A stretch of 60,000 nucleotides of DNA from Malacoraja senta (taxonomy: Eukaryota). The notes under the pieces were generated by a model that saw nothing but the letters and a program-made list of their open reading frames with translations, was not told the DNA's origin and did not search any database. A program made the position numbers and the translations under genes. Numbering within the stretch: the stretch's first letter is position 1; every line of letters starts with the position of its first letter. The stretch spans positions 13,146,001-13,206,000 of the forward strand of contig CM075991.1 of assembly GCA_038087875.1 (NCBI GenBank), written 5' to 3'. Shown here one piece after another: positions 1 to 60,000 of the stretch.

Positions 1-1289
1 ACGAAGGATAAAGTGTACAACATTTAGTACAAGATATAACATTGAAGTCTGATAAAGTCCAATTAAAGATCATTCAAAGGTCACCAATGAGGTAGATGGG
101 AGGTCAGGACCACGAACTTGGGCAGAGCTCATTGATGCAAGTACAAAAAAACCTCACCAACATCACAACTCGCTCTTCGTACAGGTGAGCGGTGAAGAGC
201 ATAATAACTGGTTCCATCATGGCCGAGTTTGGAAATTCAAATGCCCCAGAATTAAGGAGGCTGGAGAAAGTGGTGGACGTTACCCGGTCCATCATGCGAA
301 ATGACCTCCCCGTCTTTGAAGAAAACTACCAGAATCCCAGCCACTAGAAGGCAGCTAATATCACGAAAGACCTAGCCATACTGTCACCACGCTGCTGCTG
401 TTACCATCGGGAAGAAAGTTGTCCTCGGGTTCAAGAACAGCTTCTTCCCGTCAGACTCTTGAACTGCACAACCTTAACCATAACTCTACCTCAGCACCAA
501 AATATCATGGGCTGTATATGTAGGAAGGAACTGCAAATGCTGGTCTACGCCAAAGATAGATACAAAATGCTGTAGTAACTCAGCGGGTCAGGCAGCATCT
601 CTGGAGAAAAAGAATAGGTGATGTTTCGGGTGGAACCGTTCTTCATACTGAGAGTCAGGGGAAAGGGAAACTGGCTGTATGAAAAGGTTCTGCAGGAGGA
701 ATCACAGAGGAGGAGCAATGAGAGAGGGTGTTGCAGAACTCCTGACGGAGAGAGAACGTCTTCAAAGTAGGCATACCTCAAGGAGATTTTCCAGTGGTGC
801 AGACAAAGTGTGTAGGAATGAACTGCAATGCTGGTGTAAGACTGTTTCTCTGCGTACTTAATCATGGTCTGGTTTACCCAGTAATCTGATATTTTATTTG
901 TTGTGTGGTTGAGTTTAATGTTCCTGTGAAGCTGCAGCAAATAAGAATTTCATTATTGTGGTCCCAGTACATATGACAATTAACCACTCTTGACGTTACA
1001 ACCCTTCAAGGAGGCTTTGAGTACATCGTTGAATCTTATCTCTGTCGACCTGGTAATTCCTTCCCCGCGATAGAGCATGGAACGGAGTCACGGAGATTGT
1101 AGATGCTGGAAATTTGAGCAAAACACTAAATGCTGGAGGAACTCAGCAAGTCAGGCAGCATCTGTGGAGGGAATTACACGGTCTGGATCCGACCCGAAAC
1201 GTCGTCTGTTCATTCCTTCACCGAATGCTGTATCATGGCCCGCGTGCAAGAGAGTGTCTGTCCTACCTCCTGGGCTGAGGTATTCCATG

Positions 1290-1518
1290 CCACACACGCT
1301 GAGACGGGCTGAACTGTTCCATGCCAGTGATGCCACACACGCTGAGACGGGTTGAGGTGAGGTGGTCCACGTTAGCCGGGCCGGGTTGAGGTGATGTGGT
1401 CCACGTTAGACACGCCGGGTTGAGGTGAGGTGGTCCACGTTAGCCGGGCCGGGGTGATGTGGTCCACGTTAGACACGCCGGGTTGAGGTGAGGTGGTCCA
1501 CGTCAGACACGCCGGGCC
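1290..1518. repeat. Minisatellite upstream of the CKAP2L promoter (variable units around GAGGTGAGGTGGTCCACGTTAG)
   Basis: GGTCCACGT occurs five times with alternating spacers (CCGGGCCGGG / ACACGCCGGG), preceded by a duplicated ATGCCACACACGCTGAGACGGG. Confidence 0.85.
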
Positions 1519-1519
1519 G

Positions 1520-1800
1520 TCTCTTCCTTGCTCTAGCATCTTTGGTCCCTTCACTGGCGCCGCCGATCCCGGGCTCCGCCGCCAGGGGGGCGTGGCCAGC
1601 GCCATCGTCATCGCGGCTGCCATTGGCGGATTTTGAATCGCGTCGTGTTGGCGCCGCGGGCGCGAGGGGCGCGAGCGGCGGTTTGAACGCGGCGGCGGTT
1701 GGGAGGCGGCGGCGGCGATGATGATGGAGGCGAGAGCGCGGAGCGGCCGCGTTCGGATGGCGGAGTCAGGTGAGGCCGGGCCTGGGGGGGGGAGACAGCC
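1520..1800 (+). promoter_or_regulatory. CpG-island promoter of CKAP2L with inverted CCAAT box and two CHR (TTTGAA) elements
   Basis: GC/CpG-rich; ATTGG 1622-1626, TTTGAA 1632-1637 and 1682-1687, each with a GC-rich GGCGG just upstream; TATA-less, typical G2/M (DREAM/MMB) promoter layout. Confidence 0.75.
1718..1769 (+). CDS. CKAP2L: CKAP2L coding exon 1 (MMMEARARSGRVRMAES)
   Basis: ATG in CpG island, donor CAG|GTGAGG at 1770, phase 1 joins exon 2 in frame; which ATG is used is uncertain. Confidence 0.75.
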
Positions 1801-1832
1801 GGCAGGCAGGTAGCGGGATCACAGCGCCCCTT

Positions 1833-2275
1833 CTGTCCTGGGCCTCCTCCATTGGCAGAGTGAGGCTCAGCGCAAATTTCAGGAACAGCAGCTCATATTT
1901 CGCTTGGACAGCTTACACCCCAGGACATTGACTCCTCCAACTACAAGTACCCCTTGCTTTATCTCTATCTCCATCCCTCCCTATTTCTCCCACCAGTCTG
2001 ACTGCCCCCCCTGATTTAATGTTATCTCTGTATGCTTCGTTGTCAACTTCTCCGAGCTAACAATTATCTATCCAATATTTTCCTTGAGCAGCATCCCCTT
2101 AGATGTCTCGTTTTCACACCTTACACTTCCTTATCTCTGTGTCTCTCCCCCCCCCCCCCTCCTCTCCTCACTCTCAGTCTGAAGAAGGGTCTCACCTGAA
2201 ACGTCACCCATTCCTGTTCTCCAGAGGTACTGCCTGTCCCGCTGAGTTACTCCAGCATTTTATGTTGTATCTTTG
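1833..2275 (+). mobile_element. Penelope-like element 3' remnant (GIY-YIG C-terminus plus terminal repeat with hammerhead core)
   Basis: Degenerate GLLHWQSEAQRKFQEQQLIFRLDSLHP motif followed by CTGAAGA...GAAACGTC and the recurrent GCTGCCTGTCCCGCTGAGTTACTCCAGCA-type tail. Confidence 0.65.
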
Positions 2276-2616
2276 CCCGTTCTCTACAGCTTGCCTGACT
2301 AAGCCTGGTTCCAGGCCCCCATGATCAAGGTGGGTAGGTGGGGGGGGGGTGTATGGACAACAGCTGTTTGGTGGTGACGTCCACGCTTTTGATGCTTGAT
2401 CTACCTGGGGCATTAGGTGAGATGAGTTATTGGCACTAGTACAAAAACACAATGCTGGAAGTGCCCAGACATAGAGTCACCTGGCAGGGTATTGGTTTGG
2501 TTTATTACTGTCACGTACACAGTGATACAATGAAAAAACATTGGTTTACAAGCTATCCAGTCAAATCATACCATTCATGAGTGTAATCGAGCCATGCACA
2601 AGTAAACAGCTACTTC

Positions 2617-2830
2617 ACGGTGGCGCAGCGGTAGAGTTGCTGCCTTACAGCGAATGCAGTGCCAGAGACCCGGGTTCGATCCCGATTACGGGTGCTGTCT
2701 GTACGGAGTTTGTACGTTCTCCCCGTGACCCACGTGGGTTTTCTCTGAGATCTTCGATTTCCTCCCACATTCCAAAGACACAGAGGTTTGTAGGTTATTT
2801 GGCTTGATAAATATAAAAATTGTCCAGTAT
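2617..2830 (+). mobile_element. tRNA-derived V-SINE (HE1-like); further copies near 19745-19838 (-), 20170-20400 (+), 57540-57750 (-)
   Basis: Pol III A box (TGGCGCAGCGG) and B box (GGTTCGATCCC), V-domain GGAGTTTGTACGTTCTCCCCGTG...CCTCCCACATTCCAAAGAC. Confidence 0.8.
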
Positions 2831-4224
2831 AAAATTGTCCAACTTCCTGCATAGTCCCTGGTGGACTCTTTGGAAGTAATGACCACAAGGTACTACTTTC
2901 GCAACAAGTGCTCACTGAAAATTTACTAGCAATCGACACAAGGGCAATGATACACTTTTAAACAATGTAACATATAGCCTTCAGTAATTTTAGCTCGCAG
3001 TTACAAAAATAAATTATACTAAAAACACATTTATTTTTGAAAATTCTGTGGTGAAATATAACTTTGGTATTGACAGTCTAGAACATTTTGGCTCTGAAAG
3101 CCCATTGACACGTTGTTTTTATTATTCAATTTTACATAGCGTAAGGTTGCTTAAGAATACTGCTATCCTGTTTTTGAAGAATGGCCTGTGCTGAGAGGAT
3201 TCCCTGAAGGTGGCAGCACAGGGATGGTGAACCTCTGCCTAACCTGTAAGGACTGTCAGCTTTGTAGCAGGCTTGATCTAAAGCAATGACGAGATACAGT
3301 GCAGGAAGGTGATGGAGAACTTAGTAGCATGGTGTCAAGACAACAACGCCTCCGTCAAAGTTAGCAAAATAATAAAGTAGGTTATTGCCTTCAGGAGTTA
3401 CACAATCTAGTTGGCAGATGCATCAGTGGTGCTGAAATGCAGATGAAGGAGAGAATAAAATTCCTAGGTTTAAATAGCACCCACAATTTGTCCTGATCCT
3501 ACCATATTAATGCTACAGCCACGAAAGTATACCAATACCTTTACTTCAGAAGACTACGGAAATTTGGTATGTTTCCAATGACTCTATAACCAATTTCTAC
3601 AGATGCCCCATAAAAAAAGCATCCTGTTATGACATGCAACTGCTCTGCTCATGACTGCAAGAAATTGCAATGAGTACACGTGACAATAAACTACATTAAA
3701 ACGGATTTTTAATACCTCCTAACTTCTGACAATCAGCTTTTTTATTGAACCAATGTTGTTGGCGTTGATATCTATTGTGACCACTGGCAGTTCTCGACCC
3801 AAAACGTCACCCATTCCATCTCTCCATAGATGCTGCCTCACCCGCTGAGTTACTCCAGCTTTTTGTGTCTACCTTTAACCTCACCAGAATATACTGGAGA
3901 TGACATCCTTTACCCTAGCACCAATGTACCACCCTGGAGTTATGTTTGCAGCTGCAGTAACTGCTTTTGTCCAATGACAAGAGGAACATTGTGATAGTGC
4001 TGGTAGGCTTGATCCCAAACAAATTACAGGCAACACATTGTACCTGCCTTTTTATTATGAGATATATCTATTGCCTAGTTTATAATTTCATTAGTTGTGT
4101 GTTTCTGACTCGTAGTAGTTGCAATATGGTCAGCCCTATATCCTGTTGCAATTTAGTGTATCCTCAGGTTTGGTTGAATGAATACAAATTTAATCTATAG
4201 CAATTTTTTTAATCTCCAAAACAG

Positions 4225-4297
4225 AACTTCGAAGGCAACAACTTGAAGCTTATCTCCAGAGAAAAGGGAAATTGAAGGTTCCAGGTCTGACTAACAG
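4225..4297 (+). CDS. CKAP2L: CKAP2L coding exon 2 (ELRRQQLEAYLQRKGKLKVPGLTN)
   Basis: ACAG| acceptor, |GTTTGT donor, phases 1/2; resembles the CKAP2L N-terminal EERQRKLQEYLAAKGKLK motif. Confidence 0.85.
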
Positions 4298-4439
4298 GTT
4301 TGTCCTTATTAGTTAGCAAAGCTCTCGCTGCAATTTCAACATAAAATTTATGAATTATGTAACCCCATTCCTTTGAGTCATAGAAGTTATGATATATGTA
4401 ATGTGCCTTTAATGACTTAATAGACTTAAGTGCAATACG

Positions 4440-5110
4440 AATTATACATAAAACCACCTACAGACAATCAACAAAACCATTATTTATCCGACTAAAAACA
4501 TTAAAATTTCAAGATCTGACAGATTATAAAACTATCCAAATTATGTTCAAAGCAGCTAATCAGCAATTGCCTTGTAATATCCAGGGGTTGTTCCAACGGA
4601 GAGAAAACAAACACAACCTGAGAGGAACCTATATATTCGAAAAACCGGCAATAAGAACTAATGCAAAACTCCATTGTGTTACAGCAAAGGGTGTTAGTCT
4701 CTGGAATAACTGCCATGATGAGCTGAAAAAATGTAAGACTCTATTCAAACTAAAAACACTCTTCAGAAACAAAAGATTGAATGGTTATGAGCTGGACCAT
4801 TGATTTTCTTTTTCTGTTTGGTTATTTCTTGTTTGTGGACTGTTCAACAGATTTTGGGTCCATTTGTTCCCATTATTTTGTTTTTCCATGAAAATGTATA
4901 GAAAATAAGAGGGGGTAGGACCAGAAAAGTTTTCAAACTTCTTCTTACCCCTTTTGAACATGAACGATATTATTTGTATTATTTGAGTTACTTATTTGCT
5001 TGTTTTTCCTTTGTGTTTTCTTTTCTGTTTTATTGCTTATAAATTTATTGTGTTTGTGTTTTTTAACATGTTCAATAAAAAAATGTTTTTAAATTAAGAA
5101 TAATTTAAAA
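4440..5110 (+). mobile_element. LINE 3' fragment (L2/Crack-like ORF2 C-terminus, 3' UTR, A-rich tail)
   Basis: ORF 4543-4803 with HNLRG...GVSLWNN C-terminal LINE motifs, T-rich UTR, AATAAAAAAA end. Confidence 0.6.
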
Positions 5111-5539
5111 AAATAGTCCACACATGCATAGGGGTTCCAGGCATGCGTAGTAATTTTACTGACTGGAAAAGCTTGTCCTTGAACATGGTGGCAGCGGTGG
5201 TGCCTTAAAGAATCATTTTTTCTGCCACAATCAGGCTCCCGGCTGGAACAGTTAGCTGCTAAGGACTAGTGAAACTGTCAAGCCCGTAGGATTGGTGAGT
5301 GAGCAGCATTTAAGGCACGGAAAATATTAAAACTGCCGGAAAACGACATGGCTACCCGAAGGGTGGGGCAGACGGCCGCTCGGCAACAAGCTGAGTCGAG
5401 TGTGGATGAGGAGACGGGCCTATGCAGACGGCCATCGGTAGCACTCCACAGCACGCTGCTGGTCCACCTCCCGTGAGCGATATACGTCAACCGCAGGGTG
5501 ATTGAAGGTTGGAAAACATGGCGTTGCATGTGGGCAAGC

Positions 5540-5840
5540 TACAGCGATCTCCGGGTGTGCATCGATCCACGGCCGCTAAACAAAGCGCTGAAACGAGAAC
5601 ACTATCCGCTCCCAGTTATTGAGGACATCTTGCCAGATCACGACCAAGCGAAGATCTTCAGTAAGCTAGACATGAGCTCGGCTTTCTGGCAGGTGAAACG
5701 TGACGACGAATCGTGCAATCTGACGACGTTCAACACGTCTTTCAGGCGTTACCGGTGGCGCCGATTGCCATTCGGTTTAAGTGTATCGTCTGAAATCTTG
5801 CGGCGAAGATTACATCAAGCGCTTGAAGGGCTACCATTTG
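5540..5840 (+). mobile_element. Ty3/Gypsy LTR-retrotransposon reverse transcriptase fragment
   Basis: LRVCIDPRPLNKALKREHYPLP...FSKLDMSSAFWQV...TTFNT...RLPFGL. Confidence 0.85.
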
Positions 5841-5844
5841 GATA

Positions 5845-6112
5845 GCAGTAACAGGATCGGTCCGAGTCAGCATGGATTTACGAAGGTGAAATCATGCTGA
5901 CTAATCTGGAATTTTTTGAAGATGTAACTAGGAAAACGGACAAGGGAGAGCCAGTGGATGTAGTGTACCTGGACTTTCAGAAAGCATTTGATAAGGTCCC
6001 ACATAGGAGATTAGTGGGCAAAATGAGGGCACATGGTATTGGGGGTAGAGTGCTGACATGGATAGAAAATTGGTTGGCAGACAGGAAACAGAGTGGGGAT
6101 TAACGGGTCCCT
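5845..6112 (+). mobile_element. CR1 LINE RT fragment
   Basis: QHGF...LTNLEFFEDVT...VDVVYLDFQKAFDKVPHRRL...WIENWL. Confidence 0.85.
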
Positions 6113-6795
6113 TTCAAGAGCTTCAAATTCCTGGGCGTGCACATCTCTGAAGATCTCTCCTGGTCTGAGAACACTGATGCAATTATAAAGAAAGCACATC
6201 AGCGCCTCTACTTCCTGAGAAGATTACGGCGAGTCGGTTTGTCAAGGAGGACTCTCTCTAACTTCTACAGGTGCACAGTAGAGAGCATGCTGACCGGTTG
6301 CATCGTGGCTTGGTTCGGCAACTTGAGTGTCCAAGAGCGGAAAAGACTACAAAAAGTAGTAAACACTGCCCAGTCCATCATGGCTCTGACCTCCCTACCA
6401 TCGAGGGGATCTATCGCAGTCGCTGCCTCAAAAAGGCTGGCAGCATCATCAAGGACCCACACCATCCTGGCCACACACTCATCTCCCCGCTACCTTCAGG
6501 TCGAGGTACAGGAGCCTGAAGACTGCAACGTCCAGGTTCAGAAACACCTACTTCCCCACAGCCATCAGGCTATTAAACTCAACTCAAACAAAACTCTAAA
6601 CATTAATAGCCCATTATCTGTTTATTTGCACTTTATCTGTTTTATTTATACATGTGTGTATATATTTATATAATGGTATATGGACACACTGATCTGTTCT
6701 GTATTCATGCCTTCTATATTCTGTTGTGCTGAAGCAAAGCAAGAATTTCATTGTCCTATCTGGGACACATGACAATAAACTCTCTTGAATCTTGA
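6113..6795 (+). mobile_element. Rex1/Babar-like LINE 3' fragment
   Basis: FKFLGVHISEDLSWS...KKAHQRLYFLRRL...FYRCTVESMLTGCI, homologous to the 3' end of the element at 21982-24312; ends TGACAATAAAC plus (TCTTGAA)n. Confidence 0.75.
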
Positions 6796-7519
6796 AAGTA
6801 TGAAAGTTAGTGCAGTGAAACTGATAATCCATCATCCTTGGCATTTCTGATGCCAAAATAGCGATTTTTCTGAAATGCATAATGTTAATCATTTAAATAT
6901 CCAGACATGGTTTTATTTCATGTTTTTTACATGTTGCATTGTAGTATAATGAATTTTCTGGTGAATCCAGTGAGTTTAAAGGGAGTCGGAAATATGTAAG
7001 CACTGCACTCGGGCTCCCGATACAGGCCTACTGATTCATAAGCCCTGCTGTGCTACCCTCTGAATCAGGATCTAGGTGCACACCTAGCTCACGATCCAGA
7101 CCCAGTCACATTCCATACTGATGAGTGAGACAGATAGTAAGTAGGCTGTTATATTTTCTGAACAATTGGATGAACAATTTTCAGGTTATTGGAATTTTAC
7201 TGTGTTAGTAAATAAAAGTTGCTAGTGAAGCCTGAAAACTGATCCCAAGGACATTTGAGCTACGCAGAGCATTTTGGAGTCGGTGATCACTATGGTTATT
7301 GCATTTCAAAATTCTACAGAGTTAGGGGTCAATTTCAGCACAGTCAGTCATTTAACACTCAGATAAGGGATCTCATCAATCGAAAGGAATTCTCTACCCC
7401 TGATGGCTGTGGAGGTTATCATAGATTGTGTTCAAAATAGAAGATAGATATATGGATGTAAGGCACAAAGGGATATGGGAATAGGGCAGGAAAATTATGT
7501 TAAGGTAGAAGATCGGGCA

Positions 7520-7780
7520 GTGTAAGAATAAGGAGTAGGTCATTTAGGACTTCACCCAGAGAGATGTGAATCTGGAATTCTCTGCCATAGAAGGCAGTGG
7601 AGGACAATTCACTGGATGTTTTCAAGAGAGTTGGATATAGCTCTGGGATAATGAAATCAAGGGATATGAGGAGAAAGCAGGTATGGGGTCCTGATTCTGG
7701 ATGATCAGCCATGATCATATTGAATAGCGATGCTGGCTCGATGGGTTGAATGGCCTGCTCCCGCACCTATTTCCTATGCT
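7520..7780 (+). mobile_element. CR1 LINE 3' end
   Basis: Homologous to the CR1 3' ends at 41955-42378 and 14050-14630 (GATCAGCCATGATCATATTGAAT...GAATGGCCT). Confidence 0.7.
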
Positions 7781-8249
7781 TATATTCAAAATTAATGTAG
7801 GATACCAATGTCTGCAGTATTATCCTTTAATAATAATATTAGATCTGAAGGACATTATTAACTTTAGTGGAGAGCCTGGACAGATGTAAAATGTTTCAGC
7901 CCTTTGGTTTAATGGTAAGAAAGTGCCTATTTACTATGTTTGCATTTTAGCTTCATTTAAAAAAAACAATTAAATAAGCAGACACTTAGAAAATGCAAGT
8001 TTGAGATTTTTTTAAACATACAGTTTGAAGGTCTATTACAACCTCCTCTGCAAGTCCTTTAACATACAGATTGCATCTTCAGGCATAATCTGTAATCCAC
8101 CATGTTGATTGACATACCTGTACCATATAAAAGTGACGTTTCTGAATTGAATAGGTTTATTCATTCATTGTCCATTTTAACTGTTTGTCTGAGTAAATAG
8201 TTCCTAACTTTTTAGTTTGTAGTTTTCACCTAAAAATGTATCTTTTCAG

Positions 8250-8316
8250 GTATTATTTAGGGGACAAAAACAATCGGAAAATACAACAAAGAACTGCTCC
8301 ATTCATAGTTGGGTTG
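8250..8316 (+). CDS. CKAP2L: CKAP2L coding exon 3 (RYYLGDKNNRKIQQRTAPFIVGL)
   Basis: TCTTTTCAG| acceptor, |GTAAGT donor, phases 2/0 consistent with neighbours. Confidence 0.8.
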
Positions 8317-9461
8317 GTAAGTAGGAACCTATGATCCCTTTTCAAACTAAGTCGATTCAAGTTATTTTTATTAAATTGCATAAGTTTGTAATGCACTACT
8401 GCATTTGGTAAATCAACTTGATTGATCTTAACCCAGAGATTTTAGTGGCAGTTTATCTATTCATAATTACCATCTTTTGCAGATTGAACAACTGCTTATT
8501 TATTGAGAACAATAACAGAAATTGATGGAAATATTGGGATAACATCTGTTGATATGGAAGCAATTGGCATTTCCAGTCAAAGTTCTTTCATTAGAACATC
8601 TGCAGCGCCCAGAAATTAATATATTACCGCAGTATTCTTGCAGTCTTTTTTATTATTAAACTATTCCATTTGTGCTAAAAGACATGGAGATATAATAGAT
8701 TAATCTTAATAGTTTGTGACATTTATGGGATGAGCATTGAACATGTTTTGTCATCTTTTCATGTTTTGAGTTCTGTATTGAATGAGAACTGGGAACTATT
8801 GTGTTCAAATCCCTGGTGGCTACATTTAATATCACAAAACGTTGTTTAATAGTTGACCTCTTCTCTGCTCCTTAATTTTTTTTTAAAGTGAGGGGTGAGG
8901 AAAAACATAGCTGGGAAGCAAGTAGTAATTCTAAACTTTACAATAAAGAATGATAGAATGTGATTCTTTTAATTGTGTTAATTCTTTTAATTAGCTTCAG
9001 AGGAGAAAATGAACTCGGGAGACGGTAATTAAATCATTTGAAAAGGTGATTTCCAGGTTGGGAATATGAAATGGAGTAAATTCAACGGCATAGTTTTATA
9101 AAAAGCTTTAGTTTAGTAAGTACAATATTAGTTAGTGAGCTGGATTAGTATGGTACATCAGCATACAGTGGAGTTTGCAGGAATTGAGGTTGGAGTAAGG
9201 AAAGCCAAGAAGAGAAATAGCATGAATTTAATCGGCAGAGATAGGCTTGACAGCAAAAAGGTTTACAGTTGTGAATTGATGCTCAATAAATAGATATTGT
9301 CATGGATAGATAAAGTGGGGGAGGGGGAAGTGATCAGGAAAATAAAACATCTGACATTTTCCAGTTTTATAATATTGGAAAATATTTAGAAAATGAAAAT
9401 GTTAAAAAACGACCTTGGTTTATTCATTACTTCAGACAATGTTGCGTGAACTTTGTTTCAG

Positions 9462-10882
9462 GGAAACGCCCAGAAGCATGATGCTCATACAAAACAATCT
9501 GAACTCAAAAGCACGAACAACCCAACACGTACTAATCATGTCAAATCAATGGCTGCTAGGAATCAAGTTCAACACTGCTCGAGAACCGCTGAAAAAAATC
9601 CCGCCCTCACTCAAACAGTTTCTATGTTTCCCCAAGTTACGACTGCATTATTCCCAATGGAGTCAAATGCAGAAAAGGAAATTATTGTTGATGAATCAGC
9701 TCAAGAAAGACAATGTTTAGGAAACTTAAAACCTGAAAATTCAACACATTATGAATATATTCATAAATCAAGCAATCAAGAAAAGGAAAATAAATGTACA
9801 GTAGGTACAGCACAAACTGCTGGACAATCTACCAGTACAGTTTTAATTGATCAGTTTACACAACAGGTGAATAATACTCAAATCAGCAGATTAAAGGGGA
9901 CTGCTTCAGATAATCACTCGTGGGCCGTTGGTATCGACAATATAGCCAGGGTGGTCCCTGCTGTGTCCAGGCCATTGGGCAAGTCTGGAATGGCCCCCAC
10001 TCAGGCCAGGCCGGTGGGCAGGTCCAGAGCGGCGCCCACTCAGGCCAGGCCAGCGAGCAGCTCCAGAGTGGCCCCCGCTCAGGCCAGGCCGGTGGGCAGG
10101 TCCAGAGCGGCCCCCGCTCAGGCCAGGCCAGTGAGCAGCTCCAAAGTGGTCCCCGCTCAGGCCAGGCTAGTGGGCAGGTCCAGGGCGCCCCCTGCTGCAG
10201 CCAGGCCAGTGGGCAAGTGTGGAGCGGCCCCCGCTCAGGTTAGGCCAGTGGGCAGGTCTGGAGAGGCCCCCGCTCAGGACAGGTCACGGGTGCCCTCCGC
10301 TACGGCCAAGCCAGTGGGCAGGTCCAGGGCGGCCCGTGCGGTGGCACGGTCTGGCGCAGTTCCCAGTACACCGAAAGTCATGGTTAGAGCTAGACCATCG
10401 CCCCGTGCAGCCAAGCTTGTGAGCAGGCTTGGGGCAGCTCCATGTGCAGCCAAGTCTAGGAGAGCCCCTCATGCAGCCAAGCAGGTGAGCAGCTCCAGAG
10501 CATTCACCCGTGCAGCCAAATCTGCAGGTGGAATGACTGTTCCAAATGAGCATTCAAAAGCAGAGGTAGTAAAGAGCTGTGGGAAATTGAGCAAAACAGG
10601 ACAACAATGTGAAAGTGAAAAATCGAGGAAATCGCCATGTATTGCAAGCAGACCGAATGGATCCAATTCTATTTCAAGTAGACCACTGACAACATGGAAA
10701 CCGTTTACACGATCTGCTCAAAGATTGCATCCAACTTTGGTGTCTCCTACACAAAATATAAAGAGCAATAAAGATGCAGTACAAAACATAAGCAAATTGG
10801 CAGCATCAGTAATGAGCACAGCTAAGCAGAGAGATGATCAAAGTTCCATCACCAAGACATTGAAAGGAAAAGATGAAAGAAG
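9462..10882 (+). CDS. CKAP2L: CKAP2L large exon 4 (disordered basic region, KEN motif 9783-9791, 13-aa repeats)
   Basis: 1421-nt open frame, CTTTGTTTCAG| acceptor, AG|GTAAAT donor; DERR joins exon 5 KQLEEW. Confidence 0.85.
9950..10520 (+). repeat. 39-bp coding minisatellite (APAQARPVGRSRA-type units)
   Basis: Repeated GCCCCCGCTCAGGCCAGGCCRGTGRGCAGSTCCAGAG units that decay towards the 3' end. Confidence 0.9.
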
Positions 10883-12954
10883 GTAAATGTAAAGTTGTCT
10901 GAAATTGCATAAAATGATTTGACTTGCTTTTAATTCGAACTTTGTTGTTTGTCCTAAAAAAGTATTTTGCAATCTATTTGCCAGGGAATCTCCTGACTCT
11001 CCAGTTTTAAACTAAATGTTCAGCAACACAAGTAAATAGAATGCGAAAAAAAAGGTATATGATTTGCTTGCCTTCATTGGTCAGGCCATTGAATATTGGA
11101 GTCAAGAAAGCATGATGCATCTTTGTAGGGCTTCAATTTTTGTTATCTGTTTGTGTTCTGTTTTCATCGCATAGCTGTGCCAGCTCAGATTCTGCCTTGC
11201 TCTGAGAGACGATGCATATGAGCAGCATGAACGAATTATGTTTATAGAGTGCTCCCTCTTACAATTGAACTTGCGTTGCATTGTCAAAAACATAAATGTT
11301 GATGTTGAGCTCTGCTACCATGTAAATTTTGTGTGGATGTAATAAATCTCAACACTGAGAAACATGTCCAGTTGAATAGATGATGAGTTTGTAATTGACA
11401 GGTGTGGTAAAATATGATTAATGCGATTTGTTTGTGAAGGACATCTGTTGTGGGTTTAATCTTCAGGATTTATAGATTTTGTCGAGTAAATAATCAGGTT
11501 TACATCTCTGAAATAGGCACTCCCACAAGAAGACTAGGGTTATCTTACAATCCCCACAGAGGATCTTCTGGGACTTGTCTTACAGCTGGCACACTGCAGA
11601 CATTGCACCAATGTTGGAGAGGGAAAGTTTTAAGATGCTGGAATATGGCTGGGGAGTGAGAATATTGTTTTCTCATTGAGACCCTGCCTCAGGACTCTGA
11701 GTGGAGAGCGAAGTGTCAATAACGAGGGGGGTAAGATGGACCACTAGGCGACATATGGACTGAGGAGGGTTGAAGGATGACAAGGACAATACAGTTGGGA
11801 GACAGGCAGGTGGGTGATCGATGGAAGCAGGCAATAAAATGGATGAAGGGGAGGTTGAAGGTGGACTCTTGTTAAAGTCCCACCCTTGTCTCTGAAATTT
11901 AAATTTAGTTAATAATCTGGGTTAAAAAAAATTATGTTATTAAGTTATTATGGCTGTAATCATAAAAAGTCATCTTGTTCACTAACATGCTTTCCATTGG
12001 GAAGAAATTGGTGGTTATTATCTGATCCAGCCTAGATGGCTCCAGATCCACTGATATAGTGGATTCAACAATGCCCTTTGAAATAGTGGAATGCCTAGTC
12101 AGCTACTGAATTCATTTATGGATGGGCAATAAATGTTGCCAAGGTCTCAATAGTAATAATTCAAAAGGTGCCCTTGTACTTTATTTCAATCCCTTGATCT
12201 TTCAATGGTATATTGGTGCAAGTAACACCATTCTAGGCTTTTTAAAACAATTTGTTCAGAAACCTTATCATTGCCAGTTTTTACACTTGGGTCCACCTCT
12301 CCTGATATATTTTAATTTGGATAATACTATTGGTATACAGGTGAACAGCCTGCACTACTTGTTATTCCACCATACTTGGTGCTAACACCTTGCTTGTAGC
12401 TCCCTTCGATCACAATTACTTCTGCTTGTATCACGTGCACAAGCACCCATTTCCATTATTACCCTGAAATGAGCTTAATTTCCCTTAAGATGTTCCTCGG
12501 TTTGGCTGCAAGAGGCCAAGACAAGGTTTGCAGTTCCTCATTTGCCTCATTCCTCATCTGGTATAGTTCAATTACTAATTATGATTTTTACATCTTACCA
12601 GTGGTTCTTGTTCTGTGGGCATCTGTTTCACAAAATTGCTTTTTAAGTGGGACTCTGAAATGCCTCTGCAAATCCACATCAAACACACATGTATTTACTT
12701 TCATTATTCTGCTATTTCATTAAATAGATTTGAATAAATCTATTAATGATAAAGGAGACTCAAATCTCATTTATCTTAAAACTCATCTTTTCAGTTTCCT
12801 TTCCCTTACCATACTTGCCTTATTTATTTATTTTTCAGGGGAGTTTGTGACACAAGCAAGGTTTCCATCTATTTTCTTTTCTAAGTATTTCTCTAACTGA
12901 AAGAGGGCAATTAAAAACCATCCATATCATTGCGATGGGTCAAGGCCTATGGGA

Positions 12955-13410
12955 TCTCCCGGTTGCCAATCAGTTTGACTCTTCTTCCCATTCTCAAACT
13001 GACCTTTCTGTCTTGGGCCTCCTCCATTGCCAGAGTGACGCCACACACAAATTGTAGAAACTGCACCTCATTTTTTGCTTGCGTAGCATATAATCCAGTG
13101 ATATGAACATTGAATTCTCCAATTTTAAATAACTTCCACTTGCACTCCCATCCCTCCCCCTAGTCTTTTTTTTCTCATCTCCACAGTTCTCCGTATTGTT
13201 TAGCTCTTGAGATCACACTTTCCCTAGCCACCAATGGGCACACCAGCCACCGGCCTGCAGGATGTAATTTGTGGCTGGCCCTTATTGGTCCTGTTCTTTT
13301 CTTACTTCCAGCTCTTCACTCCCCCCCCCCCCCCCCACATCTTATTTTCAGTCTGGAGAAGGGTCCCAACCTGAAACGTCGCCCATCCTTTTCCTCCAGA
13401 GGTGCTGCCA
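12955..13410 (+). mobile_element. Penelope-like element 3' remnant
   Basis: Same GIY-YIG C-terminal motif and terminal repeat as 1833-2275. Confidence 0.6.
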
Positions 13411-14049
13411 CATGCAATAACTGTGTTGTGTGATCCCACAATCAAAACTCTGTATTCCTGACATATTGCATATTGCGTTGTGATTAGAGAATGAAACAGC
13501 TAATCAGAATACCATAGTATAGCAATTAAGTTATTGAGTTTGTATGCAGAGATTTGAAGTATTGACCTGGAAATAAGATTTAATCCTGCCATGGCAGCTA
13601 AGGATTATAAATTGCAGATTTTTTTTTAAATCACTAGAGTATCCATAGCAGTGTTTATGAAAATATCAGAATGTCCTTGAAGACAGGAGATCTGTCATCC
13701 TTATCAGGTTCAGATTAACGAAATCACTTGGTTAAGCTTACTACGGTCAATATCATGGGGGTTGAATTGAGTAAGAGCTTCTCTGGACAAATCCAAATAA
13801 ATACTATGGTTTTAAAACACAAGTCAAAGGTTGGTATCCTGTGGGAAGTGACTTGTCTTCTGATTCTCCTAAATCTTGCCACTGTTTACAAGGTCCGAGT
13901 TAAGAGTACTTTGCTGTTCTGAAGGTACTCTTAATGTATACCTTGTAAAAGGTGGTAAGACTTATTCTCTATTTGCTTTCGTGAATGTAGCTCAAAGATT
14001 GGTGTTAACTAAGGGAAAGCAACACTCTTGATTGACATCTCATGCATCA

Positions 14050-14630
14050 TAGAGTCATAGAGTGATAAAGTGTGGAAACAGGCCCTTCGGCCCAACTTGT
14101 CCACACCGGCCAACATGCCCCAGCTACACGAGTCCCACCTGCCTGCATTTGGTCCATATCCCTCCAAACCTGTCCTATCCATGTACCTGTCTAACTGTTT
14201 CTTAAATGTTGGGATAGTCCTTGCCTCAACTATCTCCTCTGGCAGCTTGTTCCATACACCCACCACCCTTTGTGTGGAAAAGTTGCCCCTCAGATTCCTA
14301 TTAAATCTTTTCCCCTTCACCTTAAACCATATGTCCTCTGGTCCTAAATTTACCTACTCTAGGAAAGAGACTCTACCCGATCTATTCCTCTCATGATTTT
14401 ATACTCCTCAATAAGATCACCACTCATCCTCCTGCACTCCAAGGAATAGAGTCCCAGCCTCTCCCTCATGCTCAGACCCTCCAGCCCTGGCAACATCCTT
14501 GTAAATCTTCTCTGTACCCTTTCCAGCTGGACAACATCTTTCCTATAACATGGTGACCAGAACTGAACGCAATACTCTAAATGCGGCCTCACCAACGTCT
14601 TACACAACTGCAACATGACCTCCCAACTTC
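14050..14630 (-). mobile_element. CR1 LINE 3' fragment
   Basis: LVRPHLEYCVQFWSP...LERVQRRFTRM...FSTQRVVGVWNKLP. Confidence 0.85.
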
Positions 14631-15562
14631 ATTGCAAACTATCTTTCCCTTTGTTCCCAGTGCACCATGGCTATTCAAAACGCATTTCAGTTGCTCACCA
14701 AGGCTACATTAGTCTTTCTCAAACTAATAAGCATAAAGGTATATGAACGCTACCACCTACAAGGCCAAATTGGACATAAATATATTGTCACCCTTGGGTC
14801 TGTTCAGTAACACTTAATTCTAGTTATTCAAGCAGGCGGTTACACATTCTTGAAAGACAATTATGGTTGGACAATAAATCTATTAAAATAAAACAAGAAC
14901 TGTATTAAATGCTATTCTCACAACTTGTGCTGATCCAATGCTTGAATGTGGGATTTCGGGTGGATGTAAGACTTCCGATTGCATTAGGTTAAAGAGCAGT
15001 GGAGTTATTCTCAATTCATCCACACAGCATGATTTTTTTTTTTAAGTGGACCACTTGCTTTTGTGGGATTGCTTTGCAGAAAATCATAAAATCGTAAGTG
15101 ATAGGAGCAGAATTAGGCCATTCAGCCCATCGTTTGCTATTCAATCATGGCTGATCTTTCTCCCCCTCCTAACCCCTTTCTGCCTTCTCCCCATAACCCC
15201 TGACACCCGTACTCACCAAAATAGTTGACATAGTTCTACTCTACAACAATGATTGCTGTTTAGCTTGTTACAACATTTTGAAAGTTGTTGTATGTAAAAG
15301 TACTTTATTAATAACACAACAAAATAATATGAATGGTAAAATGTATGGAATAGAAACACAGAATATAAAAGCATGGAAGTTGAAGCTTTGTGGGAGTGAG
15401 TGTGCACAGAGTTCACGTTGCTTCCTGTGCAATTGGTGCCATGATGATGCTGCTGTGATTCTCTTAATACTTCCAACATCATGGTTTCTTTTGAATTCTT
15501 CCCTGTTAAATCGAAACACGGTGGTTTTTATTTTCAACTGTACTATTCATATTTTGCCTCAG

Positions 15563-15761
15563 GAAACAACTTGAAGAGTGGTTAGCTTCTAAAGGGAAGA
15601 CCTACAAACGCCCTCCCATGCCAACCCCTTTGAAGAAAGTTTTCAAATCTGTAAAGAAGAATTTGGAGTGTTCTTTCTTGGAAGCACTGGAAGAAGAACA
15701 GAAGAGCCTGGCAGATCGGGTGCACCACATGTTGAATGACTGCATGAAGCTGCTAGAGAGG
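15563..15761 (+). CDS. CKAP2L: CKAP2L coding exon 5
   Basis: RKQLEEWLASKGKTYKRPPM, the hallmark of the CKAP2_C domain in CKAP2L; canonical AG/GT, phases 2/0. Confidence 0.95.
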
Positions 15762-15914
15762 GTATGGACGTTTTACCAGGATTGACAGCGAGATTAATGC
15801 TTCCCAAAAAAATTAATTGTCCCTGCTCCAGGATGAGTGCTGGAAGTGTTGTAGAGTATATTCAAATAGAGGTTTTGTTATGGGAAGCGCATCTTGGAAT
15901 CAATCAATCGATAA

Positions 15915-16700
15915 GAAGGTAGACACAAAATGCTGGAGTAACTCAGTGGGACAGGCAGCATCTCTGGAGAGAGGAATGGGCGACGTTTTGGGTCGAGACC
16001 CTTCTTCAGACTGATGTCAGGGGAGCGGGCAGGACAAAGATAGAATGTAGGCAGAGACAGTAAGACTAATGGGAGAACTGGGAAGGGGATGGAGAGAGAA
16101 AGTAAGGACTATCTGAAGTTAGAGAAGTCAATGTTCATACCGCTGGGGTGTAAGCTACCCAAGCTGTTCCTCCAATTTGCGCTGGGCCTCACTCTGACAA
16201 TGGAGGAGGCCCAGGACAGAAAGGTTTTTGGGAATGGGAGGGGGAGTTGAAGTGCTAGGCCACTGGGAGATCAGTTAGGTTTGCTGAGCCTGTGCTTGGT
16301 CTCCCTTCCACTCCCCCTCCCATTCCCAATCTGACCTTTCTGTCCTGGGCCTCTTCCATTGTCAGAGTGAGGCCCAGTGCAGATTGGAGGAACAGCACCT
16401 CGTATTTCACTTGGGTATTTTACACCCGCGGTATGAACATTGACTACTATAACTTCAGATAGCCCTTGCTTTCCCCCTCTCCATCCCCTTCCCAGTTCTC
16501 CCACTAGTCTTACTGTCCCGCCTACATTCTATCTTTGTCCTGCCCCCTCCCCTGACATCAGTCTGAAGAAGGGGAGGGGCCAGGCCAGGAAGAAAAAGAC
16601 CCAAAACATTGCCCATTCCTTCTCTCTAGAGGTGCTGCCTCACCCGCTGAGTTACTCCAGCATTTTGTGTCTACCTTTGATTTAAACCAGCATCTGCAGT
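15915..16700. mobile_element. Two Penelope-derived repeats in inverted orientation
   Basis: 15915-16260 is the approximate reverse complement of 16305-16680. Confidence 0.8.
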
Positions 16701-16863
16701 TCTTTCTTACACAGTCAATCGTTAAGGTAGGTACTAACTGCATGCAGTGGAATTATTTTCTTTCTTTTCCCAAATGGCAATCCTTATGGTATTTTCAAAT
16801 AGCTGCAAAGTAGTTATTGCTTCGTTGTGTTATATTTTTTAAAGTTTACATTGTTACCTTTAG

Positions 16864-17022
16864 GGTTCCTCGCCTGAACAAGTGTCTGAAGCATTGCGGA
16901 ATGTTCCTGGCGGTGAGAAGTTTGCCAAGTACTGGATTTGCCGAGCACATCTGCTAGAATTAACTGGTACGATGGAGGCCATCGTTGCTCTGTTTGAGCA
17001 GGCTGTTCACAGTGGTGCAGAG
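16864..17022 (+). CDS. CKAP2L: CKAP2L coding exon 6
   Basis: VPGGEKFAKYWICRAHLLE...LFEQAVHSGAE; 159 nt, phases 0/0. Confidence 0.95.
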
Positions 17023-17141
17023 GTAACTATATTTGTAACAACAAACTAAAATTGCTGATTTAAATGTTTTAAGTTTTGATCTTTACCTAAACATTCCTCT
17101 CTGGTGAGTTGCTTTACAATGAGAAACTAACTCTTTCACAG

Positions 17142-17214
17142 CCTGTTGAAGAGCTGCGGTCTGCACTTGTGGAAACCATCATGAGGAATGCAAACTCTCA
17201 CACATCCTGTACAG
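17142..17214 (+). CDS. CKAP2L: CKAP2L coding exon 7
   Basis: PVEELRSALVETIM; CACAG| acceptor, |GTAAAT donor, phases 0/1. Confidence 0.9.
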
Positions 17215-17728
17215 GTAAATCTGCTGGCATTAAAAAATGGAGTTTCCTTTAGATTTGTAAATTTAAAATGGTGAAAAATATATATTTGCATTTGTGTAAC
17301 TTCTTTGAGTGCTTTAGAACCAATGTTTTTATGTTGTATTGTCACTTTTCTTGACGGATATATGGTATCCAATTTGTGCTCACACCTAGGTTCCACAATC
17401 AATGTAATAATGGCTAGCTGATTTGCTTAATGTACATTGAGCCATAAATATCAGCCAAGATACCAAAGATGTCGCCCTGGAATCATCTTCAGCCATCTCC
17501 GTGGAGCATTAGTTCAATGTTCCGATAACCGGCATCTTTAGCATCAGTGGAACACTCTTGATTCGAATATTGTGCTCTGATCTTTGGAGGGAGGGTTGAA
17601 CCCACAATTTCTGTCCGAGCATATGAATAGCCATCTGTGCAATGGATGACGTTGACATAGAGATGCTGTAGTTATGAATGATCACTGACCATTTTTAAAT
17701 TTGCCCCGTGTTTTTTATATTATGATAG

Positions 17729-17876
17729 AAAAGGAAGATGTTAAAACTGAAGGTTTTGAAGAATCAGCTGTTGCCACGCCTCGTACAACATTAGTGGAGT
17801 CTCTGTTCAGCAAAATAGATGGGCATGGTTCATCCGTGATCAAATACAGAGTGACCGCAACACCCCAAGTGCTCAG
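17729..17876 (+). CDS. CKAP2L: CKAP2L coding exon 8
   Basis: VATPR...GSSVIKYRVTATP; phases 1/2, |GTAAGG donor. Confidence 0.85.
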
Positions 17877-18354
17877 GTAAGGTTTTATCATCAACGCCTT
17901 TCCCCCTTCTCCCGCCAAGAAATGATGGCCATTGTACTTGTCTATATTAATCCCTTTAACTCAAATTTTTCCCATAACCCATGCCTTGACAAATCGGATG
18001 ATTCAGATTTTGATAGCTTGATATTTTCTAAGTACTTCAGGTGCCTCTGTTGTGGTTCAATGTTCTTAAACAGATAAAAACACAAATAAAATCAGTGATC
18101 AAGCAGTACAATCTTTATTTCGCCATACAGAGTCGCTTGTTATTGGAAAAAGGTATATCAACATATTTGTTAGCCTTGTAAGAGCTTCCTGCTGACTTTG
18201 CAATTAATTATGAGAAAAGTAATAGCCTGTCTTTAATTTCAGCTGAATCCATTTTTGTACAGAATAAATCTTTTTAATTCAGGTGGCAACTGTACAGAAT
18301 TAAATCAAAGAGGTGACACATTTTCAACATTTCAAAATCGATCTTTCTTTGCAG

Positions 18355-18571
18355 AACAAATGAGCTTCAAAGCAAAATCCGATCTCATGGGAAGCAAGAT
18401 CTGAGGTTCCTCACCCCAGTCCGGCGCTCGGTTCGCATTGAGCATGTTTCTGCTTGGCACCCTGAGATGTTGAGAGAGCATGACTACTGTGTGGCCTCCC
18501 TAAATGAACTTTTAGCTGAGGATGAGGCTGAAACATTTGTTTACAGAGAAAACAAGGCTTTGCTGGAATAA
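18355..18571 (+). CDS. CKAP2L: CKAP2L last coding exon
   Basis: QDLRFLTPVRRSVRIE...PEMLREHDYCVASLNELL...FVYRENKAL then TAA; whole model 2409 nt = 802 aa. Confidence 0.95.
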
Positions 18572-18659
18572 CAGAAATTACACTGATATCCTTTAAATGC
18601 ATTTTACATACTATCCACATTAGCTATCAGCTTATTTGTATTGTTTTAAGAATGTATAT

Positions 18660-18665
18660 AATAAA
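18660..18665 (+). terminator. Probable CKAP2L polyadenylation signal
   Basis: AATAAA about 90 nt after the stop. Confidence 0.55.
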
Positions 18666-19074
18666 CTTGTTGTTTATTCGGTGCTTGGAACTGACTTTAA
18701 ATAACACTCAGACACGGGAGTAAAACTAAGCAGCTTCTTTATTCCAGGAAGCCACCTTGTGTCTCTCCTGCGCATGCGTACCATTGCGCAAGACATCACA
18801 TATGTTAATTCTATTACATACACCACATGCCTCCCCTTTAACTTGGAGGCAGGTAACACCATTTCTATTACATACACAGCAAACTATTGGATTCAGAAAC
18901 TTCAAAAGCATAAAAATAGTATATATTTAAATGTGCTAACGTCTCCTTGTCAACTACCTTCTTTCTTCACAAACACCAATATTCTGCTGCTTGTTTTTAC
19001 TTTGCTGTATCTCAAGGAATGAGGAAAGCAACACAACAAGGAATAACTAAGTTTGCCAATTATGAAGAACTTTG

Positions 19075-19157
19075 CTATTACAAATCTCAGTGTGGAGTAC
19101 AGAGGCAAATAAATAAATGATGGGTCTTTGTCTCAAACATTATGGAGGGCACTGTAG
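19075..19157 (-). mobile_element. Isolated Tc1 terminal inverted repeat
   Basis: Reverse complement reads TACAGTGCCCTCCATAATGTTTGAGACAAAGACCCATC..., matching the Tc1 end at 59333 onward. Confidence 0.75.
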
Positions 19158-19316
19158 TACATTGGCAGAAAAACATTTCAGTTAATTCTGTCCTCTTTTC
19201 CAAGAATGGAAAATGTCAATCTAAAGTATTGCTTTTAAGTTAAATGCTGGGTTTAGGAAAAGAGGACATGCAATTAAACAGATTTTTTTTTAAAGTAAAT
19301 ATAATGCAGATAGCGC

Positions 19317-19322
19317 TTTATT
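19317..19322 (-). terminator. Candidate poly(A) signal of the IL-1-family gene
   Basis: AATAAA on the minus strand about 90 nt after the stop at 19412. Confidence 0.45.
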
Positions 19323-19411
19323 TCACACAGTGATTAAACCTTGAATGAGGCAGAAAGTAGTTTGACCAACAGTTATATTCGGGGAGATTACTGGCCATCT
19401 TCCATCGTGGT

Positions 19412-19600
19412 TTAATCTATTTTTTGAATTTTAAAATATTTGGCTTCCATGTTATTTGTGTCATTGTCAACCGTCACCTTTTTATTTGCGTGGTGGATAA
19501 ACCAACCTGCTGCCAGACATGACTCAAAATATATTCGCTCATCGGACTGCACCACCTTTTTAAAAAGGAAAGCCTCATTGGTCGGCTTTCCTTCGTTGGG
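19412..19600 (-). CDS. IL-1-family cytokine, last exon (PNEGKPTNEAFLFKKVVQSDERIYFESCLAAGWFIHHANKKV...YFKIQKID)
   Basis: TTTTTCTTTATTCCAG| acceptor, phase 0; FLFxK...FES...GWFI is a degenerate IL-1 signature. Confidence 0.8.
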   Translation of the reverse strand, partial: PNEGKPTNEAFLFKKVVQSDERIYFESCLAAGWFIHHANKKVTVDNDTNNMEAKYFKIQKID

Positions 19601-19935
19601 CTGGAATAAAGAAAAACAAATTATGCACTTACTGTATTTGTAAAGCAAGCAGGCACACAATAGAAATACTGTAGCGGATCCCTTCCTGTCACAGGTGGTT
19701 CTGCTGCTTTGAGGATCAAAAGCATTCGGTTTTTGGCTCGAGACATATGCAGAGAACGTACAAACTCCATACAGACAGCATCCGCCTGAACCTGATTCTC
19801 TGCCGCGGAAAAGCAGCAACCCTACCATTGTGCCGCCCTAGGTCTTGGATGGTGCAGAGAAAGTGAGGGTTGGGGAAGATATGGTCTAATTCGCACTAGA
19901 CTGTTCAATAAGTGTACAACCAAAGAATTATTTAC

Positions 19936-20060
19936 CTGTAGTATGAGCTTTCGGCTGTTTCCCTGACCGATGCAGACCGATACCGATGAGTATTTCCCGG
20001 AATCTTTGCTAAAATGCAGAGATACAATGTCATCTCCATGTGGGGTGATTTTTACCTTGG
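19936..20060 (-). CDS. IL-1-family cytokine, penultimate exon (AKVKITPHGDDIVSLHFSKDSGKYSSVSVCIGQGNSRKLILQ)
   Basis: ATTTCCAG| acceptor, CAG|GTAAAT donor, phases 1/0 as in IL-1 genes; open frame with beta-strand pattern. Confidence 0.75.
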
Positions 20061-21568
20061 CTGGAAATCAGATAAGAAAGAAGTGAGACACAGCCATTCA
20101 TTTTCTGTTGCAATTGCTTGTTGGCAGCAGGGTTTGCACCTAATTGCTGCCCAGAAATACTTGCTACGGGTACAATAGCAGTAGAGTTGCTGCCTCACGG
20201 CACCAGAGACCTGGGTTCGATCTTGATCAAAGGTCCTGTCTGCACAGAATTTGTACATTCTCCCCGTGACTGAGTGGGTTTTCTCCAGGTGCTCCGGTTT
20301 CCACTCACACACCAAACACCTACAGATGTGTAGTTAATTGGCTTCTGTGTAATAGTGCTAGTGAACGGGGTGATTGCTAGTGCACACTGTATCTCTAAAA
20401 TCAAAAGTTAACTTTGCCCAGTTCAACACAGAATGAGAAATTACAGATTTTGATGCTAGTTTCTCATGGTTGCTGCATTCCAGTTTTTCTAATGTAACTT
20501 CTGACACAGGAGACATGAACAATCCCACAGTCATCTAATGACTGCAACATTAATCACCACCAGTGTTGATTTAACCCATTGGTGTTGATCACGATACTAT
20601 ATGATAGAACTTTATTTATCCAAGGAGGAAAATTGATCTGCCGTCATAAAAACACAAAATACATGAAACAGGAATTAAAGTGACAAGTGGAAAGGATTGG
20701 GGGATGTGCAAAGATTTGGGGGGGGGGGAGTCGGTCTACCCCATGACAGAAGAGGGAGGAGTTCTACAGTTTGATAGCCACAGAGAAGGATGTCCTGTAG
20801 CGTTCTGGAACCAGTTTGTTACTGAAAGTGCTCCTCAGGTTGATGGAGGGGGTGAGCTGTATTGTCCAGGATACTCCACAGTTTGAGGAGCATCCTCTCC
20901 TCCAAGACCACCTCCCATGAGTCCAACTCCGCCCCCAGGATGGAGCCAGCCTTTCTGATGAGTTATTAATCTTATTGGCGTCAGCAGCTTTTGCCCTGCT
21001 GCCCCAGCACACGGCAGCCACTTTCTCACCAGTATGTTGTAATGGCTTATTTCTATGCTGGAGCCAATTCTGACCCCACTGCTCTTTAGAATCATAGAAC
21101 CCTTCTGGGTAGAATGGGGCCATTCTGCTCATGGTGCCTATGCCAGCTTTTTCCAACCAGTTTAGAGACTGCAGGTTTGCAAGCTGGTGCCACTAGTGAG
21201 AACACAACAGCTCAAGAGTAGAACCTCCGAGTTCAGGACAGGCCCAATGACCCAAATGTCAAGTGGAATGAGCCGATGTAAAACCTATGGAGACTGAAGA
21301 GATATTCCTTCAATTGACCACCTACTCTCAGTTGGAATAATATTTAGTTAGCAAGTGCTAGAGACCGCCTGTATCCATTGAGAAAGCCTGGGGAAGAGCT
21401 GCAAATTTGACACTACAGGTAAAACTCATTAGTTTAATCAGGTACGCTAATTTATTTCAGATATTTTTGTTAAGAGTAGATCAGTTACCAGGTTCTGTGC
21501 ACAGATTTCTTTGCCAGCTGGCACGTAGGTTTTCTTGAGATGATTGGTGCCAACAAACTAGGGCTTAC

Positions 21569-21695
21569 CATTGCGGTTAGAATTCATGGACTTCAGTATC
21601 ACTTCGTTCGAAGATTCGTATATCCTCACGATTCTGTTATCTGAAGTGTAAATGTAATAGCTACGTTCATTGTCCATATTTCCGATGGTTTCTAC
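21569..21695 (-). CDS. IL-1-family cytokine, first beta-trefoil exon (VETIGNMDNERSYYIYTSDNRIVRIYESSNEVILKSMNSNRN)
   Basis: TTTTTTTTCACCCAG| acceptor, G|GTAAGC donor, phase-1 end joins the next exon; strong-Kozak ATG (AATATGG) at 21677. Confidence 0.7.
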
Positions 21696-21981
21696 CTGGG
21701 TGAAAAAAAAACATTTTAGGGTCATAGCCGAGAAGATGAAGTGACCATTTTATTTGCATTCACATAGTAATTCAAAGAAATCTAAAGCTGTAATTAAACT
21801 ACAATTGTAATGCTTATAATACTTATGACTGTAATGCTTATATTCCCTATATTTTAAATTCAAGTTACATAGTCTCCACTGTAATACAGTGCTGCCCCAA
21901 CTACGCTGAAGTCACGAGCTGTGTAATACGTGCGTTTGACTGTCCAAAGGCTGAGACCAAGCCACTGAAGTGCATATTGGT

Positions 21982-24312
21982 CTGGTGTACACCAACATTA
22001 AAGATGCATATAGAGCAGCCCCCCTCCCCCATATCGGCAACTCTGACCACCTAGTGGTTATGCTCACACCTGCATACAGACCCAGGGTGAAACAGGACAG
22101 GCCAACGGTCAAAGAAGTCAGAACATGGCCACAGGGAGCTACCGCAGCACTACAAGACTGTTTTGAAACCACACAGTGGGCTGTTTTCAGAGAGGCAGCA
22201 ACAGATGACAGTAGCATCAACCTCCAAGAATACAGAATCCGTCATCGGATACATCAATAAATGCACTGATGATGTAACGGTGGTAAAAACCGTCAGGAGG
22301 CGTGCCAATCAGAAACCTTGGCTAACTGGGGAAGTGTGTTCCCTACTGAGAATCCGGAATGCTGCATTCAAATCTGGGGACAACGCAGCATACAAACTGG
22401 CAAGGAGTAACCTATCCCGGGGGATCAGGGAAGCGAAGAGGCTGTATGGACAAAAACTTAATAGCCACTTCGCAAATGACAAAGACACACGTCGCTTGTG
22501 GCAGGGATTTCATACCATCACTGACTACAAGCCCCCACCCGCTGCGGATATGCCAAAACGACCCCTCTCTACCAGATGAACTGAACGAGTTCTACGCACG
22601 GTTTGAGGTTGAAAACACCACCCAGACACGTGCACTACTGCCATCTCCCAGTGACCAGTCGCTCAGGCTGTCCGCAGCCGGAGTTAAAAAGGCCTTTGCC
22701 AGCATCAACCCACGCAAAGCTGCAGGGCCGGACAACATTCCTGGATGCGTTTTAAGAGACTGCGCCGAGCAACTGAAAGATGTCTTCACAGACATTTTTA
22801 ACATCTCACTCAGCCAGGCAGTAGTGCCCAACTGTCTTAAGAGTGCCACCATCGTCCCTGTCCCGAAGAAACCAAACCCAGCCTGCCATAATGACTTTCG
22901 ACCAGTGGCTCTAACACCCATAGTAATGAAGTGTTTTGAGCGACTGGTTATGCAGCATATCAAAAATAGTCTACCTGCCGACCTAGACCCACTGCAGTTC
23001 GCCTACAGAGCCAACCGATCCACAGAGGACGCAGTCTCAACAACACTGAACCTCGTACTGTCACACCTTGATCGGAAAAATACTTATGCCAGGATCCTCT
23101 TCATAGACTTCAGCTCTGCTTTTAATACAATCATTCCGCAGCAGCTGGTGGAGAAGTTGGAGCTATTGGGGGTTGATGCTGGCACATGTAACTGGGTCCT
23201 GAACTTTCTATTGCAACGGCAGCAGACAGTCAGGGTGGGCAGTAGGACATCAAAAACCATAGCCGTGAGCACTGGCTCGCCCCAAGGCTGTGTCCTAAGC
23301 CCCCTACTGTTTAGTCTGCTAACACACGACTGTACTGCTAGACTCAACAACAACTTCATCAACAAGTTCGCTGATGACACAACAGTGGTGGGTCTCATCA
23401 GTGACAATGATGAGTCGGCGTACAGGATGGAGGTGGAGCTGCTCACAGGATGGTGCAAATCCCACAACCTCATTCTCAACGTGGGAAAGACTAAGGAGAT
23501 GGTGGTTGACTTCAGGATGGCGGGAAAACAACACCATACACCTCTGCACATCGATGGAGCTGATGTGGAAAGGGTCAACAGCGTGAAGTTCCTAGGACTC
23601 CACCTGTCAGATGACCTGACGTCCACGACCAACACCACAGCACTGGTCAAGAGAGCCCAGCAGCGACTACACCCTCTCCGAAGACTACGTAAAGCAGGTC
23701 TCTCCACTACACAACCACGAACTTTTTATAGGGGGACAATCGAGAGCACATTAACCTACGGCATCACTTCCTGGTTCGGGAGCTGCAAGGCGTACGAACG
23801 GCACCAACTAGACAGGATTGTGAAGACTGCCAGCAGGATTATTGGTTCTCCACTCCCTTTCCTGCTGGACATATACAGGAAGAGATGTATCAGCAGAGCC
23901 ATCTCCATCATCAAAGACCCCTACCACCCATCGCATCACATATTCTCCATCCTGCCATCTGGGAAGAGGTACAGGAGCATTAGGTGCAAAACCAGCAGGA
24001 TGCTCCTCAGCTTCTTCCTGCAGGTTATAAGACTGATAAACGGACTTTGCCCCCTGCCAAAGTATCGTGCACCAACCACCAACCTGGACACACTGCAGCA
24101 GAGCCACTGTCGTGCCGCTGCCGATCGGAACGCCTGTTGATGTTTAGTAGAGAGTAGAGTGTTCATTTGTTCATGATATATGTATTTTTTACTTCTATTT
24201 ATTTTTTACTGCACACTGAAATGGACACTGGTTGAGGAACGTTTTTTTGTTTCCTCTGGGTATGTGAATACTCAGGAAATGACAATAAAGATATACAATA
24301 CAATACAATACA
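21982..24312 (+). mobile_element. 5'-truncated Rex1/Babar-like LINE
   Basis: RT ORF 22359-24140 ([25 protein letters not shown]) with frameshifts upstream; (ATACA)n tail; TSD ATATTGGT at 21974-21981 and 24313-24320. Confidence 0.9.
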
Positions 24313-24729
24313 ATATTGGTACGGCTGTAATTAGCTCCGGAGCAGCAGCGATGTTATGAAACTTTTCAAAGAGCAGAGAAGGGAGAGGTGATTCCAGTGC
24401 TAAGGATGGTGCCAATGGTGGAACAGTTAAGAACGGAGGAAGACTGCGATGTGTAAGTACGATGGGCTGCAGGAGATGCTGCGGCAGGGTGGGTCTGATC
24501 ATGTGCAGGATCAAGTTAGATTGGATAGGGAGCCAGTTTGGGTAATACTAATAGAAAGTGATATTATATATGTTCCATCAATGGGAGCTAGCCAGGAGAG
24601 AATTAGAGTAGCCAGGAGAGAATTAGAGTAGCCAGGTTGAAAGCTAGATGGTATGAATCTCCCCAACTTTTACAGATGTTTAAGGAGATTCAGCATCTCA
24701 CCACTCCTTAGGCTCTTGGACAACCCTAC

Positions 24730-24758
24730 CTTAGCAAACATCCGTCGTGGACTTTGCG
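24730..24758 (-). CDS. Candidate 29-nt micro-exon of the IL-1-family gene (ATG-TTT-GCT-AAG)
   Basis: TCTTGCGTTATAG| acceptor, AAG|GTAGGG donor, phase 0 in frame with the exon at 21695; could be chance. Confidence 0.3.
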
Positions 24759-25582
24759 CTATAACGCAAGATTAAAGCCACAGCAAGTAAGAGTTTAATT
24801 GTTCTGATCCCAGAGCAAATAACAAACACTTGATTCTTTATACTCTTGAACGATGAGCTCAGCGGGACTATGAGTGAAATAATCACCATTTTCCGAGCTG
24901 CAAGCGGGGAGGTGTTTTTTTCAGGAAATGTTAGCAAAGTAGCGAGGGTCTCATTTAAACTCACATCCTCCACTTCAGCCTCTTTATCCACACAGGTGCT
25001 GACCGGAGTCTGAAGAAGGGTCTCCACCTGAAACGTCACCCATTCATTCCCTCCAGAGATGCTGCCTGTCCCGCTGAGTTACGCCAGCATTTTTGCCTAT
25101 CTTCGGTCCTGACCACTCCTCCCTGCAAAAGCTCCCGAGTTCGGCCACTCTCCCAACCCTCGGACACTCGCCCCTCCCCCAGTTCCGACCGGACACCCAC
25201 GCACTTCCCCATTCCGTCGTGTCAGTGAAAGCGAGCGGACAGGACAAAGATCGCCAATTCTCAGATCAGGAATCATGTTTCAGTCTGAAGATGAGCCCGA
25301 CCCGAAAAGTCACCCATCCACGTTCTCCAGAGTCGCTGCCTGACCCCTCCAACTGTGTCGTTATTTTAATCATGCCTCAGGTCGTGGACCCGAGACAGGT
25401 GCCGGGGGTGGAGCGCCTACTGTTTCTCCTTGTGCAAGCGCTACCTCGGTCCTGGCTGGTGACATCTTGCATCTCCTTTCCCTGACAGTATTATAGGGTT
25501 ACCGGTTACGGTTAGGTACTATAGCGCCGTTTCACTTCATTCCCAAACATCTTAAGGACAATTATAACCAATACTAGAGAAC

Positions 25583-27442
25583 TCTCTTCTTCTTCTTCTT
25601 GTAGGATTCCGGCAGTGTAGACGCTGCTAAGCGTATTACTGCCCTCCACAGGTCAAAGTTTGAACTAAATTCTTACATACAGTCCTGTAACTTGCAGGAA
25701 TTGAAGAACAGCCCTGGATATCAGTTGATGTTTCTCATTGTGTCCAAACAAAGATAAAACAGAAAAAGCCTCAACTCCAAGTCCTGTCAGTCTAACAAAC
25801 AATACTTTTCTTTCTACCCTATACTTTTTACATTCTAGGAAAACATGCTTAACTGTCTCATTACTCCCACATTCACACAAGCCAGAAACATGTTTCCCTA
25901 CAATGCACAAATAGTAATTTAACCCAGTGTCCCAACCTCAATCTACACAGTTTAACTGAGTCCCTACGGGACAGAGATGTACAGAAACATATTTTCCTAA
26001 CTTCAGATTGTATAGAAAAGTAGTGTCTACCCCTGACTTCCATTTCCCATCCTCTCTGCCATTCTTTTGTTAAGCCCTCTTTAATTATTTCTCTCAGTTC
26101 CACTCTCCCCAATGATACATGGATATCTATTTCTCTTCTTAAACTCTCCTTTGCTATGAGGTCCACCTGCTCATTCCCCCTCACCCCAGCATGCCCGGGA
26201 ACCCAGCAAAAAGTGATGTTACACGCAAACCCAATTCTAGAAAACACACTCAAGATTTCATTTAGAATGTCAGGACGAGCTTTAGATTTCCCTACTCTTA
26301 ATGTTTCAAGAGCAGCTGCAGAATCAGAACAGATAATGACTTCTCTAAAACTGGCTTCCTCAATCCACCATAGAGCCCATTGAATTGCCATTAATTCAGT
26401 CGTGAGAACAGAACTTCCATCAGAAATGCGCCGGCCAATCTTCAACCCAAGCTGCTCCACATACACTCCAAACCCAGCTCTCCCACTAACTGGATCTTTA
26501 GATCCATCTGTAAAAACAATCAAAGTACTCTCACTGATTGAATTAAGATATTCCACTATTCTTGGAGTCACCTCGCGCTTATCTTTTTCCTGAAGAAAAG
26601 CAAGCTCAATAAACAGTTCAGGAAGAACCCAATAGGGCACAGGTAGCCTTATTGTATGCTCTATAATACCCCCTTGTTCCAAACCCAGCTTCCTAGCCCA
26701 CTGATTTATAATGACAAAAAATGTGTTATATTTGTTACCATCATCAACCTCTTGCAACAAACACCTTGCTGGGAAGGTATCATTACACCCACAAAGTTTA
26801 GCCCAGTAATGTAACCCTAGCTTAATGCGCCTTAACCATAAGGGCATTTCTCCCATTTCAACAATCAGGGCAGGGACTGGGGAAGTCCTGAAGGCTCCAC
26901 AGCAAAGCCTCAAAGCTTTTGCCTGCAACACATCTAGCCTAGCCAGAACAGTTTTAGACGCAGACCCATACACAAAACACCCATAGTCAACAGAAGATCT
27001 GATCATGGCCTGATAAATTAGCATTGTCTCCCTGTTGGCCCCCCACTCACACCCAACCAGACTTCTCATAACATTCAGAACTTTTTCACACTTCAACACA
27101 ATTTTACCTACATGCCCAGCCCAAGTCATACGCTCTTCAAACCAAACACCCAAAAACTTAAAAACCTTTACCTTCTCCAATAGAGACCCATACATATACA
27201 GCCCTAACTTAGGTAACTTTCTTTTAAAACCAAATACCATATATTTAGTCTTAGAGGCAGAGATTTTAAAGCCCCATGTGTCCCCCCATTCCTCTACAGA
27301 CACTAACACTCTTTGAATCTGTTTTAAAACAAACTCTACATTACAACCTCTTTTCCAGATGGCCCCGTCATCTGCAAACAAAGACAGACCAAATCCTCTC
27401 TCTAATTTACAAAATATGTCATTTATCATGATATTAAATAAA
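25583..27442 (-). mobile_element. 5'-truncated I/Nimb-clade LINE with RNase H
   Basis: ORF 25873-27429: LFADD, RNase H motifs FTDGS/TELMAI/SDS/WVPGH.G..GNE, C-terminal CCHC; (GAA)n tail; TSD ACTAGAGA[A/T]CTCTCTT at 25573 and 27443. Confidence 0.85.
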
Positions 27443-29363
27443 ACTAGAGATCTCTCTTTGAATTAAACCATTTAAAAAGCCGTGTTCTTGTACTAATCGC
27501 CACCCAATGACTGTCGCAGATAAATAGCAGCGAGTAGATGTGGCGCTGATTCTCTCTCAGCATCACCTGGTTGAATAGCCTTTCGGGCCAAGAGAACAAA
27601 ACGCCTCGGGCCAGTGCCAAATGAGGAACCCTACTGCAGCAGGAAAATCTTTCACCACACACGCTTCCAGCCTGGTCTATTTTTGTTTTCGCTTCACAGC
27701 ATCTGCAAAGTGTTCCTTTTGGACTATTGTGGAGGTTTTTAATCTCATAACCACCCACCCCCCCCCCTCCCAAACTAATTGTTTGCATCATCAGTGGTGC
27801 AGAAGTGGGAATGGCACTTCACATTCCTTGCTGTTAATATTACTAATGATCTGTCATGGAGCAACCATATTGATGCAACAGCTATGAACGCACACCAATT
27901 TATCTATTTTCTGGAGAGAATGAAGACATTTGGCATGTTTCCAGTGTATAGTATATCTGATCTGTTGGGATGGCATGTAAAACAAAGCTTTTCACTGTAC
28001 CTCGAAACGTGACAATAATAAACCTAAAGCTGATCCAACCTGATGCAAGAAAAGCCATGTGCCAGACAACATCCTACTGTCCCACTGAAAAAGTGTGCTC
28101 CTCAGCTAGCTGAGCCTCCAAACAAACCATTTCAGTACAGTTGGGAAATTGCCCTGGAATATCCTATTCTCTAAAAGCAGGAAAAATCCAATCCACCTAA
28201 TTACTATTCAGTCAGGCTATTGTCAATCATCATCAAAGTGATGAAAGCTGCAGTGTTATCAAGTGAAACTCACCAATAACTTATTCCCCATCACCCAATT
28301 TGGGTTCAACTCCAGACATCATCACAAACGTTGTCCAACCAAAGACTAAAGGGCTGAATTGCAGAGGTAAGGTGAGAACGACTGCCCTTTAATTCAAGGC
28401 TTGCTGGAGTTCGGAGTCGGTCACCAACCAGGTCAGCTCCCGATGTTACCATCCACAGGGCCCACGCCCGAAGTCTCACGTGTGTGTGTGAGCGGTCACC
28501 AAGAAATTGTGTCTCCCCGTGTTTTGATAGCGATTTCCGCCATTGCTCTACAAAACACAATCTGCATACTCTGGCAGCAGCTCTCAAATCCACAATCTCA
28601 GCCATCAAGAGAGCTAATGACAATAGGTGTCTGCTATTTCTTTCTTGGTTCCACACCATCCTGACCCGGAAGTAGATTGCTTTTCCTTCATTGCATCTAA
28701 GACTTGGAACTCTCTGCCAAACAGCCCTTTGAGGAACCTTCACCTGAAGGACTGCATGAAGATGGCCTTTACAGAGCAGTTAAGGGATAGGTAAGAAAAC
28801 TCCTCACCCTGTCATCTCTGCAAACAACCCCCTCACCCACTCCCTCTGTGCACCCAGTTTGAGAGATCTACTCAGCTACTTATATTGTACTGCTGTATGA
28901 ACAACTTTTAACCCTGAACAATCTTTGGAACCCTCTCATTCACAACTGAACGGTACTTCCATCAGCTAGAGTGCATTCCTGACCTCCCATCTTCCTGATC
29001 GGAGACCTAAATGTCGTCCCCTTTATCCTTTATCTGTACACCCTGCATTGCTTGTTTTGTCTTGTTTTCGTGGCTTGTTTTCTTTGACTGCATAGCACAC
29101 AAACTAAATGTTTTCACTGTACTTCAGTGTACATGACAATAATAAACTAAACTAAAGATCCTAGAATCCATTCTCAGATGATAAGTAGGTAAATAACAGC
29201 AAATATTCTTGCAATTGGAGCTAATATAAATAAATTCATTTCTTTTTTGCTAAATGAGTAGCAAATTCATCCAGTATATCTAACCCTTTGCTCTATATAT
29301 TGTACTTGAGTTTGACTTGATTGCATTTACTTTTGAGTTCTCTGATCTGTTTAGATAGCATGC

Positions 29364-29855
29364 AATATGTACCTATCGGCACATTGACAATAAACCTAAT
29401 CCTAAAACAACATCAACAATCAAGAAGAAAAGTGCATTAATAATTTAATCTTACGTTCTAATCTTACGAACGATGATAAACAGATATTGCAAGGTCAAAC
29501 CCCAAATTAAAATATATAGATGGAGAACTGTCCCCAGAAGTATGGATCAATAACATTATCCTAGTTTAGTGCAGCATTCCGCTTTGTACAAAGACATACT
29601 CACTTAGCTTTCGAGGGTTTATTGAGCTTCGCCTCACTGATGCTCACCAGCTAATGCCTGGTACGTTCCTGGTTTCTCCCTCCTTTATATAGAAATAAAG
29701 GTGAGGCTTTCAACTACCAGTTGTCTGACTTCCTGTTGTGTAATAATCAGATTTCATGAAAGTGATATGGCACCATATCAGGCATAACATAAGGTTCATA
29801 AGCATTTAACACATAGTTGTGTGAAACCAATGTTGTGCAATGTCAATGGCAAGTC
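29364..29855. repeat. Direct duplication copy 1 (copy 2 at 31304-31784)
   Basis: Near-identical ~480-bp blocks offset by 1940 bp. Confidence 0.95.
29598..29745 (-). promoter_or_regulatory. Putative IL-1-family promoter and non-coding exon 1 (second copy 31538-31685)
   Basis: Minus strand: C/EBP-like ATTACACAA, ETS CAGGAAGT, TATATAAA (29691-29684), ATG-free ~55-nt exon, donor AA|GTGAGT at 29603. Confidence 0.6.
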
Positions 29856-31315
29856 TTTTTTTAATGTTTTTATTTTTTATTTTATTTTTTAGAAGTAAGT
29901 ACAATAATGTGTTACCAAAGTACCTAATACTTATTGACATATTACATTTCATATACAACTTCTTATTTTTAATTTAATAATAAAGCAAAAATAAGAAATG
30001 AAAGATTACAAAAGGAAAGATTGAGATGAAGTGTTGCGTGAGATAGCAAAATAGCCCTAGAAAAAAAATGAGGAGAAAAAAAGAAGAGAATAAAGAAAAA
30101 AGAAACAAAAGAGAAGAGGAAAGGAGATTGAAAGCGATAAGTCTATTTCATAATCCTGTTTCTGAACCATTATATTTCTATGATTGTGTTGCACCATATG
30201 CTTGTAGAAAGTCGATAAAGGGAGACCATATCAATAAGGTCTACCTTACCTACTAGAAGGAGTCGTATTTCTTCAAGATATGCCGTTTCTGACATATTTG
30301 AAATCCACATTTTCAGTGTTGGTGTTGGCGAATCTTTCCAAAATTTAAGTATGATTTTTTTTGCCATTATTAAACTGTAATTAAGTAAGGATTTTTGATA
30401 CGTATTTAGCTTATTCCCGTCTTCCAGTGATCCAAAGATAATCATTTCTGTATTCGATTCCAGTCTTCTATTAATTAAATTTGTAAAAATTTCATTCCAG
30501 AATTTATGAAGTTTTATACAGGAGACAAAAGAGTGTTATAGTGGCATTCTCAGCTAAGCATTTATCACATATTGGTGAGATATTTGGATAAAATTTATAC
30601 AATCTAGCTTTCGAGTAATATAGTCTATGTAAAATTTTAAGTTGGATTAAATTATGTTTTACATTAATCGAACATTTATGTATATATATCAGGTATTTTT
30701 CCCATGCTTCTTTCGCAATTTTTATCTGTAATTCTTGTTCCCAATCTACTATAATTGCTTCTGTCGATGGAGGTTCTATATTTTAAATGATATTATATGT
30801 ATGATATTAAATTGCTTGAATCTGCTTTAATATTCATCGCTTCATCTAGTGAATCTAAAGTTATATATTGATATCCTTGTATGCGTTTTTTCAAATAATC
30901 TCTAATTTGAAGGTATTTAAAGTATTGATTATTTTTCAAGTTGTATTTTAATTGTAGTTGTTGAAATTATTTTAAAAAATCCCATTTCATACAAATCTCC
31001 AAAGCTTTTAATTCCTAATCTTTCCCAAAAGGTATACGCTTCATCAATAAGAGATGGCTTAAATGAGGGGTTATTTACTATTGGAGTTAAAAGCGATAAA
31101 TTTCTTACTTTCAAAGTTAGTTTTATTTGTTTCCAAATTCGAATTGTGATGTGAATAATTGGGTTCTTCTTATATATTGTATTGTTTAATTTTATTGGGG
31201 AGAAGAGGATCGCTCCTATATTAAAAGGAGAACAATCCTCTTTCTCCATTCTTATCCATTCTACCTGTTGGGCAGAGCTGTCCCACCAATTAATTATGTT
31301 CTTAATATGTACTGC
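29856..31315 (-). mobile_element. 5'-truncated, decayed L1 (ORF2 C-terminus, 3' UTR, poly-A)
   Basis: Frameshifted ORFs homologous to the C-terminus of ORF2 33800-37483; T-run at 29856. Confidence 0.9.
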
Positions 31316-31784
31316 CTATCGGCACATTGACAATAAACCTAATCCTAAACCATCAACAAACAAGAAGAAAAGTGCATTAATAATTTAATCTTACGTTCTA
31401 ATCTTACGAACGATGATAAACAGATATTGCAAGGTCAAACCCAAAATTAAAATATATAGATGGAGAACTGTCCCCAGAAGTATGGATCAATAACATTATC
31501 CTAGTTTAGTGCAGCATTCCGCTTTGTACAAAGACATACTCACTTAGTTTTCGAGGGTTTATTGAGCTTCGCCTCACTGATGCTCACCAGCTAATGCCTG
31601 GTACGTTCCTGGTTTCTCCCTCCTTTATATAGAAATAAAGGTGAGGCTTTCAACTACCAGTTGTCTGACTTCCTGTTGTGTAATAATCAGATTTCATGAA
31701 AGTGATATGGCACCTTATCAGACATAACATTAGGTTCATAAGCATTTAACACATAGTTGTGTGAAACCAATGTCAAGTCAAGTC
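31304..31784. repeat. Direct duplication copy 2
   Basis: Matches 29364-29855. Confidence 0.95.
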
Positions 31785-33370
31785 TATTCTCATTTCCTTC
31801 TGAATATCCTGATCCAAGAAAAACAAAAATTGATTCATTTGTTAATCTATGTGAAATCTTTAGAGACTACGACCCGCACTTTGGCATTCGTGCCGGATGA
31901 CTTAACTTGGGTTTTTATGTTAATACCTTGTTAATAAAGTGATATCTCAAATGTAGCCTTGTGTAAAAAAAATCACAAAACATTGTGAATGAGATGTCAA
32001 TATACAAAATGTTAATTGTAACATTAAAACAGAATATCTTTATTTGTTCTGTTGTGTGGTTAGCAATGGTGTACTTTTAACAATTCCATTTTATGGCACT
32101 AATTTTCCCGAATGTGATTTCACTCTTGCCATCGGGTAGAAGGTACAGGAGTCTGAAAGATGTGAGCTCCAGGTTCAGGAACAGCTTCTTCCCAACAACC
32201 ATCTGGCTATTGAACACTACAAACACCAACTAAACTTCAAACTATGAACTGTATTAGTTGTATGAGGGATTTGGGCTTCGGTTGTGTTTTGAACTATAGT
32301 GGGGGTTTTCATTTCTTGAACTTTTTTGTTTGCTTATTTTGTTATCTCTTCAGTACAGTGTTTGCAAAAGTATGGTGCTGCAAGCAAGAATGTTATTGTT
32401 CTTTTGGTACATATGAAAATTAATCACTTAACTTCACTACTTTGAAAGGCTCACTGAGAAATTTGACAGTTAATAATAAATGAAGAATGGAATTAGTAAT
32501 TGGCAAATGAGAAGTTCCACGTTTGATTAATTAGATCCTTCACAAGGCTGAAAGTGCCCAGGCCTGGTGGGGTACTTGATCTGACCGTACTCCTAAAACA
32601 CATGCGCAACAACCGTCTGAAGGTTTTGCAGACATCTTCAGTCTCTCATTACTGAGGTTCCCTCCTGCCTTAAAAGGACTTCAATAATACCGGTGCCCAA
32701 GACAAGTATGGTGACATGTCTCAATGATCACTGACCAGTGACACTGATGTCTGTGGATGAAGTGCTTTGACACGTTGGTTATGACACATCATCTCCGGCC
32801 TTAGTAAGGGCTGGGCCCACTACTATTTCTCTACTGTGAAATTGGATCAACAATATTGATTACAATATTGTTTGCAATGGATGAAATACATTTGGAGGCT
32901 GGAGGCATAGATTTAAGACAAAATATGATGTATACTTGTTGGTACATGAAACCGTGTCGTTGAGATCAGACTATTTGACTGAACTGATTTCACACTTGAC
33001 TGGAGAGAGACAGTGGGTAACAAATAACACATCTAATTTGCGTATTGTTTCTGGTTTGGGGTGGGAGATTGCAACCTTCACGTGGTCCACCCTGTTTAGA
33101 CGAATGCAATCAACCCGACATGCACAAACAAGCTCAAATAGAACAAGTTGACCTGCATCTTTAGGCTGTGCATGCCATACACAAGAATTTCCGGAAGTGG
33201 CGGTGCTGCCAAGCAGCTCGCTTGCAGTCCGTCTGTCTTTTCCTTTTTTTGTTTTATTTTGTCTTGTTAGATGTACGTTTTAGTCTAATTTTAGTTGTGT
33301 ATATGTGGGTGGTGGGGGAAACTTTTTTAAACTCTTCCTTCAACAGGAATGCGACCTTTTCCTTGTCATA

Positions 33371-33405
<35 letters not shown>

Positions 33406-33799
33406 AATTTTTTTAATAGAAGTACGGTAGATTACAGTAATGTACAACACGTATATATTAATACATTTTTTGTACCGCTTCACTTTTTTAAACTTTAAGA
33501 AAGAAAAAGAAAGAAGTAAGAAAAGTGAAGAAAGTGCGCAAAGCTTGTGAAGTGCAAAAGAGTGTTGGGAAAAGAAAGCCCCTTAGAAAAGAAGTTAGAG
33601 AAGGAAGTAAAGTTAGAAAATAGACCCTAGAAAAGAAAGAGAAAGAAAGAAGGAACAATCGCTCTATTATAACTCTTATAACATACTTCATAGAGAAGGA
33701 ACTACCAACCAAGTCTGTTTTTGTTTTACCTCCCATTACCAGGTCCAGATACCTTTTATTTATTTATTTGTTTTTCTAAATTACTATTGCACCTCATGC

Positions 33800-36700
33800 T
33801 TATAATAGGTCCAAAAACGTAGACCACGTCTTTTGAAATTGGTCTACTTTGCCTACTAGGAGGAATCTCATCTCTTCCAGATGTAATGTTTCCAACATAT
33901 TTGATGTCCACATTTTTATTGTTGGTGTGGGCGCATTTTTCCAGAATTTAAGTATAAGCTTTTTTCCCATTATTAGCCCATAATTGAGTAAATTCTTCTG
34001 ATACACGTTTAATTCAGGAATACCTTCCGATATTCCAAAAATAATCCATTCTGGTTTTGGTACCAGTTTTATTTTGATTAATTTTGAAAAAATATCAAAT
34101 ATTTCAAACCAGAATTTTTGGATTTTTGTACAAAAAACAAAAGAATGTGCTATGGTAGCTTCTTGACATATACATTTATCACAGATTGGTGAGACGTTAG
34201 GAAAGATTTTATTTAGTTTGGTTTTTGAATAATATAATCTATGTAATGTTTTAAATTGGATAAGCGTATGTCGTACGTTGATCGAGCATTTATGCACCTG
34301 TAATAAATGATTATCCCAACTCTCTTTTGAAATTTTTATACCTAGATCTTGTTCCCAATCTCTTCTAATTCCATCTGTTGTGGGTATTTCTATGTTTAAG
34401 ATGATATTATATAAGTATGATATTAAATTAACTGATTCCGCCTTTGTCTTCATTGCTTCATCTAGTAAGTCGGAAGGCATATTATAATAATCTTTTGTGT
34501 GTGTTTTCAAATAGTCACAGATTTGTAGATATTTAAAATATTGATTATTTTTCAAATTATATTTCAGTTGTAGTTGTTGGAATGATAGTAATTTTTCTAA
34601 TTCATACAGATCTTCGAGCGTTTTGATTCCCATTCTTTCCCATTGTATAAATGCTTTATCTATGATTGAAGGTTTAAACGATGGGTTATTGACTATTGGT
34701 ATTAAGAGAGATAGGTTTCTTAATTTTAGATTCTGTTTTATTTGCTTCCATGTTCTAATAGTGCTATATATAATTGGATTTTTATTATAATTTTTATTAT
34801 TCAAATTTATTGGAGAGAGAATAATCGCTCCTATATTATTCGGGGAGCAATCCCCTTTTTCCATTATAATCCAGTCCACCTGCTGGGCAGAATTGTCCAG
34901 CAGGTGAATCATATTTTTAATATTTACTGCCCAGTTATAATACATAAAGTTAGGGAGCGCTAGACCCCCCAACTCTTTTCGTTTGTTAAGGTGTGTTCTT
35001 TGTATTCTGTGGGATTTGTAATCCCATATAAAATTTGTAATGTCTGAGTCCAGTTTTTTGAAAAACTTTTTTGGGAGATATATAGGTATTGATTGAAATA
35101 GGTAAAGGATTTGTGGTAAGAAAATCATTTTTATAGCATTTATCCTACCTATTAAGGACATCGGAAGTGTTTTCCAAAATTTAATCAAATTATTTAATTT
35201 CTTAAGTAGGGGATTATAATTAGCTTTAAACATATCATGGTAATTTCTAGTGATCTCAATTCCTAAATATTTGAATTTTTCCATAGCTATTTTAAAAGGG
35301 AATTTCCTGAGATGTGTTGAGTCTTTTGGTTTAATCGACATAATTTCACTTTTGTTCCAATTTATTCTATATCCTGAAAAGGATCCAAAGTCCTCAATTA
35401 AGTTTAATATATTTGGTATACTAATTTGTGGTTTTGTGATGTACAGTAGTACATCATCAGCATATAGGGATAGTTTGTTGTTTGAATATTTTGTGTTATA
35501 ACCGTGAATATTCGAGTGTGTTCTTATTTTTTCAGCAAGGGGTTCAATTACCAAAGCAAATAACAGCGGTGATAGTGAACATCCTTGTTTGTTGCCCCTA
35601 GATAATTCGAATTTTGAAGATAATATATTATTAGTTAGTATTCTAGCCGTAGGTTTGTTATATAGTAGTTTTATCCATGCAATAAAGTTTTCTCCCAATT
35701 GGAATTTTTGCAATACTTTGATCATATAGTCCCATTCTACTTGATCAAACGCTTTTTCTGCGTCCAGTGAGATGATAGCTAACTCTTGGTCATAAGATTT
35801 ATGTGAATGCATTATGTTAAGCAAACGTCTCAAATTATTAAATGAGTGTCTCTTAGGTATAAATCCTGTTTGATCCTCATGTATTAGTCTACTAACATAC
35901 TTGCTTAATCTATTGGCTAATGTTTTTGCTATTATTTTCTGATCCGTATTTAACAAAGCAATAGCTCTATATGATCCTGGTTCTTCTATATTTTTATCTT
36001 TTTTAAGTATTAATATGATCGTTGATTCCGCTAGTGTTTCAGGTAGGTTTTGCTCTTTATAAGCATATGTATACATTTTTTGTAATCGTGGAGTAACTAT
36101 ATCATAAAAAGATTTATAAAATTCATTACTGAATCCGTCTGGTCCTGGTGTTTTTCCATTTTTTAGTGTTTTTATTGTGTCTTCTATCTCCTTAGAAGTA
36201 ATTTGTGCTCCCAGTTCCTCTTGTTCCCTGCGTTCTAATTGTGGTAGATTACAATTATCTAAAAATTCTGAGATTTTATTATTGTCTATTGACGTTTTAG
36301 ATGTGTATAGATTCTGGTAAAATTGAGCAAATCTTTTATTAATATCCTTGGGTAGTGTTAATACTTCCCCTCTATCTGATTTAATCTTTAATATTGCATT
36401 CTCTTTTTCCCGTTTTTTAAGTTGTCGTGCTAGAAGTTTGTGGGGTTTGTCCCCGAATTCGAAGTGTTCTTGTTTTGTGATTTGAAATAATGTTATAACT
36501 TTCTCTGACAGTAATTTATTTAACTGAAATTTCAGTAGTAGTATTTTATTATGTTTATCCATAGTTGGGTCTTTAGCATTATCTATATCTAACTGTTTTA
36601 TTTGATCTTCTAAGTGTCTTTGTTCATTCTTATTCTTTTTATTTTGATAAGCTTGAAATGAAATAATGACTCCTCTTATAAATGCTTTGAAGGATTCCCA

Positions 36701-37569
36701 TAATAACGTGGGGGATATCTCTGGTGTATCATTTAACTCAAAAAATAGATCCATCTGTTTTTTTAGATAGATACTCCCTTGAGGGTCTTTTAAAATGTGT
36801 GAGTTAAACCTCCAGAACGGTTTATTCATAGACATTCCTTCTAGTTTTAGAACAAAAGTTAACGGAGAATGATCTGAGATCGCATTAATATGATATTTAG
36901 GATTCAAAGATTGCGGAATTAATTTTGTATCCACAAGAAAATAGTCTATCCGTGAATATGTTTTATGCACCATTGAATAAAACGAGTAATCCCTTCCCGT
37001 CGGGTTTGCAATCCTCCATACATCTGTTATATTTGTGTTTTCCATATATGTGTGCAATAGTTCACTAGTTTTAGATTTCGTCTGACCTTTTTGTTTTTGC
37101 ATCGATTTATCTAAATAAGGATCTAAAACACAATTAAAATCTCCTCCGATTATAACATTTTGATAATTAGATTCTGCAATTATATTCAGAATGTTATTAA
37201 AAAATTGAGGGTTATCAAAGTTGGGCGCATATATGTTTACCAGCGTAATTGGCATATTATTGATCTCCCCTGCTACTATAAGATATCTCCCTTCCTTATC
37301 TAAAATAGTGTTCTTTGATTTAAATGGAATTCCTTTACGAATAATAATTGCAGTACCTCTAGATTTGGAGGTAAATGAAGAGTGAAATGTTTGGCCTATC
37401 CAGTTCGCCCTCAGTCTTGTCTGATCTTGCTGTTTAAGATGTGTTTCCTGTAGAAACGCAATGTCCGTGTTGTATGATTTCAACTGAGCTAGTATCTTGC
37501 CCCTTTTAATAGGTTCATTAATCCCCCTTATATTCCAACTACATAATGTGATTCCTCCTATTTTCTTCT
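33800..37569 (-). CDS. L1 ORF2 (APE endonuclease, RT, CCHC), open but separated from its probable ATG
   Basis: SWNIRG, LQETH, GDFN, SDH, PGPDG, YADD, CDKC...H....C; no in-frame stop for over 1250 codons. Confidence 0.95.
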
Positions 37570-38831
37570 TAGTGGGCCCAGCCCTTACTAAGGCCGGAGA
37601 TGATGTGTCATAACCAACGTGTCAAAGCACTTCATCCACAGACATCAGTGTTACTGGTCAGTGATCATTGAGACAGTGATCATTGAGCAGAACACTCAAT
37701 CACGTTCACCCACTTGCTTAACACCAGCAACTCAACAGCTATCATTGGTTTGCAAACCTAAAACAAATCAAAGGGCAGAGAAAGGTGAGAGGTGAAAGTA
37801 CACAGATACATTAAAAAATAGGTGCAGGAGGAGGCCATTCGGCCCTTCGAGCCAGCACCGCCATTCAATGTGATCATGGCTGATCATCCCCAATCAGTAC
37901 CCCGTTCCTGCCTTCTCCCCATATCCTTTGACTCCGCTATCTTTAAGAGCCCTATCTATCTCTCTCTTGAAAGTATCCAGAGAACCGGCCTCCACCGCCC
38001 TCTGAGGCAGAGAATTCCACAGACTCTCAACTCTGTGAAAAAGGGTTTCCCCATCTCTGTTCTAAATGGCTTACTCCTTATTCTTAAACTGTTGCCCCTG
38101 GTTCTGGACTCCCCCAACATCGGGAACATGTTTCCTGCCTCTAGCGTATCCAAACCCTTAATAATCTTATGTGTTTCAATAAGATCCCCTCTCAACCTTC
38201 TAAACTCCAGAGTATATAAGCCCAGCCGCTCCATTCTCTCATCATATGACAGTTGGGACAGACGCTTAATAAAGCATCAGCATGTTCAAATAACCATGTC
38301 ATGTCTGAATGCATTCTAGTTACTCCTCCTTGGTCAGTTATTACAGTGTGTGACGCATGGACTCGTTCCACGGCATGAAATCACAGAGCTTTGAAATCTT
38401 CACGTAGTCACTCACGTGAGTCAGAAGTAAAATAGTAAGATTAAACAAGAACTTACCAGTTAGAAGTTTGATCTTTATTTTATGAGGCGTTACGTTGTGG
38501 GATTACGTGCCCTCCACTCCCAACCCTCTATCATAAAGGTCAGCTGGTATGCTAGTTCTCTGATCTTACTATATTCAGTTCACCAACTGTCATCTGTGAT
38601 TTCACACCGCTGCTTTGAAGATTTGCGTGCTGGCGGGTTCTTCACGTAATCCCTCAACGTAACCCCTCATGAAATAAAGATCAAACTTCAAACTGGTAAG
38701 TTCTCATTTAATCTTACTATTAAATAAATCAAAATAAAGGAAAAGATGATCGACTGTTGGCCTGATGCTGTGTGCACAGCATCAGTACAGCTCACTGGAA
38801 GTGAGTTACAAGGCAGGGATGCTCATTACAT
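37570..38831 (-). repeat. 1262-bp inverted copy of 41363-42624 inserted in the L1
   Basis: Reverse-complement match at both ends; identical translations of 37822-38319 (+) and 41875-42372 (-). Confidence 0.95.
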
Positions 38832-39418
38832 TCTCAGCATTTTGTAAAACTATATAAGCCGTATATATTTTTCATACCAACCTCGAGTGTATATTATCTC
38901 TTAACTATTTTAAATTGGTTTTAATATTGTTAAAAATGAGCTGTTCGCTGGAAGGGTTAACGGGAGTCTGGCTCCTGGAGTTATGCCAGGTACCCGGTCT
39001 CCCCCTCCCTCCACTCTCGAGCTGCATAGCACTTGCTGTTATCTGCTAAACAGAGCAGGCTGCACATTTTTTATCTATTACAATTGCTATTTCTATATTA
39101 GTATTGTTAATTATTAATTATTATTAGTTCTCAGTTTTTTCAGTTTTTTATAAACAATATAAGCCATGTGATGTTTTTCACTCTCAGCCCAGCAGTTCGT
39201 CCCGTGTTATCAGGTTTTCCTCGTTTGAGCACGTAGTGTCCTTGAATTACATAGCACAATGTTCCAGCGAAGATAATAATGTCTAGCCACGTCTCACTAA
39301 GAATCTGTTGCTTGAAGTCAAATAAAAAATAAAAAATCAGTGTTCAGTTAATTCACTTTCCTTGTGATACTCATGTTGGGAGAATAAGCAAGTTCGTTTG
39401 TTCATGTCGTCTTGGTTT

Positions 39419-40414
39419 TCAATCTCCAGTTGATGCAGCCTTAGTCGCGATTTCTTGAGCGTATTTGAGAGATTCATCCGAATTAGTGAATGTTTTTGAC
39501 ACTCCCTCAAAGGTAATACGCATTCTAGCCGGATAGAACACTCCACACAAAACTCCCTTAACACCATAAAGAACTTCTCTGGTCTGTGAGAACTTTCTTC
39601 TCTTTTGCTCAATCTCATAAGGGTAGTCCCGTAGGAGTTTAATAGTATCACCTCTGTACATCATCTTCTCTCCGTGGTTGATTTTTTTCATCAGCGCTTC
39701 CATTGTTGAGATATCCCGAAGTTTAATTATGATCTGTCGTGGGTAGGCACGTTCTCCTTGAGATCTTGATTTAAATCTAGGGAGTCGATGTGCTACTTCA
39801 ATTACAGGTACTTCTGGTAGCTTCAGTACGTGTTTAATTAGGTTGGCAGCGAACTCACAAACATTGTCCCCCTCAGCTCCCTCTTTTACACCACGTATTC
39901 TTATATTTTGACGTCTTGAGCGAGCTTCTAGGTCAACACATTTATTCGAAACCTTTGTGACTTGGTTCTTGAGACTATCTATTTCTGACTTCATAGTCTG
40001 CATCTCTCCAGCCATCACTTCCACAGCAGCTTCCAAATCTTTCACTGCAGATGCATTTGCAGCCACAGTTTCGTGCACAGCCTCAAACCTCTTTATGGTC
40101 TCTTCTGCCACCTTTTCAATTTTTATCGATAATCCTTTTTCCACACCTTCAATTCTTTTTTGGAGAGCCTCAATACCCTCAAGTATTTTATCATTACCGG
40201 CCATCAATTTACTGTTCCCAGCTTCCATATCATTTTTGATATCTCTTACCGAGTTTCTTAAGTCCTCCATTTCGGCTTTCTCTTTTGCAGATCGAGTAGC
40301 CATTCCAGAGACCTCTCCAGAGGTCAGTTCTGAAGTTTCTTGCTGTTCCAGAGTCTTCAGCAGATGTTTTGAGATTTTCCTCTGTGGGCTCTGACCTGGA
40401 GATGTACTTTTCAT
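39419..40414 (-). CDS. L1 ORF1 (coiled coil plus RRM/CTD), intact
   Basis: 331 aa with DLEARSRRQNIRIRGVKEG, AHR, PRQII, FYPARMRI. Confidence 0.92.
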   Translation of the reverse strand: MKSTSPGQSPQRKISKHLLKTLEQQETSELTSGEVSGMATRSAKEKAEMEDLRNSVRDIKNDMEAGNSKLMAGNDKILEGIEALQKRIEGVEKGLSIKIEKVAEETIKRFEAVHETVAANASAVKDLEAAVEVMAGEMQTMKSEIDSLKNQVTKVSNKCVDLEARSRRQNIRIRGVKEGAEGDNVCEFAANLIKHVLKLPEVPVIEVAHRLPRFKSRSQGERAYPRQIIIKLRDISTMEALMKKINHGEKMMYRGDTIKLLRDYPYEIEQKRRKFSQTREVLYGVKGVLCGVFYPARMRITFEGVSKTFTNSDESLKYAQEIATKAASTGD

Positions 40415-41472
40415 TTAAAATGACTTTCCCTCCGTTAAAATCGCGGCGCTTACTGATGACGTCATCAGCACCGCGACATGAAGCTCCGGTAAGTTTTTAA
40501 AAACGGTCCCGACCTCCAGACCCGATTTTAAAGCGAAAAAACGCGATTTTTTCAGCGGAGCTAAAAAGTTTGCGACTGCTAGCAAAGCATGTCGCCACCG
40601 GAAGTCTCCTTGTCATATCTTTGTCTCCGTCTGCGCCGAGGCCTAATATCGTGGAGCTGGAGGCCTCCAACTGGAATCGACCTTGGGGGCTCCGGTGGCA
40701 GAGCCTGTAGACTCACCATCGCGGAGCTGGCTGACTCCGGCTGTGGTGGTGCTGTGGCTGCGACCCGACTTTGGAGCTTCGGCCGCGAGCCATGTGGACG
40801 GTAGCATCGGGAGCTCGCAGGTCCCTGGTTGGTGACCGATTCTCGGGAGCTCCCGCAACAGCAGCTTCATCCACCACGGGTCACGGAGTTTGAATCAGCC
40901 CATTCGCGGAGCTTTGAATCGGCCGCGGGATTTACCATCACCCTGCGAGGGCTTCAACATCGAGAGCCTTGATCGCCTCGACGCAGCGGGAGAACAAGCA
41001 AGGAAGAGATAAGACTTTTTGCCTTCCATCACAGTGAGGAGATGCCTGGAGATTCACTGTGATGGATGTTTGTGTTAAATTCTGTTCATTGTGTGTATTA
41101 TGTTGCTTTTTTTTCTGTCATGACTGCAAGCTACGCAATTTCTTTCTAACTATTGTTTGAATGACAATAAAGGAAATTCAATTCAATTCAAGAAGAAGAA
41201 GGTTACCGGTTAGGTGACTGAACTGGATCACATTTACATGACATTCCCTATGGATTACTCATGGGATGGGACAGTTTTTATTTCCATAATGATCCCAGTT
41301 TTCCCATTTACACTTCTCATCCCTTTTATCTAGCCATGCATCAACCTTTTCTTTTGATTAACATGTAATGAGCATCCCTGCCTTGTAACTCACTTCCAGT
41401 GAGCTGTACTGATGCTGTGCACACAGCATCAGGCCAACAGTCGATCATCTTTTCCTTTATTTTGATTTATTT

Positions 41473-41763
41473 AATAGTAAGATTAAATGAGAACTTACCA
41501 GTTTGAAGTTTGATCTTTATTTCATGAGGGGTTACGTTGAGGGATTACGTGAAGAACCCGCCAGCACGCAAATCTTCAAAGCAGCGGTGTGAAATCACAG
41601 ATGACAGTTGGTGAACTGAATATAGTAAGATCAGAGAACTAGCATACCAGCTGACCTTTATGATAGAGGGTTGGGAGTGGAGGGCACGTAATCCCACAAC
41701 GTAACGCCTCATAAAATAAAGATCAAACTTCTAACTGGTAAGTTCTTGTTTAATCTTACTATT
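41473..41763. repeat. Fold-back element with ~80-bp inverted arms (MITE or DIRS-type terminus); copies at 38431-38721 and 44030-44320
   Basis: AATAGTAAGATTAAA..AACTTACCAGTT..GATTACGTG is mirrored by CACGTAATCCC..AACTGGTAAGTT..TTTAATCTTACTATT. Confidence 0.8.
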
Positions 41764-41954
41764 TTACTTCTGACTCACGTGAGTGACTACGTGAAGATTT
41801 CAAAGCTCTGTGATTTCATGCCGTGGAACGAGTCCATGCGTCACACACTGTAATAACTGACCAAGGAGGAGTAACTAGAATGCATTCAGACATGACATGG
41901 TTATTTGAACATGCTGATGCTTTATTAAGCGTCTGTCCCAACTGTCATATGATG

Positions 41955-42378
41955 AGAGAATGGAGCGGCTGGGCTTATATACTCTGGAGTTTAGAAGGTT
42001 GAGAGGGGATCTTATTGAAACACATAAGATTATTAAGGGTTTGGATACGCTAGAGGCAGGAAACATGTTCCCGATGTTGGGGGAGTCCAGAACCAGGGGC
42101 AACAGTTTAAGAATAAGGAGTAAGCCATTTAGAACAGAGATGGGGAAACCCTTTTTCACAGAGTTGAGAGTCTGTGGAATTCTCTGCCTCAGAGGGCGGT
42201 GGAGGCCGGTTCTCTGGATACTTTCAAGAGAGAGATAGATAGGGCTCTTAAAGATAGCGGAGTCAAAGGATATGGGGAGAAGGCAGGAACGGGGTACTGA
42301 TTGGGGATGATCAGCCATGATCACATTGAATGGCGGTGCTGGCTCGAAGGGCCGAATGGCCTCCTCCTGCACCTATTT
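41955..42378 (+). mobile_element. CR1 LINE 3' fragment (copies 37816-38240 on -, 44512-44935 on +)
   Basis: ERLGLYTLEFRRLRGDLIETHKIIKG and CR1 3' UTR. Confidence 0.85.
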
Positions 42379-45212
42379 TTTAATGTATCTGTGTACTTTC
42401 ACCTCTCACCTTTCTCTGCCCTTTGATTTGTTTTAGGTTTGCAAACCAATGATAGCTGTTGAGTTGCTGGTGTTAAGCAAGTGGGTGAACGTGATTGAGT
42501 GTTCTGCTCAATGATCACTGTCTCAATGATCACTGACCAGTAACACTGATGTCTGTGGATGAAGTGCTTTGACACGTTGGTTATGACACATCATCTCCGG
42601 CCTTAGTAAGGGCTGGGCCCACTACTATTTCTCTACTGTGAAATTGGATCAACAATATTGATTACAATATTGTTTGCAATGGATGAAATACATTTGGAGG
42701 CTGGAGGCATAGATTTAAGACAAAATATGATGTATACTTGTTGGTACATGAAACCGTGTCGTTGAGATCAGACTATTTGACTGAACTGATTTCACACTTG
42801 ACTGGAGAGAGACAGTGGGTAACAAATAACACATCTAATTTGCGTATTGTTTCCGGTTTGGGGTGGGAGATTGCAACCTTCACGTGGTCCACCCTGTTTA
42901 GACGAATGCAATCAACCCGACATGCACAAACAAGCTCAAATAGAACAAGTTGACCTGCATCTTTAGGCTGTGCATGCCATACACAAGAATTTCCAGAAGT
43001 GGCGGCGCTGCCAAGCAGCTCGCTTGCAGTCCGTCTGTCTTTTCCTTTTTTTGTTTTATTTTGTCTTGTTAGATGTACGTTTTAGACTAATTTTAGTTGT
43101 GTATATGTGGGTGGTGGGGGAAACTTTTTTTAACTCTTCCTTCAACAGGAATGCGACCTTTTCCTTGTCATATCTTTGTCTCCGTCTGCGCCGAGGCCTA
43201 ATATCGTGGAGCTGGAGGCCTCCAACTGGAATCGACCTTGGGGGCTCCGGTGGCAGAGCCTGTAGACTCACCATCGCGGAGCTGGCTGACTCCGGCTGTG
43301 GTGGTGCTGTGGCTGCGACCCGACTTTGGAGCTTCGGCCGCGAGCCATGTGGACGGTAGCATCGGGTGCTCGCAGGTCCCTGGTTGGTGACCGATTCTCG
43401 GGAGCTCCCGCAACAGCAGCTTCATCCACCACGGGTCGCGGAGTTTGAATCAGCCCATTCGCGGAGCTTGGAATCGGCCGCGGGATTTACCATCACCCTG
43501 CGAGGGCTTCAACATCGAGAGCCTTGATCGCCTCGACGCAGCGGGAGAACAAGCAAGGAAGAGATAAGACTTTTTGCCTTCCATCACAGTGAGGAGATGC
43601 CTGGAGATTCACTGTGATGGATGTTTGTGTTAAATTCTGTTCATTGTGTGTATTATGTTGCTTTTTTTTCTGTCATGACTGCAAGCTACGCAATTTCTTT
43701 CTAACTATTGTTTGAATGACAATAAAGGAAATTCAATTCAATTCAAGAAGAAGAAGGTTACCGGTTAGGTGACTGAACTGGATCACATTTACATGACATT
43801 CCCTATGGATTACTCGTGGGATGGGACAGAGTTTTTATTTCCATAATGATCCCAGTTTTCCCATTTACACTTCTCATCCCTTTTATCTAGCCATGCATCA
43901 ACCTTTTCTTTTGATTAACATGTAATGAGCATCCCTGCCTTGTAACTCACTTCCAGTGAGCTGTACTGATGCTGTGCACACAGCATCAGGCCAACAGTCG
44001 ATCATCTTTTCCTTTATTTTGATTTATTTAATAGTAAGATTAAATGAGAACTTACCAGTTTGAAGTTTGATCTTTATTTTATGAGGGGTTACGTTGAGGG
44101 ATTACGTGAAGAACCCGCCAGCACGCAAATCTTCAAAGCAGCGGTGTGAAATCACAGATGACAGTTGGTGAACTGAATATAGTAAGATTAGAGAACTAGC
44201 ATACCAGCTGACCTTTATGATAGAGGGTTGGGAGTGGAGGGCACGTAATCCCACAACGTAACGCCTCATAAAATAAAGATCAAACTTCTAACTGGTAAGT
44301 TCTTGTTTAATCTTACTATTTTACTTCTGATTCACGTGAGTGACTACGTGAAGATTTCAAAGCTCTGTGATTTCATGCCGTGGAACGAGTCCATGCGTCA
44401 CACACTGTAATAACTGACCAAGGAGGAGTAACTAGAATGCATTCAGACATGACATGGTTATTTGAACATGCTGATGCTTTATTAAGCGTCTGTCCCAACT
44501 GTCATATGCTGAGAGAATGGAGCGGCTGGGCTTATATACTCTGGAGTTTAGAAGGTTGAGAGGGGATCTTATTGAAACACATAAGATTATTAAGGGTTTG
44601 GATACGCTAGAGGCAGGAAACATGTTCCTGATGTTGGGGAGTCCAGAACCAGGGGCAACAGTTTAAGAATAAGGAGTAAGCCATTTAGAACAGAGATGAG
44701 GAAACCCTTTTTCACAGAGTTGAGAGTCTGTGGAATTCTCTGCCTCAGAGGGCGGTGGAGGCTGGTTCTCTGGATACTTTCAAGAGAGAGATAGATAGGG
44801 CTCTTAAAGATAGCGGAATCAAAGGATATGGGGAGAAGGCAGGAACGGGGTACTGATTGGGGATGATCAGCCATGATCACATTGAATGGCGGTGCTGGCT
44901 CGAAGGGCCGAATGGCCTCCTCCTGCACCTATTTTTTTAATGTATCTGTGTACTTTCACCTCTCACCTTTCTCTGCCCTTTGATTTGTTTTAGGTTTGCA
45001 AACCAATGATAGCTGTTGAGTTGCTGGTGTTAAGCAAGTGGGTGAACGTGATTGAGTGTTCTGCTCAGCGATGCTCTTGACCAAAGATCACAGAGCTCAT
45101 ATAATCTTTGCTCTTGTTCAAGAGGGAACTCCAGATGCTGGAAAATCGAAGGTAGACAAAATTGCTGGGGAAACCCAGCGGGTGCCGCAGCATCTATGGA
45201 GCGAAGGAAATA

Positions 45213-45246
45213 GGCGACGTTTCGGGCCGAAACCCTTCTTCAGACT
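45213..45246 (-). ncRNA. Minimal hammerhead ribozyme core in a Penelope-derived repeat
   Basis: Minus strand AGT-CTGAAGA-A-GGGT-TTCG-GCCC-GAAA-C-GTC: both catalytic boxes and a 4-bp stem II. Confidence 0.6.
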
Positions 45247-45308
45247 AATCTTTGCTCTTGACTCTTCCCGCCAACGGTGCGGCCCATGCGCGCGCCCGCC
45301 TCTCTCGC

Positions 45309-45426
45309 GCCGTGCGTGACGTGCGCACCCACTGCCGTGCGTGACGTGCGCACCCACTGCCGTGCGTGACGTGCGCACCCACTGCCGTGCGTGACGTGCG
45401 CACCCACTGCCGTGCGTGACGTGCGC
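45309..45426. repeat. Perfect 25-bp tandem repeat (GCCGTGCGTGACGTGCGCACCCACT, about 4.7 copies) in the PURB promoter
   Basis: Four exact units plus an 18-nt partial unit. Confidence 0.95.
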
Positions 45427-45522
45427 GGCGCCCCCCCCCCCCCCAGCCGTGGGCTGGGGAGATCTCGCGAGGAGCGGCTCCGCTCGGACGGACGGTCGGA
45501 GAGGGAAGGCTGGTGGCTCAAG

Positions 45523-46404
45523 ATGGCGGAGGGCGACAGCGGGAGCGAGCGAGGCGGCGGTGGTGGAGGCGGCGGCGGCGGGGGAGGAGGAGGCGGCGGC
45601 GGCGGGGGAGGCGGCCTCTTGCTGCAGCAACAGCAGCAGGAGACTCAGGAGCTGGCCTCCAAGCGGGTGGACATCCAGAACAAGCGCTTCTACCTGGACG
45701 TGAAGCAGAACGCCAAGGGCCGCTTCATCAAGATCGCCGAGGTGGGCGCGGGAGGCAACAAGAGCCGGCTCACGCTCTCCATGGCGGTGGCGGCCGAGTT
45801 CCGCGACTACCTGGGCGACTTCATCGAGCACTACGCGCAGCTCGGCCCGTCGGACACGGACTCGGCCGCCGGCCTGGGCTCAGACGAGCCGCGGCGAGCG
45901 CTCAAGAGCGAGTTCCTGGTGAGGGAGAACCGCAAGTACTACATGGACCTGAAGGAGAACCAGCGCGGCCGCTTCCTGCGCATCCGCCAGACCTTAAATC
46001 GAGGCCCCGGCTTAGGGGGGACGCAAGGCCAGACCATCGCCCTGCCGGCGCAAGGCCTGATCGAGTTCAGGGACGCGCTGGCCAAGCTGATCGACGACTA
46101 CGGCGTGGACGACGAGCCGTGCGGCCAGGCCGAGCTGCCCGAGGGCACGTCCATCACTGTGGACAGCAAGCGCTTCTTCTTCGATGTGGGCTCCAACAAG
46201 TACGGCGTGTTCATGCGGGTGAGCGAGGTGAAGCCGTCGTACAGAAACTCCATCACCATCCCGTACAAAGCCTGGTCCAAGTTTGGCAGCGCCTTCAGTA
46301 AGTACGCCGAGGAGATGAAGGAGATCCAGGACAAGCATCGGGACAAGATGCTCTTCGAGAGGCGAGCCGACGAATCGGATGGGGAAGATGTGGACGACGA
46401 TTGA
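45523..46404 (+). CDS. PURB: Transcriptional activator protein Pur-beta, intronless, 293 aa
   Basis: [13 protein letters not shown] start, three PUR repeats ([64 protein letters not shown]), acidic [10 protein letters not shown] end; Kozak AAGATGG. Confidence 0.93.
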
Positions 46405-49400
46405 AGCTATTCAGTAAGAGAAGAAGAAACAAAAAAAAAAGAAAATAAGAGCAAATTGTGTCGATTGAGAAGTTTTAAAAAAAATAACGAGTAAATTGGT
46501 GTGTCGATTGCAAAGAAAGACGTTTTAAAAATCTTTAAAAAGAACCAAATTGGGTCGATTGCAAAGAAGATTTACAAAAATAAAACCTCGAGAAAATGTT
46601 TTGAATAGTATTTTTTGGGAAACGCAGTTACATAAGTGAAAATGCATCTTCTGAGGAGTGGAAACGACTTGCATTGGTATATGTATGCAAATTTGTGAAG
46701 GGAAAGAAATGGAGCAAGTTCTTCTGGAAGATGTTGGATGGACGATTCATTGCGAAATACACACTGTTATTTGTGGAAAAGCGTCGTATCACTGAACCAT
46801 CAGCAATTCAGAAAAGAAAAGATTTGTTGGCACAACCAAAAGTTTTACAGGAAGAGAAAGAAGCTACAAACATCCACCTGGAGAGCCACCATCAAGGCAC
46901 TGAAGCCAGCAACACTTCAAAAAAGTTCTTTTCGTATATTTAAAAAGTTCTTATGGAAGTTTTTTTAATTATTTTAAATACTGGACAATCAAGAGTCATT
47001 TTTAAAATTTGTTTTCATTCTAAATATTTCAAATATATTTGATAAAACTGTCGTTTCTGATGTAGAAAATTAATGTTTTTAAATAGAAACAAATGAAGGC
47101 TTGACTTATTCAATAGCAGAATACAGTGCTAGTTTCACATGAAATCTACTGCCAGGGGTTTGCATACAGATTGACTGCAACTCCTCCATTTGAAAGTAAT
47201 GTCCCATTTTGTTTTGTTTAGCTGTAGTGCATTCCCCCCCCCCCCCCCAGTATTTTTGGCAGTGTTATGTGCATCCTGTAATCTCATTGCAGTATAAATC
47301 ATCAGCAGAAATTCTGCTAGTGTGAACTTGTTACCCTGTAGTAGAGACTGCTTGTAACTAGCCCGGTGCTATTATCGACAACAAAATGACATGTCGAGCC
47401 TTGTTAAGAGATGCTCAATGGAGTGTTTCTGTTTTACTTTTATTTTTAAGTCAGTTATCCACGACGTACGATCTGACTTTTCCAGACTTGAGAATGTGCA
47501 TTTGCTTTTAAGTAGAATAATTGTATAAAAAATTCACAATGAACCACAATTTCCCAAGAAACATTATTTATGTACACAAAATTGTTAGCTATTGGGCAGA
47601 ATAGATGAGAACTAAAATTATTAACCTAACAAACACCGGCACTAAGGAAAAGGGTCGTACAGCTCTGCTGTTTTTTTCCATTTAAGTCGTGCAGGAATTT
47701 AGGCTTTTAATGTTATTTTTTTAAGCTGTCTATTTATTTATTAGAAACAGTAATTATATTTTGCAGTATTTTCCCCTCTAAAGGCTCCGGACTGTGCTAT
47801 TAGAGCAAATAACAAGCATTTTCCTGCCGATTGACCCAAGTAGCCGGTGAGTCTGATATAAAACATTCAATACACATTTGAAAATTATTGAATTATATGT
47901 GCGTCCATTATAGACCACTCATTATTCTTTATCCACAATTTAATTTTATGCCGTTCAATATACCCCTACATGAGCTGTCAAAGTTGTGACGTGTTATTCA
48001 ATTGTGTTTAAACTGAGTCGGGTGGGGAAGGGGATGGTGTTGGTGCATTAAAGGGGAGGAATTAAAGCCAGGATGTTCAGATATCACTTTTGCAATCAAA
48101 CAGCTTTCAGTTTGAATGTATGCTGATGTAAACAATATCTGGACTGAAAAAAATAAGTAACGTCTTGTCAGCTAGCATTCAAGGATAACTGGGAGAAGCT
48201 GCTAGGCAAATATTGTTTGTGTGTATAGATATATAATCTGGTGTGGATGGGAATATCTCCACCAGATACGGTCCTTTACACTTTGCATATTTTGGTTTTG
48301 TGTGCTATTAAATTCATGGGTGGAAGGAAAATGAGAAAGTAGATTGGAGTCTTCATAACCTGGTTGTGGCTTGTAAATTACATGAGATAGTATGCAACTT
48401 CTAAGCTGTATAAAATGTCACCTGTGTTGAGCATAGCAATCCACACCTGTTTGGAGTTGTTTCAATGTGCTGTAAGAGTTGGCTGGTTCAAACATGATTA
48501 GTTGGGTCGATGAAATAGACTCTTGATGTAAGGAGGAAATTTAGCGGAGAGCTTTGGAATACAAAACATGCAGCTTGGTAATCTTTGTTCGAAGGAGAAT
48601 TTTATAGCCAGTTTATTTGTTGAGTTTTCTGATTATCTGCTTATTCAGTGTGGTGTCTTTGTTTTAAAAACTTATTAGAAATTAAAATATACAAAGTGAA
48701 AGGTCCTGTTATTCTCCACAGTGAAGAAAATATTTCTGGAGGCATGGTGCAGTGCCTCAATAACTTTGAAATGGGTTTTGAGTGTTTCCATGTGACAGTA
48801 ATGCTGCTGTTCCTTGCAGTCTTTATCACTTTGCTGTGATTGCAAATGTGAACAAATATTTTAATTCTTCACTGTCGATAAATTAATTTAAAAAAGGCTT
48901 TTGTTAATGTTGAGTTTTTAACTTCGTCCTGCTTTTGTACACACGTATAGGATATTTTTTACAAATTAATGTAGATTCATTTTAAGGTCTTTTGTAAATT
49001 AAGACTTGCTGACAATTGAGCCTTTTGGCTTTTTTCTCCATCGTGGCTAATGATTTGCAAGGCAATCAAGCCAGTTTGATAACATTCCATGTTTTTTTAG
49101 CATTGCCATGTTATAGGTGCTGGAAGAACAGATACAGGCAAGCATGAGGTTTGAAATCCTTGCTTGTTTTAGTCGATGCAACCAAAAACATTCGTTGTTC
49201 TATTTTTTTTAAAGCAAAGAGCACTAACTGGGGAAATGAAAGCTTGGAGATTTATGACGGGGGAACTGGAGCTTTCCTGGACATGGCAAGGGAATACAAT
49301 CAGAATCCAGTTCTTGATCTTCGTTTTAATAATCTTTAGTATACATTGGACTTTGTACAAACCTCTTTCCCAATTCCCAGTGAGTGACCATTCAGGCCAT

Positions 49401-52400
49401 GTCTGCAGAAGTAGTAGGAACTGTAATTCTAGCACAGATGGGGTTGATCTTTTTTTGGAAGTGCTGTTTTGACCTCAGGTCAACGTGGCTGCATAGAAAT
49501 AGAATGGTTTGGGCTTATCTGCTTTCAGGTGAAACCTATTCAATTTGCTGACTCACGGGCCATCAGGCAAAGCATTTAGTTTGAGAAGTTCAGTTTGAAG
49601 GATATTAAATTTACTATGATGCGAAGTAATTCCAGAAAGAAACCTTCTGGTTAGCTGTGGGACTTGCAGAGAGAAACTTGACTATTTCTCATTTGTCCCA
49701 CTTCCAGTACAGACCAGTTCAGACGTCATGCACAGTTCAGAACATTAACTGAACTTCCATGGTCCAGATATTGCAAGTTAGCAATTAAATCTGATTAAGT
49801 CCTAAACTGTGTGGAAACAAAGCAGAATTAAGTTATGTCTCTCATTAGACAAACCTTTACAGAATCCCATTTATGATTTGAGGGAGGGTGGTGATGAGGT
49901 GGGGGGGGGGGGGGGGGGGGACTAATGAATCTTGTAGATATATGTACGTAAACCAAGTGAAGAGAGCTGCAGTTTAAATTACTGTATTTCAGTAATACTG
50001 TAGTCCTCGTACTGAGAAACTAATGTATAGAAAAGGCTTTTGTGGTTATTGATGTTTCCCAGTCTTGATGGGATAGCGTGCTTTCAATGTAAACTGAACT
50101 TATAAACAGAAAGAGGCCATTGCCTTTGGACACCAAAGTGGCCCCTGTTCAGTAACTGGACTTGATGTAGAGCTCTCCAACCTGGTGCTTTGTTGTTTTG
50201 AATGCTCAAAATCTACAGCCATTTTATTATGTTAATGAAGATACATTTTCCATAGGTTGTTTAGAATAAAAGGAAGTTGAAGTTATTAATGCAAAATGTT
50301 GAAAATATAAAGTTGATTTGAAAGAAGCTAATCATTTCAGCTGTCCTTGCCAACATGTACTTTGTGCATTTATGGTTTGGGCAGAGCACTGAAATGAGAA
50401 TTCTTCTGATTAAGATTGCTTTCCATTTCCCGAAGTTATTTTATTTTAACTCCTGTGTAAGATTTTCTAGACAGGTTTTTGTATTTAAGTTCACTCGGTT
50501 TTGTGTGCTCATCAGGTTGTGATTTGACAGGGAGGAGCCTCTTTTAGTTGTAGTGGTATGGCCAATCTCATGACAGTAATGATATGACCTCTGGCCAATG
50601 CAGTATATTATTTCTCATTAAGACTGCATAGACATTCTTCCATACCTTTTGGGGATGAGATTCTGTTTGCAGATGGCTGGTCTAGTGACTTGAACAAATA
50701 AATACACTCTAGTCGATACTAACACCAACTGGTGCTTCCATTCAATATTTGCCTCTGATAAACATTTGATTTCTTTTTGGGTGCTCTGCAAGAGAGCAGA
50801 GATTTAGAATTTACTCACACTGCTCTTAATGCCTCAACCATTTGGCATTATTACTAAGCAATGGCACAGGCAGTTTGTCGTGCTGTCCAGTGGTTTCTTT
50901 AATGAAGTAAGCTTTTACCCACATTCATCAAAATTGATTATGAAGTTCAAGCTTGTAATTTTATGCTGAATTTTGACATGTGGAAAGGCATCAGTATGTA
51001 TAAGTGGATTCATAGCCTATCAATGAAAAATATAAACTATATTCTATAATTCAATTCTAGATTTTTTTAAATTAAAAACTGATATTCTTTGTTTCAATTT
51101 ATTATTCAACTAGTTTTTATGTTTTTTTCTTTTTCTATTTCAAGTATCTCATTGTTAACTAGCTTAACCCAATTAGCCCGTTCCTTCTGAAAATTTCCTC
51201 TAAACAGTTACAAGGTTTGATAGACCAGCTCCACTCTCTTTGGAATTTGTATCCATCAGTTACATTTTGTTTGACCTTTGTTACTGAGGATTTGGTTAGA
51301 ATCATATGTGTGGACCAATATGCTGCTGCACTGTGAGTGTATGGACAGATAGTGATTGTGATATCTGGCATAGTCCCTGAAAGCCTTGTAGCTGGTACTC
51401 AATGGTTGATCATTGGAAGGATTTGTGTGAGCTAGTAACTGAAATCTCTTGCCCTGCAGTATTTTTAATTTCAATCTTGTACAAGGTGGCAATTCAGTAT
51501 ATTTGTTCACTGCCTTATTTAGGGTTAAGACTCTGGTGTCTGGTGATCTCAATTTTAGCCATCTACTCTTTGAGGATACTCATCCTTGGTGCTCCAATTC
51601 CTTCCCATTGCATTGGTCTGTCATAATCATGTTTTACAATAGAAAAAATAAATAACCCAGAGTCCAGAAGCCGCCTTGGTACTTTGGAGCACTTTCCCAC
51701 TCATGGATTTCTAACAGCTCATTGTGTAAATTAGTTTCCCCCTTTTCCCAGGATCATTCCCACATAGGCAATTGGTACAAACATCCAAGTGCTCATTCTT
51801 ACTCATAATATCGGGACAGCTCATTTAAATCATAACTTGCTTGTATATGGCATCAAAGTAAAACAAATTATATGTTAGCAGTCAGTAAATTGTTAAAAGA
51901 ATTAAAGTCTTAGGAACAGCTGGGGACAGCGATCCTCGTTCTTGACGAACAGTAAATCTGCATAGTTAATGGTTATGTCTTAATTTTGTGATTAACACTG
52001 ATAGGAAGGGGGGCACGTTAGTCATGGAAGCAGATGAGTAACAAACTTAACTGTTTTGCATGGCATGGCCAGAAACCTTCTCGGCATTTGAAAGTAGTCA
52101 ATACCGTTCAAATTTCGAGGTCTTCTATTGTCATGCTGGCATAGCACGATGTCCCGAGTTTTCTGGGGCCTACCCAGCTGAGATGGTTTTGTAAAGCTGT
52201 GTGCCTAGCTACCTCTCTGATTTCCTTACGTATTTCACTTGAACGAAATGTACAGTCGCATCTGCTTGTATTGTTTTGCCACGTACATTAGACTCAGACT
52301 AATGCAGTTAAATTAGTGGCAAGATTTGTGAAAAGTCAATAGTTGCTTGGTGACAAAAATGATGAATATCTGCATAATATAGTTAAATATATTTACTGTG

Positions 52401-55373
52401 AGTCTTTTATATATTTTTTGTTTAAATTGAGTTTGTAACCCACCTCTGATCATTACATGATGTATTGATGGCCCATTTACTTAAAGGTCAAGGAAAGGGC
52501 AGATGCATATTTAACAAGTTAGGATGAAACACCAATGATTGAAAACCTTGCTTTGTAAGTGGAATAATATTGTCTGCTTTACTGACAATTTTGAAATGTT
52601 GATATTTAGAAAAAGGATAACATCATGGCCTTTTTAAAAATGAATTGCTAATTTTGACAATCAGCAAGCCAAGCATATTTGTTTTTTTGGTACCTGTCCG
52701 CTACCCACTGGTACTCCAGGAGCAAGTGCGTCATTGTAGAAGGGCCACTAATGGTTGGCTGCCCTCTTACTCCAACTCTAGCTCTGCAAGTTGGTTGAAT
52801 AACCAGAACCTGTCTTCATTCTCTAACAGCATAATGCCAGAGTGTCCAATCTTCCAGGAGGTTAACAAGCTCTGGGTTATCTGCTAGAAGTCATGTTCAT
52901 TGGGTTTAATTGTCCACATCGGATTTCTTGCTGAACAAAGTGATTTCATCTATGGGAATATTTTTGAATAAATAATGCCTAGGGCTTGAGAGGGTAGAAT
53001 TCAGGTTGGGTTCCTATGTAAGTGAATATGGATGTCGGGAGAAGCCAATATTGGATTTTGGCTGGTGTTTATCTGAAAAACAGGAAATTGGGTAACTTAC
53101 AGATGCTAAATCAAGAACCATAGAAACTGTGTTCCTGTCATATGGAAGGGAGAGGATTGAATGCCCGGGAAAGACAGAATCTATAAATAGTTAGAACTCT
53201 AGCAATGTTCATGAAATTAATTATCTTTTAACTAAAAGTAACAATCTGCAATCACTTAATTACTTGATTTTTGTTTCAGTAGATAAAGACCATAACATTT
53301 AAAGGAAACTCCTTTCACCGGGTTGTGTGTGTGTGCGCGTGTGTGTGTTTTCTCACTATTAGATTTGTTGGAGAATCATGTTGCATATAAACTTCGATCA
53401 GTGAGTTTCAGTAGATTCATGTCCAACAATGGTTGTATAAAATTCACTTGAGCTATTGGATTTGGATGGCTGGCCCAATTTTTAGGCTCTTATTTGCAAG
53501 ACTTTTGTTTAAACATAAAGGAAAAAACTTTTACTTGACCTTTAAAATGGGCATTTTATCACTTAATCTTTAAAACACTAGTAGCTATAAAATTCTGTTT
53601 GCAAATATTTCAAGAAAACTAAACTTTGTTTTAACAAAATTGCCTTTTAAGTTCTAACCTACTCCATGTTTTGTTTGCTTGTAATGTTTGAAGTGCCTAC
53701 TGTGCTGAATGGGAAATTAGGCTTCCATAAAGCTTGGATGCATAGAGGAGTAATAGGGCATCTTTATTTCTGTCAATTGCTTAGTTCTTGCACCCACTTT
53801 AGCTTAATGTAAAGAGATTGCTGCATTGAATAAGTATTTCTGGATTTGCTGTTCATGGTGTGGTAACTTACTCTAGTATGATTGAAAGCATGTGCAGAAC
53901 CTGTTGCAACACAGTTGTTGGGAGAGTTTGGGGAGGGGTGTGATATAGGAGAAGGTCTCGTGGAATTAACAGTTTTCCTCTCGTATTTGGCATAATACAA
54001 AGTATACCACTGTTTAAACTATAGCCTGTTTGAAGCGATTAGTTAAATAACAAATGGAAAATTTCCGGACTCGTATATTCCATGCTAAATGCAATTTGAT
54101 GTATTTTCAAATCGGTTGGACAGTGAACAAGGGCAAGTTGCACTGTTGCTGCCCATTATTTTCACATTTGAACTTCAAATTGTATTTACAAATTAATCTT
54201 TCACAAACTGCAAATCATTTCACCTGACAAAATTTACTCCCATACCCCAAATTGCCAGAATTAACAGGCTCCTCCTATCTGCAGGAACTTTTTTCAAACA
54301 CTAATGTGACCATCCAGATGAAAGCAGCTATTCTCTGACTTGCATTGAGCGCCTTGCACTTTAATATAGCTCGTTCTAGTGTTGCGTCCCTCCTACATGC
54401 CGCCTACCGCACGTCCTGCCATTGGCTGCAGGGTGTCTCAACTTGCGTTATGCCAATAAACGTATCTGTGCACAGACAAACAATAAGAGCACAAGAGGGC
54501 AGAATAAAATAAAATTGCCCCCTGGTAGGGTAACTCAGGTGTGCAAGTGAACAGGCATCGTTTATAATGGGAGAAAGAAGTCCTGACGTACGAGCCTGTC
54601 TTTCCAGACAAATCTTTATTTTTTTACATGGAACATTGTTGAATTTGTGCAAAGTAAAATATATTATATTCCATTTGAAATTTAAATGATTATAAAATAT
54701 CACTGCATTTTGAGGCTGAGGGGTATTACCAGGTGGATAAACTTACATGAGTACCCTCCGTCACAAAATTTAGCACAGTGCAGTGAACCACAGTCTTAAT
54801 GCACGGGTCCAGTAGACCAGGGCACTTGAGAATTAGGACCTGACCAAGTTTGGTGGGAGATGGCTCGGGTAGCTTGAGTGGTTTGGCCTTTGCAAAGATG
54901 CCCTTGTTTAACAAGTGCCACTTATTTAAACAAACCCATATGGTTTTAAAAATTAAGAGTCCCATTTTATTCCTGCATTTGATTGAAGTGGGAATAAAAT
55001 TGATGAGATCCCATATCGCTTTAGATTACAATTTTGTCCAATTGGTATCTAATATTAGGTGGTCTTTATTTTGTTACAAATGGGTTTAAAGTAAAGAGAG
55101 TGAGTGATACCAAATTAAGCCTGTGACTTTCCAAAAAAGAAACCTTGTGGTTTTGATGTGTTGCCTCATAAAAATAAATCCTAAATTGAGCAGTGACTTG
55201 CTGTTTGTAAAGTGTATCTGAAGCGTATTGTGCATGATGTTGCATGGGGAGTGCACAGATATTAATTCTGGGCTTGCACGCTGGTGTAAATGAGTGCTGC
55301 CTGTTGAACAGTGTGCAGTATTTATTCTCTAACTCAAGTTTTTGTTAACAATGATTCAACTTTATTTGTTACT

Positions 55374-55379
55374 AATAAA
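55374..55379 (+). terminator. Candidate distal PURB poly(A) signal
   Basis: AATAAA near the end of the repeat-free tract, followed by GT-rich sequence; other AATAAA sites lie upstream. Confidence 0.35.
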
Positions 55380-58300
55380 ACCGGCATTACAAAGGAAGTG
55401 TTTCATTTACACGTGTTCTGCTGAAACAATTTCATTGGGCATGGTGGTCTTGCACACGTATGAATCACTGGTTTAGAACATGCATCTCAACTTGGCACGA
55501 TAATTGGTGGAGTAGTGCTGAGATAATATCCAACATTAAGGTTTCTTAGTATTCACTGAGCCCATTATAGATGCCATATATTTGCCAGATTTCACTTGGG
55601 CTGGAGTGCACATTGTCAAGAATTGATATGTTTGTCAATCTAAGCACTGCACTCCTATATATATATATATATATATATATCCTTTCCACTCTCCTGTTTG
55701 ACCTGAAACAAGTTCACTATGCTTCCCTTACTAATGGATGAATCAACAATTCAATATGAATGTAAGAGAATTTGTTTAATGTAGGTGGCTTGCAAGGCTT
55801 CACTATGTGGTGTATCCGTTGGTCTACATGGACAATGTTCTATGGAGAGCCTTGCCAACATGTCTTCCTTCCACTACTAGTTTTTTTAATGTACTATCAA
55901 GTGATTTATTGCGGGAGTAGGTGTAAAAATCCCCTGGATTCTCCAAAAAGAAAAACCTAATCCCTTCCAATGGCTATTATTCTATCAAGTTTACAAACAA
56001 ATTAGTCATGTGGCAATTTGTGTGAGGGCAATGAAGAAGCCAGCACCTAAAAGCAAAATAACAGCTCCTGTGCCCAGTTTTTTTTTAAAAGAAAAACTTC
56101 CAAAAACATAAGTACTGACCCCTGAAGACACAAGGAACTGCAGATGATGTAATCTTGAGTGAAACAATGTGCTGGAGTAACTCAGCAGGTCGGCAGCATC
56201 TCTGGAGGACATGGACAGACAACATTCAGAGTTGAAATGTTGCCCAGCCATGTCTTCTAGTGATGCTGCCTCTTGCGCTGACTTATTCCACTACTTTCTT
56301 TTAAAACAGTACTGACCTGGTTCTTTCTATCGTGCAAATTAAAATAATGGATGACTGACACCATCTCCCCAACCCATTTAAATCTAATACTTTGTAAGTT
56401 TGAAGAGAAGCTGTGATGTTGGTCCAGATTGTGCAACGGTTTCCTCTGGTCTACACAGAACCATTGTAGTAATATGCCTCTGCAACTCATGACATCCTGT
56501 CTGCCATGTTTTAATGACTTAAGTGTGTACATGATGGATGAAAGCAGATTTCAGTTTGGTGTGATTTTTGCATAAAGTGATGACCTTCATTGTTGAGAGC
56601 CTATGGCTACCTGGGTAAGTTCCTGAAAGGCTGTTCCCATTTGGAGGCAATAACTATCAAGAGACGGCATGTTCCAGATGGCTTGAAACTGCTTTGACCA
56701 CTATCAACAATTTCCCCACTGACTAGCACCTCTTATTTATAGATAGATCCTCCTGAATCTTCTGATTATTGGCAATGAGTTCACATTGTTTGCTAATGGC
56801 ATCTATCTCCCCTCCCTGTCACCGCCTTTCGTGTTACTTGTCTGACATCCAGTGCTGGTGAGCTTTGTCCTTGAATCAAGCTTCAAGCACTCCTCAACCT
56901 AACTGACCTTTTCACATTTTAATTCCATATATATCCACCAAACCTGACTGGATTGTATAAAATATACTTTGATTCAATACCTTTATCACTTCTTTCCAGT
57001 GTTGTTGATTATAGTGCTGCTTTCAATTCACTTAAACCTACAAAATGTTCTCGCTTTTGTAGATTTTCATTCTACATTCTCTTTCAAAGTGGTCGACCCT
57101 ATTTTTTCAATTCTATATCGGGGATGGAATTCTGACTGACATATGACTTTAGTCTACTTCCTCCCACTTACACACACTAAGAAAACAATCTTTCCACCTC
57201 TCTTCCATTTGTTCTGACACGGCCATCCTTGGTCGCAGTGGCACAATGTGATCAGTGAAAGGAGCTGGCTGTGGGGAAAAATTGTTAGCTACCACATCTC
57301 CAAACTGGTATCAGGATAGGGTTGCCCTTGTCCACATCTTCCACTTCAGATCCTTCCCCATTCAATGGATCATCTGGTTTGGAGGGGTGGTAGCAAATAC
57401 TTCTATCGTATTCTGCATGCTGCCGCCACCAGACACTTCACTTTTCAGAATGCTAAAGGAATTTCCCTCTCGAGAAGTAAGACTGAACTAATGTTAACCT
57501 TTCACCTACCGATGACAACTTCTTATGCATCTTAGGTCGGATACATGTGGAAATGGGCCACTGAGTCTCCCCACATTCTTATCAATTTCCCCCAATCCCA
57601 GATTTTTTGAGATGTGAGAGTAATTTAGAGTTGGAGCACCCAGTGGAAAACCATGTGGTCACAGAAGGAACATGCAGACAGCATCTGAGGTTGGTATTGA
57701 ACCTGGATTACTGGAGCAGTGAGGCAGCAGGACCTTTAACTGTGCCACTCATCTGGTCTTATGCAACTGCAACACCTGCCATTTTACTACCTTCCTTCGC
57801 CACGTACACACAAATGTCCAGGATTGTAATGCCTCAGATGAAGAAGCAAATTAAAATTCTAATAAAGCAAGTCTAACTTGCTGCTCATGCTGAGGTACCT
57901 AAATTGAGGAAACCAAATAGTAGTCTATCTCCTGCACTACATCTGTGTATCTTAACACATGCTTCAAGAACATCCTATCTCCTGACTGGATACATCGTAG
58001 CCTTCTGGACTCATTACAGCATTAAAAAATAAATGTAATTATAGCTTTGTTGTCATTGCTGATCATTGTCCAGCTCCACTCAGCCTTCTTGCAGACTGCA
58101 CTATTCAACTTTGTACTATCTCAAAATGTGATGTTCTTCCCATTTCCCTGTTTTTTCTCCTCCTGTTCCTAGATTTGATTGAAAGTTATCAACCTGAAAG
58201 GTACCTCCAGACCCGCTGAACATCTATTCCCCCTCTCAGCATTGGTTTTGAACCAGGACAGGTTGAGATGAGCTTTTTTACACCATTCAATTCTAGCTCC

Positions 58301-58774
58301 AGAAATCTCTTATGTTGCTCATCTGCTGAAACCCAGATCCATGCTTTAGCTATTCATTCCTGGGATTTGTGCATCATTAGCAGGGATAGATTTGATTCCC
58401 CTCTAATTAACCTTGAGATGGCAATGAGCTGCTGCTTTGAACTGCTGTAGTACTTTTGGTGAAAGTACTTATAGAATACTGTTGGCAAACATTCCTCGGA
58501 CTTAGACCAGCGTGGGCAAGGAATTGGCACATTTCCAAGGTAGGATGGTGTATGACTTGGAAAATCTACAGGCGGTGGTGTTCCAGCTGTCCTTTCCTTT
58601 GGTGGCGGCAGAAGGTATGTGTCATTGCAGTGATATACACAGTAGCCATATGTGGAAGAGAGGAATGCTAAAGAACAGGTGCCAGTCAAGGGAGATGCTT
58701 TGTCCTGGGTAATGCTACCTGCTTTGGCTTGTTCCTGGAACTGCACTCATCCTGACAAGTCAGGTTTAAGAGGC

Positions 58775-59325
58775 TGTCCCACTGCGGCGACCTAATCTGC
58801 AAGTTCAGACAAGTTTGCCCTCGACTCATACTCGCAGCATGGTGGACACGAGGTCCTCCATGCTCTGTAACGCTCGAGAGTAGTCCCTGCGTACTCGATG
58901 CCTCAGCTAGGTCGCGGCTTGTTTTTCAACATGGAAAAAAACGATACTTTTTTTACTCGTAGGTTTAGTCAAAGTAGGTCGTAGTGGGTCGGCATGTTAT
59001 TCGTAGGTAATCGAGGGTAGTCGAAGGTAATCGTAGATAGTCTTCAACATAGTCGAAGGGAGGTCGAAGGAGATCAAAATAATTTCAAACAGCGCTCCTC
59101 CGCTTTCCCTGGCCCCCGCCTTTGCGATGTGTTTGTTTGTGTGTGTGGTCGGTCGATCCAGCTCGCGGTTTCAACACTGACGGTCGATCCAGCTTGAGGC
59201 TTTCCAGGCGAGTACCCTCGAGCTTGAAGGTCGAAGAACTCTTCTAAACTCGCTGATTAGGTCGCCCAAGTGGGACAGCACCTAAACTCTTCTAAACTCG
59301 CCAATTAGGTCGCCGCAGTGGGACA
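58775..59325. mobile_element. Non-autonomous DNA transposon (Harbinger-like MITE)
   Basis: TIRs TGTCCCACTGCGGCGACCTAAT and ATTAGGTCGCCGCAGTGGGACA; extra copy of the right TIR near 59240-59283. Confidence 0.75.
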
Positions 59326-59332
59326 TAATCTT

Positions 59333-60000
59333 TTGGACAAAGACCCATCATTTATTTATTTGCCTCTGTACTCCACAATTTGAGATTTGTAATAGAAAAA
59401 GTCACGTTAAAGTGCACATTGTCAGATTTTATTAAAGGGCATTTTTATACATTTTTGTTTCACCATGTAGAAATTACAGCTGTGTTTATACATAGTCCCC
59501 CCATTTCAGGGCACCATAATGTTTGGGACACATAGCTTCACGGGCGTTTGTAATTGCTCAGGTGTGTTTAATTGCCTCCTTAATGCAGGTATAAGAGAGC
59601 TCTCAACACCTAGTCTTTCCTCAAGTCTTTCCATCACCTTTGGAACCTTTTGTTGCTGTTTATCAACACGAGGATCAAAGTTGTGCTAATGAAAGTCAAA
59701 GAAGCCATTATGAGACTGAGAAACAAGAGGAAAACTGTTAGAGACATCAGCCAAACCTTAGGCTTACCAAAATCAACTGTTTGGAACATTAAGAAGAAAG
59801 AAAGCACTGGTGAGCTTACTAATCGCAAAGTAACTGGCAAGCCAAGGATGACCTCCACAGCTGATGACAGAAGAATTTTCTCTATAATAAAGAAAAATCC
59901 CCAAACACCTGTCTGTCAGATCAGAAGCAGTCTTCAGGAGTCAGGAGTGGATTTGTCAATGACCACTGTCCGCAGAATACTTCATTAACAGAAATACAGA
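59333..60000 (+). mobile_element. Tc1/mariner transposon 5' part with defective transposase (runs off the window)
   Basis: TIR with inner direct repeat CATAATGTTTGGGACA; paired-like HTH ISQTLGLPKSTVWNI...GKPRMTS...TVRRIL; stop at 59986-59988. Confidence 0.88.

Follow-up and report, generated by a model that had tools for sequence, protein, structure and literature searches.

A probable pro-domain-less IL-1 superfamily gene beside IL-1beta in a skate

Analysis of the window, a 60,000-nt stretch of Malacoraja senta DNA, suggests that the IL-1beta locus of skates probably carries a new, unlabelled and fast-evolving member of the IL-1 superfamily that has no pro-domain. Judged from its sequence, this is an intact, spliced, unnamed gene on the minus strand, with a predicted product of 140 aa. 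Our main reading, to which we give a rough probability of 0.35, is that it encodes a leaderless IL-1 ligand that would be made near its mature length and would most likely serve as a non-signalling receptor antagonist.

Gene structure, relatives and locus

The gene model comprises the following features.

19412..19600, minus strand: last coding exon (189 nt, 62 codons plus stop; carries the FES motif)
19936..20060, minus strand: middle trefoil exon (125 nt; phase 1 to phase 0; the IL-1beta counterpart has 134 nt)
21569..21695, minus strand: first trefoil exon (127 nt; phase 0 to phase 1; holds the conserved start ATG, 21677-21675)
19317..19322, minus strand: AATAAA, candidate polyadenylation signal from sequence, about 90 nt past the stop

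As originally predicted, the three exons splice in frame. Coordinates, splice sites (AG acceptors, GT donors), intron phases (1, then 0) and the length of 146 codons plus stop were all reproduced, neither of the other two reading frames is open across the joined exons, and database proteins span both predicted junctions. The prediction also held for the 5′ side of the first trefoil exon, where the intron is in phase 0 as against phase 1 in IL-1beta, and for the ATG at 21677, whose strong Kozak context (A at −3, G at +4) would start a product of 140 aa. No hydrophobic leader was found in this product. The predicted pI is basic, at 8.8–9.4, compared with 7.2 for mature IL-1beta.

A protein search with exon 3 retrieved P0001, an unnamed 140-aa Logan protein. 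Its cluster has three members, namely P0001 and P0003 (140 aa each) and P0002 (167 aa), all from contigs of at most 1586 nt. Because these proteins cross the intron positions, the simplest interpretation is that the Logan contigs are spliced transcripts of an unnamed relative. A second search returned P0004, a 140-aa “uncharacterized protein” of Rhinoraja longicauda (LOC144610339; XP_078285085.1, XP_078285086.1) that is a probable orthologue by sequence and bears no IL-1 label. Orthologue identities are 70–76% (window protein versus P0001, 76%; versus P0004, 70%), and the length is exactly 140 aa in three of the four, P0002 being the exception. Among 1.84 billion representatives, an HMM search (E ≤ 0.001) returned two proteins, P0004 and P0005; the latter, a tandem-repeat sequence of 1326 aa, was rejected as spurious. 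No shark or ray orthologue appeared at E up to 0.001 among these representatives, and the known range of the gene is thus skates so far. Provisionally, the gene is undescribed: the full-text literature, searched with supplements and most subscription fish-immunology journals outside its reach, gave no description of it and no match to LOC144610339.

The 140-aa gene diverges about three times as fast in amino acid sequence as IL-1beta, with 70% identity to its Rhinoraja counterpart against 90.5% for the trefoil exons of IL-1beta from the same genome. In neutral simulations of 1000 runs each, the frame stayed intact at 76% identity in 106 runs and at 70% in 67 with substitutions alone; once indels were included, on the assumption of 1 in 15 events, it did so in 8 and 1. 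Together with the proteins that span both junctions, this makes chance an unlikely source of the open frame.

The order of genes at the locus is IL-1beta, CKAP2L, the 140-aa gene and PURB. The original prediction had taken CKAP2L and PURB as flanks of the IL-1beta locus, and the consulted parts of PMC7144542 and PMC5861070, which name both as IL-1beta neighbours, support this.

15564..18562, plus strand: 3′ exons of CKAP2L (three CKAP2_C matches; last coding exon 18368-18562)
45370..46404, plus strand: PUR-family gene, PURB by synteny (single ORF; Pfam PurA, E 2.9e-104)

The 140-aa gene lies tail to tail with CKAP2L, whose last coding exon is about 850 nt away, and 25 kb from IL-1beta, which is on the opposite side of CKAP2L and on the opposite strand. 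The canonical IL-1beta (G000:C15:13136266-13139887, plus strand) lies 6–10 kb to the left of the window. It is complete, with six coding segments that include the pro-domain, and is 97% (last exon) and 96% (last three exons) identical to IL-1beta of Amblyraja radiata. The proposal that the 140-aa gene occupies the ancestral position of IL-1beta is therefore not supported, and the search for a canonical IL-1beta elsewhere in the genome that had been put forward as a check did find a complete copy, just left of the window. The 140-aa gene is instead an additional paralogue. It was rejected as the IL-1beta orthologue itself because it has no pro-domain exons and a separate IL-1beta, 96% identical to that of Amblyraja, lies 5′ of CKAP2L. 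Between CKAP2L and PURB the original prediction was accurate, as this interval holds neither an IL-1beta-type pro-domain exon nor a canonical IL-1beta by profile and tblastn. A profile for IL-1beta-type pro-domain exons reached at best E 2.5 within the window and matched four exons at the real IL-1beta.

Across the genome, PF00340 gave five matches: two to IL-1beta, two to an IL-18-like pair on contig C12, and one junk match with stops. Identical exons of the 140-aa gene recur at window-equivalent 68217-70501. They belong to a duplicate block spanning about 39 kb. This block matches 15374-33375 and 45359-63981 at 99.6–99.7%, begins directly after a run of 200 N and contains only the 3′ exons of CKAP2L. 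This second copy is probably an uncollapsed haplotype, that is, an assembly duplicate, and it was not accepted as a second true paralogue.

Superfamily membership and parent gene

The 140-aa protein very probably belongs to the IL-1 superfamily of beta-trefoils, as far as sequence comparison can tell. The predicted identity as a divergent IL-1 family cytokine is likely in view of the profiles, the introns and the FES motif; on the other side, the Pfam score is below cut-off and no confident fold was obtained. The comparison with Pfam IL1 (PF00340) that had been put forward as a check gave 13.8–15.9 bits, under the 25-bit cut-off. No Pfam family matches exon 3 or the three orthologues scanned better than IL1 does, though its scores stay below cut-off (exon 3 alone, E 0.018). 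Exon 3 aligns with the last exon of IL-1beta from its own genome at a score of 54, which none of 500 shuffles reached; exons 1 and 2 individually showed no significant similarity to their IL-1beta counterparts.

Profiles point the same way. An independent profile, built from 15 IL-1beta and 5 IL-18-like chondrichthyan trefoils with none from the 140-aa family, scores the window protein at 18.9 bits and the Rhinoraja orthologue P0004 at 26.4 bits, against a maximum of 12.4 bits in shuffled controls (1000 shuffles, 932 scored). Profile-profile alignment by hhalign gave E 1.4e-4 (probability 53%) against IL-1beta and E 1.2e-5 (probability 81%) against the IL-18-likes; the control, IL-1beta against the IL-18-likes, gave E 1.2e-8. 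In the ESM Atlas, both orthologue queries had IL-18/PF00340 as their top three clusters (0.92–0.94; 178–187 of 256 features in common); IL-33 and further beta-trefoils came after these, interrupted by one bacterial set named UpxY. The recognition values of these queries, 2225 and 2242, fall under the threshold of 2300, where the tool rates high scores as weak evidence. A PDB sequence search found no IL-1 chain at E up to 10, and its weak matches were mostly Ig domains.

Gene structure provides a further line of evidence. The two trefoil introns of the 140-aa gene, a phase-1 intron at alignment column 36 and a phase-0 intron at column 83, are identical in place and phase to those of IL-1beta in the same genome, and the consulted parts of PMC13736523 describe trefoil intron phasing as conserved superfamily-wide. 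The window protein and its orthologues all have the [F/L]ES motif of strand 9. At the place of the A-X-D motif, I-Y-T aligns with V-R-D of IL-1beta, so that Asp is replaced by Thr. As for the signature around FES, both departures had been called unusual, and they fared differently. The Pro of FES..PGW is carried by 0 of 14 chondrichthyan IL-1beta proteins, and its loss is therefore not special to the 140-aa gene; the replacement of ST by HH is indeed exclusive to this gene family among the 20 database proteins listed.

Structure prediction gave no confident fold, with AlphaFold pLDDT at 35 from the single sequence and 42 from an IL-1-rich alignment. With the low-confidence pLDDT-42 model, Foldseek returned nearly all IL-1 family chains (TM 0.49, rmsd about 9), IL-1Ra ranking first (22% identity) and a loop-swap variant of IL-36Ra second, a match that is partly circular because the model was built from IL-1 sequences. 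The single-sequence model gave no Foldseek match. A wide VIA structure search with a low-confidence model placed generic barrels first, with IL-1Ra at Z 5.0.

These results bear on the view that the protein is an IL-1 descendant that no longer binds IL-1 receptors but does other work as a beta-trefoil, such as regulation inside the cell, a decoy role towards cytokine-binding proteins of pathogens, or a part in mucus or skin, and on the view that its fold is not of the IL-1 type at all. In addition to the want of a confident fold and the loss of ST, such a role would fit the branch of 4.28 on which the 140-aa family sits in the tree, as well as the weak clustering of conserved positions along the protein (p 0.2 for the best window, 0.04 for the worst). 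Against it, all three lineages keep the FES motif, the F-x-F-K-K ahead of that motif, and both intron positions. We regard this view as improbable.

It is useful to set the 140-aa protein beside the known cartilaginous-fish members, which in the consulted parts of PMC5861070, PMC13736523 and PMC7144542 are IL-1beta, IL-18 and IL-1anc/nIL-1F. With chondrichthyan IL-1beta (P0006-P0022) it shares the locus, the positions and phases of the two trefoil introns, and an FES..GW without Pro; the two are 20–29% identical where at least 96 residues align (11 of 14, at most 12 of 14). IL-1beta has a pro-domain of about 150 residues and a phase-1 intron before the trefoil, whereas the 140-aa gene has neither, with phase 0 at that point and shorter loops. 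IL-1anc/nIL-1F (PDZ-IL-1), as characterised in the consulted parts of PMC13736523 and PMC7144542, is likewise a divergent cartilaginous-fish IL-1 trefoil with FES and no signal peptide. It differs in that its N terminus carries a PDZ domain and its locus is not that of IL-1beta; identity with it was rejected because the orthologues of 140–167 aa have no Pfam PDZ and the gene sits at the IL-1beta locus.

A relationship with IL-18 deserves closer comparison. According to the part of PMC5861070 consulted, IL-1beta and IL-18 alone are reported in all vertebrates, cartilaginous fish included. IL-18 and the skate IL-18-like pair (P0012, P0017, P0023-P0025) resemble the 140-aa gene in a short or absent pro-piece and in their trefoil intron phases, and the IL-18-likes are the best language-model neighbours of its protein, at 15–28% identity over partial alignments. 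Instead of an IL-1beta copy, the gene could be an IL-18-like duplicate that moved here, or it could represent a separate, old branch within the superfamily; its product would act on the IL-18 receptor. The Atlas clusters and the slightly better hhalign result lean this way, as does the tree, in which the nearest other rows by path are the second IL-18-like pair; the genome has two IL-18-like genes, both on C12 and placed mainly by tblastn. That tree carries a long-branch warning, its star-like form does not separate the parent gene by sequence, and it omits P0019 (partial) and the near-copies P0003, P0002 and P0023 (alignments A3 and A4 omit P0019). Further points tell against an IL-18 origin. 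The 140-aa gene is off the IL-18 locus, lying near IL-1beta with the IL-18-like genes on another contig. An IL-1beta profile also gives the window protein a higher score, 13.1 bits where shuffles reach at most 8.7, than does an IL-18 profile, with 10.6 bits where shuffles reach up to 11.9. The IL-18 gene matching P0012 differs in having a phase-1 intron before its first trefoil exon, as opposed to phase 0. An IL-18 parent has a low probability in our estimate. Position favours IL-1beta as the parent gene, while Atlas and hhalign lean to IL-18; a local duplication of IL-1beta is the likely origin.

The 5′ end and the form of the product

Four features lie upstream of the trefoil exons.

24965..25021, minus strand: upstream exon (57 nt; GTGAGT donor, phase 0, open in frame; matched by P0002)
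25011..25103, no strand assigned: short interspersed repeat copy, whose end is the 5′ part of the upstream exon
25001..25500, no strand assigned: CpG-rich stretch, inferred candidate promoter (GC 0.56; CpG observed/expected 0.74; 28 CpG)
25201..25212, minus strand: four-codon candidate for a first coding exon, speculative (its ATG has a good context; donor score 0.94)

The original prediction had found no upstream exon of any kind, which needs correction, as an in-frame exon ending at 24965 is present and matched by P0002. A 19-codon stretch of it, 3.3 kb upstream of the first trefoil exon, is identical at 15 of 19 positions to residues 3–21 of P0002, and the six codons preceding the internal Met are identical in the window gene and P0002. 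Because the stretch matching residues 3–21 ends at 24965 on a GTGAGT donor in phase 0, the gene is taken to have a fourth exon. Its donor scores 7.5, compared with 8.9 and 9.8 for the two coding donors. The 5′ boundary is uncertain, with AG acceptors before 25021 or 25027 or, alternatively, a first exon. The repeat has 67 blastn matches within 230 kb, counting itself and the copy in the duplicate block, and no Rfam match was obtained for it or anywhere in 18000-27000. The first two residues of P0002 differ from those encoded by the repeat in the 40 copies examined, which hints at one more exon upstream. The CpG-rich stretch stands out locally: it has 28 CpG, while each of the remaining 500-nt bins between 18001 and 40500 has 3–20.

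Whether this exon is translated determines the form of the product. It is probably 5′ UTR, but it may add a short acidic extension of about 27–31 residues. In the latter case the main product could be a cytokine with a pro-piece of that length, trimmed by a caspase or another protease in the manner of IL-18, IL-36 and IL-37. P0002, one of the four orthologues, has 27 extra in-frame N-terminal residues; the upstream exon is open in phase 0 and conserved as described; an in-frame ATG at 25212 can be joined to it through a weak donor; and the acidic residues that end the upstream stretch resemble what we take to be a caspase site. Set against this are the other orthologues, which all begin at the internal Met (P0001 in four contigs, P0003 in one, P0004 in two RefSeq accessions). 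Read unspliced, the upstream exon has an in-frame stop upstream and then no ATG, and a repeat end makes up its 5′ part. The donor at 25200 is weak, and the four-codon candidate, although the sole match among 403 donors of equal or greater strength, is at about chance level. Finally, the gene caller may have begun P0002 at a non-ATG codon, which would account for its first residue. An extension of 27–31 residues on the main product is therefore doubtful, and a trimmed cytokine of this kind is less likely still. The 140-aa form is the better candidate for the main product, with probability on its side. Any upstream extension, if translated, is not an IL-1beta-type pro-domain.

Possible roles and their meaning

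The internal Met, at which three of the four orthologues start, lies 8 residues ahead of the position aligned with A-X-D. By comparison, active IL-1 proteins usually begin nine residues before A-X-D (PMC6470667, in the part consulted). On this rule, the product would be made at about its mature length. The predicted likeness in architecture to intracellular IL-1Ra and IL-36 is borne out to this extent, with no long pro-domain and a start near the mature N-terminus in three of four orthologues (P0002 again the exception). Amniote intracellular IL-1Ra, IL-36Ra and IL-38 share these features, as well as the absence of a leader. IL-1Ra and IL-36Ra are also the top Foldseek rows from the low-confidence model; the likeness is one of architecture.

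Relative to IL-1beta, the 140-aa protein is shorter in three places, by 5, 8 and 3 columns. The 5-column deletion falls in what we presume, by strand numbering, to be the beta4/5 loop. The beta4/5 and beta11/12 loops decide the recruitment of IL-1RAcP, and with it agonist versus antagonist, according to the part of PMC6596353 consulted. A short beta4/5 loop is not specific, since the other loops (8 and 3 columns) are shortened too. Nevertheless, the start near the mature position and the shortened loops, including the beta4/5 region, single out the antagonist as the likeliest role. Taking an IL-1 trefoil and a 140-aa product as given, we put an antagonist, as opposed to an agonist or anything else, at even odds.

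In this model, a duplication of IL-1beta would have been followed by the loss of the pro-domain exons, the three trefoil exons alone being retained. A new upstream exon, partly repeat-derived and within a CpG-rich stretch, would then have supplied the 5′ end. Translation would begin at the Met within the first trefoil exon, and the product, already at about mature length, would require no caspase cut. Leaderless IL-1 family proteins exit cells non-classically; this one would be cytosolic and would leave through membrane damage or pores. Outside, it may bind an IL-1-family receptor and, its loops being shortened, leave the accessory chain unrecruited; it may thus dampen IL-1 signals in the manner of mammalian IL-1Ra.

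The same gene and fold could also yield an alarmin that acts as an agonist. It would be synthesised at its active length, kept in barrier cells and set free when they die, and it would signal through a receptor of the IL-1 family, as with IL-1alpha, IL-33 or trimmed IL-36. The lack of a leader and a pro-domain, the basic pI and the start near the mature position fit an alarmin equally, fast evolution would suit a pathogen-facing signal, and IL-1 proteins made in active form are allowed for in the consulted parts of PMC13736523. An agonist active from the outset would have no second safety step, and the loops are shortened at the inferred co-receptor face; both are weak arguments against it. 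We judge the alarmin possible, if unlikely. The antagonist is thus the most likely reading, followed by the alarmin, the cytokine with a short pro-piece and, sharing the last place, the IL-18 derivative and the non-receptor role.

Further duplicates at the IL-1beta locus, such as IL-1alpha and IL-36, are treated as mammalian in the cited literature, as far as the consulted parts go. We tentatively raise the idea that cartilaginous fish have a second ligand at this locus, a pro-domain-less antagonist that either arose independently of amniote IL-1Ra, through loss of the pro exons and uptake of a first exon derived from a repeat, or descends from a duplicate that predates the divergence of cartilaginous from bony fish. 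If a conserved, pro-domain-less skate paralogue does lie by CKAP2L, the locus would have yielded a short IL-1 form in the opposite branch of the jawed vertebrates as well, whether by convergence or through deep ancestry. Two questions would then become testable: whether cartilaginous fish have an IL-1Ra-like brake, and by what route a pro-domain comes to be lost and replaced. More broadly, IL-1 members that score under the Pfam cut-off persist unlabelled in vertebrate annotations.

Repeated block and LINE-type element

Two parts of the window, 15374-33375 and 45359-63981, recur at 99.6-99.7% identity to its right on the same contig (G000:C15), in window-equivalent 64182-102945, counted on from the window start. 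This block is directly preceded by a gap of 200 Ns and contains the new gene and PURB, along with the 3′ half of CKAP2L. It is probably a false haplotype duplication. The second block lacks one element present in the window:

33800-40414, minus strand, LINE-type element whose 1273-codon endonuclease-reverse transcriptase ORF is open and is preceded by a coiled-coil ORF of 331 codons, also open

Local duplications at 32712-33375, 37570-38831 and 40607-42510, some direct and some inverted, flank this element. Together with its absence from the second block, they suggest a recent or polymorphic insertion, or a misassembly.

Probable CKAP2L exon and IL-18-like genes

One exon matched no Pfam family and is probably the middle part of CKAP2L:

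9450-10886, plus strand, long exon of low complexity with tandem repeats rich in Ala, Pro and Arg

On another contig of the same genome (G000:C12:25502767-25572756) lies a pair of IL-18-like genes in facing orientation, separated by ∼46 kb. Matches to the second are proteins called “interleukin-18-like” in Amblyraja and “uncharacterized” in Rhinoraja; these are 179-181 aa long, with a very short N-terminal piece.

Surroundings of the upstream exon

Two retroelement remnants lie near the upstream exon:

22350-24140, plus strand, reverse-transcriptase remnant in the intron that separates the upstream exon from the first trefoil exon
25873-27462, minus strand, reverse-transcriptase remnant with RNase H, just past the CpG-rich stretch

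The abundant short repeat at 25011-25103 contains CTGAAGA...hairpin...GAAAC on the plus strand, an order that we take to resemble a minimal hammerhead ribozyme core. The repeat matched no family in an Rfam search, and one computed fold did not form the core. At 25212-25043 on the minus strand, immediately 5′ of the upstream exon, lie several short, out-of-frame upstream ATG frames which, if transcribed, could damp translation.

What the first reader, a model, noticed from the sequence alone, without database searches (positions are those of the whole stretch)
29364..31784. L1 insertion flanked by a ~480-bp duplication that doubles the putative IL-1 promoter and first exon
Seen: near-identical blocks 29364-29855 and 31304-31784 directly bracket a 5'-truncated L1. 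The poly-A abuts CAAGTC at the end of copy 1, and the truncated 5' end joins copy 2 through AATATGTAC microhomology. Each copy retains a TATA box, ETS and C/EBP-like sites and a GTGAGT donor. Established: L1 target-site duplications are normally under about 20 bp. Inference: an exceptionally long TSD from a distant second-strand nick gave the cytokine gene two tandem promoters and alternative first exons.
Basis: partly seen in the sequence, partly recalled or inferred. Interest (0 to 1): 0.72.

Follow-up and report, generated by a model that had tools for sequence, protein, structure and literature searches.

The report
L1 insertion duplicated a cytokine promoter
In a skate- or ray-like fish, a jumping gene landed next to a small interleukin-1-like gene and most likely copied about 480 bases of its promoter and first exon as it inserted; such long copies are a known rare outcome, and whether both promoters are used is untested.

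Summary
Two blocks (29372-29855; 31315-31784), 97% identical, directly bracket a 1.46-kb 5'-truncated L1-type element that has no short target duplication of its own. A neighbouring full-length L1 shows an ordinary 13-16-bp duplication. The 5' junction is not a clean 9-bp microhomology. The nine bases belong to L1 ORF2, three more L1 bases follow, and the join uses 2 bp. That fits the cDNA end priming on target DNA better than plain annealing at a second nick. Long target duplications of L1 are in print (up to 10% of HeLa inserts exceed 100 bp), so the class is known. Both copies keep TATA, ETS, C/EBP-like and donor motifs, but at 1.3% divergence neutral retention is expected (about 0.8). The gene is a 140-aa, pro-domain-less IL-1-like protein between CKAP2-family exons and a PUR gene. 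A relative's protein shows a further 45-nt exon upstream of the ATG exon, so the duplicated exon is only an inferred exon 1. No read, orthologue or RNA evidence was obtained, and two other local duplications lie within 14 kb. Verdict: real, probably one L1 event, dual-promoter function unshown. Interest 0.36.

The parts
29372..29855 (-). Copy 1 (gene-proximal) of the duplicated block: about 190 nt upstream of the inferred start, putative non-coding exon 1 and about 230 nt of intron
29364..29372 (+). 9-nt target sequence AATATGTAC matching the L1 5' end; it lies in the 3' tail of an old LINE-like remnant
29856..31316 (-). 5'-truncated L1-type retrotransposon: end of ORF2 (3 frameshifting indels, one 9-nt deletion), 3' UTR and decayed poly(A) tail (about 37 nt, 78% A); same orientation as the gene
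31304..31316 (+). L1 5' junction: 9-nt homology, 3 extra L1 bases, 2-nt shared join (31315-31316)
31315..31784 (-). Copy 2 (distal) of the duplicated block, continuous with the native upstream DNA
29598..29743 (-). Copy 1 core: C/EBP-like 29743, ETS 29734, TATA 29691, inferred exon about 29665-29604 (no ATG), donor 29603; an extra C/EBP-like 8-mer at 29840 occurs only in copy 1
   Evidence: consensus motifs recalled
31538..31683 (-). Copy 2 core: C/EBP-like 31683, ETS 31674, TATA 31631, inferred exon about 31605-31544, donor 31543; one exonic difference from copy 1 (31548 vs 29608)
24965..25009 (-). 45-nt exon (may extend further 5') with GTGAGT donor at 24964; its translation precedes the ATG exon in a relative's protein
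21569..21695 (-). First coding exon of the IL-1-like gene, ATG at 21677
19936..20060 (-). Second coding exon
19412..19600 (-). Last coding exon, with FES motif and stop
33360..40622 (-). Internal control: full-length L1-type element with an ordinary 13-16-bp TSD (33360-33375 and 40607-40622); empty site at 43162-43177

Best explanation
One germline L1 integration made the whole structure. Shown by the sequence: the element ends in a poly(A) at the right edge of copy 1, is 5'-truncated at the left edge of copy 2, and has no short TSD. Inferred: the endonuclease nicked about 190 nt upstream of the gene's start and reverse transcription ran about 1.46 kb. The free cDNA end then paired with target DNA about 485 nt away through 8-9 matching bases, a 3-base bulge and 2 terminal bases. 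It primed synthesis back to the nick (on the same or the sister chromatid), or a distant second nick exposed the same strand. The result is target-L1-target. That the block holds a promoter and first exon is most likely chance. Both copies could still fire, but the default is one main promoter plus a young redundant copy whose transcript must cross a sense L1.
For: The duplication ends coincide with the two L1 junctions. The longest shared word between the 25-nt flanks of the L1 is 4 nt, so there is no ordinary TSD, whereas a related L1 about 1.6 kb away has a 13-16-bp TSD and an empty site. The 5'-end match is the top score among 5000 target positions left of the nick. In 20000 random L1-end/target pairs, 12 reached 8 nt and 0 reached 9 nt. 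Ages agree roughly: 3 frameshifts in 1078 nt of L1 ORF2, against 2 indel clusters and 6-7 substitutions between two copies of about 480 nt. Precedent: TSDs over 100 bp in up to 10% of HeLa inserts and in 4 of 7, 21 of 23 and 22 of 28 inserts in NER-deficient cells (PMC5223499, passages); a 1228-bp TSD in 1 of 25 inserts of a fish LINE (PMC2666801, section 10); L1-bridged tandem duplication via the sister chromatid (PMC7058536, passages).
Against: No empty orthologous allele and no reads across the junctions were seen, so single-copy ancestry is inferred. The inferred nick site (5'-TCT/AT-3', 31783-31787) is a weak match to TTTT/AA. An 8-nt match that includes the terminal L1 bases lies at 28892 and was not used. 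The 9-nt target word sits where this old LINE tail is about 13 nt shorter than two sister tails in the window, so the edge may have been remodelled. Two other local duplications without an L1 at their junctions lie within 14 kb. The last 11-22 nt of the copies differ, which blurs the 3' junction.
Confidence: 0.72

Rival explanations
1. Replication- or repair-based tandem duplication (microhomology template switching) that captured an L1 cDNA at its junction, without an L1 nick setting the boundary.
For: The region is duplication-prone: a 2.55-kb tandem duplication (18 substitutions in 2563 columns) with a short templated repeat at its junction 42507-42535, and a 1262-bp inverted copy with 0 differences. 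The endonuclease site is weak.
Against: The insert ends in an intact 3' UTR and poly(A) exactly at the boundary, the usual mark of target-primed reverse transcription.
Confidence: 0.12
2. An older tandem duplication came first; the L1 later inserted at the junction, with a small target deletion that erased any TSD.
For: Target-site deletions occur in about 7-8% of human L1 inserts (PMC12016303, table passage).
Against: It needs a hit within a few bases of one junction and does not explain the 9-nt match between the L1 end and the far edge of copy 1. L1 decay is not younger than copy divergence.
Confidence: 0.07
3. Assembly artefact: two haplotypes or repeat-rich reads joined in tandem.
For: A 1262-bp inverted copy with 0 differences lies nearby, which can signal misassembly; no spanning reads were seen.
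Against: Both junctions look biological (poly(A); ORF2-continuous end with homology). The copies differ at 6-7 sites plus 2 indel clusters.
Confidence: 0.06
4. Functional add-on (compatible with the best explanation): both copies are active promoters and give two alternative first exons spliced to the same downstream exon.
For: All four core motifs are intact in both copies. Copy 2 keeps the native upstream DNA and copy 1 the native intron. Only 1 of 6 substitutions falls between the C/EBP site and the donor. The skate orthologue has two RefSeq entries for the same 140-aa protein.
Against: A neutral copy keeps 33 motif bases with probability about 0.8, and the low count in the core is not significant (P 0.23). 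Copy 2 transcripts must cross a sense L1 with 8 A(A/T)TAAA words and 3 acceptor-like sites. Sense L1s can lower transcript levels (PMC2176070, passages). Both length differences leave copy 2 shorter, and it lacks one C/EBP-like site.
Confidence: 0.35

Closest known systems
L1 insertions with large target-site duplications (over 100 bp) in cultured cells (PMC5223499, passages; Gilbert 2002 and 2005 only as cited there)
   Same: Poly(A)-ended, 5'-truncated L1 flanked by hundreds of bases of duplicated target; the authors note such events can duplicate exons.
   Different: Here a natural, inherited, about 1.3%-diverged event in a cartilaginous fish that covers a core promoter; those were engineered inserts in cell lines.
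Long TSD of zebrafish LINE ZfL2-2 in DT40 cells (PMC2666801, section 10)
   Same: Fish LINE, 1228-bp duplication, 1 of 25 wild-type inserts.
   Different: L2 clade, experimental.
L1-bridged tandem duplications in tumours (PMC7058536, PMC11702581, passages)
   Same: L1 at the junction of a direct duplication; cDNA pairing with a distant target end.
   Different: Somatic, and kb to Mb in size.
IL-1 superfamily genes at the CKAP2L-PURB locus (teleost IL-1beta type II; PMC7144542, passages)
   Same: Same neighbours, FES motif, ETS plus C/EBP plus TATA promoter as in human IL1B (factors named in PMC3731334, passages).
   Different: 140 aa, no pro-domain, 3 coding exons; nearest Atlas clusters are IL-18, and the Pfam score is under the cut-off.

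Membership tests
L1 insertion by TPRT with long TSD | Insert is an L1-type non-LTR element | tested here: met
   74% nt to a neighbour with ORF1, endonuclease, RT and poly(A); the clade name L1 is recalled from this architecture, no tree was built
L1 insertion by TPRT with long TSD | Poly(A) tail at the 3' junction | tested here: met
L1 insertion by TPRT with long TSD | Endonuclease site at the 3' junction | tested here: inconclusive
   5'-TCT/AT-3' at 31783-31787; the neighbour uses CTTT/GT
L1 insertion by TPRT with long TSD | Direct duplication running from 3' to 5' junction, no short TSD | tested here: met
L1 insertion by TPRT with long TSD | Empty allele has one copy and no L1 | not tested
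   No orthologous DNA was obtained (no genome held; 0 matches)
IL-1 superfamily | Beta-trefoil fold | tested here: inconclusive
   Model of a relative from 2 sequences: pLDDT 35, 12 strands; Foldseek top 3 are IL-1Ra and IL-1beta but E 0.68 or worse; Atlas features 0.94 to IL-18 clusters with recognition under threshold
IL-1 superfamily | Pfam IL1 (PF00340) above cut-off | tested here: not met
   13.8-15.8 bits against 25
IL-1 superfamily | (F/L)ES motif and conserved introns in the trefoil | tested here: met
   YFESC in the last exon; introns of phase 1 and 0. The motif is from PMC13736523; the phase values of other members are recalled
IL-1beta | Synteny with CKAP2L and PURB | tested here: met
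   CKAP2_C exons at 15564-17022, PurA-domain ORF 45370-46404; paralogue names not resolved
IL-1beta | N-terminal pro-domain | tested here: not met
   3 of 4 relatives' proteins are 140 aa from the same ATG; the fourth adds 27 aa
IL-1anc (nIL-1F) | N-terminal PDZ domain | tested here: not met
   No PDZ hit in the 140-aa relatives
Tandem alternative promoters | Both first exons transcribed and spliced to a shared exon | not testable with these tools
   No RNA data for this organism were read

The most novel reading that the evidence does not exclude
A single L1 integration created, in one step and in the germline, a second working promoter and first exon for an undescribed, pro-domain-less IL-1-family cytokine of skates and rays. 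The two copies are now used differently, one with the native upstream enhancers and one insulated behind the L1. Long TSDs would then be an overlooked source of alternative promoters in natural genomes.
Probability: 0.2. Interest if true: 0.62.

Novelty: new member of a known kind. Interest (0 to 1): 0.36.

Why it matters
Long L1 target duplications are known from cell-culture inserts and tumours. Natural inherited cases are easily missed because pipelines define TSDs as 5-25 bp (PMC12016303), and they have been predicted to be lost by recombination (PMC5223499). This case has survived to about 1.3% divergence, keeps a readable junction, and has a normal-TSD control beside it. One exonic base difference makes promoter use directly testable. 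Without RNA data it remains a good example of a known process, not a new one.

Tried and rejected
No whole genome is held. No reads or contigs were laid on the region, which leaves artefact, polymorphism and the ancestral state open. A 22-nt promoter word had 0 matches in metagenome contigs. PDB sequence searches gave nothing relevant (0 hits; 8 weak unrelated hits). The profile search returned 3 proteins: the skate protein and two repeat-rich proteins (P0003, P0004) that I rejected as spurious. The fold model was too poor to rely on. My first motif scan used a faulty ETS pattern and missed the site; it was corrected. A notebook entry calls the 28892 site a 9-nt match; it is 8 nt. Rejected: 3' transduction (the poly(A) lies between L1 and copy 1, and there is no second tail), and an RNA-derived copy (the block includes about 190 nt upstream of the inferred start). 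Earlier-finding look-ups by place, relatives, first word set and sequence were empty. Literature searches (listings) showed no paper on this batoid gene. Searches (first 25, 20 and 15 listings of 151, 361 and 106) showed no natural promoter duplication by a long TSD. The library lacks most subscription papers, and no supplements were read.

Full report
Observation. They differ by 6 substitutions and a 3-nt length difference near the left edge (7 substitutions and 1 gap in another alignment). In the last stretch copy 1 has 22 nt where copy 2 has 11, before the same final hexamer. The 1.46 kb between them is the 3' end of an L1-type element on the minus strand. It aligns from poly(A) to truncation point with the full-length element at 33373-40606, whose ORF2 has endonuclease and RT domains, at 74% identity over the coding part.

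Junctions. The poly(A) abuts the right edge of copy 1. The matching site at the end of copy 2 reads 5'-TCT/AT-3', a weak version of the L1 consensus. The word AATATGTAC is shared with the left edge of copy 1, but three further L1 bases follow before the target resumes through a 2-nt overlap. The match is not chance: it scores highest among 5000 target positions left of the nick, and 12 of 20000 random L1-end/target pairs reach 8 nt while none reach 9. A runner-up 8-nt site at 28892 was not used. There is no short TSD, the longest word shared by the two 25-nt flanks being 4 nt. The neighbouring L1 has a 13-16-bp TSD, and its empty site is preserved at 43162-43177, so this element family normally makes short duplications here.

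Mechanism (inferred). The right boundary is the priming site and the left boundary is where the cDNA end found homology. Had a nicked target strand simply annealed at the 9-nt word, the three extra L1 bases would have been a flap to trim. Their retention fits the cDNA 3' end pairing with a bulge and priming synthesis along the target back to the nick, on the same or the sister chromatid. Ages are compatible with one event: the L1 has 3 frameshifting indels in 1078 nt, and the copies differ by 1.3% (95% interval 0.5-2.8%) and 2 indel clusters. One caution: the left edge lies in the tail of an old LINE-like remnant that is about 13 nt shorter here than two sister tails, so an orthologue is needed to show that the 9-nt word predates the event.

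The gene. Three minus-strand exons (21695-21569, 20060-19936, 19600-19412) encode 140 aa. Two 140-aa homologues align to all three; one is an 'uncharacterized protein' of the skate Rhinoraja longicauda. The gene lies between CKAP2-family exons and a PurA-domain ORF, the neighbours of teleost IL-1beta type II (PMC7144542, passages). It has the FES motif. Pfam IL1 stays under its cut-off, Atlas features point to IL-18 clusters first, and a poor model ranks IL-1Ra and IL-1beta on top without significance. It is probably an IL-1 superfamily member, but not a canonical IL-1beta and not the PDZ-bearing IL-1anc (PMC13736523, passages).

Is the block its promoter? C/EBP-like, ETS, TATA and donor sites occur in the right order and spacing in both copies, in 0 of 2000 shuffles, and nowhere else among 518 tiles. 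These are the factors that drive human IL1B (PMC3731334, passages). No other TATA-plus-donor pair lies between the block and the ATG exon. The link is still inferred. A relative's 167-aa variant matches 25021-24965 just before the ATG exon (E 7e-9), which reveals a 45-nt exon with its own donor. The duplicated exon is therefore at least two exons upstream of the ATG. In that variant the match extends a few codons 5' of the likely acceptor, so the small exon could itself be a first exon in some transcripts.

Are both copies used? Unknown. A neutral copy keeps 33 motif bases with probability about 0.8 at this divergence, and the scarcity of changes in the core is not significant (P 0.23). Copy 2 keeps the native upstream DNA, but its transcript must cross a sense L1 with 8 poly(A)-signal words and 3 acceptor-like sites. 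Copy 1 has one more C/EBP-like site but is cut off from upstream DNA by 1.94 kb. One base inside the exon (29608/31548) tells the copies apart. No RNA was read.

Context. The interval towards the PUR gene holds a 2.55-kb tandem duplication and a 1262-bp inverted copy with no differences. This keeps repair-based duplication and local misassembly alive as minor rivals.

Comparison with what is known. Typical TSDs are under 20 bp (PMC10760644, passages; PMC11702581, passages). TSDs over 100 bp reach up to 10% of HeLa inserts and most inserts in NER-deficient cells, up to 5.3 kb (PMC5223499, passages; PMC5717806, passages). A fish LINE gave one of 1228 bp (PMC2666801), and L1-bridged tandem duplications occur in tumours (PMC7058536). 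PMC13526784 and PMC9382457 (passages) added nothing specific. My searches (top listings only) showed no natural case that doubles a core promoter, which is weak evidence.

Verdict. Real feature; one L1 integration with a long target duplication (0.72); a new natural member of a known kind. The dual-promoter claim is plausible (0.35 that both are used, 0.2 that they are used differently) and cheap to test. Interest 0.36.

Noticed in passing
window 19412-25009 (minus): A 140-aa IL-1-like gene with no pro-domain sits in the CKAP2L-PURB slot where teleosts keep IL-1beta; its only named homologue is an uncharacterized skate protein. The 45-nt upstream exon reads as an acidic peptide ending in EVED (LVED in a relative), which may be a remnant of a pro-peptide (speculation).
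   Followed up: partly
window 32717-45067: A 2.55-kb tandem duplication (about 99%) with a short templated repeat at its junction (42507-42535); the first copy later received a full-length L1 with a 13-16-bp TSD.
   Followed up: partly
window 37570-38831: An inverted 1262-bp copy of 41363-42624 with no differences is inserted at the start of the otherwise intact ORF2 of the full-length L1 and spans the tandem-duplication junction. It is a very recent templated insertion or a misassembly.
   Followed up: partly
window 25007-25106: A SINE-like repeat found several times in the window supplies, in antisense, the pyrimidine tract and AG just upstream of the 45-nt exon, as in repeat exonization.
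   Followed up: no
window 9946-10335: A 39-bp (13-codon) tandem repeat of about 8 units lies inside a long open frame that probably belongs to the CKAP2-family gene.
   Followed up: no
window 45309-45426: A perfect 25-bp tandem repeat (4.7 copies, CpG-rich, with TGACGT words) lies just upstream of the PUR gene's coding sequence.
   Followed up: no
window 22350-24140 and 25873-27462: Two further retroelements (RT; RT plus RNase H) make up much of the 8-kb region between the putative first exon and the ATG exon.
   Followed up: no
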